This document shows positions 1 through 64,000 of a DNA stretch of 64,000 nucleotides, piece by piece. A program made the translations under genes and the position numbers. Source of the stretch: a virus; IMG/VR virus record IMGVR_UViG_3300024324_000009, positions 64,001-128,000 of that record. The stretch is one strand, 5' to 3'. How positions within the stretch are numbered: position 1 is the first letter of the stretch; every line of letters begins with the position of its first letter. The notes under the pieces are model-generated. The model had not been told where the DNA came from. It did not search any database and saw only the letters and a program-made list of their open reading frames with translations.

Positions 1-2
1 CG

Positions 3-983
3 ACACTAACCCCTGTGGTTATGTCGTCTACCACTGGAGAATTTGCTGTTTCTGCTAATCGTCAAGATGGAGACTTGTGTGCTCATTCTATTAGGATGGT
101 AGGGATAGGATGGCTACCTCCTGAAGACGACGAAGACGTTTTTATTGATAGTGCTCCAAATCGTCAGAAAAACTATTCAGACTACGATAATAGTTTTGTT
201 TCTAATAATTCTAGTAATAACAATGTTGTTCAAGACGGTGAAGGACAACTTACTTCTGATGAAACCTTCAGAGCATCTAACAATGCTAGATTTATGGGAT
301 TGAGAGGTCCGTTGATGTTACATAGTTGGGGATATGATTTAGACGGTTATCCTGTACCAAATGCTTCTGGTGATCCCAAGTACGATGAAGAAGGCAATAT
401 ACTAGTAGACGATGGTGGCAATCCCGTTTATAGCAATCAAAAACTTTTGTCAGATGGTACTTATTCTGCACCATTTGCTACTCAAGAGTTTGCAAAAAAT
501 TGGGCTAGTACTCCTAATACTTGGCCTGTAGGACCGATTGATTTAAGATGGAATGCTGCTGCTAAAGTGTGGACTGTTGGTGTAGAATATAGTGACGTAT
601 ATGTTGTTCTTGAGAACGATCTAAATGGGACTGATCCTGTTAGAGCAATCTTAAAAGATGCAGCAGACCACACTAATCCTTTGCCAGATGGTTTTAGGAA
701 GTTAGTTTTTGTACAAGACCCTAATGGAACTTTTTCAGCACCAAGAGGAACAACTTTGTATTCCAAATACAATGTTGACACAGGATACTATAATCCTATT
801 TACAATACTACTACTTTTACTTCTGGTATAGTAATCGGTAACGGTGCTGCGACAGTTATAGTTAGTGAAGCAGAATATGACGTAGGATATGAAAATCCTT
901 TAAACATAAATATTGCTGCGGGTAATCCTGCTATTTTTATGTTTATTAATGGACAATGGGTGATTCAATCAACATCGTGCTAA
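3..983 (+). CDS. C-terminal part of a large putative virion/tail protein (5' truncated by the window)
   Basis: Frame is open from position 3 (ACA CTA ACC CCT GTG), so it runs off the window. N/D/G/P-rich, contains WPVGPIDLRW, and lies directly upstream of the giant ORF. Confidence 0.55.
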   Translation, partial: TLTPVVMSSTTGEFAVSANRQDGDLCAHSIRMVGIGWLPPEDDEDVFIDSAPNRQKNYSDYDNSFVSNNSSNNNVVQDGEGQLTSDETFRASNNARFMGLRGPLMLHSWGYDLDGYPVPNASGDPKYDEEGNILVDDGGNPVYSNQKLLSDGTYSAPFATQEFAKNWASTPNTWPVGPIDLRWNAAAKVWTVGVEYSDVYVVLENDLNGTDPVRAILKDAADHTNPLPDGFRKLVFVQDPNGTFSAPRGTTLYSKYNVDTGYYNPIYNTTTFTSGIVIGNGAATVIVSEAEYDVGYENPLNINIAAGNPAIFMFINGQWVIQSTSC

Positions 984-992
984 GAGTAAAAT

Positions 993-3900
993 ATGAATAA
1001 TAAGTGTTGCAGAATAGTCAATGAAAATTCAGATCGTCCAATCGGTGATGACCCACTATACCTGTATCGTTTTGGGGAATGGCTTTGGAACCGCACATAC
1101 AATAATTTGGATAATGGACATACTCCACCGAGAGGTCATGCTGGATGGATGCCTATTATTATACGTGGTTATGAAGAAAACGTAGCTATTAGACCTTTAG
1201 CCCCTCCAAAAAATACAGGACTTGTAACTTTCGATCCGCTTAATTGTACAAATGATCAGTTTATTACCGATCCTACCAGAGTTGCGGACCCTAAATCTGC
1301 TTCTATAGATTGCCAATATTGTGAAGATTTTGGAAATGCTGTAGGATCACCTAGAGGCATTTCTCAATTAGGTGACGCTAAAAACAATAAAGTAAATACT
1401 GGTAATTACACTTGCTGCAATGGCAACTGTGACGTTAGGACTAATCAAATAGACGTAGATCATAATATTCCTTATGTTTTGCCACAGTATGTTGATCAAT
1501 GGGGAGACGATAAATATGAACTCAAGTGGCCCGATGTTTACAAAGGACTTAGCATAGAATGGGCCGCCTATCAAGGCAGAAAATGTGCATGGGAACTTCT
1601 ACCTACTATGGGTGAAATACCATATGATGCATCTACTAGTCAATACAACAATAAAAGAGACCATGAACTAGCCATAGAAAAAGCCAATATAGCTAACAGA
1701 ATGGCAGGAAACTTTATTGTATTTAAAATAGGTCCAAAAGCACAGTCCTATGATGATAGTGATGAGGCTATAGAGTGGTATAAAGATCAAATAAGGCCAT
1801 GTCTGGGAGAGTTTGGCTATATTAGCAACAGATTCAAAGATACTATTGATGTAGACCTACCAACTCCTGAAGAATTTACGGCTCCTTACGGCTTCAATGA
1901 TGGAACACAAGATAATGTCTTTATAGGAAGAAAGAAAAGAACTAGCTGGTGGAAATGGGATATCGAAGAGGCTCCTGTAGCTTGGTGTCTTAGACAAGAT
2001 AAAGATACTGTCTTAGGGACAGTTAACTATGTAACAGAAGAGGTTTTTAGTGAAGAACTTGGTCGAACAGAAGAAAGAATTACTCCGCAGTGGGATCATC
2101 AGTATTGGATACCTCCCGGTGATATATGGGTTGCTAAAATAGAACCAGACGAACCTCGAAACACCATGAGAGACGGCAAGACTGAGCAAGACGGCCAGCA
2201 GCGTTGTCCTTCCGGTGTCAAATTCATGGAGAGTGGCAATATGTATGTTTTGCCACACGATAGTTATGCTGTATATATTTCTTGTAATATGTATGAAAGA
2301 TTTTATGACGCTTATCAGTCTATAAAAGAAATTCCTACAATCAGACCCGAAGAAAGAATTTGGCAGGCAATGTACGCTGCTACCCATCCTTTAATAGACA
2401 AGGTAACTGTAGACTTACACAAGCCTTATACAATTAATACTGAAATAAAAGAGTACTTTAGTCCGGTAGATGACACAGCTACTCCTGTTAGCAGCGAAAG
2501 AACACAGCTGGGTAATTTTGCTAATCCTTACTATCAATTTATGAACTGGTTTGATAAAAAGTATATGACTAGTAGCAATCTTAATTTAATAGATAGTGAT
2601 ACGGACTTATGGAATACTCTAGTTTCTAAGTATGGTAGTTTTTACGATTCGTATCCAAGTCAATTTATAAAAGACATAACATTTGACAATCAAACACTAC
2701 CTGCGAATACACACTTAGGTGTAGACCTTGTGTACGACTTTCTTGTTGAGTCAGAAAGCGAATTAATACAAGGAAGAAGAAATCAACCTGATGTGCCAAA
2801 CTATCAAAACATGACAAATGCTGGCATAAATAGTACCTTTCAAGTAGGAGGATACACAGGAGCATCTATTGAGATCAATAGTCATTTTATAGAAAGAAAC
2901 AAACTGATTCCTGCAAATTTAGAAGAAGATGGAGTATGCCACAAATTAAGCAACCCCGCATTATTTTCTGATTGGAGAGCATTTAACGATAGTGTTTACA
3001 GAAGTGAATATTTACAGTCTGGGTGGCTATCATACGAAACTTACTATATAAGAAATGGAAACGGTACGAACAACCCTGAAACATACTGTCGTGAATGTGA
3101 TGAATATTCTAGTTATGCCAACTATGCTACAAGCAAATGTACAGAAGTTCAAAATTGTTTTTGCGATGAAGAAAGAGCAGTAGATGCTGGGCCGTGTTCA
3201 GGACAGGCTAAAAACATTGAAGATTGGACAATAAGAGACACTAGATACTATCCTGTTATAAACGATCCTAAAGCTACGCCTATATCTGTGGCTTTCCATG
3301 CTAATGGAGGTATATTTTATAGAGGTGCAAGTGATTCCGGTATAGTAAGATTCGGTGATCAGAACAGTAATATAGGAGAAAGAAAATTTAGGATCACCTT
3401 GGAAATGGAGAGTTTCGGTACTGATGCTGGTCGGACTTCTCCATTGGGTCTTAGGGTATATGCTTGTGATCTGTATGCATTACAGAGTAGTAGTCCAGAG
3501 ACATACCTTTGTCAGAGATTCCCTATAGTTGGACAACTACAAACTCCTACAATCAATACTGACAATGAGTGGCCTATACAAACTTCTCCAGCACAAGGTG
3601 GAAGATGGGAAACTCAACCAGCATATCTTCCGGGGTTAAGCACTAAATATGCTCCTAGCTTAAAAAAATATGGAGGCTTCAATAAAAAGGAAATAGAAGA
3701 AATGTTTCCCTATGGCTATGAGCAAATGGAAGACTACGAAAAAGAAGATAAAGTAGTTAAAGAAACGGTATATAATTATGATTCTAATAAGCCTTTTGGT
3801 TGCGGAAGTAGTGACTCAATGACATTTAAAAATTATGTTGAGACTAACTATGATTTAGAAATACAGACAGCCAGAGGATTGATGGATCATACTATATCTA

Positions 3901-6900
3901 TTTCTGAAGGAGGAACATTTACCGGAAGCAGAACAAAAGAAGACCCATTTGAACCATTAGATGTAGTTGTAAACGAAGACTATAAAAGATTTAAAACCTA
4001 TGTTCAGTATGGTCGGTCTAGTTTAAAAGACGAGAACGGCTATCTACTTAGTGCTGATTCGGATGGTGTCGCATGGGATGGAGGAGGAAATTGGACTTTA
4101 GATTGGATACCAGAAAACTCTAAAGGCAACACATATAATCTATCCGTTAGGTTAGCAAATCCATATTTGAGTAAGCTATTAGACACTGTGGGACACGAAG
4201 GAAATAGAAAATATTACCCGCCTGCATCAAACCCGAGAGCATGGTATGACAACCTAGATTACCTTGGAGGAACTTATGGCTATTGCGACAATCCAGACCA
4301 GTGGTATGATTATGGAGATCAAACTTCTAGGGTTACTGTCGTTGTTAGAGCAACACCTAAGCCTGTTACAGCTAAATTTGCTATGTTCCCACCTTCTCCT
4401 GTAGAATGTTTTGATAGGGTTCAGTTTACTAAAGACGGTCAAGTAAAACCCACTGATGACAAAGGCGTTATTCCTACATCTTACAAAAATCAATTACGAA
4501 GATCGGCTGGTCGATCATTATTACCCAAGTTGACTTTTAACAATATAGTCGATTGGGACAGTGGCCCTTTACCTTATGATCTAAGTGAATCTTTTCTAAT
4601 TAATGAAAAACAATCCAAGTCTCTGTCTTCATTATTTAGAAAAGTAAAAAACTTTACTGAAAACCGTAAATTTAAGATTGTTCTAGCAACTAGAGATGGT
4701 AAATTTTTCCAACTAGATGGCCTTCCAACTAGATATGAATCACAGAAAAAAACTTACGAAGGTTTTGGTCACTTTGTTCAAGTAGTTCGTGACGGCTCTG
4801 ATTATAATACATATTTACCCGGAGCGATACCTTTAGTGCAAAAGAAAACACTGGAAGATGTTACATGGGTGACAAAACCTAACACAAGGTTTACTGCAAA
4901 AATTAACAATACTTTAGAAAACTTTGATCCTAATTGGCCTCTTAATCTTAGGCTAACCACAGGCTATAGAATAGACCCTGTAAACAATACGTTAACATTC
5001 GCCGGAACAAGAATGTTTTTTGCTCTGTTTCCTAAAGTAGAAATTATTACTTTGCCTAGTCCTAGTGATGATATGGAAAACAATCCTCCTGTTGGCAGCA
5101 TAGTTAATTTTTTAAGAGGACCAGTAGGAACTTATTACAAATACGCAGATGCAGACGAAGCACCTTTTTCGTCTAAGTACGTTGTCTTTAATCCTAATGA
5201 TTATACATGGCAAAGATATTCTGATCTGCACTACGACTTTAACAATACTAGTTATATAGGATATGTTTATAACTCAATATTAAAAATCAACCCAATTACA
5301 TTCTATTTCTATCGTGACCCTCTGGGAGACAGAACTAAACAAGCAGAAGCAATTTGTACAGAAATGAGATTGAAGTCTTATTTGGTGGATGCTAGAGGTA
5401 AAAGGGTTTTTCCCGGTACTTTAAATGATCCTTGTATAGATTTATGTACAGACGGTGGGATAACTTTCATAAGAACAGAAACAGAATTAAAGTTTAAAAA
5501 TAATTTAAATGTTGATTGGTATGAGATAGATGATTTAAAAACTGAAATTTTATCTTCACATATCTATAAGCCAGAATGCGTAAATAACGAGAAAGATAGT
5601 TTTCTTAGCAACCGAAAGTATAGGTCTAAGTGGTCTGATCTTAAGGGTTTTGACGGAATTATTCTTGATCACAGCGAAGAAGAACAGTATGCTAGTAAAT
5701 ACTACCCTCCTACTAGATATGACAATGTATTTTATAAGATGCTTGTTGACAATGATAATCAGTCAGAAATACCTACTTCTAGAGGTGAAGAGAGACACCA
5801 CTCTATTGTACCATACGGAAACAAAGGCTCTGCTCCTTTCCGTTTCAACATACATCAAAAATACAATGTAGACTACGGAAATGATTTGGTCAACTCAGCA
5901 GAGATTAGTGGAGTACATAATTATTTCCCTTTCATGGACATCAATGATAAGGATTGGGGTTTAGGATATACCCCTGTAGATAAATTCTTTGTCCCAGAGG
6001 TTATAGAGCAAGATTTTGATGGACTAGTTGAGCCTAATCTTACAGAGGTAAAACAAGGGGCTCTTGGAGAATATCAAAGAACTAGACCCGATAAACAAAT
6101 TATATTAACTATTCCTGCTGATGCAACATTCACACAAACTATAGAATTTGCTACAAAAGCTGATACATATGTAATCTCAGATACTTTAAGAGCAGATACT
6201 CCGTTGTTTTATTTAGGAGAGATAGAGCAAGAAGATACAGAAAACTGTCCGGGTGATCTCGACATCCTTAAACCAGACCCATATCAAGGCAGAAACTATG
6301 GTAAAAATTTTGGAGGCACACTTGATATAGGCAGGCCTTATGATATAAGAAAAGGCACAATGCCTTTAGAGAACTGGAAACCAAAAAGTGCTTTTGCTAG
6401 ATGGACTAGATACTGCGATATTGATGAAGAAACTTGTGAAACTCAAAAGTGTATCACTTCAGGTCGTGGGTCAACAGAACTATATGGGGTTTACAAAATG
6501 TCAAACCCTACGAAACTAACTTATAGAGAACTTGCTGGTCAAGACTTCCTTGCTTTTATATCTTACAATGCTGGAATAGTTAATGGCATGAATGGTGTTA
6601 GGCCTCCAAAAATTTTAAGGTCTATACATAGTAAACAAGAAAACCCAGCCATAAAAAATGATATACTGTACTCTAAAGACAATACAGACCTTTGTAACGA
6701 CAGAGTAGTTCTACCTCCAGAATATCAATATCCTGATTGGGATACACAGGTTAACTCTACATTTTTGCAAGGAGTAAAAGATTTAGAAAAACTAAGTCTA
6801 ACATACGAACCTGCTGAACAACTAATAAAATCAGACCTGCTTGCTGAAGAGATGGTGTTTAGGGCTTTGTACGGAGAAAAAGAATTTGTCAATCGTACAT

Positions 6901-9900
6901 CTTTTAATGGGGACACTCTTTTAACTGCTGATCAAATCTTAAATTATGTAGACCCACAAATTGATGTAGACGAAATGCACAAGCAGATTTTATGGAGTTA
7001 CGACAGAGGAAGCAACAGCGATGTTAGTAGAGTGCAAACACAACACACATTTGGTGTTAATTCTAGATTAAGAGTGGGAGATAGAGCATCAGTTACATGG
7101 GGAGGAGTAAAAGTTGAAGCCGATATTACAGAAAACTCTACTAATACTTGGGAGGGAAGAGTTCTTAATTTAACTATAGAGTCATCACAAGGAACACAAA
7201 ATTATAGCGTTCCTATTTTTATGAGTAATGTAGTTTTTTCTGACATGATCAATGTTCTTGCAGGAGGAGAAGCCCCAACAGTTGATGATAATTCTACTAT
7301 TACATTAGTAGAACAAGGAGCCATAGTTCAACCAGAAAGAAAAACTAGAGTTGTTGATTGCTACAATGGTCAATGTTGCTTTGATCTTGAAGATAATCTT
7401 GGTATTGGAGGCGGCGACTATCAAAAGATTTTATTAACGGAATGCAAAAATATGGGGACTTGGAAATATTTTCTTTTACAAGTTCCGCGTCTACAAAGAT
7501 ACAACTGGAATGACACTTTTAATGTTTGTGAGCCAGATAACTTTATATACGGTCCTGATACATCTGCTTGTAAACCTTACAAATATGGATATTGTAATTT
7601 AACTCCAGAAGAATGTCCTCCTTGTACTGGCGAGCACCCTCCAGAAGAACTTGTTCTTGTAGAGAGTTTGGACAAAGACTATTACGTTACAGAAAACAAA
7701 TGGATTAATAATTATTTAGACACTGATGTAGAGAGATTTACTTATGATTACAAAAGTTGTAGAAACACTATAAGAAGCAATGGACATCTTTACAGACATA
7801 ACTACGAATATGCTGAACAGAAATTTTTTAGATTTGATCTTGCAGCTGAATTTAATGCTGCTGAATATAGATTAGCTATCGCCAATATAGATTGTTTTAA
7901 TTGCGGAGGTGGAGGTTGTCATTGTAGTGATCCGGGTACTGCAAATCGCCCCGGCACCTGCGTTGGGGTATGCGACTATCAACTAGAGGTTACGAGCAAC
8001 GATGAAGGACCGTGTAATACAAAATGCAAATATTCAGAACCTCGTGTTTCACTTGGCAGTGAGTGTTTTTGTAATGGTGCACCTGCATGTCCAAACGGCT
8101 CTGATCCTGATGGTTGCTACCCTTATGGATCAAGTGCTTGCCCTATAAGGTTCTCTCATCCTACTACTTTGACTCCAAACGAAGCCTGTGATAAGGCTTT
8201 CGCATTAGTACAATACGATACTTCATACTGGGGTTATTATGGATACGATTCTGCTGGTCAGCCGAGAGGTTGTGGAAGAGCTTGCTATCCTAGAGGAGAT
8301 TGCGATACTACTTATTTTTGTTTTATACAAGATTGTGAAAAATGCCCACAGTCTAATATGGGAGCAGCAGAATGTTACGACTCGCCACCCGGCCCTCCCG
8401 TTTGGAACTCCGAAGGTTATACATGGGGACGAACAGTTGTAGCCCCTTATGTCTCTTCTTGTGGAATAAGAGGTCAGGGTTTTACTGCTACTCCTTCCAA
8501 CGGCACCACTTGCTCCAGCGACAACTGTCCAGATTATTCTCAAACAGACGTATTTGAAACTAAAACAGTTTGGGAGTACAGTGAACCAGAAGTCGCTTAC
8601 GACACATACTTAAAAGACACTAAATATGGTGGCGGCAATAATAGAATTTGTAATTCAGGATCACAACCCGACTGTGTAACAACCCTGTTTTCTGTGACAC
8701 TAGACAACGATCAAGTACGAGTAAATTTTCCAAGTGGTGATATAGCATGGGCTAGTCAAGGAGGAATTGGTAGTAATGCGTGTGTAGGGCCAAGTCTTGA
8801 AACCACTAATGTGTCGTTGTGTACAGACACTAATTACCGTATAAGTGAAAGTAATTCAAACTTAGAAGTGAATATCTCTGACAATCTTGGCTATATATCT
8901 AACTATAGTAAAACCGATACTGTTGGATGCACAAATAATGTTAAAATAAATATGCCTCCACAAAGTCAAGAATGGGCCGTTAGAGACATAGACGGTCAGT
9001 GTATGGTTGGACACTGGATGGGTCAACATATTAATGAAAGTTTGGTTATCTCGCAAGGACAGAATGCATATGTTGTTTGTCAATCCAATCAGATCGCTGG
9101 ATCAGCTTGTGTTGGAAGATTGGAAATAGCAAATGCGGGTAGTACTTTTAATAGTCCTCCGGGTGGTGAGTGTCCCGAAGAAAAGGCTGAAGCAAGAGTA
9201 TATGGTGTTTGTGAAGGAACTCTAAGCGGTCCAGACTGTAACTCACCAGATGAATGTTCTTGGGGGGAAAGTAGTTGGTTTGAAGAACTAGAAGTATTAC
9301 ACAATGAATATAGAAAGAGATACAATAATGCTAATAGGAGCATACCAACGGAAAATATTATAGAAGGCTTGATTCCGGGCAGTGTCGGACCTTTACTGAC
9401 AAAGACATATCAAATCCCAGAAGGCACAGTAACTAGAGCAAATAAGGGGCCTTATGGAGTAACAACAGAAGATATGTATGCGTATGTTACTGTTGCATAC
9501 TATGACTATAAGTATAGAGCACCGCACAACCTAGATGATACGATCACCGAAACAAGACAGGCACAGGTCGCAGAACAAAACGGAACGGACTCTGTAACTG
9601 CTAGTTGCTACAAAGGTAGGCCTTTTACCAACGATCCAGCATTACAGACGTTGGACCCATTGAGAGGTTATTTTTATCATTGTAATGAGAGCAATACAGG
9701 AGACTGTGGAGAAGGAATTGGCTTTCCTTGGTATATTAGAGGAAGTTGGACATTTATGCCAAGTAGGTTAGCTTACAGATGTATAAACAGGGGTGTTGCG
9801 TATCCTAATTGGTATACTCCAGCAGTTTCACCCCATGGTTGTCGCCCTCAATTCGATGAAAGGTACGGTAGATATGACACTCCACCAACCAATTTTATGA

Positions 9901-10085
9901 GTACCACTCCAACTGTAGAAAGAAAGGCTTGCCAAGGAACATATAGTTGTTATTATAATGATAAACAATGGCCTGCTGGAGAAAATGACTATTATGGCCT
10001 CGCTGGACAAGGAACATTTCTACAATGCCATAAATTTTTAGGCAAGTTTTGGGTATATGACTATTTTAATGAATCACCAATATAG
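993..10085 (+). CDS. Giant (3030 aa) cysteine-rich putative virion/tail-associated protein
   Basis: Uninterrupted 9.1-kb ORF. Cys clusters at the N-terminus and from ~7350 to the end, rich in Y/W/G/P/N/D, with no enzyme motif. The structural role is inferred from size and context. Confidence 0.6.
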   Translation: MNNKCCRIVNENSDRPIGDDPLYLYRFGEWLWNRTYNNLDNGHTPPRGHAGWMPIIIRGYEENVAIRPLAPPKNTGLVTFDPLNCTNDQFITDPTRVADPKSASIDCQYCEDFGNAVGSPRGISQLGDAKNNKVNTGNYTCCNGNCDVRTNQIDVDHNIPYVLPQYVDQWGDDKYELKWPDVYKGLSIEWAAYQGRKCAWELLPTMGEIPYDASTSQYNNKRDHELAIEKANIANRMAGNFIVFKIGPKAQSYDDSDEAIEWYKDQIRPCLGEFGYISNRFKDTIDVDLPTPEEFTAPYGFNDGTQDNVFIGRKKRTSWWKWDIEEAPVAWCLRQDKDTVLGTVNYVTEEVFSEELGRTEERITPQWDHQYWIPPGDIWVAKIEPDEPRNTMRDGKTEQDGQQRCPSGVKFMESGNMYVLPHDSYAVYISCNMYERFYDAYQSIKEIPTIRPEERIWQAMYAATHPLIDKVTVDLHKPYTINTEIKEYFSPVDDTATPVSSERTQLGNFANPYYQFMNWFDKKYMTSSNLNLIDSDTDLWNTLVSKYGSFYDSYPSQFIKDITFDNQTLPANTHLGVDLVYDFLVESESELIQGRRNQPDVPNYQNMTNAGINSTFQVGGYTGASIEINSHFIERNKLIPANLEEDGVCHKLSNPALFSDWRAFNDSVYRSEYLQSGWLSYETYYIRNGNGTNNPETYCRECDEYSSYANYATSKCTEVQNCFCDEERAVDAGPCSGQAKNIEDWTIRDTRYYPVINDPKATPISVAFHANGGIFYRGASDSGIVRFGDQNSNIGERKFRITLEMESFGTDAGRTSPLGLRVYACDLYALQSSSPETYLCQRFPIVGQLQTPTINTDNEWPIQTSPAQGGRWETQPAYLPGLSTKYAPSLKKYGGFNKKEIEEMFPYGYEQMEDYEKEDKVVKETVYNYDSNKPFGCGSSDSMTFKNYVETNYDLEIQTARGLMDHTISISEGGTFTGSRTKEDPFEPLDVVVNEDYKRFKTYVQYGRSSLKDENGYLLSADSDGVAWDGGGNWTLDWIPENSKGNTYNLSVRLANPYLSKLLDTVGHEGNRKYYPPASNPRAWYDNLDYLGGTYGYCDNPDQWYDYGDQTSRVTVVVRATPKPVTAKFAMFPPSPVECFDRVQFTKDGQVKPTDDKGVIPTSYKNQLRRSAGRSLLPKLTFNNIVDWDSGPLPYDLSESFLINEKQSKSLSSLFRKVKNFTENRKFKIVLATRDGKFFQLDGLPTRYESQKKTYEGFGHFVQVVRDGSDYNTYLPGAIPLVQKKTLEDVTWVTKPNTRFTAKINNTLENFDPNWPLNLRLTTGYRIDPVNNTLTFAGTRMFFALFPKVEIITLPSPSDDMENNPPVGSIVNFLRGPVGTYYKYADADEAPFSSKYVVFNPNDYTWQRYSDLHYDFNNTSYIGYVYNSILKINPITFYFYRDPLGDRTKQAEAICTEMRLKSYLVDARGKRVFPGTLNDPCIDLCTDGGITFIRTETELKFKNNLNVDWYEIDDLKTEILSSHIYKPECVNNEKDSFLSNRKYRSKWSDLKGFDGIILDHSEEEQYASKYYPPTRYDNVFYKMLVDNDNQSEIPTSRGEERHHSIVPYGNKGSAPFRFNIHQKYNVDYGNDLVNSAEISGVHNYFPFMDINDKDWGLGYTPVDKFFVPEVIEQDFDGLVEPNLTEVKQGALGEYQRTRPDKQIILTIPADATFTQTIEFATKADTYVISDTLRADTPLFYLGEIEQEDTENCPGDLDILKPDPYQGRNYGKNFGGTLDIGRPYDIRKGTMPLENWKPKSAFARWTRYCDIDEETCETQKCITSGRGSTELYGVYKMSNPTKLTYRELAGQDFLAFISYNAGIVNGMNGVRPPKILRSIHSKQENPAIKNDILYSKDNTDLCNDRVVLPPEYQYPDWDTQVNSTFLQGVKDLEKLSLTYEPAEQLIKSDLLAEEMVFRALYGEKEFVNRTSFNGDTLLTADQILNYVDPQIDVDEMHKQILWSYDRGSNSDVSRVQTQHTFGVNSRLRVGDRASVTWGGVKVEADITENSTNTWEGRVLNLTIESSQGTQNYSVPIFMSNVVFSDMINVLAGGEAPTVDDNSTITLVEQGAIVQPERKTRVVDCYNGQCCFDLEDNLGIGGGDYQKILLTECKNMGTWKYFLLQVPRLQRYNWNDTFNVCEPDNFIYGPDTSACKPYKYGYCNLTPEECPPCTGEHPPEELVLVESLDKDYYVTENKWINNYLDTDVERFTYDYKSCRNTIRSNGHLYRHNYEYAEQKFFRFDLAAEFNAAEYRLAIANIDCFNCGGGGCHCSDPGTANRPGTCVGVCDYQLEVTSNDEGPCNTKCKYSEPRVSLGSECFCNGAPACPNGSDPDGCYPYGSSACPIRFSHPTTLTPNEACDKAFALVQYDTSYWGYYGYDSAGQPRGCGRACYPRGDCDTTYFCFIQDCEKCPQSNMGAAECYDSPPGPPVWNSEGYTWGRTVVAPYVSSCGIRGQGFTATPSNGTTCSSDNCPDYSQTDVFETKTVWEYSEPEVAYDTYLKDTKYGGGNNRICNSGSQPDCVTTLFSVTLDNDQVRVNFPSGDIAWASQGGIGSNACVGPSLETTNVSLCTDTNYRISESNSNLEVNISDNLGYISNYSKTDTVGCTNNVKINMPPQSQEWAVRDIDGQCMVGHWMGQHINESLVISQGQNAYVVCQSNQIAGSACVGRLEIANAGSTFNSPPGGECPEEKAEARVYGVCEGTLSGPDCNSPDECSWGESSWFEELEVLHNEYRKRYNNANRSIPTENIIEGLIPGSVGPLLTKTYQIPEGTVTRANKGPYGVTTEDMYAYVTVAYYDYKYRAPHNLDDTITETRQAQVAEQNGTDSVTASCYKGRPFTNDPALQTLDPLRGYFYHCNESNTGDCGEGIGFPWYIRGSWTFMPSRLAYRCINRGVAYPNWYTPAVSPHGCRPQFDERYGRYDTPPTNFMSTTPTVERKACQGTYSCYYNDKQWPAGENDYYGLAGQGTFLQCHKFLGKFWVYDYFNESPI

Positions 10086-10100
10086 GACGAAGGAGAGAAC

Positions 10101-10781
10101 ATGCACTGTAAACTAATACCAATAAAAGGGAAATTTTTTAGAGGTAAGCCCGTATACAGTTGCTCATCTTGTGGTTTAACTTTAGGTTTAGAAGACCCGA
10201 ACACTAAAGTCTTATGCAAGGTAGAAGCAGCAAAATCAGACGTTACTGAACTTTTAACAAAAAGAATGTATCATCGTGAAGATAAAGTTGATGCTAATAA
10301 TTTACTGGGAGACAAACCTGTTGAACTTCATAAAGGTATGAGCCTTCGTGACAAAGTAGCTGCTATTTATAAAGACAGACTTATAAATAATGCAAAGCAG
10401 GATGGCAGAATAGCAGATAATAAAGACAATACGGTTGCATATGAAGTTCTTAATCAACAAGCACAGGACTATGCTGAAAATTACATAGCAGAAAAATCAC
10501 AACCGTTTAAAGAGGAACTTAGCGAAGAAGATAAAAAGAAACTAATGTGTACCCAAGAAGAAATAAATCAACGCTTAAGCATTTGTGAAACTTGTGAATA
10601 CTACGAAAATAATACATGTTTACAGTGCGGTTGTGCCATTAGTAGAGCATCAATACATTCTAATAAGTTAGCATTTAGAAATAAAAGCTGTCCTGTAAAT
10701 AAATGGGGGCCAATTCAAATACCAGTAAACGGAGATGAAAGTACTTCAGACGGCTCTGGCTCTGGCTCTGGTTCTGGTTGA
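10101..10781 (+). CDS. Cys/Zn-binding protein with C-terminal DUF6171-like domain
   Basis: AGGAG RBS. N-terminal HC...CSSCG...LC and C-terminal RLSICETCEYY..TCLQCGC..K..SCPVNKW. Confidence 0.6.
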   Translation: MHCKLIPIKGKFFRGKPVYSCSSCGLTLGLEDPNTKVLCKVEAAKSDVTELLTKRMYHREDKVDANNLLGDKPVELHKGMSLRDKVAAIYKDRLINNAKQDGRIADNKDNTVAYEVLNQQAQDYAENYIAEKSQPFKEELSEEDKKKLMCTQEEINQRLSICETCEYYENNTCLQCGCAISRASIHSNKLAFRNKSCPVNKWGPIQIPVNGDESTSDGSGSGSGSG

Positions 10782-11740
10782 GGTTCTAGTAAACTGGACT
10801 TATCGTGTTTGATCCAGAACGTATGCACTCTTTTAGAAGAGTAGTTATTTTTAATAAAATTCACAGAGCCATGAAAAACTTTAGGCTTTTGTCCTTCTTC
10901 TTGAAACAACAATGTATACTTAACATTAGGTATTCTTGTATGGTTTCTATAAAAGTGAACGTATACCCCATATCGTCCCGGTACAAAGTTTTCTAGATAT
11001 ATGTTTTCTACAGCATCATTGGTGTGTGGTTGTACATTCATATCAATATCAAGATGCCCAAATTCTGTTTTCTTATTTTGAAAACAACACATACCCAAAA
11101 ACCATTTACCCTTAACAGGAAGACTTGTGGCTTTAACTAAATGTAAGTCTAGATCGTCTGTTGTGTTCCAGAATAGAGATACCGTAATTTTGCCTCTTTT
11201 TGCACCTAGTCCATTTAGCTTTTGTAACATGCCTCCCACTTCACCATCTCCACCACTTCCACCTTCCATTTGGGTTCCAGCAAGAGGGTTGCCCATATTT
11301 TCTGAATCACTGTTTGATCCCATCCTATCTGTCGCAATACTGCTCAATAAGTCTACAGGATTTACTTCTGTGACGCTCATACTGCCTTTCTGAGGCTCTG
11401 GATTAAAAATAGGGTCTGATATAGGGCTAATATCCGCAGGTTTAAAATCTGGCTCTAGTTTGGTCTTAGCTAGGACTTCTGCGTCTTGCTTTGCTTTCAT
11501 TTCAGCCATCCAATCAAGTATTTCTTGATTTGCATGTGGCTCGTCATCCATCACTATGAGATCATCTTCCCTTTGACCACCCATTTCGATTATGATAGGC
11601 TTCAGTAATTCAGGAGTATCTAGTCCATACAGCAACATGAACAATATCATAAAGGCGTGTATAACCAGACTAAACATCATGCTGGGAGCAGGTTTACGAG
11701 AAACATACACTTGTAGTTCTTTTTTATCTTGAGCATCCAT
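10715..11740 (-). CDS. Membrane-anchored protein with C-terminal YfaP/DUF2135-like domain
   Basis: N-terminal TM (SLVIHAFMILFMLLYGL), Pro/acidic linker, then SLFWNTTDDLDLH..LDIDMN..AVENIY..GRYGVYVHFY. Confidence 0.65.
   Translation of the reverse strand: MDAQDKKELQVYVSRKPAPSMMFSLVIHAFMILFMLLYGLDTPELLKPIIIEMGGQREDDLIVMDDEPHANQEILDWMAEMKAKQDAEVLAKTKLEPDFKPADISPISDPIFNPEPQKGSMSVTEVNPVDLLSSIATDRMGSNSDSENMGNPLAGTQMEGGSGGDGEVGGMLQKLNGLGAKRGKITVSLFWNTTDDLDLHLVKATSLPVKGKWFLGMCCFQNKKTEFGHLDIDMNVQPHTNDAVENIYLENFVPGRYGVYVHFYRNHTRIPNVKYTLLFQEEGQKPKVFHGSVNFIKNNYSSKRVHTFWIKHDKSSLLEPQPEPEPEPEPSEVLSSPFTGI
10752..10787. repeat. Hexamer tandem repeat (GGYTCT) x~6 in the convergent gene overlap
   Basis: ggctct ggctct ggctct ggttct ggttga ggttct. 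Reads GSGSGSGSG on + and EPQPEPEPEPEP on -. Confidence 0.85.
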
Positions 11741-11775
11741 AGTAATATTCCAAAAGTTAAAGTTCCAATACCCAA

Positions 11776-11803
11776 ATTATAGCACACTATTTATGGCTGT
11801 CAA
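11776..11803 (-). promoter_or_regulatory. Sigma70-type promoter TTGACA-N16-TATAAT
   Basis: - strand reads acTTGACAgccataaatagtgtgcTATAAT, ~35 nt upstream of the 11740 start. Confidence 0.75.
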
Positions 11804-12560
11804 GTAGTTCATCTTCGTTTATTTTTATACAGACGTTTACATCTTGACAATTATTAATTGATCTCCATGCTTCTGCTTCTTGTGATTCAAGATTAAAATA
11901 GGGTGATTGATCTATGAACTTTTTATTCCATTCTAAAGATGTGTGACAACAGCCGTACATCTCTGTTTCTGCATCTATCGAAAGATATTGTTGAAAAGCA
12001 TAGCCGTATTTTCTGTAAGAATTAACAAATCTACCCTTGGCCTCTACAGGAACTCCGTAGTTCGGTTTGTCTTTCATTTTCTCAATATGTAAGGTCGCTT
12101 TTTCAGCACTTGTGGTAAACACTAAGTGTCCATTAGACTTTAAGCAATCAGACAACAATTCAAAAGTATATTCCCATCTATGCTGGGGAAGGTGAGTGAA
12201 CACAGAACCGCACCAAATTAAATCAAAATGATCTCTGGGCAGTTCTTCCTCAGTGTTACATACATCCTGACCTAGTACATCACGGCAGAAAGTTACACAT
12301 TCTTCGATTCTGTCATAAACAGTCACGGTGGCATTTGGAAACTCTTCCGCAAAAACTCTGGAACACCTACCGTAAGCACCACCAAAGTCAAGTATATGTT
12401 TTGCATCACGATTTACTCTTTTGCAAATACGCATGGCACTTTCTGCCCATGCCCAATACTTCTCTGCTAGTACTTCATCGGTAAGGTTCACGTTTGTATA
12501 ATACATACTATCTCTAGGGTGTATAATACGATTTATCACTTTTTCTTCTTCCCTTCCCAC
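11787..12560 (-). CDS. Class I SAM-dependent methyltransferase (true start possibly 12506)
   Basis: ILDFGGAYGR motif I; FDLIWCGSVFTHL; LKSNGHLVFTT. Confidence 0.85.
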   Translation of the reverse strand: MGREEEKVINRIIHPRDSMYYTNVNLTDEVLAEKYWAWAESAMRICKRVNRDAKHILDFGGAYGRCSRVFAEEFPNATVTVYDRIEECVTFCRDVLGQDVCNTEEELPRDHFDLIWCGSVFTHLPQHRWEYTFELLSDCLKSNGHLVFTTSAEKATLHIEKMKDKPNYGVPVEAKGRFVNSYRKYGYAFQQYLSIDAETEMYGCCHTSLEWNKKFIDQSPYFNLESQEAEAWRSINNCQDVNVCIKINEDELLDSHK

Positions 12561-12874
12561 TTATACCAGCCATTATTTTCTAGCCAGTTACCAGCCTCGT
12601 CCTTACGCTTAGGAAAGAGAGTGTCACCCTTCTTATGTTGACCATAAGATAGAACAGCACCGCAGTCCATGCATCTCAGTTCATAATATTCATTGCCTTC
12701 TACATTTCTTACAACAAACTTAATATTATGCGAGCCACAAATACCGCACTGTGCTTCGCTAAAAACTTCTTGGACAACAGAAAGATTTTTAAATAATTCT
12801 TTTTGTCCCGCCCCTTCAATATGAAATTCTAATTTTTCACTGGGCCTAAAAATTGCTTTGCTATTCATTTCCAT
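12536..12874 (-). CDS. Zinc-ribbon hypothetical protein
   Basis: CGICGS...LRCMDCG; overlaps the upstream Rad52-like gene. Confidence 0.6.
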   Translation of the reverse strand: MEMNSKAIFRPSEKLEFHIEGAGQKELFKNLSVVQEVFSEAQCGICGSHNIKFVVRNVEGNEYYELRCMDCGAVLSYGQHKKGDTLFPKRKDEAGNWLENNGWYKWEGKKKK

Positions 12875-13572
12875 GATTCCTCGTAGCCTAATAAACCTGC
12901 ACCAATATTGGAAGTGTTGGTTTGTAAGGAAGTGAGTTCCTTAACAAGTTTAACAGCATCCTCATGCTTAATATTATAAACACCTTCGGCTACAATGTCA
13001 AGCTGTCTAATAACATTATGTACATTTATATCACATCTTTTAGCTATTACGTCGATAAAGTTAATCTGATTTGACGTAATCTTAGAAACACTGTCGAAAT
13101 CTGGGTTGTCTTCAGCATCTTCTACCAGTTCTTCAGCAGCAACTACTTTTCGTAGCTTTAATGCTCGACGCAAGGCACGGCCTTCTGCTCTAGTTTCTGC
13201 TACAGCCACAGGGTGATTTCTATAGATTTTGTCGCAATTTCCCCAGTAAACATCAGCAGAACCAGTGAAGGATCGTGTTCGTAGACTGTCTTCCATGTCT
13301 TTATCGTTCATAATATATGACAACGTATGGACCACAGTGGCACGTTTCTCGTTGTCTGGAGTCGGAGACTGAAGAACATCAGATAAAGCCTGAACCATTG
13401 TACAATCTAGTGCGATTTCAAATATCCTACGTAGACCATCTGTAGTAGGATTTCCCTCAACCAGTTCATCCTTGTTTAACAATCCTAGTACATGATCAGT
13501 CCACCCGACATCATTAGGTGTTACATTTGTACTTACTTCTTCAACTTTTTCTTCAACTTTTTTTCTTGGCAT
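12865..13572 (-). CDS. Putative Rad52/Rad22-like ssDNA annealing protein
   Basis: FTGSAD...AVAETRAEGRALRRAL helix motif, plus C-terminal ITSNQINFI. Confidence 0.55.
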   Translation of the reverse strand: MPRKKVEEKVEEVSTNVTPNDVGWTDHVLGLLNKDELVEGNPTTDGLRRIFEIALDCTMVQALSDVLQSPTPDNEKRATVVHTLSYIMNDKDMEDSLRTRSFTGSADVYWGNCDKIYRNHPVAVAETRAEGRALRRALKLRKVVAAEELVEDAEDNPDFDSVSKITSNQINFIDVIAKRCDINVHNVIRQLDIVAEGVYNIKHEDAVKLVKELTSLQTNTSNIGAGLLGYEESWK

Positions 13573-13574
13573 AA

Positions 13575-14366
13575 TTAGTCCTCTATAGTAATAATCTTAG
13601 TTTTAGTTTTCCCAATATCCTTCAACACACCCACTAATGTTTCTAGTACACGTTGTGACCTAGCATTAGAGTACTCATGTAATTGTGCAATACGAATCAA
13701 CTTATATCCTCTTCCTACTATCAAACCAGACTTTTTCTGGTCATACCTCTTGGCCTTAGCTAAAGCATCCTCTCCCCATACTGGCAAGAAATGTGATAGT
13801 CCATCTACTTCTATCGCTACATTTATAGTAGGCAGGAACAGGTCAAGATGCAAGCGGGTATTTCCTAATAATTGCTCTTTGTGTGGCTCTACTTTAAAAC
13901 CCTCCTTAATAAGACCACTTAGAAGATACCTTTCCATTTTCGATCCTGTTTTGCTGGTTACTCTCACTGCATCTCTAGCAAGCCTGAGACGCTGCTCTTT
14001 TTCCTGTTCTGGTAAAGCGGCCCATAGTTTCTTCGCAGTGTCGCTTCTGCGTTTCAATTCTGCATCAGAAAGCCCTTCCCAAGTTTCCATGAGTGATTTG
14101 CCTATTTTATTTTTAGACTCGTCAGAGTGCTGCTTGCCTTCTGTGGGATGAGTAGCCTTACCAGTTTTAAGAGCATTAGATTGTGCAGAACTTTTATCTC
14201 TCAATTTTATCTCAAACTTAATAGCATCCCTTCTTATTTTATTGGCATAAGTACCCAGTTCGCTTGCTGTATCCGCAAGACTTTTATTTTCTTTTTGATA
14301 CAGACGCAGAATCTCTTTCTTCTTTTCTTTGTCTGTAAGTTTACTATACTTGTGTTTCAATGACAT
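13575..14366 (-). CDS. Putative homing-type endonuclease (HTH + NUMOD3-like + DUF559/Vsr-like PD-(D/E)xK domain)
   Basis: GKQHSDESKNKIG (NUMOD3-like); SKME; HLDLFLP..AIEVDGLSH..D.KK...GYKLIRI. Confidence 0.7.
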   Translation of the reverse strand: MSLKHKYSKLTDKEKKKEILRLYQKENKSLADTASELGTYANKIRRDAIKFEIKLRDKSSAQSNALKTGKATHPTEGKQHSDESKNKIGKSLMETWEGLSDAELKRRSDTAKKLWAALPEQEKEQRLRLARDAVRVTSKTGSKMERYLLSGLIKEGFKVEPHKEQLLGNTRLHLDLFLPTINVAIEVDGLSHFLPVWGEDALAKAKRYDQKKSGLIVGRGYKLIRIAQLHEYSNARSQRVLETLVGVLKDIGKTKTKIITIED

Positions 14367-14817
14367 TGTTTATTTCCTTTGCTGTGACTGTTGGCATAAC
14401 CGATATTGGCTTCTTCCAACAAATATCTAAAATTTCTGAAGTTGTTTCATCTTTGGCTATAAACTCCACATCTTTAGTGTCGAATAAGCCCTTCCATTGT
14501 CTATAGTGGTCTTGCTGGTTTTCCTTACCCCAAGGTATCGTATCTATATATATTATTTGTTTACTAGGCGTTTTAAAAGTCTGTGTCAAAAGCCTACTTT
14601 TAACATCAAACATAAACAACGTGCCTTTAAAAAATTTAGCATGACTAATATGTAGCATATAATATTTATTGTTAGTAATAATAGCATTTGGAACATTACT
14701 AAAAACCACTATGTTATCCATAGGTCTCAATGTGCATAGTTCATTAATTGCCTCCAGATAACCTGTAGCCTGATGGTTGTTTTGTTCTATGTCTAGTATA
14801 TAAAATCCTATGTTCAT
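14344..14817 (-). CDS. Hypothetical protein, glycosyltransferase-like (GT-B N-domain) fragment
   Basis: MNIGFYI Rossmann-like start; translationally coupled within the GT operon. Confidence 0.4.
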   Translation of the reverse strand: MNIGFYILDIEQNNHQATGYLEAINELCTLRPMDNIVVFSNVPNAIITNNKYYMLHISHAKFFKGTLFMFDVKSRLLTQTFKTPSKQIIYIDTIPWGKENQQDHYRQWKGLFDTKDVEFIAKDETTSEILDICWKKPISVMPTVTAKEINNVIETQV

Positions 14818-15599
14818 ATGTTCTTCCTTATGTATGGTAAAACTTCGTGTCTTGTAAAATAATCGTATGTTCTGTTTTCCAACTTGGCTACTGGTGCAAG
14901 TATCTTATTATCCTCTAGGGCTTGTTTAATGTTTCCTGATGAGACATCAATACAGTCGATCCCACAAGCCTGTGCTTCTAATGTAAGGTTACATGAGAGG
15001 TCTATAAACTTTTCGTAAGTGTTTAAAACATTACTGAGTTGAACAGGGTCGAGCATTCCTAGATTTTGATCGGAGACCCAATTATGATCATTGAATATAT
15101 TGATTTTCAGTTTAGTCTTAGGATAGAGCAGTTCATTAATCTGAATCCTATCTTCATCTTGTCCGCTACTCATAACAGCAATTCTGTTATTTCTGCTTTG
15201 TTCACGATTGTTGAATGTGCTTGAGTCATATTTATTGTCGTAGCTTAGGAATTGTGCAGGAATGCCTTGTGCCAGATTCGTATTAGCTATTACTTTAACT
15301 TGTGACTGACACAAAAAGGTCCACAGGTCTGTGTTTTTTTCTCCTAAAGTCTTGTCTAGAAGCAGGAATATATTGATATCTTGTTGGTATTCGTTGATCC
15401 AATCATGTACTTCTTGAGAATAATCACAAATAGATAGAAAAACATTTTTCGGCTTGGTTCTCTCGGCAAAATCAAAAAGCCTACCAAAGACATTCACTGT
15501 TTGTATCTCTAGGTCTTTGTCTTCTACGTTATATAAAGACTGAGAGATGCAACGATGAGGAATGCTCTGTGCTGTATAAAATATATGTAATGTTTTCAT
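14814..15599 (-). CDS. Divergent GT-B glycosyltransferase-like protein
   Basis: C-terminal LNTYEKFID...LEAQACGIDCI resembles the GT4 EA.ACG motif. Confidence 0.5.
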   Translation of the reverse strand: MKTLHIFYTAQSIPHRCISQSLYNVEDKDLEIQTVNVFGRLFDFAERTKPKNVFLSICDYSQEVHDWINEYQQDINIFLLLDKTLGEKNTDLWTFLCQSQVKVIANTNLAQGIPAQFLSYDNKYDSSTFNNREQSRNNRIAVMSSGQDEDRIQINELLYPKTKLKINIFNDHNWVSDQNLGMLDPVQLSNVLNTYEKFIDLSCNLTLEAQACGIDCIDVSSGNIKQALEDNKILAPVAKLENRTYDYFTRHEVLPYIRKNI

Positions 15600-16276
15600 G
15601 TTTTATTCTTTTCCTTCTTGATAATTACACTGTCGTTATTTTTATTAAGTTTTAAAAATGTCAAAGATATTATATTTTCTTGTATAGCAAGATTTAATAT
15701 CTCAAACATAAACATATTATCATAATACCTATCATCAATATTATTTTTTAAACTTTCCCAATCTTTTTTGCAAAAGTAGATAGCTTCATTCCATACGTAA
15801 TCGCCTATATCGTAAAACATAGATGATATTTCGTTGCTGTTATCTTTCAAAGTAAAACCAATAGGCTCTTGATGTTTTATCTTTTTATTTCTTTTCTTTG
15901 CTAAAACCCATGACTTGTCAAGGTCTTGTGGTTCAAATTTTTTAGGAAGTACGTCTCCATTTAATATAAACAAACCCGGACTATCATCAAGTTTTATTTT
16001 TTGTAATAACATTTTAATTGCATATCCATGATTTTTCTCTAAAAACTTTGAATTATAAATATCTATTACATCCTGACTGTGAACCTTACGCAAAAGTTTT
16101 TCTGCTCCAAAACCAGTACATATATATACTTTGTCTCCAAGGATTTTGGATAATACTTTAATTTGTTTGTTAATTAATTCTGTAGCATTAGGACTTGTTT
16201 TTATTAGTCCAATAGGACCAAAGGATTTCATACCTTTCTTAATCTCATATGCTAGCACACATGATTTTATATTCAT
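15596..16276 (-). CDS. Divergent sugar/choline-phosphate nucleotidyltransferase-like protein
   Basis: VLAYEIKKGMKSFGPIGLIK, ICTGFGAEK, IYNSKF..N and ILNGD follow the NTP_transferase layout, but the GxGxR loop is degenerate. Confidence 0.6.
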   Translation of the reverse strand: MNIKSCVLAYEIKKGMKSFGPIGLIKTSPNATELINKQIKVLSKILGDKVYICTGFGAEKLLRKVHSQDVIDIYNSKFLEKNHGYAIKMLLQKIKLDDSPGLFILNGDVLPKKFEPQDLDKSWVLAKKRNKKIKHQEPIGFTLKDNSNEISSMFYDIGDYVWNEAIYFCKKDWESLKNNIDDRYYDNMFMFEILNLAIQENIISLTFLKLNKNNDSVIIKKEKNKT

Positions 16277-16680
16277 AGCTTGGTAATAGTGGCTACCGTA
16301 TATATTCCTTCATAGTGCATACTGTCAACTTCGTAACCCGTTTCCTGTACGCTACGTTTAAAGTCGTTTTCTGACCATACAGACTGTATGGATGGTAACA
16401 CAGCAGAGTATTTATCACTTGTTAAGTCTCCACTTCTGATTTGCTTAGGAATTAAATCTAAATTTACAAACCTAATTTGTATTTCGCCTCCTACTTTAGT
16501 CTTTTTGCAGCATTCTGCAAAAACTTTGTTTCTGTCTGATAGAACCATGTTGTCCAGACAATATAGGGACATTTTTTCTACATAGCCATTACTGACTATC
16601 CCTATCTGAGCAACGGGAACATTGTTGACACCTTCGATATTCTGTTCTTCAACCATTACTATATTCATCTCTTTAATCAT
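16273..16680 (-). CDS. Methyltransferase-like fragment / hypothetical protein
   Basis: CLDNM..FAECCKKTKVGGEIQI resembles the C-half of class I MTases; no SAM motif I. Confidence 0.4.
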   Translation of the reverse strand: MIKEMNIVMVEEQNIEGVNNVPVAQIGIVSNGYVEKMSLYCLDNMVLSDRNKVFAECCKKTKVGGEIQIRFVNLDLIPKQIRSGDLTSDKYSAVLPSIQSVWSENDFKRSVQETGYEVDSMHYEGIYTVATITKL

Positions 16681-17585
16681 GCTATATACGCCTCCTGAAT
16701 TTTGGTGTTAAATAATTCTGTTACTGCCTCTTGGAATTTACCCATATTGTAGTTCTCATCTAAGAACTTTCTACCTTCTTCTATATCTGGTCTGTCTTGT
16801 GTTAGTAGTTCTTCTATCTTTGGTAATATATTGGCACCATTATTTTCTATCATAATCTGTGGAGTGGTCATCTTACAGCTTCCTGTTCCGATAACCTTGG
16901 CTCCTAGTGCTACAGCACATAGACATTCATAGTTTCCATTAATAGTAGTATCTAGATAAACTTTGCAGTTCTTAACTTTTTCAGAGAACTCTTCAAAACT
17001 AGTAAACTGTTGTACTACCTCTACCGTAAGTCCTTTTTGCTGGGCTGCACCGGCTATCTGTTTACCAAGCAAGCTAGTGTCATGCACAAGTAGGTCGGTA
17101 GTCTGCTTGATGTCGTCTGTGGTCAACAGATCAAGAGGCACACCATAATTGATTACGGTAGAATTAGGCATATCTCCCCAAGATTCAGCGATATGCTTAT
17201 TCATAAAGAGTTTAGTTCTGTTAGCATTCTTCTGAGAACTAATGATATAGTCCTCTCTCTTCATATTAGGTGGCCTCATCTGATTAAAAACAACAACATT
17301 GTTCACATGTCTGTACAAAGAATCTTGTGGAGTATTGTCGTTCAGATCGTTGGTGACAGATAGGGCGTAAGTATTGTCATTAAAAAAGGGTTCTAACAAA
17401 GTCAAAGCCGTTCTGCTAGAAGGATTTTTAAATACATGGTTTTGCATAGGTTGCATATAATATCTGAAGTTAGTCTCAAAGATAGCACAATCATTAAGTC
17501 CTCCACTTGCTTTAAATATAATGTTGTGTGTTTTTTTGTGGTTTAATGACGATATAATATTTGTTACTGCTCTTGCTAGTTGCAT
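16677..17585 (-). CDS. Divergent GT4-like glycosyltransferase
   Basis: VINYGVP; VKNCKVYL...ECLCAVALGAKVIGT; RKFLDENYNMGKF. Confidence 0.55.
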   Translation of the reverse strand: MQLARAVTNIISSLNHKKTHNIIFKASGGLNDCAIFETNFRYYMQPMQNHVFKNPSSRTALTLLEPFFNDNTYALSVTNDLNDNTPQDSLYRHVNNVVVFNQMRPPNMKREDYIISSQKNANRTKLFMNKHIAESWGDMPNSTVINYGVPLDLLTTDDIKQTTDLLVHDTSLLGKQIAGAAQQKGLTVEVVQQFTSFEEFSEKVKNCKVYLDTTINGNYECLCAVALGAKVIGTGSCKMTTPQIMIENNGANILPKIEELLTQDRPDIEEGRKFLDENYNMGKFQEAVTELFNTKIQEAYIA

Positions 17586-18694
17586 ATTTTCTTTCCTATT
17601 GTTTGATAGCTAAATTGGTCCATAGATTCTCTACCTATTTGTCTTTTCTCTTCAAGTGTCTTTCTTTCTTTTTTACTCATTTCATATACTGTACGCATAT
17701 GATCAATCATAACATAAATATTAGGACGATACCAATAAGAATTAGCATTATAAATATCAAAGCTATTAGCTAATGTTCTTTGAGCAGATATCACTGGAGT
17801 TTTCTGACTAGAAATAACAAAGCCGTTCTTTTTATTTACAAAATCGGTCATACCTGTATGGTCTGTTACTATAGGAGTCTTACCTAAGACAAGTGCTTCT
17901 GCTGCTGGTCTACAAAATGCTTCTCCATGAGAAGCCATAACGAAACAGTCACAAGCATTGTGTAATCCTATTAAATCCTTATCAGACAGTCTTTCTGTGA
18001 TGACAAACTCATCTCTTGTCTGCCCAATGTTCAACATCTGTTTATGTTGGTTGAGTGCCTGTTTTACTATTCGTTGTCCTTCACCACTACTTTTACCGGG
18101 AACAGAAGTTTTTATAATTAAGGACACATTTTCATTGTCTCTAAAAGCTAGATTAAAAGCCGTAACCACATCAATTAGATTTTTTCTCTCAACAAACTCT
18201 CCAACATGGTAAAACTTAAAACTGCGATCAATAGATTTTTGCATATTAAGTTTATGGTCTGCATTTTCTTTAAGAAAATCTAAGTCCAATGCTCCTGAAA
18301 TAACCTTGCACTTGGTTTTGACTCCTGATTCTTTGACACTTTTAGCTTCCTGCTTGCTTGGCACACAGACTAAATCTAGGTTATTCAAGATATTCTGGCA
18401 AACAGAATCTGAAAGATTAGTGATCTCCATATTAAAAATGCCAACATTCTTTTTTACAGAATTGGTGATGGACATGCTCTGAGGAAGTAGTTCTTGATAA
18501 ATTACATCATATTTCGGATATGTGTTTTTCTCGTACTTAGCAATATCTTCGCTAATCTCAACGGACTGCCCAGTATAGAAATAGGGTCTAGTTGTTATAT
18601 TTTCCGTCTGAGTTGCTATAGACCTAATGTAGTCCCTAGCAGACATTCCCCATCCGTCATCTTGTCTGTATGGCCCTATAAATAGTGAGTTCAT
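17576..18694 (-). CDS. GT4 family glycosyltransferase
   Basis: FYHVGEFVERKN; CDCFVMASHGEAFCRPAAEALVLGKTPIVT. Confidence 0.85.
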   Translation of the reverse strand: MNSLFIGPYRQDDGWGMSARDYIRSIATQTENITTRPYFYTGQSVEISEDIAKYEKNTYPKYDVIYQELLPQSMSITNSVKKNVGIFNMEITNLSDSVCQNILNNLDLVCVPSKQEAKSVKESGVKTKCKVISGALDLDFLKENADHKLNMQKSIDRSFKFYHVGEFVERKNLIDVVTAFNLAFRDNENVSLIIKTSVPGKSSGEGQRIVKQALNQHKQMLNIGQTRDEFVITERLSDKDLIGLHNACDCFVMASHGEAFCRPAAEALVLGKTPIVTDHTGMTDFVNKKNGFVISSQKTPVISAQRTLANSFDIYNANSYWYRPNIYVMIDHMRTVYEMSKKERKTLEEKRQIGRESMDQFSYQTIGKKICN

Positions 18695-20370
18695 TAAGAT
18701 TGACCTTTCATGTTTGCATAATTTATGAAATCTTCTGGCGTTAGTTTATCTTCATTTCTCTGTGCATGGACTGCAAAGTTATGATTTTTAATATGCATAT
18801 TAAGTTGTTGTACAATATCTTTTTTAGTAATGCCCTTATTTTGCATTCCCATAATCCTAAAACCATAGTCTAGATCATGAATAGCATCAGTAATCACATT
18901 AGAACTTAAAAATTGTTCATTGTTGCCCATATGCATACCCGCTAATTGTGTAACATAGTCGTATGCAGAAGTATCTGCCGGTAGTTCATCTTCTTGAATC
19001 TCTTGTACAGGCTGTAGCTGGACATCCCATCGTCCTTGCAGTCCTGTAAGTTGCACATTGTCAAGACATTTTTCCCACTTTTTGGCAATGTTATCCCAGT
19101 TGTAATGTTTTTCTGTGTTTTGTCTGGTCTCAAACTTCTTAGAATCTTTTAACATATCTGGCATGTTGATATATTCTGTAAGTATCTCTACCAAATGATC
19201 ATTATCAGGATAGACTCTGATTGCTTTAGTCTCTAATTCTCTAAAGTATTGGTTGATTCTAATTGGGAAACCATTTAGCTTCTTAACAACATCTTGCATG
19301 GCACTGTAGTCTACACTGGCTACAGGAACTCCCGCACTTGCAGCTTCTACTTGTGGCATACCAAACCCTTCGCAGATTGCATACTGAACATAAATATCAA
19401 ATAAGTTGATAATAACATTTAGGTCTTGCTGAGAAATACCATTTGCTACATTTGGCATACTTAATGACTTGTTACCACACTTTGGACAAAAAGCCATAGG
19501 ATGCTTAAATCTTGCAGCATGATAAAATCCGCAAACTTTACAGTTGTATGTAAACATAACACGATTGCCTACTTCGTATTCTTTCAGGTACAAAGGAATA
19601 TCCCATCCTGCATCTGGATAACTCGTATGGATATGCAAATATGTTTTTGCTGCTTGTGGGTGATTATCTGCATGTAATTTCTTGACAAACTTATTGAATG
19701 CAGAAAACAACTCTGGTATTAATTTACGTTTCTGATTACGGCAAATTGTGCCTACAATAAAAGCATCCTCTTCTATACCCATTGCTTTTCGAATGTTCTT
19801 GCGTTGCTCTGCTTCTAGGGGCTTAAATACATCTAAGGAAACACCCGGACTAGTAGTATCAATATAATTAATGTGATTATTAGACTGATCAGCTAGTGTG
19901 TCTCTACCAAAATCACTGTAGGTAGTTATTGCGTCAGCGTGTAAGAAAGTGTCGATCCAGCCTTCTTGTTGTGGTGCAGAGTCCACAGTGGGCATAAGAA
20001 TCCAGTGAAAGTAAGGCCTAAAGGGTGTGTGTTGTTGATAAGAGTTCATCCAGTAATCACGGACATCGATCACGATATCTGGCTTGAAATCAATAAGTAC
20101 ACGTTCAAATCTCCAACGACCAAACTGATTTTCTGGAGACTTCATATATGTTTCGTGTCTAGGGTCTCCTTGAGGAACAGCATTTGCGTAATACCTCCAT
20201 TTGATTGTCGAGTCTTTAGGGTCATTTACTTTACCGTAGCAAGCAAATTCTGCAATTTCATACTTGCCTGTAGCATGTAGCCTTGAGAGAATTTCTTTAG
20301 CATATGTGCCAAAACCGGAACTTAAAAAACTAGCCTCAGATACCATCAACACTTTTAATTTTTTTGTCAT
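18694..20370 (-). CDS. GT4 family glycosyltransferase with zinc-ribbon insertion
   Basis: SGFGTY; RNQKRK; EGFGMPQVEAASAGVP; insert CKVCG..CPKCG. Start set at the ATG at 20370 (AGGA RBS). Confidence 0.85.
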   Translation of the reverse strand: MTKKLKVLMVSEASFLSSGFGTYAKEILSRLHATGKYEIAEFACYGKVNDPKDSTIKWRYYANAVPQGDPRHETYMKSPENQFGRWRFERVLIDFKPDIVIDVRDYWMNSYQQHTPFRPYFHWILMPTVDSAPQQEGWIDTFLHADAITTYSDFGRDTLADQSNNHINYIDTTSPGVSLDVFKPLEAEQRKNIRKAMGIEEDAFIVGTICRNQKRKLIPELFSAFNKFVKKLHADNHPQAAKTYLHIHTSYPDAGWDIPLYLKEYEVGNRVMFTYNCKVCGFYHAARFKHPMAFCPKCGNKSLSMPNVANGISQQDLNVIINLFDIYVQYAICEGFGMPQVEAASAGVPVASVDYSAMQDVVKKLNGFPIRINQYFRELETKAIRVYPDNDHLVEILTEYINMPDMLKDSKKFETRQNTEKHYNWDNIAKKWEKCLDNVQLTGLQGRWDVQLQPVQEIQEDELPADTSAYDYVTQLAGMHMGNNEQFLSSNVITDAIHDLDYGFRIMGMQNKGITKKDIVQQLNMHIKNHNFAVHAQRNEDKLTPEDFINYANMKGQS

Positions 20371-20385
20371 GTTTTGTCCTTGTGT

Positions 20386-20425
20386 AAAAATGAGAGAGAG
20401 GCACGGCATTGTCGGCCTCTCCCTC
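20386..20425 (-). terminator. Putative intrinsic terminator downstream of ssb
   Basis: - strand GAGGGAGAGGC-N12-GCCTCTCTCTC followed by ATTTTT. Confidence 0.5.
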
Positions 20426-20456
20426 TTCCGATACTTCTCGCTATTACTACCCCTAG

Positions 20457-20840
20457 TTAAAACGCAGTTACAGAGGCAGTGTCTTCTGCCTGCTCTGTCG
20501 TTTTGATGCGAGACAGTTTAGTAATCTTGGAGAAATTATTGACTCTTACTTTAAGAGTATTGTGCTTTACTCCATCCTTTTCCCAAGAGTCATTACGCAA
20601 CGACCCTTCAACCATTACAAGATCACCCTTTGAGAATGAAGCACCGATGATTTCTGCTCCAGAATCCCATGCTTCACAGGGTACGAATGTAGTAATCTTA
20701 TCCTTTTCTCCATTGGCCTTAGTATATTCGCGTGAAACTGCGATAGTAAAGTTTACAACAGAGGTACTCTTACCATTACTGTTTACTTTGCGAACATCAG
20801 GGTCTCGGGCCAGATTACCACGTAAAATGTTAATATTCAT
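20457..20840 (-). CDS. ssb: Single-stranded DNA-binding protein
   Basis: LRGNLARDP..VVNFTIAV..FVPCEAW..KGDLVMVEGSL..W.KDG; C-terminal AF. Confidence 0.95.
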   Translation of the reverse strand: MNINILRGNLARDPDVRKVNSNGKSTSVVNFTIAVSREYTKANGEKDKITTFVPCEAWDSGAEIIGASFSKGDLVMVEGSLRNDSWEKDGVKHNTLKVRVNNFSKITKLSRIKTTEQAEDTASVTAF

Positions 20841-20883
20841 ATCAATCCTTCTTCCTTGTTAAAATCCAAAACCAATCTATACT

Positions 20884-20911
20884 ATAATAGGTGAGACACA
20901 ACAAGTGTCAA
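20884..20911 (-). promoter_or_regulatory. Sigma70-type promoter TTGACA-N16-TATTAT upstream of ssb
   Basis: acTTGACActtgttgtgtctcaccTATTAT. Confidence 0.7.
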
Positions 20912-20912
20912 G

Positions 20913-22529
20913 TTAATTTTTTGGTAAATAAGCCTTTTCTACAATAAGGCTATCACCATCCCTATTTTTCGACCCTTGTATAACAATAACATTGTTTTCA
21001 AACAAAATACTACTATAGGTAGAAAATTGTTCAGGAAAGAACACGATACTGTCTATCGAGCCACTACTATCGCTTCCTTCCACAAAAGCCATCTTTGCTC
21101 CGGGGTTTTTCCCCTTTTTAGTCTTAATAACACCGACATTATCTATCTGTAAAGCGACGACAATCTCGTTGAGTAGACTATTATTAAAGTCCTTACATAT
21201 TGTGTTTGTCATAGATACGTCATACATATCTACTTTAGAACACGTTATCGAACAACCTAAATATTCTTCTTCATTATCGGCTATCCACTCTGGGCTATCT
21301 TCTAGCACATAAGGTGGATTGTCTATAGTATTAATGAAACCTAAGAGTTTTTCTTTTCTCTTACTGCTCATTCTTGGCTTTTCTATGACGCAGTATATGA
21401 TATCTTTTAATGAATCATAATTAAGACACGTACTTAACGCATGTTCTTGTTCTTTGGCTGTAAGATCATTTATAAGACCATATTCAAACATCATCTTGGT
21501 TCTAGTAAGCCCAAAATAATCTAATGCACCTGACTGTATCAAAGCCTTGACCGCTGTTGAACTTAGCCTTGTCATAACTCTAAGTACTGTTTGATGCCAA
21601 TTTAAGTCATTGAGATTAATATTATCTTCTTCTAGTATGGTTCTAAGTTTCTTGTACATAGAACCGCCAAAACCCTTTAGGTCTGTCAGTCCGAAATAAA
21701 TTTTCTTATCATGTAGTACAAAATATTCATTCAGCACACGCAAATCAGGCAGATGTACTGTGATCTCCATTTCGCTGGCGTTTTGTACCAGTTGCTTGAT
21801 CTCTACTTTGGGATCAATCTTGTCTTTAGCAAAACGTAAATATGAAGCAAAGAATACTCTTGGGAAGTGAGCCTTCGCGTATGCGGACAGATATGCGTTC
21901 ATAGCATAGGACACAGCATGACTTTTATTAAAACTGTATCTCTGGCTTTTTTCAATCCATCCGAATATCTCTTCTGCCTGTTCTTTTGTGACTAATTTAA
22001 GTTTTGCAGAACCGGAGATGAACTTCTTTTTTAGTTTCGCCATTTCTTCTGGTTGCTTTTTACCAATGGCTTTTCTCAGGTTGTCTGCTTGTTGCAAGTC
22101 AAACCCTGCTACCTCTTTTGCAATTTGCATAGCTTGTTCTTGGTAAATCATTTCACCATATGTACTCTTTAGTGCATTTTCCAACATGGGATGATAATAG
22201 TCTACAGACTCTTGCCCGTTCTTTCTGTCGATATAATGATTAGTAACATTCTTGCCATCTCTGTATGCCTGTAGACATCCCGGTCGTAGAATACTAATTA
22301 ATGCACTTAATTGTTCAATGTTTTCTGGTTTAAGTTTCTTAGCCACAGATTTTCCAAGCCTAGTCTCCAACTGAAAACATCCTTTAGTATTACCATCAGA
22401 TATTAAATCCCAAGTCTTTTGGCAATTCAAATCCAATTCATGGTTTACAGGATCGAAATCAATAGAAGTCTTACCCTCACTCTCTGTAGCATGAAAACTA
22501 CAACCACAACTAAATTTTAATACTGTCAT
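20913..22529 (-). CDS. dnaE: DNA polymerase III alpha subunit, C-terminal half (finger/HhH/OB domains)
   Basis: GCFQLE; LRPG; TYGEMIYQEQAMQIA; ADNLRKAIGKK; YSFNKSHAVSYA; ALIQSGALD; OB fold MAFV..D..GSID.IVF. Confidence 0.92.
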   Translation of the reverse strand: MTVLKFSCGCSFHATESEGKTSIDFDPVNHELDLNCQKTWDLISDGNTKGCFQLETRLGKSVAKKLKPENIEQLSALISILRPGCLQAYRDGKNVTNHYIDRKNGQESVDYYHPMLENALKSTYGEMIYQEQAMQIAKEVAGFDLQQADNLRKAIGKKQPEEMAKLKKKFISGSAKLKLVTKEQAEEIFGWIEKSQRYSFNKSHAVSYAMNAYLSAYAKAHFPRVFFASYLRFAKDKIDPKVEIKQLVQNASEMEITVHLPDLRVLNEYFVLHDKKIYFGLTDLKGFGGSMYKKLRTILEEDNINLNDLNWHQTVLRVMTRLSSTAVKALIQSGALDYFGLTRTKMMFEYGLINDLTAKEQEHALSTCLNYDSLKDIIYCVIEKPRMSSKRKEKLLGFINTIDNPPYVLEDSPEWIADNEEEYLGCSITCSKVDMYDVSMTNTICKDFNNSLLNEIVVALQIDNVGVIKTKKGKNPGAKMAFVEGSDSSGSIDSIVFFPEQFSTYSSILFENNVIVIQGSKNRDGDSLIVEKAYLPKN

Positions 22530-23215
22530 GCAAAAGCGTCCTTAAATGTTATTTTTTGTGCCAAACTTCTATGCAGTCTCATAAATCTTGTAAGCACTGC
22601 TGCTGTGTCCTTAACGTCCTTAATTGCGTCATGAGCACCATCTTTACTAATACCCATATAATCTCTCAGGTTGTCTAGAGTATAACTTTTTAGTTCTGGG
22701 TTATGCTCAAACCAGTAAAAGACTAGATTAAGCATGTCCACCACATCTCTTGGATAAAAGACTTTGCTGTTTCCTTCTTTATTAGTATCTCCGAATTTCT
22801 GAGCGAGCCTATTAACGATGGGTAGATCAAATCTATAAATATTATAGCCTGCTGCTATCGGAGCAGTAAACATACTGTGCTTCTTGGCTTTCATATGGTA
22901 TTTGTCCAGATAGTCTGTAAACATACGCCATGACTGTTCTTGGCTAGGATACTTTTGCCATTCAGCCTTGACCGCTTCCTTTGAGCAACCCTTAACCTTG
23001 GCATGAAAATCTAAGATGTCTGTCTTATATTCATACTCAGGGTCTTTTTCCATGCACTCTGGTTTAAAATTAGCATTAAACTCAGAGTTAGGTATAATTT
23101 CAAGACTGACAGGATCAACCATTACGGCAGCAATTTGTACTGGACTACATTTGCTTGGGTTTACCCCATCTGTCTCAAAATCAAACACACAAATCTTATT
23201 ATAATTAATTCCCAT
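22526..23215 (-). CDS. DEDDh 3'-5' exonuclease (DnaQ/epsilon-like)
   Basis: VFDFETDG (ExoI), AGYNIYRFD (ExoII), HDAIKDV (ExoIII). Confidence 0.9.
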   Translation of the reverse strand: MGINYNKICVFDFETDGVNPSKCSPVQIAAVMVDPVSLEIIPNSEFNANFKPECMEKDPEYEYKTDILDFHAKVKGCSKEAVKAEWQKYPSQEQSWRMFTDYLDKYHMKAKKHSMFTAPIAAGYNIYRFDLPIVNRLAQKFGDTNKEGNSKVFYPRDVVDMLNLVFYWFEHNPELKSYTLDNLRDYMGISKDGAHDAIKDVKDTAAVLTRFMRLHRSLAQKITFKDAFA

Positions 23216-23246
23216 ATCAAATCCTATTCTATGTCCTGATCAAAAT

Positions 23247-23465
23247 CTAAAGTAACTTACGAACTCTTTCTAGTGGCTTAATGCCAATCAATTTACCTTT
23301 ACTGTCTTTGCAATTAGTAAAGCTACAACAGCTTTTACGAACTTCTTTAACTTTGGTCATTTTATTGTCTAATCCACGAACAAAATCACCTTCTGTTAGA
23401 AATACATCGCCTACACTTAGTTTGCGAAACTGGTGTTGCTCTGTTGCTGGTTTTTCATCTGACAT
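23247..23465 (-). CDS. Small hypothetical protein
   Basis: AGGAG RBS; FRKLSVGDVF..SCC..NC; first gene after the 23495-23523 promoter. Confidence 0.6.
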   Translation of the reverse strand: MSDEKPATEQHQFRKLSVGDVFLTEGDFVRGLDNKMTKVKEVRKSCCSFTNCKDSKGKLIGIKPLERVRKLL

Positions 23466-23494
23466 CTTTATTCTCCTGTACTGTACTATATGTT

Positions 23495-23523
23495 ATTATA
23501 CCCGATAATGAATACACCGTCAA
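23495..23523 (-). promoter_or_regulatory. Sigma70-type promoter TTGACG-N17-TATAAT between the dnaE halves
   Basis: cTTGACGgtgtattcattatcgggTATAAT; the -35 overlaps the TGA stop of dnaE-N. Confidence 0.65.
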
Positions 23524-25394
23524 GCACCTTCTTTCATAAGATCGCTAATGCACATAATCTTATCTAGCATAGCAACCCCTAGAATATCTAGCTTGATCAT
23601 TCCAAGACTTTCAAGGTCAGCCATTTCCATGCCAGCAATTACCTGTTTGTTTTTACTGTCATAGACCATCGGACAGATACCGGCAAGAGGCTCTGCACTG
23701 ACTGCTATACCAGCAGCATGTTTTGACTGAACCGATTTGGTTCCTTCCAATCTCATAGCTTGTTCAAATCTTTTTGACAACGGACCTTCTAATTGACCCT
23801 TTTTACCTATATGACACCACTGTTTTAGTTTTTCAGGGTCGTTCTCTAGTGTCCATCTAATAATAGAAGACTCTCCTGTTGCCTCTTTCATTTCTTGTAA
23901 TTCATCTGCCACTTTAGACTCTTCAGGAATATTTCTAGTGATATCATTCATTTCTTCAAATGTGATACCTCCAAACACCCTAAGTACATCTTTTAATGCC
24001 CCTCTACCCTTGATAGTACCAAACGTAATCATCTGTGACACCTTATCGTCTCCGTAAGTATCACGAATATACTGAATGACTTTTTCACGTTTGTCGATAG
24101 GTACGTCAACATCAATATCAGGCATAGAGGTATGTTCTGCTGTATTTCTACCAGCATTATAAAACCTATCAAAGATGAGACCGTACTTTATAGGGTCAAT
24201 GGTTGTAATACCAATTAGGTAAGAAACCAAACACCCTGCTGCACTTCCTCGTCCCGGTCCCGGTAGCCATTTGTTTTCACGTACATGATTCACAATGTCC
24301 TGTACAATCAGAAAGTAACTAGATAGGTCTGCACCCTGCAAAACACTTAATTCATACTTGATTCTATCTACATATTTTCCATGATCTTCTTTAGGTATAT
24401 TATTAGCTATCTTATCTCGCCATCCGTCCCTGCATAGTTGACGCAAATACTCTCCGTCATCTTTGGCTTCTGGACAGGGAAACGGAGGCAGATTTGGCTT
24501 ACTTAATATGTCATACTCTTCACACATGTCAGAAACAACATTAGTGTTTGCTAGTTCTTCTTCTGTGTGCAGGGCATTCATTTCTTCTTGATCTAATATA
24601 TGAAAATTATCAGATTTAAAAAAGGCATCCAAACCAATAGACTCGCCATTGGACATCTTCCTATTTACCTCTGAGAAGGTCGTTTTTAAATTATTGCACA
24701 AAAGCACCCTTTGATCAACTGCGTCTGTCTTACGGCAATAATGAGCGTCTGGAGTTGCTACAATCCTATTGCCTGTAATCTTTGCTAGTTCTCTGATACA
24801 GTCTGTGAGTTTGTCCTGTAGAGGAATATTCTCATGATCCATCAACTGTGCTTCTAAGAAGAAGTTTTCTTTACCAAACATATGGTTTAACTTACTGACT
24901 AGTCTAGTGCCGACATTTTTCCAATTCGGGTCTATGTCGTCTCCCTGCACTAAATACCTAGCCAGCGTTGATCCTAGATGACCACATATTCCTATAATAT
25001 TACCATCAATAAAATTAGATAATGTATCTAGGTCTAATCTAGGCTTTCTGTAAAAATGCTCAGGAAGGTTTGCTTCTGATGTTAGTCTAATTAATTGTTT
25101 CCATCCTTTAAAATTTTTAGCCAGCAGGAGGAAGTGACTCAACTTTGCATTATCTTTGTCTTTGATTTTGCAGTCTTGTTCACAGACATAGATTTCTTGT
25201 CCAAGTATGGGTTTTATTCCTTGTTTTTTCATCTCTGAGTAAAACTTGATCGCACCGGCAATGTTACCGTGGTCTGTTAATGCACAGGATGTCGCACCAA
25301 TTTCAATACATCTCTCTGCCATGTCTGCTGGTTTGCTCATACCGTCAAGTAGGCTATACATACTGTGGCAGTGAATCGGTTGGTAAGTTATCAT
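23520..25394 (-). CDS. dnaE: DNA polymerase III alpha subunit, N-terminal half (PHP + catalytic palm/thumb)
   Basis: HCHSMYSLLDG; ALTDHGN; PGRGSAAG; MPDIDVD; KHAAG; ends at GMIKLDILG. Confidence 0.93.
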   Translation of the reverse strand: MITYQPIHCHSMYSLLDGMSKPADMAERCIEIGATSCALTDHGNIAGAIKFYSEMKKQGIKPILGQEIYVCEQDCKIKDKDNAKLSHFLLLAKNFKGWKQLIRLTSEANLPEHFYRKPRLDLDTLSNFIDGNIIGICGHLGSTLARYLVQGDDIDPNWKNVGTRLVSKLNHMFGKENFFLEAQLMDHENIPLQDKLTDCIRELAKITGNRIVATPDAHYCRKTDAVDQRVLLCNNLKTTFSEVNRKMSNGESIGLDAFFKSDNFHILDQEEMNALHTEEELANTNVVSDMCEEYDILSKPNLPPFPCPEAKDDGEYLRQLCRDGWRDKIANNIPKEDHGKYVDRIKYELSVLQGADLSSYFLIVQDIVNHVRENKWLPGPGRGSAAGCLVSYLIGITTIDPIKYGLIFDRFYNAGRNTAEHTSMPDIDVDVPIDKREKVIQYIRDTYGDDKVSQMITFGTIKGRGALKDVLRVFGGITFEEMNDITRNIPEESKVADELQEMKEATGESSIIRWTLENDPEKLKQWCHIGKKGQLEGPLSKRFEQAMRLEGTKSVQSKHAAGIAVSAEPLAGICPMVYDSKNKQVIAGMEMADLESLGMIKLDILGVAMLDKIMCISDLMKEGA

Positions 25395-25406
25395 AAGTTC
25401 TCCAAA

Positions 25407-25610
25407 TTAGTATTCGTCTGAAAAGTTTCCATCAAGTTCTCCATCGCTCACAATATCCATTGCACCCAACATGCATATGGTATCCATGAATTCGTCATTG
25501 TTCTCGTCATCGTCGTTTTGTTGATCGTTTTGCTTCTTTGATTTCTCAGCAGGACTGAAAGCACAATATGCACAAAATAAAGCAAGCAAAATCCATAGTA
25601 TCGATTCCAT
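25407..25610 (-). CDS. Small membrane-anchored acidic protein
   Basis: N-terminal hydrophobic segment, acidic tail, GGAG RBS and its own promoter. Confidence 0.55.
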   Translation of the reverse strand: MESILWILLALFCAYCAFSPAEKSKKQNDQQNDDDENNDEFMDTICMLGAMDIVSDGELDGNFSDEY

Positions 25611-25646
25611 AATTTATTCTCCAAAAACAATTCAAAGTTCTCTTCT

Positions 25647-25674
25647 ATTGTAACACATTCTGACTACTTGTCAA
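25647..25674 (-). promoter_or_regulatory. Sigma70-type promoter TTGACA-N16-TACAAT
   Basis: acTTGACAagtagtcagaatgtgtTACAAT; the -35 overlaps the TGA of the upstream gene. Confidence 0.7.
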
Positions 25675-26714
25675 GTAGAACCCGGAGCACGATATTTAGC
25701 TACGTTGTATCCATCGACTTGATATACCTTTACAGCTTCTTTGATGCCGTGCATACGAGTATCATGCTTAACTTGCTCACACATCGTCATAACTTCTCCT
25801 ACAGGAGTAACCTGATCTTCTCTGTATTCTACAAGAGGTTCGTGCTTGGTGCCAGCAAATGTCTTTTTACCGAAATCGCATAGTTTTGTACACTTCCATG
25901 TTTTCTTGAGAGGTGGACGCTTACAGTTTTTGATATCCTCGAAAGTTTTACGCAGCATCATCTCAACTTTAAATAAATCTCCTTTTTCAAAATTTATAGA
26001 AAATATGCCGCCGTCATTAATAAAATTAATCGTAACTATAATATGTTTTGCTTGAGGATACAAATGTTGAATAGCATAGTAATACAGCATTAGCTGTGGG
26101 TCTCTCTGTAACTTAGCTATGGTCTTCTCTTCACCTGTGGCCCAATCCAAACGCCTTCCTGTTTTATAGTCAGTAATCTCATATGTATCATCGTTAATTT
26201 TTGTGATCAAGTCGATTGTACCTTTAATCGCCAACTGTCCTTTGACATGGTTGCCTTCTGCGTCAGTAAAGTCATACCAAGCCCAAGGCTTATCAATAGT
26301 AATATCAAACCGTTGTTCAGGCTGGATGATATGCTGATTTCTGGGGTCTAACATACCATTGTTCTGCTCTAAACATTTTTGTATCCATTTTCTACAATCT
26401 CTGTAGTCTACGTCAGTCCATTTATGGTGTGTAAACGCACTGGTATAATAATCATAGACTTTTTGCGTTAAATCATCTATGCTATAATTATGTACATTGA
26501 CATATCCTACAATATCATCCTCAAAGCTACCTTCTTTGTTTTGCAGTCCTAACTGTACGAAAGCAAGTATCTCCATCACCTTATGAACGATGGTTCCTTT
26601 GTCTGCTTTCTTATTAGAATCTCCATTGTGTCCTAATACATACTGGAAAAAGTATTGTTGATTACACATTTTCCATGTGCCTAGTGAACTACTTCTAATA
26701 TATGCTATATCCAT
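25671..26714 (-). CDS. Cas4/RecB-like PD-(D/E)XK exonuclease with probable Fe-S cluster
   Basis: SSL..WKMC; GTIVH..E; GTIDLI; DYKTG; QLMLY; CTKLC...C. Confidence 0.85.
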   Translation of the reverse strand: MDIAYIRSSSLGTWKMCNQQYFFQYVLGHNGDSNKKADKGTIVHKVMEILAFVQLGLQNKEGSFEDDIVGYVNVHNYSIDDLTQKVYDYYTSAFTHHKWTDVDYRDCRKWIQKCLEQNNGMLDPRNQHIIQPEQRFDITIDKPWAWYDFTDAEGNHVKGQLAIKGTIDLITKINDDTYEITDYKTGRRLDWATGEEKTIAKLQRDPQLMLYYYAIQHLYPQAKHIIVTINFINDGGIFSINFEKGDLFKVEMMLRKTFEDIKNCKRPPLKKTWKCTKLCDFGKKTFAGTKHEPLVEYREDQVTPVGEVMTMCEQVKHDTRMHGIKEAVKVYQVDGYNVAKYRAPGST

Positions 26715-26722
26715 AAAATCTC

Positions 26723-27796
26723 CTATCGAGTTAAAACGCCACCATCCCTTGAAAGCATTAGTTTATCCCATGCAGACAAGGCATCAGGAGCCGTACTGGG
26801 CAGCACCTCAATGTTGTTATTAATAAAATGTGTTGATCCATCAACAAATACCACACCAACTCCACCGGGATGTAGACTTCTAGAAGTTGCTTCATTGTTA
26901 GTTAAATTAAAACAACTCATCCCTTGTGCGTTCATGTCGTAGCTTTGTTGTAAAAGGTTGCAGTTTATTACATTGTCTGCACCTGACGAGGTATTAGCAT
27001 TTGGCCCAGCAGCATCTAGACTCACCCCATCATAAGTTAAGCCGCCATGACCCCATAACGCACTACTGCCAGCACCAGCCATAGCCCAGCAACCTCTAGA
27101 ATCTCGTTCGTCGATACCTGCACGAATTTCTGCTAATAAACAAGTATTAGAAGTTCCATCAGTTATATGTCCGAACTGACTACTCGCTCCATACCCCATG
27201 ACTCCTCTAAGCATAGGGTCGTTCCAGTTCTTGCCATTATTGCCCAGAGCATTAAATGGAGGATGTAAAGTCAAAGAGAACATACCTAGGCCTGCGTTAG
27301 CAGCATAGTTACCTCTAGCCCAGTTATCACCCCATTGTGCAGACCTAGAAGCAGAAGTGCCATTAAATGGCTTCCTATTATATGGGTCACTAGCACAAAG
27401 CATAACACTAAGTTCTGTAGAACGCAACGCCTCATTGCTTGGTGCTGATACAGTAAACCTAGAGTCGCTTTCGTCGTGTAGAGACTTTACTGTGCTTTGC
27501 TCTACATAGTCTAGGATGTCAATTACCCAATTCTTTGTTCTGGTATATGAACCAATGCCATCTGGTGGCAAGTTAGGATCGTTTGATGAAATCTTATGAC
27601 TAGCATACGGAAATCTACGATGTGCAGACTCGTAATTGTGACACGCTAGCCCTAACTGTTTCATATTGCTGGCACAAGACATACGTCTTGCAGCCTCTCT
27701 TGCGGATTGCACAGCAGGCAACAACAAGCCAACAAGCACACCGATGATGGCAATAACAACAAGTAGTTCGATTAAAGTAAATGCTTTCTTATTCAT
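26723..27796 (-). CDS. DUF1559 family prepilin-type N-terminal cleavage/methylation protein with H-X9-DG motif
   Basis: KKAFTLIELLVVIAIIGVLVGLLLPAVQSAREAARRMSCASNMKQLGLACHNY; ITDGTSNTCLLAE; SLHPGGVGVVFVDGSTHFI. Confidence 0.93.
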   Translation of the reverse strand: MNKKAFTLIELLVVIAIIGVLVGLLLPAVQSAREAARRMSCASNMKQLGLACHNYESAHRRFPYASHKISSNDPNLPPDGIGSYTRTKNWVIDILDYVEQSTVKSLHDESDSRFTVSAPSNEALRSTELSVMLCASDPYNRKPFNGTSASRSAQWGDNWARGNYAANAGLGMFSLTLHPPFNALGNNGKNWNDPMLRGVMGYGASSQFGHITDGTSNTCLLAEIRAGIDERDSRGCWAMAGAGSSALWGHGGLTYDGVSLDAAGPNANTSSGADNVINCNLLQQSYDMNAQGMSCFNLTNNEATSRSLHPGGVGVVFVDGSTHFINNNIEVLPSTAPDALSAWDKLMLSRDGGVLTR

Positions 27797-28374
27797 AGTA
27801 ATTTCTCCAAAGTTAAAAAGTTGTCCAATTCATTCAAAGTCTCTTGTACCGTCTTATTAGTATTGTCAATAACTAAATCGAAGTTATCTATTGAAAAATA
27901 AGTGTGATCTAATGCAGTCTCACTGGCATGGTTACTATTATACACGTTCCGTTCCAGTTTGACAACCACCCCGCCAGCATTTTTTATACATTCTACTTCA
28001 TTAGGGAAACGACAGTCTGCTACAAGTGCCAGAAAAGGTGAATCTTTTTCTATGCGACCTATAGTTGCTGCTGACCATACATCATTTTTAATAGTACGAA
28101 ATATATCTGTTCCTACATACTGCATTACTTCTCTAGCAGTCATGTTTTTCCCATGTCTCTTACATTCTGTCAAAGTGTTCTTTGCAGCATCGTCGCCGTA
28201 ACACTGGGTATATGTCAAACCTAAAACATCCATACATACAGTGCGTTTTAGTGGATCAGCAAAATTATATACTTTGCATACTTTATCTCCTGTACACTTA
28301 GACGCAAGGTGTTCTGCACAAGTTGTTTTACCAGACTGTTTTCTGCCAGCAAATGCAATAATCTTAGTTTTCAT
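27793..28374 (-). CDS. Deoxynucleoside monophosphate kinase
   Basis: AGRKQSGKTT; FADPLK; REVMQYVGTD; DCRFPNE; HASE. Confidence 0.9.
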   Translation of the reverse strand: MKTKIIAFAGRKQSGKTTCAEHLASKCTGDKVCKVYNFADPLKRTVCMDVLGLTYTQCYGDDAAKNTLTECKRHGKNMTAREVMQYVGTDIFRTIKNDVWSAATIGRIEKDSPFLALVADCRFPNEVECIKNAGGVVVKLERNVYNSNHASETALDHTYFSIDNFDLVIDNTNKTVQETLNELDNFLTLEKLL

Positions 28375-29540
28375 ATAACGTCCTTTATATACTGTTTGAT
28401 TTCCTTGTCAATTTCTTCACTAGTCATTTCACCAATGTCACCCTTAGATATTTCTGGTATAAATACCCTGTAAGTGTTTTGGCATTTGTTCTTAATCTCT
28501 TGTGCCGCCTGCTTACCAGCCTCATCATTATCGGTCAATACTATTATAGCCATTGCTCCCGAAGAGTCCAGTAATATTTTCTGTCTATCGCTCAGATTAC
28601 AGCCAAATATAGCTACACTATTATGTATGCCATTCTCTTCTAGTCTCCATACATTGCCGGGACTCTCTACGATAATAGCTACATGAGACTGCTCTATATG
28701 CTCTTTGGCAAAACCTTTCCAATAGTTGTACAAATTATTCTGACTTTTAAAATCTGCACTATGTTTCCATTTAGAGTAGGCCCATCTATATTCTGAATCA
28801 GGACAATCTTGGTTGGGGTCATGGTAAGCACCACATTTAGGACAAGCCTCAAATATGCTGCGACCAGTACAGCCTACCATATTATCATATTCTAGATTGT
28901 ATATGGGTGCTACTACACGATTATTCATAGGCTTGCCTTTAGAGGCACACAAACCAACGTCATACCTGTCCAATACTTCCTGTGAATATCCTCTATTTAT
29001 AAAGTATTCAGCAGGATAAATTAGTGAACTTCTAACTTGTTTTCTGGTAATCTTAGAGGCTTGAACTTTGTCTTCTTCCCTTATATGATTAATTGCATTG
29101 GTAAAGTTAGACTTATTGCGATTGACCTTTGTGATCTTAATATCTTTCATGTCTTTGTTGACAAACTTTTCTAAGAAAGTTACTGCTTCTTTAAAGGTTG
29201 CCATCTTATCGCCTTGCTTATACCACTTATATTTTCTGTGTGATATAATACCTCTTACGAAACCTATTAGTGAACCCCTAAAGCACTTTTGACAACCATG
29301 AGTCCTACACTTCCAGTTACCCTTATAATTATCGTAGGCATCATCACCCACATGATAAATGTTCAGTGCGGAGTCATTGTCTCCACCGTGTATGGGACAA
29401 GGCATACTATACATCTTGCCTTTATCTTTATATTCAAGATCAAAGTAGTCAAACAATGCTTCTATGTCATCACACGCCATATCGCATAGTATTTTTAACT
29501 TTTTCTGATCACTCGAATGGGATTTGTTCGCTGTCTTCAT
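28371..29540 (-). CDS. dnaG: DNA primase (CHC2 zinc finger + TOPRIM)
   Basis: CPIHGGDN..WKCRTHGC; YFINRG; IVESPGNV; LTDNDEAG. Confidence 0.85.
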   Translation of the reverse strand: MKTANKSHSSDQKKLKILCDMACDDIEALFDYFDLEYKDKGKMYSMPCPIHGGDNDSALNIYHVGDDAYDNYKGNWKCRTHGCQKCFRGSLIGFVRGIISHRKYKWYKQGDKMATFKEAVTFLEKFVNKDMKDIKITKVNRNKSNFTNAINHIREEDKVQASKITRKQVRSSLIYPAEYFINRGYSQEVLDRYDVGLCASKGKPMNNRVVAPIYNLEYDNMVGCTGRSIFEACPKCGAYHDPNQDCPDSEYRWAYSKWKHSADFKSQNNLYNYWKGFAKEHIEQSHVAIIVESPGNVWRLEENGIHNSVAIFGCNLSDRQKILLDSSGAMAIIVLTDNDEAGKQAAQEIKNKCQNTYRVFIPEISKGDIGEMTSEEIDKEIKQYIKDVI

Positions 29541-30978
29541 TATTTTCCTCTACCAAAAAGCCATCTGATTCTTGTCCACGATTATTCATTACTTCTAATT
29601 TAGTTTTACCTTCGGTAATCTTTGCACACCAACCTTTCATGTTGCAGTTGATGTAGTCGTTATCGTCTAGTCCTCCACCATGACGACTAATAAGAGGAAC
29701 TAGCTTACGGTTGCCGTTGTCTGCACCATCTTCAGCAATCTCTTCAGACGACTTGCGTTTAAAGATACTGAAATTGCTACAGAGCCATACGATTCTATCT
29801 GAGCCGCTAGCCGTATCTGTGCTCTCTTTTGTTATACCGTCACGGTTTAGCTGAATAAATGCCATGATAGGTATTTTATATTTTGTTGCGAAGTTATGTA
29901 GTTGTGTCATCATAAATCCCAACAGTTGATACTCTTTCATATCCGCACTCATGCCTTGCGTATCCATCAATTTTAGGTAGTCATAGAAGATAACACAGTC
30001 TTTTGCTGTGCCGTCATCATTTAGTCCTACTTCTTTTACGATCCATCTACGCACAATAGACATTTGATCTTCAAAACTTTTACCAGCAATAGACTTATGA
30101 TAATACGGTGTCTTTTTAAGTTTAGCCATTGCTTCTATTATTTTTGTTTTGTTTGCGGGTGTGCCAGCAAACCTTCCGGTTTCTATATCATTTATCTCAA
30201 CCTCTGTCATCATAGCCAGAACACGATTGATATGGTCTTCTTTAGTCATTTCAGTATCCATATTTAATACTGGGATACCGAGTTCACTAGCTATATAAAA
30301 GCCCATATTGTCTGATAATAAAGTCTTACCAGTTTTTGGTCTAGCAGCAATCACGTTGACTGTGGACTTTCTTAGTCCCCCACCTATAGCCTGATCGTAT
30401 GCAGGGAAGCCAGTAGAAATACCTACTTGGTCAACTTTATTTTCTACAAGGTCTTTGACATACGCATCTATATCGCTTCCGATAGTTTCTGGTTTACCAT
30501 CAGAATCATTCAACACGTTCGTAAAATCAAAAACAGCATCTTCAGCTACAGCCAGAATAGAACCAATGCTCTCTGTGCCAGTGACATCCAACAGTTTGTC
30601 TCCAGCCCCTTCTAATTGTTTCTTTAGTAGTCTAGCTATTTCTAGTTTGCGAATTTTTGCTGCAAACTTTCTGACGTTATCCAGATTCACGGGGAAATCT
30701 ATTACGGCTTTGAGATGCTGAACCTCATCCTTTTTCTGAATAACTGCACCAAGAGTTAACTCTTCAGCAGCAGAAAAGATAGATGCCACATCAATAGATG
30801 TTTGTACCTCTTCTTTATCAAAAATAGTCTTCAGGCATTTAAACAGTATCACATTACTGTCTACAGTAAACGTAGATTCGGTTACAATGTCTGCTATATC
30901 TAACCAGCCGTCATGACCATACTTGCACAATCCTGCAAGCACTGCTCGTTCTGCTGATGTGTCGCTTAATACTAACAT
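29509..30978 (-). CDS. dnaB: Replicative DNA helicase
   Basis: AERAVLAG; AARPKTGKT; DTEM; FYDYLKLM; QLNR; SRHGG. Confidence 0.92.
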   Translation of the reverse strand: MLVLSDTSAERAVLAGLCKYGHDGWLDIADIVTESTFTVDSNVILFKCLKTIFDKEEVQTSIDVASIFSAAEELTLGAVIQKKDEVQHLKAVIDFPVNLDNVRKFAAKIRKLEIARLLKKQLEGAGDKLLDVTGTESIGSILAVAEDAVFDFTNVLNDSDGKPETIGSDIDAYVKDLVENKVDQVGISTGFPAYDQAIGGGLRKSTVNVIAARPKTGKTLLSDNMGFYIASELGIPVLNMDTEMTKEDHINRVLAMMTEVEINDIETGRFAGTPANKTKIIEAMAKLKKTPYYHKSIAGKSFEDQMSIVRRWIVKEVGLNDDGTAKDCVIFYDYLKLMDTQGMSADMKEYQLLGFMMTQLHNFATKYKIPIMAFIQLNRDGITKESTDTASGSDRIVWLCSNFSIFKRKSSEEIAEDGADNGNRKLVPLISRHGGGLDDNDYINCNMKGWCAKITEGKTKLEVMNNRGQESDGFLVEENNEDSEQIPFE

Positions 30979-31370
30979 TAACCACTACCCTTTGAGCATG
31001 AGTTGCATTTATATCTAGCTTCGCCCTCATATAACAGACTAGCACTGACTTCCTCTGATTTGCCGCATATACGACAAGTTGCTTTTACCATAGATACACT
31101 ACGATTTCTAGGAACAGGAGGATACTGTGATAGCTTTTTCTGCAATTCTGTATCCTGCTTGTGCAGTTTATTTTCCATCATTTCATCAAACTTATTATAG
31201 TGCTTGCCAGTTCTATACGAAGGTCCAGCATCCTTAATAGGAGTATTGGGATTGATCAGTGGGGAGACATCTGTTTTGACTGCCACTGCTTCTTCTTTGT
31301 CTTCTGGAAGCATGGCTTTTAACATGCCAATCATTTGCTTGATCTGTGCTGGACTTAATTCTTCAGCCAT
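30978..31370 (-). CDS. Hypothetical protein with C-terminal zinc ribbon
   Basis: ATCRICG..YKCNSC. Confidence 0.6.
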   Translation of the reverse strand: MAEELSPAQIKQMIGMLKAMLPEDKEEAVAVKTDVSPLINPNTPIKDAGPSYRTGKHYNKFDEMMENKLHKQDTELQKKLSQYPPVPRNRSVSMVKATCRICGKSEEVSASLLYEGEARYKCNSCSKGSG

Positions 31371-31851
31371 TTTTCACCATGCCCTTTGCTCTTTGAATGT
31401 TAATTAAAATATCCGATAGGTTTTTCAATGAACTAGACAAGTAAGTTAGTCTGTCTAGTCTCTGCGTTGCATACTTCTTTATCATGTTTAATTTGAATGC
31501 TTTCTCATTGTGTTTAATTGCTTGGTATGATTTTTCAAGATATCCGTATCCTTTGTAGCTGTTGATTTCATCAGCAATTACAATCTTGATTTCATCGTCA
31601 GCCCAATTAATTCTTGCCTGCTCACGGTTTATAGTTCGCTGTAGATGGAAACCAAATTGTCCAAGTCTAAAAGCGATCTCTGCACAGTGAGTTATATCCA
31701 TCTTTTCTAACACATCTCTCGTCATTGTCAAGTACTCATTTAATTCTTTTTCTGGTAGGCTATCGCCTTTATATGATGGCATACCTAGACCATGTTCATA
31801 TTCGTCTAGTACTGTATCCCAATATTCTATTTGTTCTTTAGCAGTTTTCAT
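31363..31851 (-). CDS. Helical hypothetical protein (possible recombination mediator)
   Basis: Coiled-coil-like sequence located between recA and dnaB; function inferred from position only. Confidence 0.45.
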   Translation of the reverse strand: MKTAKEQIEYWDTVLDEYEHGLGMPSYKGDSLPEKELNEYLTMTRDVLEKMDITHCAEIAFRLGQFGFHLQRTINREQARINWADDEIKIVIADEINSYKGYGYLEKSYQAIKHNEKAFKLNMIKKYATQRLDRLTYLSSSLKNLSDILINIQRAKGMVKNG

Positions 31852-32258
31852 CCTAATATCCTTTTACGCCATTGTTCTAAGTCTTCGCTGTATGGTAACT
31901 CAATATATTCTATTCCGTTTAATTCGCACCATTCTATTTTTTCTCTGTCTCGTTTCTTATGTTGTGCAAAATTCATTGGTGTTTGATGGAAGTGAGGTAT
32001 AAACTTATAGTGTTGTTCGCCATGAACCTCAATACACTTGCTATTAAGAGGTAGGAAAAAATCTAGATATACTCTCTGACCTTTCTTAATCGGTATTGTA
32101 ATCTCTTCACATATTTGTAAAGTAGGAAAACATTCTTTAATTAAATCTCTCGCTGCTGTATGATATTTTGACTTACCTGCCCTAGTTGCTCTAGAAAGAC
32201 CTTGTGCGATGTTCAATTTTATTTGGTTGCCATCTAGATCGTATACAGTTTTACTCAT
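31848..32258 (-). CDS. PD-(D/E)XK / DUF559-like endonuclease
   Basis: EEI..YLDFFLP..IEVHGEQHY..RD..K..WC. Confidence 0.75.
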   Translation of the reverse strand: MSKTVYDLDGNQIKLNIAQGLSRATRAGKSKYHTAARDLIKECFPTLQICEEITIPIKKGQRVYLDFFLPLNSKCIEVHGEQHYKFIPHFHQTPMNFAQHKKRDREKIEWCELNGIEYIELPYSEDLEQWRKRILG

Positions 32259-33270
32259 CTACTTCCAATCCTAGCATTGCCTTTAATTCTTTGTCTAATT
32301 GTTTGGCATGGTCAGGGTTTTCTAATAGATACAGCCGTACCTTCTCAGCACCTTGAAATTTAGGCTTGTCTTTAATAGACTCAAGCGTGTACCATGCACC
32401 ACCTTTTTTAATAACACCCAAGTCGCTGCATAATTCGACCAACTCAGACATCTTATCAATTCCTTGTCCATATCTTATAAAACTGATACTCTTTACTCCC
32501 GGTGGTCCAAGAGCAGAGGTGATCGTCTTCCAAGTGACTTTCTGGCCGACTTGTGGCCCTGTTGCAGGAATGTGCCATGCTTCTACTTTTTCAGCCCATA
32601 GCTTCACATCTGTCTGATATGCTACAGCTTGTCCTGATTTTTCTTTGAACTCTTTTCCATAGCCGGTAGGATTACCCATAAGATGAGTAATACCAATAAC
32701 AATATTCTTATTGACAGGAATAACATTGGCTACCTTTCTACAAAATTTAGCAAGCAATTTAGCACCGTCAGCCCTTTGCATTTTATTCATCTCAGAAGTT
32801 ATCTCTGCTTCTGTACAAAGTGCTGAATAAGAATCAATAATTAAAATAGAACCGGGAATCTCATTGATGATACGTTCTGCAATAGCAAGATATTCTTCAC
32901 CATGTAGAATCTTACCTTGTTGAGAGCCTACAATTTCAAACCTGTCTAAGTCTAGTCCTTCAATCCCTTTTAAATCCCGTTGCTTTAATCTACCTTCTAT
33001 GTTTAGGTAATACGCCTGTCTTGGTTTCTTTAGGTCTCCCTGATATTCTGGTCTGAGTGCTGTGGAGCAAAAGTCTAGAGACGATGTAGTCTTGCCGCAT
33101 TTAGGTTGTCCAGTGAAGATGATGAAACTACCTTCTGGTATTCCTCCTCCTAGACCCAAGTCTAAAGCTGGACTAACTGGTATAATAACTTGCTTTTGAT
33201 CGACGACAGCATTTGCTGACACTACAATTTCATCACCAAATTGTTTTTTAATATCTTCCTTTAATGCCAT
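32251..33270 (-). CDS. recA: RecA/UvsX-like recombinase
   Basis: LDLGLGGGIPEG; GQPKCGKTT; IIDSYSAL; GIDK..E; IKKGGAWY; FQG. Confidence 0.9.
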   Translation of the reverse strand: MALKEDIKKQFGDEIVVSANAVVDQKQVIIPVSPALDLGLGGGIPEGSFIIFTGQPKCGKTTSSLDFCSTALRPEYQGDLKKPRQAYYLNIEGRLKQRDLKGIEGLDLDRFEIVGSQQGKILHGEEYLAIAERIINEIPGSILIIDSYSALCTEAEITSEMNKMQRADGAKLLAKFCRKVANVIPVNKNIVIGITHLMGNPTGYGKEFKEKSGQAVAYQTDVKLWAEKVEAWHIPATGPQVGQKVTWKTITSALGPPGVKSISFIRYGQGIDKMSELVELCSDLGVIKKGGAWYTLESIKDKPKFQGAEKVRLYLLENPDHAKQLDKELKAMLGLEVDE

Positions 33271-33678
33271 TTAATCTAACTCCCTAAGTTTACTGATAAT
33301 GTTGTCTTTAGTCTTATGTTTTGTATAAGTTGGTTTTTCTATTCTCTCTATGTCCTTACGCATCTGTGTGTTCTGTGCTGCAAGTTTAACTTCTTCCTCT
33401 TCTATTATAGCCTTGAGGTGTGGTGCTCGCAAGGAAAAAATTCTTAGACCGGCATTAGTATTTAACGCATTAATTATCGCCCTTGGAGAAAACTGCTTAC
33501 ATAACCTATTTGCAGTTGGTATCTGATTCCTGAAGTATTTATTCCACTTGTCACTGAGCCAGAAACGATGGTGTAAATCTTGCTTTTCTTTTTTGGCTTT
33601 GCGTTCGCATATCATCTCTGTGATAAACTGAGCCGGTGTTATCTCTTTATTTTGAAAATATTTAGATGGGTATTTCAT
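33271..33678 (-). CDS. Hypothetical protein
   Basis: Basic ORF coupled between its neighbours. Confidence 0.6.
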   Translation of the reverse strand: MKYPSKYFQNKEITPAQFITEMICERKAKKEKQDLHHRFWLSDKWNKYFRNQIPTANRLCKQFSPRAIINALNTNAGLRIFSLRAPHLKAIIEEEEVKLAAQNTQMRKDIERIEKPTYTKHKTKDNIISKLRELD

Positions 33679-34115
33679 TATGCTTCGTTCGATTTCTTTT
33701 TTTCCAATTCTTTTTCTATATTAACATACGAAGCATCAAGAGATTTGTCAAGTGTTTCTATGAAATCTTTTGACAGATTTACTGGGTCTATTCCGGGCTT
33801 GACTACTACATGATAATCTACACTATTAATTTGCTGTATATTTGTTAACTCTGTACACTCATCATTCATGTGGTGTAACTCTGACTTGACATTAATAAAA
33901 AGATGTGTAATGCCTTCAGTAACAAATTCAGGATGAGCATCCCCATAATAGTATCCTGCTTCATCTATAGGGTTCTCACTTTGGTTTGTTCGACCGCTTG
34001 CTGCCGCTTCCATTTTTTTCTTTAGCCTATGATACTCTTCAATTTCTTCTGGGCTAATAAGTTCTAAAAAACTCTTAACTTCTTCGTCTATCTTTATTTC
34101 TTCTTCGTTCTTCAT
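33678..34115 (-). CDS. Hypothetical acidic protein
   Basis: GGAG RBS; coupled to the downstream gene. Confidence 0.55.
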   Translation of the reverse strand: MKNEEEIKIDEEVKSFLELISPEEIEEYHRLKKKMEAAASGRTNQSENPIDEAGYYYGDAHPEFVTEGITHLFINVKSELHHMNDECTELTNIQQINSVDYHVVVKPGIDPVNLSKDFIETLDKSLDASYVNIEKELEKKKSNEA

Positions 34116-34218
34116 TTCTGTTCTCCAATACTGCTAATATAAATGCTAGAACAACTCCTGCTGTTGCTAGCCAGACAAAAAATCTAATTAAAAATTCTAT
34201 CGCCGGTACGCCACCCAT
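34075..34218 (-). CDS. Small single-TM protein (47 aa, absent from the ORF track)
   Basis: MGGVPAIEFLIRFFVWLATAGVVLAFILAVLENRNEERRRNKDRRRS; its ATG overlaps the upstream TGA (TGATG) and it fills the gap. Confidence 0.55.
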   Translation of the reverse strand: MGGVPAIEFLIRFFVWLATAGVVLAFILAVLENRNEERRRNKDRRRS

Positions 34219-34562
34219 CATTCTGGCCTAAAAATAAAGCCGGAAGTATCTCTACTCTCTCCGGTTTCTTTAGCCTTTTTGACGGCTTCATCTGCCTGCA
34301 TAGACGCTGCTTCTGTCATTACAGAAACATTGCTCTTGCCACTTGCAGTATCATGACTCATCAAATCTCTAACACCTGTTACGGGAGCCTGCTTTGTTTT
34401 TACAGCAGATTCTTTTTGTGCTGGTTGAGGATGATGCTTTTTGACTACACCTCTAACTTGTGCAGGAGTAAGGCCTAGTTCTTCAGAAACCTGCGAAGTA
34501 GTTTTCCCTTCACTGATCAAGTGCAAAACAGCATACGTTTGTGTCTGTGTAATCTTTGCCAT
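34218..34562 (-). CDS. Helix-turn-helix DNA-binding protein
   Basis: GKTTSQVSEELGLTPAQVRGVV. Confidence 0.6.
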   Translation of the reverse strand: MAKITQTQTYAVLHLISEGKTTSQVSEELGLTPAQVRGVVKKHHPQPAQKESAVKTKQAPVTGVRDLMSHDTASGKSNVSVMTEAASMQADEAVKKAKETGESRDTSGFIFRPE

Positions 34563-34963
34563 TATTCTATCTCTCTTTCTGCGTTAAGTAAAAATGCTTT
34601 GTTCCTAGTCTTTAAAAAATCAATATACATTGTGAAGGCTTTAAGATTTACTTCCCTGAATCTGTCATTAGAACGGCACACCCGATCCAAAAAGTCCTCG
34701 TCTTCTTTCATTCCATAGATACTTAGAGCATCAAATAGCTTTCCTGTCTGTGCAGTTTTAACCAAATATTTGTTGCTACCGTCTTTCCTGATCATTGTTT
34801 TAGCATACACCCTATTGTCGTCCGACTCTCTACGTGGATAGTCGTCCTGATCATTAAAGTCCTGATGACCTGCCATCGTATAAAAAGCCACACCCTTTTC
34901 AGTGTTTTCTTTTCTGATAGTTTTCTGTTCTTTGTATACGCTTTTTGGGTTAAATATTGACAT
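34562..34963 (-). CDS. Hypothetical protein
   Basis: AGGAG RBS; coupled ORF. Confidence 0.6.
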   Translation of the reverse strand: MSIFNPKSVYKEQKTIRKENTEKGVAFYTMAGHQDFNDQDDYPRRESDDNRVYAKTMIRKDGSNKYLVKTAQTGKLFDALSIYGMKEDEDFLDRVCRSNDRFREVNLKAFTMYIDFLKTRNKAFLLNAEREIE

Positions 34964-34971
34964 ATGTTCTC

Positions 34972-35340
34972 CTAGTCTTTAGTCCATTTAGTTTTAGTTT
35001 TGGGTCTTTCTATCCTGCTCATGCCTGCTGGCAACTGTTCATCTAGTACTTTCCTAGCGTCTTCTTTTTGTTTCTGGTCATAATGCTTGGCTTCAATGGA
35101 TTGCTTTTTGTCTTCGCTAAACCTTCTGCCATTACGCTCTGCTAGATGACCTAATGTAATTTCACTGTCTCCCTTTATTACACTGACTAAAGGCAGATCG
35201 TCTTCATATGAACGACACACATGCTTTTTCTTTTTACATTTAGGACAATCTGGTTGACTATCATATTCTGAGATTGATACAGTCAACTCAAAGTAAATGT
35301 TGCAATTTTTGTCTTCGCAGCAATATGTATATGTTGGCAT
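34972..35340 (-). CDS. FmdB-family zinc ribbon protein
   Basis: MPTYTYCC..C..YFE..CPKC. Confidence 0.8.
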   Translation of the reverse strand: MPTYTYCCEDKNCNIYFELTVSISEYDSQPDCPKCKKKKHVCRSYEDDLPLVSVIKGDSEITLGHLAERNGRRFSEDKKQSIEAKHYDQKQKEDARKVLDEQLPAGMSRIERPKTKTKWTKD

Positions 35341-35341
35341 C

Positions 35342-35923
35342 CTATAAGTAACCTTTGAGATAATTGTTCCATTGACTTGGTATCCTATCCTTTATTATAT
35401 GCAGTTCATGGGTGATTGGCAAGTACCTATTTGATTTTTTTGGACGAACTGGCTTTTTACGCAGTTTTAAGTCTGTTTGATTTAACATTTTATTAGATTT
35501 TCTGCGATTGCATTTTATGCAGCAGGTTACGATATTTTCCCAAACAGTAGGAGAACTTGATTCTTCCCATTTGGACTTAGGAATAACATGGTCGTAAGTT
35601 AATTGATTTACACTTGGTAAGGCCCCACAGTATTGACAGCTATAATCATCTCTAATAAATATATTTTTTCTAGAAAAAACAACATGGTGAGTATTATATA
35701 TATTAAAATACTTAGCTGTTTTAATAACAGAAGGGACTTGAACAGTGTTCTTGGTGCCTTGTATAAAATCATCAGTATAATATTCTATAATTTCAATAGA
35801 AGGCTTTTCATGCATAGAATACTGATATTCCCAAACGATGGCTTTTCTCCAACTGATAATGCCAATCGGAGAAAAGTCAGCATTTAATATTAAGCACTTT
35901 TTATGATCTTCTATTGTTTTCAT
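35342..35923 (-). CDS. HNH endonuclease (McrA-like)
   Basis: LILNADF.P; RKNIFIRDDYSCQYCG; TYDHVIP; WENIVTCCIKCNRRK. Confidence 0.9.
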   Translation of the reverse strand: MKTIEDHKKCLILNADFSPIGIISWRKAIVWEYQYSMHEKPSIEIIEYYTDDFIQGTKNTVQVPSVIKTAKYFNIYNTHHVVFSRKNIFIRDDYSCQYCGALPSVNQLTYDHVIPKSKWEESSSPTVWENIVTCCIKCNRRKSNKMLNQTDLKLRKKPVRPKKSNRYLPITHELHIIKDRIPSQWNNYLKGYL

Positions 35924-36617
35924 GATTAGATAGCCTATCTACAATATCAGCGATAATTGGATTTCTAACTATATCTATGTCTTCTAGTCTTTGACATCCT
36001 ACGCCATAAACATCTTCTAGTATATCAGACAGTGCATAAAAACCACCTTGTTGCTGCCTCATAAGATCAGACTGCTCTACGTCTCCCGTTAAGATCATTT
36101 TGCTATCCATGCCAATTCTAGTCAACAGCATTTTAAGTTGGTCGTAGGATGCATTCTGGCACTCGTCAGCTATGATAAAAGCATTGTGGAAGCTACGACC
36201 CCTCATTAAAGCTAGAGGTACAACTTCAAGTTTTTTCTTGGCTTTTAGCATACCTATATGAGTAGGCATTAAAAAGTGACTTAGTTCATCAAACAAGGGA
36301 AGTAGATAGGGGTGCAGCTTCTCTTCTGCTGTTCCCGGTAAGAAGCCTAGTTTTTCTCCAGCTTCTACTACTGGTCTAGTAATAACTATTCTTTCAACTT
36401 TCATATCTAATAGATATTCTAAGGCCATTCCTACTGCAATATGAGTCTTACCAGTACCTGCTGCACCTTGGCAAAAAGTAATAGTATTCTCAGCTACAGA
36501 ACGAATATAATCTTTCTGATTAATTGTTTTAGGTTTTAACCTGTTTTTAAATCCAACAATAATCTCTTCAGGCTTTTCAAGCCTGTTAGTACCAGTGTTC
36601 TTTTTTTTCTTTCGCAA
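35901..36617 (-). CDS. phoH: PhoH family ATPase
   Basis: GAAGTGKT; ITRPVVEAGEKLGFLPG; MRGRSF; DECQN; GDVEQSD; DIVRNP. Probable TTG start at 36617 with a GAGG RBS. Confidence 0.93.
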   Translation of the reverse strand: MRKKKKNTGTNRLEKPEEIIVGFKNRLKPKTINQKDYIRSVAENTITFCQGAAGTGKTHIAVGMALEYLLDMKVERIVITRPVVEAGEKLGFLPGTAEEKLHPYLLPLFDELSHFLMPTHIGMLKAKKKLEVVPLALMRGRSFHNAFIIADECQNASYDQLKMLLTRIGMDSKMILTGDVEQSDLMRQQQGGFYALSDILEDVYGVGCQRLEDIDIVRNPIIADIVDRLSNHENNRRS

Positions 36618-36646
36618 AATAATACCTCTCGGTAAAGGGTTAGAGT

Positions 36647-38848
36647 TTAAATTAGACAAGCACCTCCTGCACAACTAATTTCCTCTATTCCTGTCGTATT
36701 ATCCTCTGTTTCTAAGAGTTGTGTATAATCAACTTTAATAAAACTGTCGTAAAGGTCTTTATACCTTTTCCAGTTATATACGTCTTTCATACAGTATGTT
36801 AGACGTTTTTCATCGCCGTCAAAATAGCTGGCGGCAAATCTATGCATCTTTACAGCAAAAAGTTTTTTATCATCAGGGTCACTATCAGCTTCTTGCTTCA
36901 AAGTAATATAGTCACATGCGGCCCATAAATTTAAATCAAAAGCATTCAGGCCTAATTCGATTAAACCAGAACACCATAAGGCAGCATCGCCATATTCTTT
37001 CACAATCTCTCTAGGAGTATAGACTGTAGTAAATGGTGCTTGAGGATAATCCTTGTCACCACTCTGAGGAATCAAACTAATTCCAGCAAAGAACTTTCTA
37101 TTATTATATATATATTTAGTTACGGATTCCCATTCTTCGGGCTTTACAGTAACAGTGTTGCTGACGTTGTGACTAAGAAAGTCCTGTGTACATAACGATC
37201 TATTTTTACCAGATTGTACCCAGTTTCTTTGAGCGTCTTTTACAACACCCAGCATTTCTACAGCAGGTAACTGATTCTTTAGCTTAGAACCGTCAGGAAC
37301 TTCTATAGGGAATTTTACAACCTCATCTGTATCATTAGCAGACCAAGAAGATTTTTCGCAGGCCTGTGGGTTATAACTCTTAAAGTGTTGAAAAGGGGCT
37401 TCCAGAATATTCGCTTGTACATGTCTAATGTATCTCTTAGCATGGTGAGGATGAATACCGGAACTTGTACCAAGCATAGAACTTGAGGTTCCTTCTGGTT
37501 TCAAGCAAGTTACTCTAGCTGCCTGATTAATATTAATTATTTTAGCAATCTCTTTGTTTGTATCAACAGCAATCTTAGCACCTTTTTTGAGTACTTTCTC
37601 TGTCAATACTAAATCATGTTTTTCCATTATTCCTGTTAAAGAGACACCTAGCAATGCTTCTCTTTCAAAGATAGCATTGGTGACATCACCTAGATATTCT
37701 AGGTTTGTAAAGCCTGCTTGCAGAGTTCCAATAATAGCAGCAGCCCGACATCTTTCGTAAAAGTCTTCTTCGTCTACTACAGAAGAGCAATTAATCGTAG
37801 AAAGATTACAACCTTGCCAACCAGACTTACCTGTTTTCTCATCTACAGGCCACATGCCTACTTCTACGCATGGGTTAAATGTCATCTCTGTGGAGTCGCT
37901 CCAGATAAATCCGGGTTCACCGAACTCTTTGACTGAATCCATCAGATTCTTAAATTGTTCGTATGTAGTCTCGTCTTTCAGAAGTAGAGCGGAGTTGTTA
38001 CTTCTGGCTCGCTGTGGATTATCTATGTACCAGTTGCCCGTTTTGGCTTTAGCCATTTCTTCATCATCTGCACTAAATAGTGCTAAGGACGCACTTCTGC
38101 GAACACCACCAGATAGTACAGCATCGCTTGAGTGCATAATAATATCATAAGCATCAATCGGTCTGAGTTTTTTGGTCTTATTTTCAACGCATTTCTCCAA
38201 CAGCTCTCTAATTTTTTCTAAGCCATTTTGTAGAGGCTCGAAACCGGGAGCCTTACCTACGCCGGAAGAAAGCACAGCACCTTTCTCACGAATGTTACTG
38301 TAATCAAAGACAATGTACTGATCCTTATATTCTTTAAATTTTTCATCTGTAGGCTTAGTAAAGTACGAACTAAGCAACACGCCTAAAGCATCAGACCAGC
38401 CTTCGATACTATCTTCTATTTTATACTTTACACCTTTTCGCTTATCTTTTTTAGTTTGTATCAATGAAGGAAGTTTAGCTACGTGATGCTTTTGGACACT
38501 AAAGCCCGTTCCGCTACCGCATAATAACAGCCAGAAACATTCTTGAAAGAATCTTGGACGATCACAATAAGAACTGGTACAGTTATAGATTTTGGCATGT
38601 CGTTTTAATATAGGGTCTCCACCGAACTGCAATGCTCTTTGACTGCCTAGCACTTTCTTTTTATGCATCATACTATAAGCCCAGTTGATTTGATCTGCTA
38701 GGCTTTCTATGCTTCCATATTGAGTATGCATCATTCCTTGTACACGCTCTACTGCTTCTTTCCAAGTCTCTCTTCTGTTTTCTGATTCTACCCAACGTGC
38801 GTACTTGCTAACAAAAGTATAGTTCTGTAATTCATTTAACGCCGACAT
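36647..38848 (-). CDS. nrdJ: Class II (adenosylcobalamin-dependent) ribonucleotide reductase
   Basis: YNC; GGVRRSA; GEPG; NPCVE; CNL; TCLKPEGT; C-terminal CAGGAC; no adjacent beta subunit. Confidence 0.88.
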   Translation of the reverse strand: MSALNELQNYTFVSKYARWVESENRRETWKEAVERVQGMMHTQYGSIESLADQINWAYSMMHKKKVLGSQRALQFGGDPILKRHAKIYNCTSSYCDRPRFFQECFWLLLCGSGTGFSVQKHHVAKLPSLIQTKKDKRKGVKYKIEDSIEGWSDALGVLLSSYFTKPTDEKFKEYKDQYIVFDYSNIREKGAVLSSGVGKAPGFEPLQNGLEKIRELLEKCVENKTKKLRPIDAYDIIMHSSDAVLSGGVRRSASLALFSADDEEMAKAKTGNWYIDNPQRARSNNSALLLKDETTYEQFKNLMDSVKEFGEPGFIWSDSTEMTFNPCVEVGMWPVDEKTGKSGWQGCNLSTINCSSVVDEEDFYERCRAAAIIGTLQAGFTNLEYLGDVTNAIFEREALLGVSLTGIMEKHDLVLTEKVLKKGAKIAVDTNKEIAKIININQAARVTCLKPEGTSSSMLGTSSGIHPHHAKRYIRHVQANILEAPFQHFKSYNPQACEKSSWSANDTDEVVKFPIEVPDGSKLKNQLPAVEMLGVVKDAQRNWVQSGKNRSLCTQDFLSHNVSNTVTVKPEEWESVTKYIYNNRKFFAGISLIPQSGDKDYPQAPFTTVYTPREIVKEYGDAALWCSGLIELGLNAFDLNLWAACDYITLKQEADSDPDDKKLFAVKMHRFAASYFDGDEKRLTYCMKDVYNWKRYKDLYDSFIKVDYTQLLETEDNTTGIEEISCAGGACLI

Positions 38849-38907
38849 TGCATCTCCTGATCAAAATGAAAGTATAATAAATTATTTGTTTGTCCTTGTG
38901 ATATCAC

Positions 38908-39366
38908 TTATATACACCGCTTTAACCAAGATATATCTGCTTCTTTATATAAAATTTTCATTCCAGAATTTTTTATAAAAAAATCAAAACGATTTTTGGC
39001 TTCTTCGTCAAATAAATGTGTACCATGATTTTTTGCCATAACTACGGTTTCTACGCCTTCTTGCCAAAGGGCCATAATACAGTCGTTACAACATTGTCCG
39101 GTCACATAAGCAATTCCTTTATCTGGTCTAATTACACAGTTTGAGAGTGCATTTCTTTCAGCATGAATCATCCACGGATACTTCTCAGGACGAGTAGTAG
39201 GCAGAGATGAGTCATCCATTCCTCTAGGGAATCCATTGTATCCTACTCCTATAATTCTATGATCAGCATCTGTAATGACACAACCGTGTTGAGTTTCAGT
39301 ATCGTGACTCCGTTGAGCCACAACCTGTGCTATTCCTAAAAAATAATCATCCCACTCTGGTCGCAT
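38908..39366 (-). CDS. dCMP deaminase
   Basis: WDDYFL; GYNG; HAERNA; QCCNDC. Confidence 0.9.
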   Translation of the reverse strand: MRPEWDDYFLGIAQVVAQRSHDTETQHGCVITDADHRIIGVGYNGFPRGMDDSSLPTTRPEKYPWMIHAERNALSNCVIRPDKGIAYVTGQCCNDCIMALWQEGVETVVMAKNHGTHLFDEEAKNRFDFFIKNSGMKILYKEADISWLKRCI

Positions 39367-39405
39367 CTTTATTTTACCTATTTTGAAAAGAGTTAGTACC
39401 TACCT

Positions 39406-39433
39406 ATTATAGTTAAAATCGTTATGAAGTCAA
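39406..39433 (-). promoter_or_regulatory. Sigma70-type promoter TTGACT-N16-TATAAT
   Basis: cTTGACTtcataacgattttaacTATAAT; the -35 overlaps the TGA of the upstream gene. Confidence 0.7.
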
Positions 39434-40017
39434 GAAGGATTATAATTTTTTGAGTAGTCTCCAACAACAAAATCCATATAGTGATAGTAATATATAATGT
39501 CTTGCTGTCTCTGAGTTAACGCTATAGATTTTTTAATTAGGCTTTTATTAGTATGCGGAAAGTTGTTAAGTATATCAAACCTTTCTGGACCATCACCGTG
39601 ATATATGTCTTCATTGTTTAAAAATTCTTCAATGATATTTTCACATTTTATTAGATGTGTATATTGCGGATATACTATGCTGACAGGCATTTGTACTGCT
39701 TGCTTAGAGTGTAACATTAACCACTCATCAAATGATATGGCATCATTTTCCATTTGTATATGCCACTTCCATTGACTAATAACTCTATCATATGGGTTTC
39801 TAATCGGTAAATATCTTTTCCAGCCTTCTTGCATAACTAGTTCAGGAACCGTGGCTGAATGCGGATTTGTCCATAGTGTAGGCTCCCAGCTATAGTGTGG
39901 ATTGCTACCCAGAAACCTAGTATAGCAATTCCATTGATTAAAGAAGTCTATTATACTACTAGAATAATTTTTAAAAGGCGTATAAATACAAAATCTCTTC
40001 TTACGGTTTACTATCAT
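39430..40017 (-). CDS. Sulfotransferase family 2-like protein
   Basis: PFKNYSSSI (5'-PSB-like); IRNPYDRVISQW (3'-PB); FPHTN..Y..DF..Y. Confidence 0.7.
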   Translation of the reverse strand: MIVNRKKRFCIYTPFKNYSSSIIDFFNQWNCYTRFLGSNPHYSWEPTLWTNPHSATVPELVMQEGWKRYLPIRNPYDRVISQWKWHIQMENDAISFDEWLMLHSKQAVQMPVSIVYPQYTHLIKCENIIEEFLNNEDIYHGDGPERFDILNNFPHTNKSLIKKSIALTQRQQDIIYYYHYMDFVVGDYSKNYNPS

Positions 40018-41405
40018 AAATCACCTATCTGTGGTTCGCTGAAGTTACTTATTATATAGTTTTGATTCTTATTAGTTTTATTAAATTCATTATCCAGTTC
40101 TAGGCCAGTAAATTTCTGTACAATAGTTTTTTCATTAAGTTTATGGTCTTTAATTAAAATTACATTTTCTAGTTCTTCTATTGGATGTTCGTATCTAATA
40201 TTGCCTTCTAATAATATTATCTTGTGATTCATTAATAAAGATTCTAATACTACTACAGGACAAGGGTCACGGTTACTAGTTAACATAAAATAGTCTAATT
40301 TTTCTAGTTGTCTATACGGGTTTTCTGTTACAGGCAGGCAGGAAAGATTTGCTTCATTATGCGGAAATTCTCCTCCTATCCAAATGAAATCATATTCGGG
40401 ATTATTCTTTGCTAGTAAAGCAAATAATCTGGGATTTTTGCGACTACATACAGTACCGCACATTCCTATTTTAATACGTTTGTTTTTTCTTGTTCTTTTT
40501 TTAGTTTTTAAAATTTTAGCTTGACGAGTAGGATGTATAAATTCTGGAACCAGTTTACATTTTTCTTTAATCTCTGGTGGTAAATTAAAGTTTTGCATTA
40601 TTTTATCTGCTACAAAATACGTAGATTTAAACTGTGATATCAGTGTTATAATTTCTTTTCTGTTTGAGCCAAAACATCTGTATAGATCATTATAGGTCTC
40701 ATGGAGATGTAATATTGTACGACTTAGATATTTTTCAAAAACTTTATAGTCTTTAGTTATCCTAGTCATAGAGTTTGAGTAAATCAATCTGGGTTCATTA
40801 GCATCTAATATGTCTTTAAGTATATTGGTATTGCCAAAGTAGTATAGCTTTTGTATAGATTTGTGTAATTTGAAACAGTTTGAGGGGAAAATATCTAACC
40901 ATACAACTTTCTCTCCTTTATCAACAAGCCAATTAGCTAAATCTTGTAAGTAAAAAGGAGCACCTGTTCTGCTAGTATGGTGATTCACTAGAACAATAGC
41001 ATCATCGTCAAAAAATATTTCTTGCTCTATTAAAAACTTATTTAGTTCTTGATAAGACATGCCTATATCCCATAATCTACCTTCTCCATAACCATGCTGC
41101 ATGAAGTGGGAACTAGGACATTTTAGCCTCTTTATCTCCGGGTTAATAAATAAATATATATCAGAATCGAAACTACTAGGTAATTCAAGAAGTGTCTTGT
41201 GATACAGATTTTTAGTAGACCTGTTTTCTTTTTGTCCCGACATTAAATAGTGCAGATATAAATCAAATTTATTAAACAGTAGGTTCTCTTGCAGGTCTGG
41301 GTTTACGTCTAAATACTCTATATGATTAAAGTCCGGCTCCAGTGTCCTCACAGATTTATAGAGGATGGACTGCTCGTCGATACATTTTTTGAAATGTTTT
41401 CGCAT
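40014..41405 (-). CDS. GT4-like glycosyltransferase with two N-terminal F-x3-YL-x2-NP repeats
   Basis: YLDVNPD..HY..GQKENR / YLFINPE..HF..GYGEGR; SRTGAP; RKNP; SNRDPCPVVVLES. Confidence 0.75.
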   Translation of the reverse strand: MRKHFKKCIDEQSILYKSVRTLEPDFNHIEYLDVNPDLQENLLFNKFDLYLHYLMSGQKENRSTKNLYHKTLLELPSSFDSDIYLFINPEIKRLKCPSSHFMQHGYGEGRLWDIGMSYQELNKFLIEQEIFFDDDAIVLVNHHTSRTGAPFYLQDLANWLVDKGEKVVWLDIFPSNCFKLHKSIQKLYYFGNTNILKDILDANEPRLIYSNSMTRITKDYKVFEKYLSRTILHLHETYNDLYRCFGSNRKEIITLISQFKSTYFVADKIMQNFNLPPEIKEKCKLVPEFIHPTRQAKILKTKKRTRKNKRIKIGMCGTVCSRKNPRLFALLAKNNPEYDFIWIGGEFPHNEANLSCLPVTENPYRQLEKLDYFMLTSNRDPCPVVVLESLLMNHKIILLEGNIRYEHPIEELENVILIKDHKLNEKTIVQKFTGLELDNEFNKTNKNQNYIISNFSEPQIGDL

Positions 41406-41893
41406 GATTTTTTATCTCTTTGTGATATAACGCTAGGCGTTGCCACAGGCCAAATAATATTAAATGCAGGGTCACACCAGCAATGCCCCATATCGTGCTT
41501 AGGTTCGTATACAGAATCTTGTTGATGGTAAAGTTTACAACTTTCCTGTACAAAAAACCCATGACCACAATTTGGAGGAATGTAAATACTGTTTAATTTT
41601 TCAGAATCAATAGTGGTTCCAAAATATTGATTGTATGTTTCACTCTCTGGTCTTAAGTCTACACATACAATATACACCTTACCGGCAAGACAACTAATTA
41701 ATTTTCCATAAGGAGTCTGGTGTATTCCAGAAATTGTACCGACTGTAGCTTCTTCATAATTTGTTTGAAATGCAACAAATTGAGGTAGAGCACAACGCTT
41801 GTACATTTCTGCAAACACTCCAAGGTGTCTCTGCTTTATCTCTGGATACATTACTACGCAGCCTAAAATAAAAGTGTCTCTAATCTCAATCAT
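41348..41893 (-). CDS. rmlC: dTDP-4-dehydrorhamnose 3,5-epimerase family (cupin)
   Basis: GIH; GKL..C..G; VDLRPES.T; YIPP.CGHGF; W.DP..I.WP..IS.RD. Confidence 0.8.
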   Translation of the reverse strand: MIEIRDTFILGCVVMYPEIKQRHLGVFAEMYKRCALPQFVAFQTNYEEATVGTISGIHQTPYGKLISCLAGKVYIVCVDLRPESETYNQYFGTTIDSEKLNSIYIPPNCGHGFFVQESCKLYHQQDSVYEPKHDMGHCWCDPAFNIIWPVATPSVISQRDKKSCENISKNVSTSSPSSINL

Positions 41894-41894
41894 T

Positions 41895-42884
41895 TTAATT
41901 TTTCCAGTAAGAATAAATATTTTTATCTATTTCATAAAAAGGCCAAATGAACCTTTCACGTTTAGGTTGCTTTTTAGCCCAATCCCACATATCAACTAGA
42001 CCTTCTTTTAGATCGGTCTTGTGTTCAAAATCTAATAAGTCTATAGATTTTTGGTAAGTAGCGAAAGCATGTTTTACTTCGTGTCTACTCTCTAAATGTT
42101 TTTTAGAACCATCTCCTATGATATTTAACAAAGTGTCACAGGCGAAATTTATAGAAAATTCTTTCATTCCTCCTAGATTAATAATTTGCTTAGATGCTCT
42201 GGAGTCAACCGCTGATTTAAATAGTGGTTCTACGCTGTCATTAATATGGCTGAATGCTCTTGTCTGATGACCATCTCCAAATATAGTCATAGGTTCATTG
42301 TTTAATGCCTGATACATCCATATTCCTAATACGTTTCTGTATTTATCCCAAATGTTCTGTTTGCGACCATAAACATTATGGGGTCTAATAACACACCAAT
42401 CTAAACCGTGTTGCTCTCCTGCTATGCGTATATCGCACTCAGCAGCATATTTAGCGACTCCATATGGATCAATAGGCATAGGCTGCATATCTTCATCGAA
42501 TGGTGCTTCTAAGTTACCATATGTAGCCATAGTAGAAGTAAATACAAGTCTCTCTACTCCATTCATGATACAGCAGTTGACCACATTTGCGGTTGCCTTG
42601 AGATTATTTTCATAATTAAAACATCTAATAAAAGGACTCAATCCTTCCGCTGCATAAGCGGCTAGATGAAATACATAATCCGGTTTAATTCTAGCAAAAT
42701 AGTTCTTAAAGTCAGAGTGGTTGCAACTAATTTTATTATGGTTTACGCGAGGGTCTATATTGTTTTCATATCCTCCACTCATATCATCAGCACCATAGAC
42801 TATCCAATCTGTACTATCTAATATATAGTCTGCTAAGTTAGAGCCTAGAAGTCCAGCATTACCAGTTATTAAGCATTTTGTCAT
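41895..42884 (-). CDS. NAD-dependent nucleotide-sugar epimerase/dehydratase
   Basis: ITGNAGLLGS; FHLAA; PYGVAK; RPHNVYG; GDGHQTRAF. Confidence 0.92.
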   Translation of the reverse strand: MTKCLITGNAGLLGSNLADYILDSTDWIVYGADDMSGGYENNIDPRVNHNKISCNHSDFKNYFARIKPDYVFHLAAYAAEGLSPFIRCFNYENNLKATANVVNCCIMNGVERLVFTSTMATYGNLEAPFDEDMQPMPIDPYGVAKYAAECDIRIAGEQHGLDWCVIRPHNVYGRKQNIWDKYRNVLGIWMYQALNNEPMTIFGDGHQTRAFSHINDSVEPLFKSAVDSRASKQIINLGGMKEFSINFACDTLLNIIGDGSKKHLESRHEVKHAFATYQKSIDLLDFEHKTDLKEGLVDMWDWAKKQPKRERFIWPFYEIDKNIYSYWKN

Positions 42885-42892
42885 TGTTGCCT

Positions 42893-43663
42893 CTATATCA
42901 TTTTAGAATTATTTATTGGGTTGTGCTTCGGTTGATTTTGCCATTTAGTAGCAAAAAACTTTTTACATTCTGCCTCTATCGACTGCTCTTTAACTTTAGC
43001 TTCTGTACTCTTTCTGCTTACTGAAACGAAATGATAAAAGGCACATTCATAAGTTCTTAGCATTTTCCATCCGTTGAGTTCACACTTTAAGAAAAAATCC
43101 CAATCAGTGTATGAACCTGTTAAGGTAGGATATTCTATATCAAAACCTCCACAAGACATATAATTCAACCTACTCATATATATGGGATAGGTAGAGCCTG
43201 TGTCTTCAATCAGGTCTTTCCTTTGGGACTTTTCAAACTTCCAAAAACCTTCTAGGTCAAATTTTGCTGGGTCTTTACCACAGTCCTTAATAATAAACTG
43301 ACTAAACATACTGTTGTAAGGTTCAATCTGGTTAGGTGCTATGACTGAATTTGTGACATCTAGCTTTCCCAAAATAGTGTCCCATTCCTTGGGGAAAACA
43401 TTGTCATCATTTGTAATAAGCACACGCTTATTTTTAGCTAAAGACACTCCAAGGTTTTGTGCTCTGGTCATTCCAACATTGTTAGGTAGGACGACAGGGT
43501 GTATTTGGCTGTAGTATTTACTGAGAACATCTGTATTGACCTCAAGGGTTCCATCAACAACAACTAATATCTCGTTGAGTTTTTCCTGTCCTTCAATAAC
43601 AGACCGTAAACATAAGTCTAATGCTTGAGGAGTCTTAAATGTTGGTATAATTACACTAATCAT
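42893..43663 (-). CDS. GT2 family glycosyltransferase
   Basis: ISVIIPT; VVDG; N.G..AQNLG; NDD; GGFD; DWDF. Start set at the ATG at 43663. Confidence 0.88.
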   Translation of the reverse strand: MISVIIPTFKTPQALDLCLRSVIEGQEKLNEILVVVDGTLEVNTDVLSKYYSQIHPVVLPNNVGMTRAQNLGVSLAKNKRVLITNDDNVFPKEWDTILGKLDVTNSVIAPNQIEPYNSMFSQFIIKDCGKDPAKFDLEGFWKFEKSQRKDLIEDTGSTYPIYMSRLNYMSCGGFDIEYPTLTGSYTDWDFFLKCELNGWKMLRTYECAFYHFVSVSRKSTEAKVKEQSIEAECKKFFATKWQNQPKHNPINNSKMI

Positions 43664-43994
43664 ATTGTCTGTAGTATTCTCCTGTGTCAATAGTTTTCTT
43701 AGAGACACTAAACTTCATTGACATACTGTCTGTGAAAGGTACGCAAAAAACAGATTCATTTTTAGTGTACCAGCCATATTCGCATTCTGTAGGCTCCCCT
43801 ATTATAAATACAGGCTTAGAGTCTACCACTATTGCACCCAGATATAAAGGCCTAACACAAACCTGTACAAAGTTGTCAAATAGTTCTATAAAATCTTCTG
43901 TGTCTGCCCAGTTGTTCAGAGATTCCTCCGACTTATATTCTGAGGATTCTTTACAAAAGGGGAACATATGTATTATGTAGCGTAACTTATCCAT
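43656..43994 (-). CDS. Hypothetical protein
   Basis: Coupled ORF inside the glycan cluster. Confidence 0.5.
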   Translation of the reverse strand: MDKLRYIIHMFPFCKESSEYKSEESLNNWADTEDFIELFDNFVQVCVRPLYLGAIVVDSKPVFIIGEPTECEYGWYTKNESVFCVPFTDSMSMKFSVSKKTIDTGEYYRQYD

Positions 43995-44626
43995 TATCTT
44001 TTAATGCTTTCATATAATTCGTTTTGTTGGCGTTGCTTATTAATCTCTTTACTATGTATTAATGCACATTGTGGATTTTGCGGAAACCCTCCCATTTCTT
44101 TGTATCCTACAATTTGTTCGTGGACGTTACCTTCCCATCTAATGTTGCCGTTATTTTTAAATATTCTTGGCTGATAGTCAGGCCAGTTAATCCATCCGTT
44201 TTCATTGATGTTCCAGCTATATTTCTTAACGTCTTCTTCTGTGTGGCCTTCTACTGTATTGATACGAGGAACATATAACATGTCAACTTCTTCTGTTAGT
44301 TGACTTTTCCATATTTCGATTGTTTCCACAGAAGCGTATTCGTCTGCATCGAAATTTATAATCCAATCTTTATTAGCTAATCCATTGGTAAAATTTTTCA
44401 TTTCAGCAAACCTTTTATCAAAATGATACCTCATGTATGTATCTGCTACTTGCTGTGAGTATTGACGGATATCTACATCTAAGTTTGTCTGTTTTTCTTT
44501 TTCTTCTCTAAAAGTATGCACGATAATTATTTCATCATTATGTGACCTAACCTGTTTGAGAAGTGGAAGGAGAGTCTTTAGTTCTTTTAACTCGTTATAA
44601 ACTGTTACAGTGTACGATATGCTCAT
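43994..44626 (-). CDS. GT2 family glycosyltransferase
   Basis: TVYNE; DADE; PRIN; NWPDYQPRI; W..VHE. Confidence 0.85.
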   Translation of the reverse strand: MSISYTVTVYNELKELKTLLPLLKQVRSHNDEIIIVHTFREEKEKQTNLDVDIRQYSQQVADTYMRYHFDKRFAEMKNFTNGLANKDWIINFDADEYASVETIEIWKSQLTEEVDMLYVPRINTVEGHTEEDVKKYSWNINENGWINWPDYQPRIFKNNGNIRWEGNVHEQIVGYKEMGGFPQNPQCALIHSKEINKQRQQNELYESIKR

Positions 44627-45225
44627 TGATTCCTCTTATGGTTTACGGTAGCTAATCTTGGGTCTGGCGTTAAAGCCCCTGACTTTTTAGCCCCTTTAAT
44701 TGAGATGCCACTTTCCTGCTGCTCCCAGATAAGACCAGAACTTTTTTTAATAATTCTAGGCTGATTATCAGGCCAGTTGATCCACCCCTTTTCATTAAGT
44801 CTTAATCCGTATCGTTCTTCTTTTTCTTTTTGACTAATTGTATCATCAATATTTACTCTGGGAGTCCAAAATATATCGTATTCGGGCTCATTCTTGATTA
44901 CATTGTTCCATAGGGCAAGTGTCTGTGCAGTTAAAAATTCATTGGCATCTAACAAGAAAACATAATCTTTAGTAGCTAAGTCACAAACATAGTTTTTTAA
45001 GTGAGTTATATCATTTTTATTTTTATAGTTACAATATGTGTCAAAATTATCCATCAGATATTCTTTGATCTCTACATGGACAGAATCATTCATTTCGTGG
45101 TCTTCACGGTAAAGATGCACAGCTATAGTCTCATCTTGAACCTTTTTGCAGACTTCTAAAGTATAGTGAAGTCTTTTGACATCATTCAACTCATCTTGTA
45201 CAACTACAGTATATGATATGGACAT
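44623..45225 (-). CDS. GT2-like glycosyltransferase, divergent paralog of 43994..44626
   Basis: Same MSISYTV start; DANE in place of DADE; PRVN; GWINWPDNQPRI. Confidence 0.75.
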   Translation of the reverse strand: MSISYTVVVQDELNDVKRLHYTLEVCKKVQDETIAVHLYREDHEMNDSVHVEIKEYLMDNFDTYCNYKNKNDITHLKNYVCDLATKDYVFLLDANEFLTAQTLALWNNVIKNEPEYDIFWTPRVNIDDTISQKEKEERYGLRLNEKGWINWPDNQPRIIKKSSGLIWEQQESGISIKGAKKSGALTPDPRLATVNHKRNQ

Positions 45226-45255
45226 TGGCTTATTTCCTTGATAGTAGATATACTT

Positions 45256-45283
45256 ATAATAGGCTTATTCTGCTGTTTGTCAA
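45256..45283 (-). promoter_or_regulatory. Sigma70-type promoter TTGACA-N16-TATTAT heading glycan cluster II
   Basis: acTTGACAaacagcagaataagccTATTAT. Confidence 0.7.
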
Positions 45284-45288
45284 GTATT

Positions 45289-46959
45289 TTAAGGCTCAGG
45301 AAAAGGTGGTAAATCAGGGCTATAATAACCTGAAATTACAGACCCCGGGTTGCCTTCACCGGGAAGTTCACCGTACCATTCATCTACCTCTATAATACAG
45401 TCAGTGACAACGATAGTATCATAAGCATATACCTTGTTGATTTTACCGTTTGCTCTTAGAAATGTCCCATCAGCTTTTTCATACAGTGTTCCTATTCGGA
45501 AAGCATCCTGATCTCTGATATCACAGTTGCCGATAAAGGTGCCAAAATTTACCGTATTATTACTGAAAAGTTCACACTTACCACGAAAAGTTCCTATGTT
45601 AATACTGGAGAATATAGTATATAATGTGTTATCTAAATATAAATTTAAAGAATCAGCCTTAATATTGGAGTACCTAGCGGTAATAGTGCCTCCCACAATA
45701 AGATCATTATTAGCGTTTTCTACATTTAAAGTTGAGCTCACTAAGTTACATCCATTATAAATCAGGCCTCCTAGGCCTCCTACAGTAATTGTACTGTCGT
45801 GACATTCTATGTTTTGACAAACAAGTTCACCACAAGACAATGCTGATATTTCGTTCATAACGATGTCATCATCCACATAAATAGTTTGAGGTGCGGAGAC
45901 TTTGGTATCATACAATTCAAGACTTGGGAAAACTAGATATCCTGCACCTCCTGCTGGTAGATCATAAGCCTTTATGTTGCTGTGGCTATACACGCAGTTT
46001 GTACTCATGCTGTCGTAATCAAACACTGGCTCCTGTAGATCAGGCCTTTTTACGGGTGGTGCAGACAACTTGGGCCGGTCCTGAGTACCGACCTTGTCAT
46101 AGGAAACTAAATCCATTTTATAAACTTCAAGGTCTTGAAATGTAAGCCTGTACGCTAGCGGTTGTACAAAGTATGCGTGATACCATTGTTCTTCAGCAGT
46201 CAAGGTGTTATTAATAAATCTAATTTTTTGGTTCATTACTGTTTGCTCTACAGGAATACCATCTTCTCTATTTGGTATTTTACTTCTGTCTTGACCATCA
46301 ATTATTAAATAGCATCCATAGTTTCGTGATTCCATAGGGTTTTCAAAGCTAGCAAAAAAAGCGGCATCCTCTTCTTCTACTGGAGGTGGAGAATCCAAGT
46401 TGATTGCAAAAAAGTTCATATTATTACAAAGTATAGTCCCTCCATTCACCCAAGAACATATATATGCTTCTCCTTTAGGTAGACCATAAAAACTTATTTC
46501 GCATTCATCTAGGATGTTAGTGTAAGATATGTTGTTATTTATGGCGTTCACAGCGTCCCAATATTCATAAGACTTGCTGTCTTCATAGTCTGATGCAGGT
46601 TCCCACTCACTACTTGTCTGTACTTCTCCTAAAGTCTCTGGGTCTGAAATACCAAACAACGTACTTGCTTGTGCCTCTGTTCTTAATTCTTTAGGAGTGT
46701 CTGATTCTTCTCCGTTTTCATCTTCTTCATAAACACATGATGGTACTGGAAACAACTTTTCCATAAAAGTTACACATGCTTGACTATTAGAAAGCCTATA
46801 TTTGTCTGTAAACGTAACAGACCCTCCTTGTATAAAACACCTATTTAAGTCTACAAGATCAAACTCTGATTTTACAGGAAGTGAGAAAGTGCAGTCCTGA
46901 TCTACCAAGTCTGTAACTGTGGTAAAATTTTCTACTTCAAATCTATCCATTAAAAACAC
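45289..46959 (-). CDS. Hypothetical acidic protein, possible beta-helical virion protein
   Basis: C-terminal third is rich in I/V/N/G/T short repeats (e.g. INIGTFRGKC / VNFGTFIGNC). Confidence 0.5.
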   Translation of the reverse strand: MFLMDRFEVENFTTVTDLVDQDCTFSLPVKSEFDLVDLNRCFIQGGSVTFTDKYRLSNSQACVTFMEKLFPVPSCVYEEDENGEESDTPKELRTEAQASTLFGISDPETLGEVQTSSEWEPASDYEDSKSYEYWDAVNAINNNISYTNILDECEISFYGLPKGEAYICSWVNGGTILCNNMNFFAINLDSPPPVEEEDAAFFASFENPMESRNYGCYLIIDGQDRSKIPNREDGIPVEQTVMNQKIRFINNTLTAEEQWYHAYFVQPLAYRLTFQDLEVYKMDLVSYDKVGTQDRPKLSAPPVKRPDLQEPVFDYDSMSTNCVYSHSNIKAYDLPAGGAGYLVFPSLELYDTKVSAPQTIYVDDDIVMNEISALSCGELVCQNIECHDSTITVGGLGGLIYNGCNLVSSTLNVENANNDLIVGGTITARYSNIKADSLNLYLDNTLYTIFSSINIGTFRGKCELFSNNTVNFGTFIGNCDIRDQDAFRIGTLYEKADGTFLRANGKINKVYAYDTIVVTDCIIEVDEWYGELPGEGNPGSVISGYYSPDLPPFPEP

Positions 46960-49049
46960 CCTTTTCCTTCTAAGTGAATTATGTGATATCCCGGTGGTTT
47001 TGCCACATTAACTTTAAGATAACCTAGATATGGTTCCCATTGTATATTTATGGTCGCGTTGTTCTCCGAGTCCAGACAGTTTATTGGTATGGCAGATGTC
47101 TCTATGTCTTGATGTGCCGTTGCATGTTTATGTGCTCTTTTCTTAAATGCTCTGTCCTTGTACATATTACCTTCAAGACGATCTAGTTCTCCTTCATTAT
47201 TAAAGGCTTTACCCCAACCCCATATAAATTCTAAATCTAAAGGTAGATAGCAGTCTCCTTCAAAGTCCTCGGCCTCACATTCATCGTCTCGTTCATGAGA
47301 AGGTATTTTGCAATAAGCCTTACTCTCTGAAAGCAAATCTGCTGTAACATGAGTAGGGATATTTTGAGAATAGTGCAACAAATCATCTCCCTTGTTACTT
47401 TGGGTGAAACGAGGATTAAGAGAGAGAGCAAATAACATACCGAAAGCACTTTGTCTTTCAGCACAAAAGTAAGGTAGACAGTTGGGATAAATAGGAACTC
47501 CTTGACATCCCTCATACTCTAGTATAACAAAAGGATCAGTACAGTCTATTCCTTCGTTGGCTGGGCAAACAGTTTGCCTACAGGCATAATAGTCGCTACC
47601 ATTCATGTATCTAATCATGTCTTTCAAAACGGTTTCGGTAACTAAAAACGAACCGTCTGGTAATGGCCCCCAGTTTGGTTCACCTCCAGTAATCCAATTT
47701 CCTAATGGACATTGTAGAACATACACACATTCGTCAAACTCTAGTCTTCTATCGTCATAGCCTATAATGCTATACATGGTATACCATATTCTATCTGGAT
47801 ATGCTAAACCTTGACTATCTCTTCTATTGGGAAAACCTACGTTAGTAAACAAAGCTACGCCTTCTCCGTTCCAGAGTAGTTGCTTTATTGTTCTAAGATA
47901 TGCTTCGTAGTCACTGGATGAACTTGGCATTCCTGCTTTGCCGTTTACGCTTACATCTAGCATAAGAGGTACTGTAGCCCTTATTCTTTCTATCTTTTCT
48001 TCTTGTTTTAAGTTGGGACTATCAGGATCAGTAGTCTTTGGCTTCATTGTTTGATAGTTCCAGCCGTTGCGTTCCTGTAGCCATTCAAAGAATAGGCCTT
48101 TATCAATAGTGTTTAATCTATCTGCTTGATTGTTTCTGAGGTTGCATATACCTGAATATTCTCTTCTTTCTAAAACTCCTATGTGATACATTTTTTCATC
48201 TTGTCTACCTGATAATAAGTCTCCTCTCTGCGAACCGTCTTGAGAAGGAACCCAGTATGCGAACTGTATATATCTACCCTCAAATGTAGCAGTTCTATCA
48301 AACCCACAACACTCACTATAGTATTCTGGAGTTCCGGGTTTACAGCAAGGGTCATTTTCAGGAGGTGGGTCTATTGGTGGGCAGCAGCCACACGATCTAC
48401 ACTTTGGCTGGTCTTCACCAGCACATGTTACGCATGAATGTGCGGCTCCCGGCACACCTTGGGCTCCGGGCCAACAACTCATTACTCCTACTGTAGGAGA
48501 CCTTACTTCAAGTACGTCTTGTGGTTCTAGAGTTTGTCCTACTTCTTCTGCTGATATTAAATCTGGCCCCATCATCAACATATTGTCTGGTATGCTGTTC
48601 CATCCCCAGTATGTCATGTATTCAGTAGCCATTCTGTGAAAACTTTTTGAGAAATTGTTATCTCCTACATAGTGACAAGCCCTCATAGTGTCCGCAGAGT
48701 TCCTGAAAGCATGTGCTACTGCGGCTTGTGGGATTGAGCAACATTCTTTATAAGCCCCGCCATCTAATTGTTCTAAAAATTTAAATGGCAATACTAATTG
48801 GTATTCATGGTCATTATTAGTTGCACTGTATAGTGTAGAATCTGCTGCGGCACTAAAGCAAGGATATTTTAAAATAGATACTGCATCAACAATTCTAGCT
48901 AGCCAGTAAGCAGCAGAAACTCCCTGTGGATAAGTACCGAATACTTCAGAGTTGCTGTTGTCTGCAAAGTAATCAATTTTTCTAGGCGATGTTGGGCTAG
49001 GATCACAAGGGTTTCTTGTAAGTGCCTCATATAGTTCATCTGGAGTCAT
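46950..49049 (-). CDS. Inactive papain-like (C1) paralog with Cys-rich insertions
   Basis: Colinear similarity to 51887..52813 (e.g. GGEPNWGPLPDGSFLV vs GGHPEWGPIPDGSFLI), but the catalytic C/H/N are replaced. Confidence 0.75.
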   Translation of the reverse strand: MTPDELYEALTRNPCDPSPTSPRKIDYFADNSNSEVFGTYPQGVSAAYWLARIVDAVSILKYPCFSAAADSTLYSATNNDHEYQLVLPFKFLEQLDGGAYKECCSIPQAAVAHAFRNSADTMRACHYVGDNNFSKSFHRMATEYMTYWGWNSIPDNMLMMGPDLISAEEVGQTLEPQDVLEVRSPTVGVMSCWPGAQGVPGAAHSCVTCAGEDQPKCRSCGCCPPIDPPPENDPCCKPGTPEYYSECCGFDRTATFEGRYIQFAYWVPSQDGSQRGDLLSGRQDEKMYHIGVLERREYSGICNLRNNQADRLNTIDKGLFFEWLQERNGWNYQTMKPKTTDPDSPNLKQEEKIERIRATVPLMLDVSVNGKAGMPSSSSDYEAYLRTIKQLLWNGEGVALFTNVGFPNRRDSQGLAYPDRIWYTMYSIIGYDDRRLEFDECVYVLQCPLGNWITGGEPNWGPLPDGSFLVTETVLKDMIRYMNGSDYYACRQTVCPANEGIDCTDPFVILEYEGCQGVPIYPNCLPYFCAERQSAFGMLFALSLNPRFTQSNKGDDLLHYSQNIPTHVTADLLSESKAYCKIPSHERDDECEAEDFEGDCYLPLDLEFIWGWGKAFNNEGELDRLEGNMYKDRAFKKRAHKHATAHQDIETSAIPINCLDSENNATINIQWEPYLGYLKVNVAKPPGYHIIHLEGKGCF

Positions 49050-49962
49050 TCGTAACCTTTGTTATTGTGTTCTCAGAAGTCTTTTTGTATATCTCTTTTT
49101 TTCTAGGTCTTTTATGTTTCCATATGATAGCCAACTGATCCAAATTTTCTTCTACTATATTGCCACAGATTGAACTGTCGCTATGACAATAAACTTCATT
49201 ATTTTTAGTAACCACTATTTGTTTAGGAGAATTAATTCCGTTCACGGTAATAGTAGACATAGTTATAGGATATAGGTTTCCTAAATAGCCAAAAATTCTT
49301 TCTAAAGCATGAATATAAGTTGCTACACAAAGACCATGAACATCCTGATCTTTGACTGTTCGACCAAGCTCTTTATTATCTATCATAAGCCCTTCTATAT
49401 AATCTACAACCTCTTTATTAAAATATTTTAAATATGTTTCAGAACAGCCTGCAAACATAGTGCCTCCAACAAAATGACTATAATTATCGAAAGGTATGCC
49501 TAGTTCATCCATGAGGAAGTGTATATAGGGTTTGTGGCATCTATCGTGGTTCATCAGCATGGAAAGAGGGCCTATACTATCTATAAAAGGATTATCCAAC
49601 AATAGACAGTTTTGTCTTAGTATTTTTGGACTACCTAATAGTTCATATACTAATATTTCTTTCCAGTGGCAGAATCTATGGAGTAGGCTTTTTTTACTAT
49701 GTATTTTAAAGAAATACTTATAATGCGATGCATATTTTACTAGACTTCTTAGAAAGGGCAATATGTCTCCACCGACATTATCTACGTAATCAATCTGAGG
49801 ATTCAAGTCACTTAACATGGTTACTGTAACATCACAGTCTACTGAATCAGGCAGTGTGATATATATATCTACCATGTCTTTAATAGGGAAGAGGTAGTCG
49901 TAAAAATATTTTGCTTGATCTTGATGATACAGATGTAAAAATACTGCTGTTTTATTTCTCAT
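49036..49962 (-). CDS. Rhamnan synthesis protein F (RgpF)-family glycosyltransferase
   Basis: VFLHLYH; NVGGDILPFL; KIHSKKS; FVGGTMF; HALERIFG. Confidence 0.85.
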   Translation of the reverse strand: MRNKTAVFLHLYHQDQAKYFYDYLFPIKDMVDIYITLPDSVDCDVTVTMLSDLNPQIDYVDNVGGDILPFLRSLVKYASHYKYFFKIHSKKSLLHRFCHWKEILVYELLGSPKILRQNCLLLDNPFIDSIGPLSMLMNHDRCHKPYIHFLMDELGIPFDNYSHFVGGTMFAGCSETYLKYFNKEVVDYIEGLMIDNKELGRTVKDQDVHGLCVATYIHALERIFGYLGNLYPITMSTITVNGINSPKQIVVTKNNEVYCHSDSSICGNIVEENLDQLAIIWKHKRPRKKEIYKKTSENTITKVTNDSR

Positions 49963-50200
49963 TTAATTTATTATACAGTACTAACGCTAGTACACTACCT
50001 GCTACACCAGCAAAAATACCTGCTGGTTCTATGACAGAATATGATCCTAGCATATATAATCCTGCTCCTCCCATATATGATCCTATGACTCCTAAAGCTA
50101 CAGTTTTAATAAATCCAAAGTTTTCTTCGCCGGGAACTATAGTTTTAGCTATTGATCCTACAAAAATACCGTATACCGCCCATATAAATAAACTAAACAT
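49952..50200 (-). CDS. GlsB/YeaQ/YmgE (transglycosylase-associated) membrane protein
   Basis: Three TMs; GIFVGSIAKTIVPG..LGVIGSYMGG..GVAGSVLAL. Confidence 0.8.
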   Translation of the reverse strand: MFSLFIWAVYGIFVGSIAKTIVPGEENFGFIKTVALGVIGSYMGGAGLYMLGSYSVIEPAGIFAGVAGSVLALVLYNKLNEK

Positions 50201-50576
50201 TTGAGGCCTCCAGTAAAGCAATAAGGTCTTCCTCTTTCATAGTTGCTGCTTCATCCAATATAGCATTAACTAGAGAAGCTGAATTTTTTTTATAATCTTC
50301 AGGCTTGAGTTCTCTCCTTAGTACTCGTTTAATTTTCATCTTTGTAAACCAGCCTCGTCTCACACTAAAGTTTCTGACACGATTGGCATAAAACATTTTA
50401 TCTTTATCTTTATTGCACTCTTGTATAATTCTAATAAGAGTAAGCATCACGCTAATAACCATGATTACAGCTATTACGCTACCATGTTCATCAGACTCTA
50501 CATTATCATCGGATTGATAGTTCGCCTTTTCTAAAACACGGGCAGCGATTTCTTTAAGTTTTTCTTGATTTTCCAT
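50193..50576 (-). CDS. Single-TM hypothetical protein
   Basis: VIAVIMVISVMLTLIRII; start chosen at the ATG at 50576. Confidence 0.55.
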   Translation of the reverse strand: MENQEKLKEIAARVLEKANYQSDDNVESDEHGSVIAVIMVISVMLTLIRIIQECNKDKDKMFYANRVRNFSVRRGWFTKMKIKRVLRRELKPEDYKKNSASLVNAILDEAATMKEEDLIALLEASNV

Positions 50577-50595
50577 TATGTTCTCTATACTGGGT

Positions 50596-50829
50596 TTAAG
50601 GTTCACAATACTGACAGTTAATTTTTGCAATTCCATCACCGCTCCAGTACCAGCCTTTGCCCTCACAAACGGGACAATCTTTTCTTTTGTATTTTTCAGC
50701 TATCTCTATTGATTGAGAAGCCTTTATAACGGCACCTACTAATGTAGTAACCGCAGTTGTGCTGTATTTGGGTAGTGTAGATACTGCAACCATAGAAGCA
50801 AGTACACCGCATAAAATAACTCTACTCAT
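50596..50829 (-). CDS. Small membrane/secreted protein with DnaJ-type zinc-finger motif
   Basis: Hydrophobic N-terminus; CPVCEGKG...CQYC. Confidence 0.6.
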   Translation of the reverse strand: MSRVILCGVLASMVAVSTLPKYSTTAVTTLVGAVIKASQSIEIAEKYKRKDCPVCEGKGWYWSGDGIAKINCQYCEP

Positions 50830-50964
50830 TTGTTCATCCTATCTTTCTTGTTAAATAAAATAACGCCACTCCCTGAACTTTGTATCAGTTTTGATAATGT
50901 CGGGAGGTATGATCCACCTTAATATAAGGACAAAATTATTTGTGAACCAGACTGTTTAGTGACG

Positions 50965-51126
50965 TTATTCTTTCTTAAAAATATTTTTTAGTTTGTCTAT
51001 AATTGGTCTTTTTTTCTCAGGTTTTGTTATGTCGTCATTAGGCTGAAACATTTTTAGCAAAGCCAATATAAAGTCGCCAATAATTTTAATTAATCTATTC
51101 ATAGCAATTTTATCTATGATACTCAT
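50965..51126 (-). CDS. Small amphipathic protein (53 aa, absent from the ORF track)
   Basis: MSIIDKIAMNRLIKIIGDFILALLKMFQPNDDITKPEKKRPIIDKLKNIFKKE; TAATG overlap with the upstream gene. Confidence 0.55.
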   Translation of the reverse strand: MSIIDKIAMNRLIKIIGDFILALLKMFQPNDDITKPEKKRPIIDKLKNIFKKE

Positions 51127-51875
51127 TAGGTCACCTTTGTATAAGTTACGGAACTTCCTGTTAAAAGAGCAATGCTGTCATTTCCAACAAAATTATGATT
51201 TGTAACTATCTCTAGTTGTAGAGTTAAGTCTCCACCAGAATCATTCTTTACATAGAACTGTTGTTGTGAAGTGACTGTGCATGGTACATTAAATATAGAA
51301 GACGGATTATTTCCAAAACTAACCCAAGTACCAGTATTTGCAATTTGCTGAGTAGCGTCCTGATGGAGTTCTAGGTGCTCTTTTGATATTGCTTCATAAT
51401 GCACCCAGTTTCCTCTTGTAATAAATTGGTCACTATCAAGTCCTCCACTTATAGCAGATTGTTGAGTACTAGTCAAACCGTTTCCTATATTAAAAACAAA
51501 ATGAGTGCTTACCATATACTGAGTACCATCAGCAATGGTTTGTGCTAATTCTAGTGGCGTAATAATGGTATTCTGTGCAAGAGAGTAGTTTTGTGTGGCT
51601 ACCTTGATAGGAAATATGTCTTGACCAATGGTGTCCGTAGCAGCAGATATAGTTACTGTCTCAGGACTGTCTGCATCTGGTGCAGCATTTGTTGTCAAAG
51701 TTACACCGTCTCCTTGTACCAGTAAGTCACTTGGTTTGACTGACTGTGCAACAAAACGATTGACATCAACCTTCATAGTTTCTGGTACATCACTAACTCC
51801 TGTTACTACACAGAGCAAGTCATCTGTAGCTATAGTAGGTGCTTCAGGCAATTCTGTAATCTTAGCGTCTGCCAT
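51126..51875 (-). CDS. Putative minor tail/fibre structural protein
   Basis: MADAKITELPEA..DDLL.VV N-terminus typical of fibre proteins; beta-rich C-terminus. Confidence 0.55.
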   Translation of the reverse strand: MADAKITELPEAPTIATDDLLCVVTGVSDVPETMKVDVNRFVAQSVKPSDLLVQGDGVTLTTNAAPDADSPETVTISAATDTIGQDIFPIKVATQNYSLAQNTIITPLELAQTIADGTQYMVSTHFVFNIGNGLTSTQQSAISGGLDSDQFITRGNWVHYEAISKEHLELHQDATQQIANTGTWVSFGNNPSSIFNVPCTVTSQQQFYVKNDSGGDLTLQLEIVTNHNFVGNDSIALLTGSSVTYTKVT

Positions 51876-51886
51876 AATTTATCCCT

Positions 51887-52813
51887 TTATAGATATGTGT
51901 CAAAACCGTAATCTGGTAATTCTTGTGGTGGAAAGCCGTTAAAGGAACTGAAAGCATAAGCACCATTACCTCTAAGCATTCCTGCTGCAATGTCAGCATG
52001 TATCAGGAATGAACCGTCTGGTATCGGACCCCATTCAGGATGACCTCCGCTGTTAAATTTCCCCCAACTATTTTGTACAAGAAATGCTGGCTCGTTACCT
52101 GTGTCGTCACAAGCCGTCCATGCCATTGCGTGATTCCAGCCTCCACTTTTTCGGGCGAACCCCTTGCTATCTCTTTTGTTAGAAAATCCATAGCCACTAC
52201 ACACACTTAAACCATACCCATTGGCTAGTGCATCTCTTGCCTCTTCTACAGTTTTAACAAGTGAGACTGTTTTAATTTTGTGTTTTTCTGCTTCGTCAAT
52301 TACTTTATCTGGAAGGCCTCTGCTTCCCCATCTTGCTCCCATGCTTCCATTGTATTTACTAAAGTCAGCAACACCGGGATAGTTTTTACGAACAAGAACA
52401 CCACCGCTTTGACTGACAAATGTTGCAGCACGACTACAACTCATACCTTGTCCACCATGACCTCTGCATCCATATATTGCTTCCGTCGCTCCTCTAGCAA
52501 CCCAGCTTTCGGGTTCTCCTTCTACATGCATTTCAACTGCTCTGGTTACATCAACAGCATTCCTAGTAGAATGTGAGACACAATCTCCAGTGGTTTGCCT
52601 TTCGATATAGCAGTTCTTATCAAAACTTAGAGCAGAACGAAACGGAGTAGATAACTTCCCTTTCCCACTATTCTTAATTTTTTTTGCACCATCTTTAAAA
52701 TATGCATACTTAGAACTTTCTATGAGTTCTTCAAACACATGATTCTCCCAAAGTGTTCCGGGCATACCTTCACGATACAATCTATAAAGATCATCAGGGG
52801 TTAACCTTGGCAT
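51887..52813 (-). CDS. Papain-like (C1-type) cysteine peptidase
   Basis: RQTTGDCVS (Gln/Cys); WNHAM (His); VQNSWG (Asn). Confidence 0.85.
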   Translation of the reverse strand: MPRLTPDDLYRLYREGMPGTLWENHVFEELIESSKYAYFKDGAKKIKNSGKGKLSTPFRSALSFDKNCYIERQTTGDCVSHSTRNAVDVTRAVEMHVEGEPESWVARGATEAIYGCRGHGGQGMSCSRAATFVSQSGGVLVRKNYPGVADFSKYNGSMGARWGSRGLPDKVIDEAEKHKIKTVSLVKTVEEARDALANGYGLSVCSGYGFSNKRDSKGFARKSGGWNHAMAWTACDDTGNEPAFLVQNSWGKFNSGGHPEWGPIPDGSFLIHADIAAGMLRGNGAYAFSSFNGFPPQELPDYGFDTYL

Positions 52814-53316
52814 TACTTGCTCCCTTCATAAAAAGCCCATGACAATGCATTAAAGGCTTCGACACTTTTGGCTCTGAGGTCATCATCCAGTACTACTTCA
52901 TCTTTGCCTATGCTTGACGCAACAAGATCACCGGCAGCTTCTGCAAGACCATCGTACTTGCCTTCAATATCAAGTTTAAGCATTTTGCCTGCAAGGACAT
53001 TAGCCTCTCTGATACTAGCAGTATCTTTAATGACTCCTTCTTTACCGTCTAAGCTAATAAGAACTCCCATGTCTTTGTATAAAGAAGAAAGTTTGAGACA
53101 GTCTTCTCTTTTACCAGAAGCATTTGACTCACGCAACAAATCTACAATAACAGTACCTTTTTCAAGAAGCACTTCATCTTCTGGTGCGTCAACTGTTGGT
53201 ACAGTAACTACTATATCCGGTCTTCCTATGCTAGGAATTAGACTACCAAGATCAGGCTGAAAGAGTCCGAACAAAATTAATATGGCTCCTATTGCTAGTG
53301 CAACTTTTTCTTTCAT
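52813..53316 (-). CDS. N-terminally membrane-anchored protein
   Basis: KVALAIGAILILFGLF TM/signal segment; coupled to the peptidase. Confidence 0.6.
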   Translation of the reverse strand: MKEKVALAIGAILILFGLFQPDLGSLIPSIGRPDIVVTVPTVDAPEDEVLLEKGTVIVDLLRESNASGKREDCLKLSSLYKDMGVLISLDGKEGVIKDTASIREANVLAGKMLKLDIEGKYDGLAEAAGDLVASSIGKDEVVLDDDLRAKSVEAFNALSWAFYEGSK

Positions 53317-53325
53317 TGTATTCTC

Positions 53326-53739
53326 CTAGTGTAATGTACTGACTGAGGCTGTTGTTACTGGCGAAGGGGTTTCTTCGTCACATACTGTTGGGCTTAGGTA
53401 AGGAAACATTTGATCTGCAACCTCTACGGCTTTATCGCAACCGCTTTGAACTGCAAGGTCTCTTGTTTGTTTCCAAGACACAACTAGATCAAAGAAAATA
53501 TCTTCGTCATTTCCTGATACTTCTTTGCGACTAGGAACGGGTCTGACTACTACAGTCTTGTCCCCTACTTTGCCAAGTAGCTGTTTAACCTGATCTACAA
53601 ATTGTAAAACAAGTTTTTGTACTGGACTAAGTTTGTCTTTAAATAAAACCCAAAGGACAATACCTATTCCTGCGTATAAAGCCAAGTCTGTTGGCCCTAC
53701 GCTACTGCTAAACTCATTGAATGTCTGAGTGTAATCCAT
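53326..53739 (-). CDS. Single-TM hypothetical protein
   Basis: LALYAGIGIVLWVLF. Confidence 0.6.
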   Translation of the reverse strand: MDYTQTFNEFSSSVGPTDLALYAGIGIVLWVLFKDKLSPVQKLVLQFVDQVKQLLGKVGDKTVVVRPVPSRKEVSGNDEDIFFDLVVSWKQTRDLAVQSGCDKAVEVADQMFPYLSPTVCDEETPSPVTTASVSTLH

Positions 53740-53754
53740 TTTTGACCGCCTCTC

Positions 53755-54189
53755 TTATTTAACGTATGATACTTCTAGTGTTTCGGGACTGTATGGGTTT
53801 GAGTCTACTTTATTTTTTAGGAAGACTCCGATTTCTCTGAATGTAGTTACAATGGCATCAATGCCAGCACTGGCAAGACCCATTACAAACTTTTTGACGT
53901 AAGAATGAAATAATGGTTCAAACACGTTAGGAATAAAAGGCAGATCGACAGCCTTGAAAACACTATCATAAAATCCTGATAGTAGATTCATAGCCAGTTC
54001 TTTCTTTTCTGTACTAGACAAGTCTGTTCCTATTTTTTCGATTAACATTACTAACTCACCGATAACAACCTGCATGACTTTCCATGCTTCTTTAATTGCT
54101 AATCTTTTTACTTCTCCGAGGCTTGCGAGTACGTCCTCTTTTACCTTGTCGAACTCTACGCCTATCTGATCTTTCGTTGCTTCGCTCAT
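53755..54189 (-). CDS. Amphipathic helical hypothetical protein
   Basis: AAGGA RBS; EKKELA...DLPFIP..E pattern. Confidence 0.55.
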   Translation of the reverse strand: MSEATKDQIGVEFDKVKEDVLASLGEVKRLAIKEAWKVMQVVIGELVMLIEKIGTDLSSTEKKELAMNLLSGFYDSVFKAVDLPFIPNVFEPLFHSYVKKFVMGLASAGIDAIVTTFREIGVFLKNKVDSNPYSPETLEVSYVK

Positions 54190-54478
54190 TGGTATCTTCC
54201 TTTATGGGTTGTTGTTCAGGTTCTGGTTCTGGTTCATTCAATGGTTCTGGAGGTGTAGGCTCCGCTACAGGCTCAGGTTTTCTAGTCTTTAAATATCTTG
54301 ATAAAATTCCAAATTGTCCGGCTATAAGTATAATAGATTCAACTGCGTGGGTGACAACACTGGTTAGTTCGTCTTTCTGATCAATGTCTCCTATAATCCC
54401 TGCTAGGAAAAGTCCGCTAAAAATGAAACTGACTAATGTGAACCAAAATTCACTTGTTTTATATCCGGGTTTTTGCAT
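54092..54478 (-). CDS. Holin-like membrane protein
   Basis: KPGYKTSEFW N-terminal motif, two hydrophobic segments, Pro/Glu linker and a highly basic tail. Confidence 0.55.
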   Translation of the reverse strand: MQKPGYKTSEFWFTLVSFIFSGLFLAGIIGDIDQKDELTSVVTHAVESIILIAGQFGILSRYLKTRKPEPVAEPTPPEPLNEPEPEPEQQPIKEDTNERSNERSDRRRVRQGKRGRTRKPRRSKKISN

Positions 54479-54496
54479 AATGTCACCTACTTATAT

Positions 54497-54503
54497 TTAC
54501 ACC
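54497..54503 (-). promoter_or_regulatory. GGTGTA motif (candidate late promoter)
   Basis: aGGTGTAAatata ~20 nt upstream of the holin-like start; the motif recurs at 38912, 58474 and 63708. Confidence 0.45.
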
Positions 54504-54546
54504 TAAAAGTCAGAAGAAAATCTAAAATCTTGATAAAATGGCTATT

Positions 54547-55362
54547 TTAGTATGTTTCTAGCCTTTTGTGGTTTGTGGGGCTGGCTACTTGATACAAAGT
54601 GCTGTTTTTATTGTACATTACCTGTCTAGCAACACTACTGTTCCAACTGGTACTGATATCCCAGTTTGTGTCTTTATAAAGTGTTGGTCTCACATTCCAT
54701 ATATATGAAGTCAAAGTTTGAGAACCTGATCCATGATTAGCATACATTTGAAAAGCAAATCCTCCCCAGTATAAATCATTGTTTTTTACATAATTAGCGT
54801 CTGATGCTTTTATCTGATAGCATGTCCAGTAGTTTGTGCTTTGACTGCTTCCAGCGGTTCCTATAGTAAGACCAAAAACCTTTTGATTGGCTTCTATCCT
54901 GTAAGTTCTTCCACTAGCATTTGCATAAAGCAAAATACACCTCTGAGGATAAGATGATTTGCTTGCACTGTGAGCACCACTAGAAGAATAATTCCAGCAT
55001 AAACCATTAACATTAGAAGGCCAACAACCGTCAGACGATGTACCAGTACTTGTACTACTTAGCATATTAAAACTATATGTGCAAGCAACAATGTATGTAC
55101 TGCTATATTTTCCTGACCTGCCAGAATACAGCCCATTGCCTCTGCTGTTGGCGTAAGGATTTCCACTGAAGCCGATATCATCACCTGCTCTACCATCAGT
55201 AGTAATGTTATTGCCATTTCTTATGCTGTAACTGGCGTTTTTAGGAGCACTATGAAGTGTAGTGTCACTGTATGCGATATTATCATGACCTAAGTTAGCC
55301 AAATCAGTTGTTTGTGAACTGCCAGCATAGTTAGGTGGGATAGTTATTAATTTCTTTGCCAT
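54547..55362 (-). CDS. Ser/Asn/Tyr-rich putative tail-fibre-associated protein
   Basis: Composition, and coupling to the fibre gene. Confidence 0.5.
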   Translation of the reverse strand: MAKKLITIPPNYAGSSQTTDLANLGHDNIAYSDTTLHSAPKNASYSIRNGNNITTDGRAGDDIGFSGNPYANSRGNGLYSGRSGKYSSTYIVACTYSFNMLSSTSTGTSSDGCWPSNVNGLCWNYSSSGAHSASKSSYPQRCILLYANASGRTYRIEANQKVFGLTIGTAGSSQSTNYWTCYQIKASDANYVKNNDLYWGGFAFQMYANHGSGSQTLTSYIWNVRPTLYKDTNWDISTSWNSSVARQVMYNKNSTLYQVASPTNHKRLETY

Positions 55363-57014
55363 TATGGAACCCAGTATAAGGTGCTGCCACTTTTGTAAAA
55401 ACTGCCAGAAGTACTACTTGTACTACTTTTAACTACTTGATCACCCGGACTGAAACTTGAACCAGCCGATGGAGTTTTCCATGCAGGTGCTCCCGTTGTT
55501 CCATTGCTTGTTAAAACTTGTCCAGAGGAGCCGCTCGATCCACTAATTTGAAGGCGACCCGTCATATTCATTGATACGCTATTCGTAAATTTTGTTGTAC
55601 TACTAAATGTCTTTTCGCCAGCAACAGTCTCGTCCCCGGTAAGGCCAACGTAATTAGTTGAGGCATTTGCATTTATAAGAGATATCACAGAAACTTTGGT
55701 TTGTATAGATGAACTATCGTCTGTTCTACCTAAGTATTGGATAAAACTATTATTGTTTGAACCACCGTTGTAATGATAGTCTTTAAAAATAATCTGATTT
55801 TCACCATCCGCAGTCTTACCCCTAAGTATAAATGAGTTAAAGTTGTTTGAACGCTGGGTACGGTCCACTGTAGTATTAAAATAACCTGCGTCTTTAATAT
55901 TATATCCACGACAATCTATCTCAGGAATTACATCAACACCATTATAATCTGTACCTTGATACAGTTTAAACTGAGAGTTCATCTGAACAACGGTATTACC
56001 CCATTTCATCCTAACGCCATTGGAGGTATCATTTGTGCCGTATGCTAGTGTTCCATTTGCACCGAACTCAGCAGTAATTCTACGATCACCGTTTATAATA
56101 ATATGATCTTGAAATGTATTCTTTGCAGTAAATGTATTAGCACTACCCCTTAAAGCACAGAGATCAAACAGTTGATCTACATACGCTATATCTGCTTTAT
56201 CACTAACGTCTACATCAGGAAAAACAAGACAGTCATATACGTCTCCGTCGTCTACTGTACCATTGCTTATAGCACTTTGCATAGTTACATCTAACTTCAC
56301 CCCACTGGCTAATTGATTGACTGTTTCTATCTGAAATCTGACAGAAACATCCTCATCGTTTTCTTCTCTAAAATTAAATGTGTCACCAGAGGCAAGAGAA
56401 ACAAAGTTGTGTAATAGTCCGTTTTTATCTACAAAACTAAGAAAGATTTCGTTGATTGTTACAGGGTTGTTTGTAACAGTACCATTAAAACCTACATAAC
56501 ATGCAGAAGGTGCAGGTGCATCACCATATACTTCACTGCCTTGAGGCGATCTAATAATATATTCAATATCAAAAGTTGATCTAGCCTCTAAGCCTGATAC
56601 TTTAATATCTAGTATCTCAATGTCTTCTTCAACCTCATCCATTCTGTCGTCTAGGTCGGCAATACCTGTCGCATTAGCATCTACACGACCATCTAGAGTA
56701 GTAAGGTCTGACTGTAGTGCAAGTCCTGTGGCAGATATTTCATAGACTCTTTCGCCAGAGAAATAAGTCATCTCTATACCAAAGCCCGGATCGAGAAACT
56801 CATCAAGTTTAGCAATTAAAGAATCGTCTGGATAAATAGCATTTGCATAGGGTAGTGCGTCCCAAACTAAAGCACCATCGCCTATTTTAAAAGTGTTATA
56901 AGTAGTATCTAAACCGAGTTCACCGGAATACAAAACGGGATTCTCTAAAGACCAGTTGGCTTCTGTGTCTCTACGTAGTTGCATTTTATAATATTTTGTT
57001 GAGTCGAGGCCCAT
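55362..57014 (-). CDS. Tail fibre protein with Mtd_N/hyaluronidase-like N-terminal domain
   Basis: QLRRDTEANW..NPVL.SGELGLDTT..FKIGDG..W..LPY; coiled coil; ETVAGEKTFS; GSSGQVLTSNG..PAW. Confidence 0.8.
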   Translation of the reverse strand: MGLDSTKYYKMQLRRDTEANWSLENPVLYSGELGLDTTYNTFKIGDGALVWDALPYANAIYPDDSLIAKLDEFLDPGFGIEMTYFSGERVYEISATGLALQSDLTTLDGRVDANATGIADLDDRMDEVEEDIEILDIKVSGLEARSTFDIEYIIRSPQGSEVYGDAPAPSACYVGFNGTVTNNPVTINEIFLSFVDKNGLLHNFVSLASGDTFNFREENDEDVSVRFQIETVNQLASGVKLDVTMQSAISNGTVDDGDVYDCLVFPDVDVSDKADIAYVDQLFDLCALRGSANTFTAKNTFQDHIIINGDRRITAEFGANGTLAYGTNDTSNGVRMKWGNTVVQMNSQFKLYQGTDYNGVDVIPEIDCRGYNIKDAGYFNTTVDRTQRSNNFNSFILRGKTADGENQIIFKDYHYNGGSNNNSFIQYLGRTDDSSSIQTKVSVISLINANASTNYVGLTGDETVAGEKTFSSTTKFTNSVSMNMTGRLQISGSSGSSGQVLTSNGTTGAPAWKTPSAGSSFSPGDQVVKSSTSSTSGSFYKSGSTLYWVP

Positions 57015-57037
57015 TGTTATTCTCCAAGAAGTTTAGA

Positions 57038-57382
57038 TTAAGGAATTGGTGTGCCGGGAATAGTGTCCGAAAACCCTCCATCAACTAAGTAACCTTCTGA
57101 AGAACCACCACCGCCACCACCATTACATGGTTCGCAGTTGTCAAAACGATTGCCTAATGTTTCATCAAATACTCCGCTGCCACCAGTAGGTGAAATAACT
57201 TCTGCATTAGGATTGTCTAAAGTGCTACCATAAGGATTACAGCAACAGTCGGCTAAATCTAATTCAGGATGGTAGTTACAACCTCCACAATAATAACTTG
57301 TATAGCCTGTAACTTTTGTACTCATGGCTCCACAACCATTGAGTACTGGATTCCCTGATATTGCTGGGTGGATGACTGCCAT
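57038..57382 (-). CDS. Small Cys/Gly-rich hypothetical protein
   Basis: GAGG RBS; CGGC..CCC..CEPC..GGGGG. Confidence 0.55.
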   Translation of the reverse strand: MAVIHPAISGNPVLNGCGAMSTKVTGYTSYYCGGCNYHPELDLADCCCNPYGSTLDNPNAEVISPTGGSGVFDETLGNRFDNCEPCNGGGGGGSSEGYLVDGGFSDTIPGTPIP

Positions 57383-57395
57383 TTTAAAACCTCAT

Positions 57396-57719
57396 TTATT
57401 GTTTGGGTAAGTGATCGATTCTCTCTTCTAGATTAGTTAAAGTATTGCCAAGAGTTGCAATTTGAATTTTTAATTCGTTCATTACTTCTGCATTTCTCCA
57501 AAGTGCTTTAGAGAACTGCTCTTGCATATCTTTATTCTCTTCTAGTCTTTGCATTATTAATGATCTATCTCTAGTATACTGACTTTGATTTTCTATAATA
57601 TTAGCTACTTCTTGTTTAGTAACCATATGACGAATGAAAGTTGCCCAGAAACCAAGAAGAGTGATAATTATGCCCACTGAAGTTGATGCTACATGAGCCC
57701 AAAAATTTGTCGCTTCCAT
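57396..57719 (-). CDS. Single-TM coiled-coil protein
   Basis: TM (SVGIIITLLGFWATFI) plus a heptad-rich C-terminus; GAGGT RBS before 57719. Confidence 0.6.
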   Translation of the reverse strand: MEATNFWAHVASTSVGIIITLLGFWATFIRHMVTKQEVANIIENQSQYTRDRSLIMQRLEENKDMQEQFSKALWRNAEVMNELKIQIATLGNTLTNLEERIDHLPKQ

Positions 57720-57756
57720 ATTGTTTACCTCGTTTGCAAAAAAAAGAAAACTAGTC

Positions 57757-57788
57757 AAAAAAAAGCCAGTGAAGCGAACTTCACCGGC
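57757..57788 (-). terminator. Rho-independent terminator
   Basis: - strand GCCGGTGAAG-TTCG-CTTCACTGGC-TTTTTTTT. Confidence 0.9.
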
Positions 57789-57827
57789 TCCTATATTAAA
57801 TACACAATTTAGAATGAAAAGTGCAGA

Positions 57828-58430
57828 TTACCATACGGTTTTTGCATCATAGCATTCTGAAACTGGTAGTTTACCACCGGGGCCAAGATAGACCAACTTA
57901 CCGGGACAGGCCTGCGTAGGCTGGGCTGCAACGTCCGTTGAAGTGGCACTAGAGCCATCAACTGGCGACCAGAATGGATCGTCAGAGACAGTGACCGCTG
58001 GATCAAACTCGCCTAGATAGGCATTCCACTGACCAGCACGAATTGCTGTTGCAATTTGATAAGTGTAAGTTTTCTCACGCTTTGCTGGGTTACGAATCCA
58101 TGATGGATCGTCATTGATGTGTGTCAAGAAATCATTGGCTACACCACCGATTGTGTCACTGACGCGAGCAGCAACCATCTTGTAGACACGACCTTCTGAT
58201 TTGCCTTGACCCATATTGTAAGCAAATTCACCTGCTGAAACTGCCTTATCAGCATTCTCACCTTCTACAACAGTCGAAGCAAAAACTCCGTTTTGTAGAG
58301 GACGCAAAGCTGAATTGACATTATCCAGAAGATAAACTTTTTCATTCAAAGGATTACCAAGATCAACAGCAGAACCGTGATTGTTCTGTACTGCTTCGCT
58401 TGATACTGCCTTTTCTGTAGTAACTATCAT
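57828..58430 (-). CDS. Probable highly expressed virion protein
   Basis: GGAG RBS before the ATG at 58430; GGTGTA motif upstream and a strong terminator downstream. Confidence 0.55.
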   Translation of the reverse strand: MIVTTEKAVSSEAVQNNHGSAVDLGNPLNEKVYLLDNVNSALRPLQNGVFASTVVEGENADKAVSAGEFAYNMGQGKSEGRVYKMVAARVSDTIGGVANDFLTHINDDPSWIRNPAKREKTYTYQIATAIRAGQWNAYLGEFDPAVTVSDDPFWSPVDGSSATSTDVAAQPTQACPGKLVYLGPGGKLPVSECYDAKTVW

Positions 58431-58473
58431 AATTTTCTCCATGAAGTTAGGGAACTGTATATACAATCATTGT

Positions 58474-58480
58474 ATACACC
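58474..58480 (-). promoter_or_regulatory. GGTGTA motif (candidate late promoter)
   Basis: taGGTGTATacaat in the intergenic gap. Confidence 0.45.
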
Positions 58481-58513
58481 TACAAAGGAGAAAATAAGCA
58501 AATTAAAATACGG

Positions 58514-59188
58514 CTATTTTGAGGATGAGGTGGATAGAAAATTAACTATTTTTTCAAGAGAGTGCGGATTTGTACACTTATAACCTTTAATCTTATCTTT
58601 ATTATTGAAAAGTATCTCTAGCTGCCTGTCTGTCCATGCTGGGCCACCAGCCATAATATCAATATTAGCCACTTTTTGATTGGTCAATATACAAGCAAGC
58701 ATGTGATCTGCTATACAGTCTAGAAGATGGGACGTTGACACATAAATAGTTTCTATATTAAATCCAGCTAGTATTTGAGCACACTTGTACATAAGTTCTG
58801 CACTCATAATTCTGTACTCTAATATATAGCGACACTCTACCGCATTTTGATTACATATATTTCTACAGGCGTTTATATCCTGTCTAAACTTATCGTATTT
58901 CCTGTTGCCACACATAGTTAAAGGTGCTACAACTTCTATGATATCGCAACCGTTATTAATACATGTTTCTACTTCGTTGACACGAGAATCAGTGCTAGAC
59001 AAACCGAAAGGATAATCTATTACTGTACTAAGTTTAGTACTATCAGGTATTAGATTTTTTACTCCCTTGATGTAATAAGGAAGCACTGATATTACATCTG
59101 GCTTTAAATGTTTTATATTTGCTATGTCTGCTTTAATTTCAGAGTCATTAGACCCTAAATCATAATTAGCGTATTCTATTTCACACAT
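58514..59188 (-). CDS. deoC: Deoxyribose-phosphate aldolase-like TIM barrel, catalytic lysines apparently lost
   Basis: STVIDYPFG..EVE.CI.NGCDIIEVV; RYILE. YVSTS replaces KTSTG and IMAGG replaces VKASGG. Confidence 0.7.
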   Translation of the reverse strand: MCEIEYANYDLGSNDSEIKADIANIKHLKPDVISVLPYYIKGVKNLIPDSTKLSTVIDYPFGLSSTDSRVNEVETCINNGCDIIEVVAPLTMCGNRKYDKFRQDINACRNICNQNAVECRYILEYRIMSAELMYKCAQILAGFNIETIYVSTSHLLDCIADHMLACILTNQKVANIDIMAGGPAWTDRQLEILFNNKDKIKGYKCTNPHSLEKIVNFLSTSSSK

Positions 59189-59192
59189 TTTA

Positions 59193-59876
59193 TTATCTCT
59201 TTTTTTTAGATTTACTAAGAGCAGATTTTATTGTGTCTATGTTAGGAAACTGTCTACTACCAAGTACACCATCTGCGAATCCATAGTCAACACTTTCTTC
59301 TGGGTCTAAAATCCAATCGCTCTTGCTATCTAATTGAGAAACAATGTGCCTTTTGACCATCATTTTTTTCCATTTTTTTGATTCTGCTAAAGGACTTCCC
59401 ATACATTTGTCCGTAAATATATTTATCATTTTTTGTGATTCTCTTTGCGACCAAGCAAATGTAGCTATTGCCGCTTTATGTTCTGCTTCCAAAGCCAAAG
59501 AGCCGTAATGTATTAGCATGTTAGCATTAGGCATCATAACTCTAAGAGGTGCAGATTGAAATAGTATTCCGCTAGCAGATTCCACTTTAGCATAGGCGAG
59601 AATAGCTATTGGTGCTTTACTGTATGTTACTGTATCATATATAGCCATACAGTCTTGCCAATCGCCGCCGGGAATATGCATATGCACTAAAATAGGTTCT
59701 AGAGACAAGTGATTAAGATGACGGACATTTTTTTCAAATGCTATAGCAGACCTGTACTCCACGCCACTTTCTTCATCGTAGTCTGTTGGTGAATGCAAAA
59801 ATATTTCTCTGTTCTTTATGTCTATACCGTGGTTGTGTAAAGTGCTTACATCATGGTCGCTATTATTTCCCACCAT
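59193..59876 (-). CDS. clpP: ClpP-family serine protease
   Basis: REIFL; PGGD..MAIYD; VESAS (Ser); R.MMPNA.MLIH (His); DWILDPEESVDYGFAD (Asp). Confidence 0.85.
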   Translation of the reverse strand: MVGNNSDHDVSTLHNHGIDIKNREIFLHSPTDYDEESGVEYRSAIAFEKNVRHLNHLSLEPILVHMHIPGGDWQDCMAIYDTVTYSKAPIAILAYAKVESASGILFQSAPLRVMMPNANMLIHYGSLALEAEHKAAIATFAWSQRESQKMINIFTDKCMGSPLAESKKWKKMMVKRHIVSQLDSKSDWILDPEESVDYGFADGVLGSRQFPNIDTIKSALSKSKKKR

Positions 59877-60387
59877 TATTAGAGTCTACCTCTTTGCTTT
59901 CTAAGTATGCTAAAATTCTATTGTTAATATCTGCCATGACATCTCGTTCTGTAAACAACTTACCTATCCCTACCCTGAAACGATAGCGTGTAAACACATC
60001 CAAGCATTCTGTGCCAGCACAATATTCTATTATGCTTGCTATTGGTTCAGTAATGTTGAAGTTTGTATGACCTATCCAGAAATTAAAAATTTTACCTGAA
60101 GCAGTTTGTTCTGCATAGGGGATAATTCCCATAGGAGTGTTAATTGCTTTTATTGGAGCAGGAGAGAAAGTATCTTTAGGCATGTCTGGTTCTTCAACTT
60201 CTTCTTCATCGTCATCATTTTCAGCGGCCTCTTCTAAATGCTTACGAAAATGTTCAAAAGACTCAATTCCCATTTCTTCTAAAAATTGTTCTTCAGCATA
60301 CTGTTGATTGTCCATGATCTCTTCTTTAAGATCGTCATCTCCAAAAGGATCACGCCACTTCTCCCATACTAGTTTGTGTTTATTCAT
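59863..60387 (-). CDS. Acidic hypothetical protein
   Basis: WEKWRDP; TPMG; FNFWIGHTNF; RYRFRVGIGKLF. Confidence 0.6.
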   Translation of the reverse strand: MNKHKLVWEKWRDPFGDDDLKEEIMDNQQYAEEQFLEEMGIESFEHFRKHLEEAAENDDDEEEVEEPDMPKDTFSPAPIKAINTPMGIIPYAEQTASGKIFNFWIGHTNFNITEPIASIIEYCAGTECLDVFTRYRFRVGIGKLFTERDVMADINNRILAYLESKEVDSNNGGK

Positions 60388-60420
60388 AAGGGGTCTCTGG
60401 GTTATGTATGTGTACCTATT

Positions 60421-60448
60421 ATTATAGACGCAAGGTTCGTGAGGTCAA
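60421..60448 (-). promoter_or_regulatory. Sigma70-type promoter TTGACC-N16-TATAAT
   Basis: TTGACCtcacgaaccttgcgtcTATAAT upstream of 60387. Confidence 0.65.
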
Positions 60449-60450
60449 CC

Positions 60451-60843
60451 CTATTTGAAGGCTTCTCTGGGTTTTATAATAGGGGTATTTTGGCCTTTTA
60501 ATTGATCTTGCATCATATTGTCCATATTTGCCCAAGCTCCTACAGTAGTATCCACAAACACCTTATCTGTAGTATTAAAACATTCATAGCTAATTAACGT
60601 ATCTACCATATCTTTACTTAAAGCCCCGTTCGTTAATGTAAATAAAGCCTGAGCCAAACTAGTAGCAATTAATTTGGCTGACGCTTGATTATCCGGGGTC
60701 CAATCAGGCCAATCATATATTAGGTCTGTGGTATTGTCTACGTTTACATTAATTGTAAAACTAGCCATTTTTTTGGCAGACATAAGATCATCTTCACTCA
60801 GAACTTTTTTCCTACTAAATAAAGACTTCAACTTTTCTAACAT
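60451..60843 (-). CDS. Hypothetical protein
   Basis: ORF with a GGGAG RBS. Confidence 0.55.
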   Translation of the reverse strand: MLEKLKSLFSRKKVLSEDDLMSAKKMASFTINVNVDNTTDLIYDWPDWTPDNQASAKLIATSLAQALFTLTNGALSKDMVDTLISYECFNTTDKVFVDTTVGAWANMDNMMQDQLKGQNTPIIKPREAFK

Positions 60844-61168
60844 ATTCTGACTCCCTTGCTATTGACTTTGGTATTAAGTAATATTTTTCTGGTGGATTAA
60901 AATCAGGAGATAATTTAATATAGAATATTATTTCTATACAGACTCCTGTTTTATTTAACCCACAGAACGATGAATGAAGTTGATTGGAATCCATATCCAA
61001 CTTGCCCGATACGTACTGAGCCAGAGCAAATTTTAAGTTTACGTCTGACTCTTGTAGCGTATAAGTAATAGGAGAAAGGAAGTTAGAAGTACCATCTGAC
61101 AGAAAGTATTGTTGTACTTCATCAGTATTTAAAGTACTTATAACTGCTTTTAGTTCAACCTTAAACAT
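60815..61168 (-). CDS. Hypothetical protein
   Basis: Coupled to the sigma factor gene. Confidence 0.5.
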   Translation of the reverse strand: MFKVELKAVISTLNTDEVQQYFLSDGTSNFLSPITYTLQESDVNLKFALAQYVSGKLDMDSNQLHSSFCGLNKTGVCIEIIFYIKLSPDFNPPEKYYLIPKSIARESEYVRKVEVFI

Positions 61169-61751
61169 AAGCCCTGATCCTCTTTAGTCCTTTCTGAATA
61201 TTCTGACGAATAGCTTCTCTAGTAACGCCAAATATATTACCTATTTCTAATAAAGTTTTATCTTCAAAGTAATACATCTTAATTTGCTGACGCTGCTTAT
61301 CTGTCAACAGATCAGAAGAAATCAGACGGTTCATAATTGACTTCAAATTATCTGACTGTTCTTTTTCTGATACCAATACATAAGGATCATTAGAACTATT
61401 ATCATGTAGAGACTGTGCAAATGTACTGCCTTCGTCATCTGTAATGACACTATCTAAAGACAGGTTACAATTCTTCTTCTTATACTTTTGACTAATATAA
61501 GTCTTTATAGCCCAGATAGCACACTGGTTTCTGTATGAGTATTTACTCTTACTTCTACCTTCATGGCCTTTACGGTTAGCGTCCCATTTCCAATCCGCTT
61601 GCATGATAGCATGAGCAACGTCCGATACTGCATCGTCATTGTTCAGCAGTTCCATTCGTAAGCCTGAATAAAACTGCGGAGCAAATTTAGAAATAGTCTT
61701 TTTAGCAAGACCTAAGTACACACTGAGATTCTCGTATTTTTCCATAATCAT
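61161..61751 (-). CDS. Phage RNA polymerase sigma factor (sigma70 regions 2 and 4)
   Basis: A..KWD....SKYSY...AIWAI (region 2); LTDKQRQ.I.MYYFEDKTLLEIGNIFGVTREAIRQ (region 4 HTH). Confidence 0.85.
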   Translation of the reverse strand: MIMEKYENLSVYLGLAKKTISKFAPQFYSGLRMELLNNDDAVSDVAHAIMQADWKWDANRKGHEGRSKSKYSYRNQCAIWAIKTYISQKYKKKNCNLSLDSVITDDEGSTFAQSLHDNSSNDPYVLVSEKEQSDNLKSIMNRLISSDLLTDKQRQQIKMYYFEDKTLLEIGNIFGVTREAIRQNIQKGLKRIRAYV

Positions 61752-61794
61752 CCTCTTTCCTAAAAGTTAGTCGTCCAAAATCTAAAACTGTTAT

Positions 61795-62454
61795 TTACTT
61801 CTTTTTCTTCTTCTTATCTTCCGAAGGAGTCTGCGACTTCTTCAGAGCATCTTTAGTTGGCCTATCTGGGTCTCCCGGTTTGGCAGGTCGATAGTTTTTG
61901 CCTTCTCTTTCTTTCTTACGTCGAATGTTTTCCCACAAACCGGGACGGTCTGCCCCTTCTGTAGTATCGTCATCTGACGGATTGTACATTACAAAATCAT
62001 GAATGGTTTTCATGTAGTCTTCCGTTATAGCTATTTTACCCTGTAACCATGCTTCTGTCAAGTTCTCTTTTACATTTTTTTGACCTAAAGCATTAATTAT
62101 TTCTTGAGATTTAGATGCAATAGCATTTAATGAACCGATATTCATCTGAATAAAATCTTCTTTATATTCATTTTCGCTGGCTAAATTGGGGTTGTCATGT
62201 TCAAGTTGTACTTCTGTTTTTGTTATGGGTTGTCCGATAGTCCAATTATCTCCCGTGTTGCTTGCTTCGTATGTGACGACTTTGCCCATTTCATTAGGGA
62301 GGTATGAAACCCCTGTTACTGTGCCACGACTACCATAGTGTATACATTCAGGGTTTATATTCTTTACTCTGTCTCCTACGACAAAGGCTACTGTCTCTTC
62401 TTTCGTGCCTTGAATAGAGTCTTGCATACATGCGAACATCTTCTTATAATTCAT
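61795..62454 (-). CDS. Modular phage hypothetical protein
   Basis: VGDRVKN..GTV (KOW/SH3-like); EAWLQGKI..EDY; GLWENIRRK..AKPGDPDRP. Confidence 0.55.
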   Translation of the reverse strand: MNYKKMFACMQDSIQGTKEETVAFVVGDRVKNINPECIHYGSRGTVTGVSYLPNEMGKVVTYEASNTGDNWTIGQPITKTEVQLEHDNPNLASENEYKEDFIQMNIGSLNAIASKSQEIINALGQKNVKENLTEAWLQGKIAITEDYMKTIHDFVMYNPSDDDTTEGADRPGLWENIRRKKEREGKNYRPAKPGDPDRPTKDALKKSQTPSEDKKKKKK

Positions 62455-63145
62455 TAGTTTGCTCCTTGTAATATTCTTTTAATTTAGGATAAATAGATTT
62501 GATCAATTTCATAGAAGCAGAACTGTCCGAAGGATAGTGTACTCCTTGATATTGTCTAGCCATTCCGACCTGATCTGCAAGGTCATTAAATATTTTAGTA
62601 TGTTCTGGATACCTATCAGATAAAACAGCACTAGCCAGAGCAGCATAGCCGGTGTGTCCGCTAGGATATGCTGGGGTCTGATGTGTGCTAGTTACCATCA
62701 CAGGAATCTCTAGATCATAATATTTCATTAACTGTGTAGGTCTAGGTCTGTTATAGTAATGTTTTAAGTGGTCGATAATGTCGTATACTGAATTATAATA
62801 CAGCGACAAAAATTTACCTTCTGGAAACCTGATGCCTAGTCTGTCTAAAACTGGCTGATAAATAAACAATGGTTCTTTGTCAACTTTTTTAGTAAATTCT
62901 TTAAGTTTATCAGACTTGGACAATGCTGTTGTGTTAGAAACTACCTCTCTCAACTCGGCTTCAGTTTCTTTGCTAGAGTTTTTGTATGGTTCAGGAATAA
63001 TGGAAAATAAATCCAAGCCTTTTAATTCTGGGAAAGTTACATGACGATGTACAGACTGATTATAATCATAACCAGAAATGTAGCGAACATCATCAATGTT
63101 TTTCGCCTCGTTTAAATTTTTTCTAACAGCATTTATTAAATCCAT
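62444..63145 (-). CDS. PAP2-superfamily phosphatase/haloperoxidase-like protein
   Basis: K.YYNRPRP; PAYPSGH; AR..QGVHYPSD. Confidence 0.85.
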   Translation of the reverse strand: MDLINAVRKNLNEAKNIDDVRYISGYDYNQSVHRHVTFPELKGLDLFSIIPEPYKNSSKETEAELREVVSNTTALSKSDKLKEFTKKVDKEPLFIYQPVLDRLGIRFPEGKFLSLYYNSVYDIIDHLKHYYNRPRPTQLMKYYDLEIPVMVTSTHQTPAYPSGHTGYAALASAVLSDRYPEHTKIFNDLADQVGMARQYQGVHYPSDSSASMKLIKSIYPKLKEYYKEQTNEL

Positions 63146-63171
63146 AGTTTACCAAACGGGTTTGAGGAAAA

Positions 63172-63666
63172 TCACCATGCTCTACAACTCCAGTATCGTG
63201 CTTTCCAGCGTGGGCCGGGACTGCTACAATTATGTCTTGCTCTGAACGATTTGCGTCTTGCAGGATCGCTTTTTTTGATCTTCATATTGGGGTCTCCGAA
63301 ATTGACCTTGACGACATTACCTTTGTCGTTTTTTACGTATACACTACGCTTCTTAGGCCCATCAGGAGTTAAGAAAGGTTTACCTAGCTGCACTTTTCTG
63401 CCTTGATATTCAGCAGCGTCAGTAAAATCATTTTCCTCCTCGTCCCAGTTTAAATTTTCTGGATCAAAAAAATCTTCAAAACAATCTGGCTTTATTAGGT
63501 TGTTGGTCACTCTCTCCAATAGAGAAAGACTATCTTCCCATGCTGCTAGACATACAGGAAGACGCTTATTTGGTTCTGGATTTTCTTTTTTCAATGTAGG
63601 GTCAGCCATGCATCTTTTGACAAATGCTTGTTTACTTTCTCCGGGTTTTATTTTTGGTGAAGGCAT
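63172..63666 (-). CDS. DUF6321-like phage protein
   Basis: KVNFGDPNMKIK..PARRKSFRARHNC..ARYWSC..W; N-terminal PGESK.AFVKRCM module. Confidence 0.65.
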   Translation of the reverse strand: MPSPKIKPGESKQAFVKRCMADPTLKKENPEPNKRLPVCLAAWEDSLSLLERVTNNLIKPDCFEDFFDPENLNWDEEENDFTDAAEYQGRKVQLGKPFLTPDGPKKRSVYVKNDKGNVVKVNFGDPNMKIKKSDPARRKSFRARHNCSSPGPRWKARYWSCRAW

Positions 63667-63700
63667 GGTTATTCCCTATTGTTTTATATTTTGGTCTTAT

Positions 63701-64000
63701 TTACGACATACACCTTAAAAGATTTTCAGCGGTATTTTTCCATGAAAACTTCTTGGCTGTCTCAACGCCTGCTGGGTTGGTTTTTATGCCTGTATTATAA
63801 ACCTCTTGCATATGGCTAATGAATTGGTCTTTTTGATTTTGACCGATTTTTCCCCAATTACTCTTACCAAAAAACCATTTTCCATCATATGCTGATTCTT
63901 TTTCAGTAACATCTATGAGTCTTGAATTTTTCTTAGTACAAAACTCTTCGTGTGCTGACCAATTAGTTGCTATCACTGGCTTGTCCATAGCCATATGTTC
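63701..64000 (-). CDS. GT4 glycosyltransferase, C-terminal part (truncated by the window)
   Basis: MAMDKPVIATNWSAHEEF...FSWKNTA. Confidence 0.75.
   Translation of the reverse strand, partial: EHMAMDKPVIATNWSAHEEFCTKKNSRLIDVTEKESAYDGKWFFGKSNWGKIGQNQKDQFISHMQEVYNTGIKTNPAGVETAKKFSWKNTAENLLRCMS

Follow-up and report, generated by a model that had tools for sequence, protein, structure and literature searches.

A Planctomycetota-type DUF1559 prepilin-like gene embedded in the replication operon of a tailed phage

The complete 171-kb tailed phage record from which the window derives (the whole stretch analysed here, 64,000 nucleotides; positions 64,001–128,000 of IMG/VR record IMGVR_UViG_3300024324_000009) carries an intact gene for a prepilin-type H-X9-DG protein of the DUF1559 family, located within its replication operon. 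This protein (copy 1; 26723–27796 on the minus strand, as are all features given below with coordinates; PF07596, PF07963 and TIGR04294) is probably a functional envelope subunit that depends on host machinery, as judged from its sequence and setting. Most likely, it would join a pilus-like structure of the host early in infection and either change a receptor or keep uptake running. DUF1559 is the largest paralogue family of planctomycetes: R. baltica has 74 members and P. limnophila 68, of which two are essential; neither is its function known nor has a structure been solved. The literature searched contained no description of phage capture of DUF1559.

Gene identity and prepilin signal

Copy 1 is a genuine, intact member of the DUF1559 family. 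The open reading frame starts with ATG, encodes 357 amino acids and has its boundaries exactly at 26723–27796. It matches positions 1–266 of the 268-position PF07596 (DUF1559) profile with 160.5 bits (cut-off 23.3), directly preceded by a PF07963 (N_methyl) match of 29.9 bits (cut-off 21.2). TIGR02532 matches residues 4–25 (28 bits, cut-off 16.3) and the H-X9-DG profile TIGR04294 matches residues 306–326 (26.8 bits, cut-off 19). The first-pass annotation, which had described a complete DUF1559 gene with a prepilin cleavage site and an H-X9-DG motif, is thus borne out by the PF07596, PF07963 and TIGR04294 scores.

The class III (prepilin) signal occupies residues 1–27 (27716–27796; TIGR02532). 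The leader is only five residues long (MNKKA–FTLIELLVV...; MNKKA followed by FTLIELLVVIAIIG), with cleavage predicted before Phe6 (Phe+1), Glu10 at position Glu+5 and a hydrophobic alpha1-N segment. The signal therefore has the elements of its class: a short basic leader, Gly or Ala at −1, Phe or Met at +1 and Glu+5. Residue −1 is Ala where the canonical residue is Gly; Ala at this position is, however, common in the family, occurring in 7 of the 20 cellular members of set A1 and, in a larger set, in 21 of 76 cellular (28%) and 32 of 74 viral sequences. The H-X9-DG motif (His309...Asp319-Gly320; 26837–26872; TIGR04294) lies on the last two beta strands, and a 95-sequence alignment shows no exception for H309 or D319 and hardly any for G320. 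Alignments of 24 and 95 sequences show that copy 1 has every family-invariant column, including C41, W90, C134 and D213-G214, and both conserved cysteine pairs are retained. Among viral homologues, the class III motif is present in 74 of 74 and the exact H-X9-DG in 67.

We rejected an assignment of copy 1 to the type II secretion (T2SS) pseudopilin GspG because its TIGR01710 score (37.1 bits, aligned over residues 5–66 only) is far under the equivalog cut-off of 88.85. Some DUF1559 proteins are named ‘GspG precursor’ by NCBI.

Structure

The AF2 model of copy 1 (pLDDT 89.7, pTM 0.88) contains a high-confidence helix at residues 8–59 and strands at 312–317 and 322–326. Sequence matches to solved pilins (geopilin, 2.3e-11; PilE1; GspG) cover residues ~1–70 only. 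A fold search with the whole model gave 19 chains at Z ≥ 2, of which 17 were pilins or pseudopilins, aligned across residues 6–330, with a best Z of only 4.4; GspG/PulG (TIGR01710; PDB 5wda and 4lw9) align over the N-terminal 60 residues and show weak whole-fold similarity (Z 3.1–3.6), and copy 1 is about 2.5 times longer than these proteins. Foldseek searches of copy 1 against the PDB and BFVD returned nothing at E ≤ 0.001, and the ESM Atlas gave only noise below 0.8. For the head domain folded in isolation, VIA returned nothing at Z ≥ 2 and Foldseek nothing at E ≤ 10. The model thus appears to combine a pilin scaffold with a head of ~250 residues, and structural relatives were found for the scaffold only.

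Operon setting

The replication operon (20913–30978; Pfam matches) encodes, in order, DnaB, primase, kinase, DUF1559, nuclease, the N-terminal part of PolIII-alpha, a 3′-5′ exonuclease and the C-terminal part of PolIII-alpha. Copy 1 is coupled on both sides, as first proposed, between a dNMP kinase upstream (27793–28374; PF21448, 53.7 bits; phrog_139, 144.1 bits) and a PD-(D/E)XK (RecB/Cas4-like) nuclease downstream (25671–26714; PF12705, 67.2 bits; phrog_69, 89 bits). At the upstream junction (27793–27808), read directly in the DNA, the start of copy 1 (ATG, 27794–27796) and the stop of the kinase (TGA, 27793–27795) overlap by 4 bp in CTATGA, with a GGAG (27805–27808) 8 nt upstream. The ATG of the nuclease follows the TAG stop of copy 1 after 8 nt. 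Scans for promoter- and terminator-like sites around both DUF1559 copies of this phage (see below) gave matches at chance level, with no excess near copy 1.

Residence and selection

Two independent IMG/VR contigs from other samples (L003 and L004) have the same operon gene order with DUF1559, and the exact copy 1 protein is present on 8 contigs. Relative to L003 and L004, copy 1 has dN/dS values of 0.07–0.16, and values for replication genes are 0.02–0.08; purifying selection on copy 1 is comparable with that on replication genes. Synteny and selection together dispose of an assembly chimera, which the first-pass annotation had named as a finding that would overturn it.

The same annotation described the gene as AT-rich like its neighbours and took this as a sign of long residence. 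The compositional statement was wrong: with a GC content of 0.437, copy 1 ranks above nearly all genes of the phage (98th percentile). This excess sits in codon position 2 and so reflects amino-acid composition. The conclusion on residence nevertheless stands because GC3 is ameliorated (0.338, inside the phage range; 0.56–0.61 in the nearest cellular homologues) and because synteny is kept in the two other contigs.

Copy 1 diverges more between close relatives than the genes around it (83% identity between L003 and L004; 97% for neighbouring genes). The 88 variable positions fall mostly within residues ~80–160 and 260–300 of the globular body (26897–27559; differences among close orthologues). 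In the L003–L004 comparison, a mosaic segment has a dN of 0.26 and saturated dS, and dS in the rest of the gene is 0.5–0.6; one variable segment thus looks as if it had been swapped by recombination. This pattern of variability is as expected for an exposed, contested surface and speaks for superinfection exclusion as the purpose. No region of copy 1 has dN/dS > 1.

Origin and distribution

In the tree, copy 1 sits inside a group of cellular proteins of Pirellulales type (45–49% identity); the 15-row set that joins it with these cellular rows is starred (98*). The nearest cellular proteins are from Lacipirellulaceae (Adhaeretor mobilis P0008, 49%; Posidoniimonas corsicana P0058, 45%), and identity to any cellular protein found is at most 49%. 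The reported massive expansion of the family in Planctomycetota was confirmed: three genomes hold 55–88 copies and 0 of 14 control genomes hold any, and 79 of the best 80 genome matches were to Planctomycetota. The proposal that the gene indicates the host held in part. The placement of copy 1 in a Pirellulales-type clade is indirect evidence for a Pirellulales-type planctomycete as the candidate host, but the GC content of the phage is ~18 points lower than that of the cellular loci.

DUF1559 is not a core gene of this phage lineage, being absent in 12 of 13 relatives identified by their polymerase. In L006, L007, L009 and L010 the nuclease directly follows the kinase, with DUF1559 absent between the two. 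The gene appears dispensable because six near-complete polymerase relatives are without any DUF1559. By these comparisons, copy 1 is a recent, lineage-specific insertion that was derived from a host and captured from a planctomycete. A host-derived auxiliary gene is expected to stem from cells, to have resided in the phage for long and to be under purifying selection there, and copy 1 shows all three. Beyond this lineage, IMG/VR contains at least 296 DUF1559 loci spread over about 10 viral clades, which points to about ten independent captures by phages; GenBank phages contained none.

A second DUF1559 gene

The same phage has a second DUF1559 gene (copy 2), which lies outside the window and shares 32% identity with copy 1. 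Duplication inside the phage was rejected, as a common origin of the two copies fails the AU test, and copy 2 was apparently acquired independently. It belongs to a 93-member clade made up of virus and metagenome sequences only, with dN/dS values of 0.10–0.15, and at 27 of the 31 loci compared the copy-2-type gene is more conserved than the other shared genes around it. One copy-2 relative (P0216) is encoded on a 2.9-Mb contig. We searched 301 Planctomycetota genomes and scored seven candidates per genome. A threshold of E ≤ 1e-60 left both copies without a match and was too strict for this negative to count; when it was relaxed to 1e-38, 3 of the 301 genomes gave a match to copy 2 (38–43% identity).

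Copy 2 moves as its own cassette, with a tandem CTAACA repeat, a −10 box and a covarying 5′ hairpin. The covariation was established by per-sequence folding and loop-anchored pair counts; RNAalifold on a MAFFT alignment of the copy-2 leader, in which the stems are misaligned, predicted nothing, and the leader had no match in Rfam. A role of the CTAACA repeat as an operator of the host found no support: in five Planctomycetota genomes, none of them known to be the host, it matched once, and the reversed control matched 20 times.

Proposed function and alternative readings

An ancestor of the phage would have taken copy 1 from a Pirellulales-type planctomycete, with insertion at the kinase–nuclease junction of the replication operon. 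Because its translation is coupled with that of replication-operon genes, the protein would appear early to midway through an infection that is probably lytic; the 100%-complete record encodes no integrase, with neither a tyrosine nor a serine recombinase detected. The precursor is predicted to enter the inner membrane of the host through its class III signal, to be cut before Phe6 by the prepilin peptidase of the host and then to be taken up by the host pilus or pseudopilus machinery. Only two prepilin leaders are encoded by the phage, and searches for Peptidase_A24 and the T2SSE ATPase found neither in it (the controls gave matches in 12 of 14 and 14 of 14 genomes), so that any processing or assembly must rely on the proteins of the host. 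Copy 1 would then work as a subunit rather than as a poison, placing a head domain specified by the phage into one of the many DUF1559-based envelope structures of the host. As its purpose we prefer the replacement or masking of a receptor, which would block the adsorption of further phages to the infected cell as shown for the P-FimU minor pilins of prophages. The account as a whole, with superinfection exclusion included, is one that we advance tentatively and at less than even confidence.

The strongest competitor, although one that we think is rather unlikely, is an auxiliary role in substrate capture, by which the cellular DUF1559 proteins would serve as binding modules of the planctomycete envelope with a pilin-type anchor and the phage copies would keep up or boost nutrient uptake while host expression fails. 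Genes for a di-haem cytochrome c peroxidase (188.6 bits) and a protein with a 3-keto-disaccharide-hydrolase domain form a tight operon with the closest cellular relative (L085), which also adjoins FGE-sulfatase and arabinofuranosidase/CBM genes; this setting of exported, substrate-processing enzymes favours the uptake reading, but the cellular context comes from two loci. A partner lipoprotein is encoded just downstream in about 43% of cellular loci but is absent in most phages. The phage also encodes DUF1501 (429.9 bits), another exported planctomycete-signature family, although co-occurrence of DUF1501 and DUF1559 is not significant (7/15 versus 1/8, P = 0.18). Extra conservation of the copy-2 type would fit auxiliary genes that mimic those of the host, and the repeat of its cassette resembles a regulator site, yet this repeat is not enriched in the Planctomycetota genomes and copy 1 is without a regulated promoter. 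The head domain alone gave no structural match, and no ligand-binding fold was recognized in it.

It is improbable that copy 1 is instead a decoy that enters the host machinery, stops fibre growth and so removes a pilus or T2SS receptor, in line with an earlier suggestion of a jamming pseudopilin. Assembly can be blocked by pilins that are truncated or made in excess (discussed in PMC12952977), expression of copy 1 would be early and most phages have no partner lipoprotein. However, copy 1 is full-length, and jamming is less likely than a functional subunit because all assembly determinants and family-invariant residues are kept (Glu+5, the Cys pairs and H-X9-DG among them), as the class III motif is in all and the exact H-X9-DG in most of the viral homologues. 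Purifying selection extends over the full length of the protein, when a poison would need just the N-terminal helix.

We regard as very improbable a passenger gene that contributes nothing to infection, or an artefact of assembly or binning. The family makes up ~1% of host genes, a copy number so high that chance pick-up should be frequent, and both the patchiness among relatives and the repeated captures would suit such a reading. Selection and synteny largely refute it; the occurrence of the exact protein on several contigs, the fully ameliorated GC3, the tight translational coupling on both sides and the maintenance of a large phage-only clade under constraint also stand against it. Just as doubtful is a pilin-like virion protein that engages the host pilus or T2SS channel at adsorption or DNA entry: certain phages reportedly require a functional T2SS for infection (PMC9765573), but the gene is in a replication operon on the strand opposite the tail-fibre and virion block, its product has a class III signal with a membrane-inserting helix, and no PHROG structural match extends past the pilin leader.

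Comparison with known systems

Copy 1 shares with the cellular DUF1559/SBP_bac_10 proteins of Planctomycetota the full architecture, the leader, Glu+5, the cysteines, H-X9-DG and the invariant residues. It differs in being encoded by a phage within a replication operon, in its very short leader, in its GC3 (0.34, compared with 0.56–0.61 for cellular genes) and in having no partner lipoprotein. The function of the cellular proteins is unknown, and neither fibre formation nor a role as a phage receptor has been established for them (PMC10632474, PMC2754498).

The closest precedent for the preferred reading is P-FimU, a group of FimU-like minor pilins encoded by prophages of the F10-like phages of Pseudomonas aeruginosa, in which the phage pilin is incorporated into the host pilus and adsorption is blocked (Sztanko et al., Cell Rep 2026, PMC12952977). 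Like P-FimU, copy 1 is a phage copy of a host pilin-type protein that retains its assembly determinants and depends on host machinery, and by analogy the same logic may apply, with a surface component replaced to block other phages. P-FimU, however, is expressed from prophages, whereas copy 1 is from a phage without an integrase; the pilin family and the host phylum also differ. High diversity sets P-FimU proteins apart from the main phage DUF1559 clade, that of copy 2, in which conservation is unusually strong. Copy 1 itself shows faster change than its neighbours and the mosaic segment, but no dN/dS > 1.

PilA-like genes have also been reported in virulent phages and in Xylella fastidiosa prophages, with early production for superinfection exclusion suggested as a putative role (PMC12952977). 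These are likewise pilin homologues in non-temperate phages, but they are of the classical small PilA type, some truncated to 60 residues, unlike copy 1 with its much larger head.

The DUF1559 proteins of planctomycete cells, and the substrate-capture reading of the phage copies, have a possible functional analogue in the archaeal ‘bindosome’, without a demonstrated relation in sequence or fold. In Sulfolobus, this system comprises large paralogous sets of sugar-binding envelope proteins with class III signals and pilin-type assembly.

Implications

Phage DUF1559 can serve as a sequence marker by which to recognize a large set of phages that are uncultured (about 150–230 kb, 30–40% GC) and without a deposited relative. 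The strong selection on the phage copies implies that a single DUF1559 protein is useful alone, without its usual lipoprotein partner, and these copies single out a few subfamilies to test first. The idea of phage-encoded parts for host pili, as developed for P-FimU, would be extended to a new phylum, a new class of pilin and virulent phages. More speculatively, planctomycete phages may keep DUF1559 proteins as working, exchangeable head modules of an undescribed envelope fibre or binding system that is reprogrammed during infection, with the phage-only lineage as a mobile, self-regulated cassette, although we think that this is on balance unlikely. If it were true, a phage with two subfamilies, one coupled in an operon and one in its own cassette, would be a compact natural experiment, and the function of the largest paralogue family of Planctomycetota would become directly testable.

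A prepilin-like gene within the replication operon

The DUF1559 gene in the window (copy 1) is an open reading frame of 357 amino acids that begins with ATG and occupies exactly positions 26723–27796 of the minus strand. Its product matches the full length of the Pfam DUF1559/SBP_bac_10 profile (160.5 bits against a cut-off of 23.3), the Pfam N-terminal methylation motif (29.9 bits) and the NCBIfam domain for the C-terminal H-X9-DG motif (26.8 bits; cut-off, 19), which bears out the first-pass description of a complete gene with a prepilin site and this motif. The leader reads MNKKA/FTLIELLVV (slash, cleavage site), with phenylalanine at +1 and glutamate at +5. The textbook residue at −1 is glycine, but the alanine seen here is normal for the family: 21 of 76 cellular homologs carry it, as do 32 of 74 viral ones.

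The replication operon runs in the order DnaB, primase, dNMP kinase, DUF1559, PD-(D/E)XK nuclease and split PolIII-alpha with a 3′–5′ exonuclease. The proposed coupling of copy 1 to the kinase upstream and the nuclease downstream is seen in the DNA: the kinase stop and copy 1 start overlap (CTATGA), GGAG lies 8 nt upstream, and 8 nt separate the copy 1 stop from the nuclease ATG. Promoter- and terminator-like sites around copy 1 are no more frequent than in shuffled sequences, so that copy 1 looks like a cistron within the operon. The DnaE-type polymerase (20913–25394, minus strand) is divided into an N part of 624 amino acids (PHP and core) and a C part of 538 amino acids (fingers, HhH and OB), between which lie a 72-amino-acid ORF and the separate exonuclease gene.

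The window covers bases 64001–128000 of a virus record 171,040 bp in length (CheckV completeness, 100%), with 38% GC and about 93% coding; the window contains no tRNAs. The plus-strand block has several tail-fibre and virion-protein matches and ends in a 3,030-amino-acid ORF (993–10085, plus strand), and giant ORFs of 4,824, 3,525, 2,217 and 1,914 amino acids lie further upstream. On the long minus-strand block lie the replication genes, together with those for ribonucleotide reductase, glycosyltransferases and a UvsX-like recombinase. A pair of adjacent glycosyltransferase genes and one for a nucleotide-sugar epimerase (17576–20409 and 41895–42884, minus strand) could be further modifiers of the host surface. 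The complete record yielded neither a tyrosine nor a serine recombinase, so the phage is probably virulent. It has no close relative among GenBank phages (top PolIII-alpha identity, 34%).

Conservation and residence of copy 1

L003 (87 kb) and L004 (8 kb), IMG/VR contigs that come from other samples, keep the order primase–kinase–DUF1559–nuclease–polymerase, and their proteins are 89% and 82% identical to that of copy 1. Given this synteny, copy 1 is not an assembly chimera. Eight contigs encode the identical protein, and the cluster formed at 90% comprises 25 members, carried by contigs of up to 205 kb. Values of dN/dS are 0.07–0.16 for copy 1 and 0.02–0.08 for the replication genes. Two segments of copy 1 hold most of the differences, and one of them has the look of recombination between L003 and L004. 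The DUF1559 proteins of these contigs (L003:6001–7074 and L004:1937–2998) are 83% identical, compared with 97% for the replication modules otherwise; synonymous divergence is saturated at residues ~80–160 and 260–300 and about 0.55 elsewhere, which suggests a swapped segment. The polymerase split also occurs in L003.

Copy 1 had been described as AT-rich like its neighbors and hence long resident. In the simple sense the first point does not hold, as its GC of 0.437 is at the 98th percentile among the genes of the phage, with the excess in codon position 2. Long residence is nevertheless supported, since its GC3 of 0.338 is phage-like compared with 0.56–0.61 in the nearest cellular homologs.

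Two copies with separate histories

Screening the full record for family members revealed a second DUF1559 gene (copy 2) outside the window, at G000:C1:145873–146859 (L002:1444–2430, minus strand; 328 amino acids). The two proteins are 32% identical and are the only ones in the phage with prepilin-type leaders. Identities to copy 1 fall from 90, 80 and 65% (metagenome proteins) directly to at most 49%, where named homologs from Lacipirellulaceae appear (Adhaeretor mobilis and Posidoniimonas corsicana). For copy 2, identities step down without a break from 94% to 45% across more than 120 unnamed clusters, mostly on phage-sized contigs; among 301 Planctomycetota genomes its best matches are 38–43% identical, in 3 genomes.

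In a 246-sequence tree, copy 1 and its L003 and L004 orthologs nest inside a clade of 53 sequences (support, 100) that includes Pirellulales-type proteins from cells. Copy 2 falls with 44 other IMG/VR and 48 metagenome sequences into a clade of 93 (support, 87) that includes none of the 76 genome-derived sequences. A 49-row IQ-TREE phylogeny agrees, placing copy 1 in a starred set of 15 rows, 8 of them cellular-type. A single clade of both phage copies was rejected by an AU test for which the groups were named after the first tree was seen (delta lnL = 140, P = 6.5 × 10−55).

Copy 2 is a mobile cassette. Genes of its type occupy at least three genomic positions and are more conserved than other shared genes in 27 of 31 loci, by a mean of 24 identity points. 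Their pS of 0.54–0.68 (dN/dS, 0.10–0.15) is lower than the 0.69–0.94 of saturated neighbors, so part of this conservation reflects more recent sharing between phages. In related phages, the copy-2-type gene is usually the most conserved of its neighborhood and, in relatives more distant than L003, can sit inside the polymerase split.

Upstream of copy 2 (L002:2431–2551, minus strand) is a conserved expression unit comprising a tandem repeat ([CT]TAAC[AG]-N4-6-[CT]TAAC[AG]), a box (TGCCG...GGGTATAAT), a 5′ hairpin and a Shine–Dalgarno site; the unit recurs in L013, L018, L037, L045, L047 and other related loci. Repeat and box occur once in the 171-kb genome and precede 28 of 71 viral DUF1559 genes, every one in the copy-2 clade; five Planctomycetota genomes show no enrichment of the repeat. 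The hairpin (L002:2440–2490, minus strand, and its counterparts in the 5′ UTRs of 16 related loci; alignment A4) has 5–8 bp and begins about 10 nt past the −10 box. Its 14 distinct stems show three to four Watson–Crick pair types at positions 2–6 from the loop, indicating compensatory variation; it has no match in Rfam and is probably a 5′-terminal stem-loop with a stabilizing or regulatory role. Copy 1 lacks repeat, box and hairpin, which means that the two genes are under different control.

Distribution among phages

An alignment-based scan of IMG/VR, where prevalence had been raised as a check, found at least 296 stretches encoding a DUF1559 relative; the best 80 are mostly from phages that have other genes in common with this one. 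The 74 viral sequences on the tree fall into about 10 clades that contain viral members alone, and they require at least 9 changes between virus and cell. The class III motif, the prepilin-type leader signal, is kept in all 74, and exact H-X9-DG in 67. No DUF1559 protein occurs among 50,697 GenBank phage records, and a literature search returned no paper naming DUF1559 together with phage.

Two copies in one phage are unusual: each of 19 large DUF1559-positive contigs has exactly one (six are 100% complete and two have terminal repeats). DUF1559 is also not core to the lineage. Of 13 large relatives picked solely through the polymerase, just one, the near-identical L003 contig, carries the gene; six near-complete polymerase relatives are without it. 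In four related viral loci (L006, L007, L009 and L010) the nuclease directly follows the kinase, making copy 1 a sub-lineage-specific insertion.

Cellular relatives and the host

DUF1559 is present in 55–88 copies in each of three Planctomycetota genomes and in none of 14 controls, and 79 of the best 80 genome matches are to Planctomycetota, in line with the expansion claimed in the first-pass annotation. The best reading, although indirect, is that the host belongs to the Planctomycetota and is probably Pirellulales-like. As a host indicator, DUF1559 is favored by the Pirellulales-type clade of copy 1; base composition counts against it, with 38% GC in the phage (viral loci median, 35%) versus a median of 55.7% and a minimum of 43.6% in cellular DUF1559 loci. 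Across this record and viral loci L004–L083, the DUF1559-bearing phages divide into a low-GC group (30–40% GC; gene GC3 about 0.2), which has an 18-point gap to planctomycete GC, and a few high-GC contigs (gene GC3, 0.66–0.86), such as L077 (229 kb) and L080, which alone match it.

The DUF1559 literature gives no function. In about 43% of cellular loci, a lipoprotein of ~150 amino acids with a lipobox, 'GTVTLDGKP' and a weak carboxypeptidase-regulatory-like (CarboxypepD_reg) domain is encoded directly downstream. A profile search did not find it in this phage; among viral loci it follows DUF1559 only in L017 (6064–6567), L045 (8903–9364, plus strand) and L046. The cellular relative closest to copy 1 (L085) shares its operon with genes for a di-haem cytochrome c peroxidase and for a protein with a 3-keto-disaccharide-hydrolase domain, adjoining sulfatase-maturation and arabinofuranosidase/CBM genes. 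The phage also encodes DUF1501, another planctomycete-signature exported family (429.9 bits; G000:C1:150160–151461, minus strand; L167:14160–15461), 3.3 kb from copy 2. None of its best 120 homologs has a name and most lie on phage-sized contigs, which makes DUF1501 a phage lineage too; on contig G317, two DUF1501 genes adjoin a DUF1559 gene.

Structure and possible function

By sequence, copy 1 resembles solved proteins (geopilin, PilE and GspG) over residues ~1–70 only. Its AlphaFold model is of high confidence (pLDDT, 89.7; pTM, 0.88) and has a helix at residues 8–59. Foldseek returned nothing significant for the model in PDB and BFVD; an independent aligner gave 19 chains at Z ≥ 2 (top, only 4.4), of which 17 were type IV pilins or pseudopilins with alignments spanning residues ~6–330. 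The head (residues 60–305), folded alone (pLDDT, 86.5), had zero matches with either program. The models weakly suggest a pilin scaffold, formed by alpha1 and the C-terminal strands bearing H-X9-DG, that carries a large predicted head for which a solved relative is not detectable.

Copy 1 is an intact, host-derived pilin-type gene under selection and is translated together with replication genes. The phage lacks the processing and assembly enzymes: neither a prepilin peptidase nor a T2SS/T4P ATPase was found in it (the positive controls gave matches in 12 of 14 and 14 of 14 genomes). A host peptidase would cleave the protein, and host machinery may then take it in as a working subunit. An auxiliary gene for substrate capture is nearly as likely as the purpose that we favor; it fits copy 2 better than exclusion would, and is the better fit to the cellular neighborhoods and the co-carried DUF1501. 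A poison that would block host assembly is unlikely because copy 1 retains its full length and every invariant residue. We favor receptor replacement or superinfection exclusion as a possible purpose, because copy 1 diverges faster than its neighbors, with its changes grouped in the two segments described above, expression would be early, and prophage-encoded FimU-like minor pilins (P-FimU) of Pseudomonas aeruginosa phages offer a precedent (PMC12952977).
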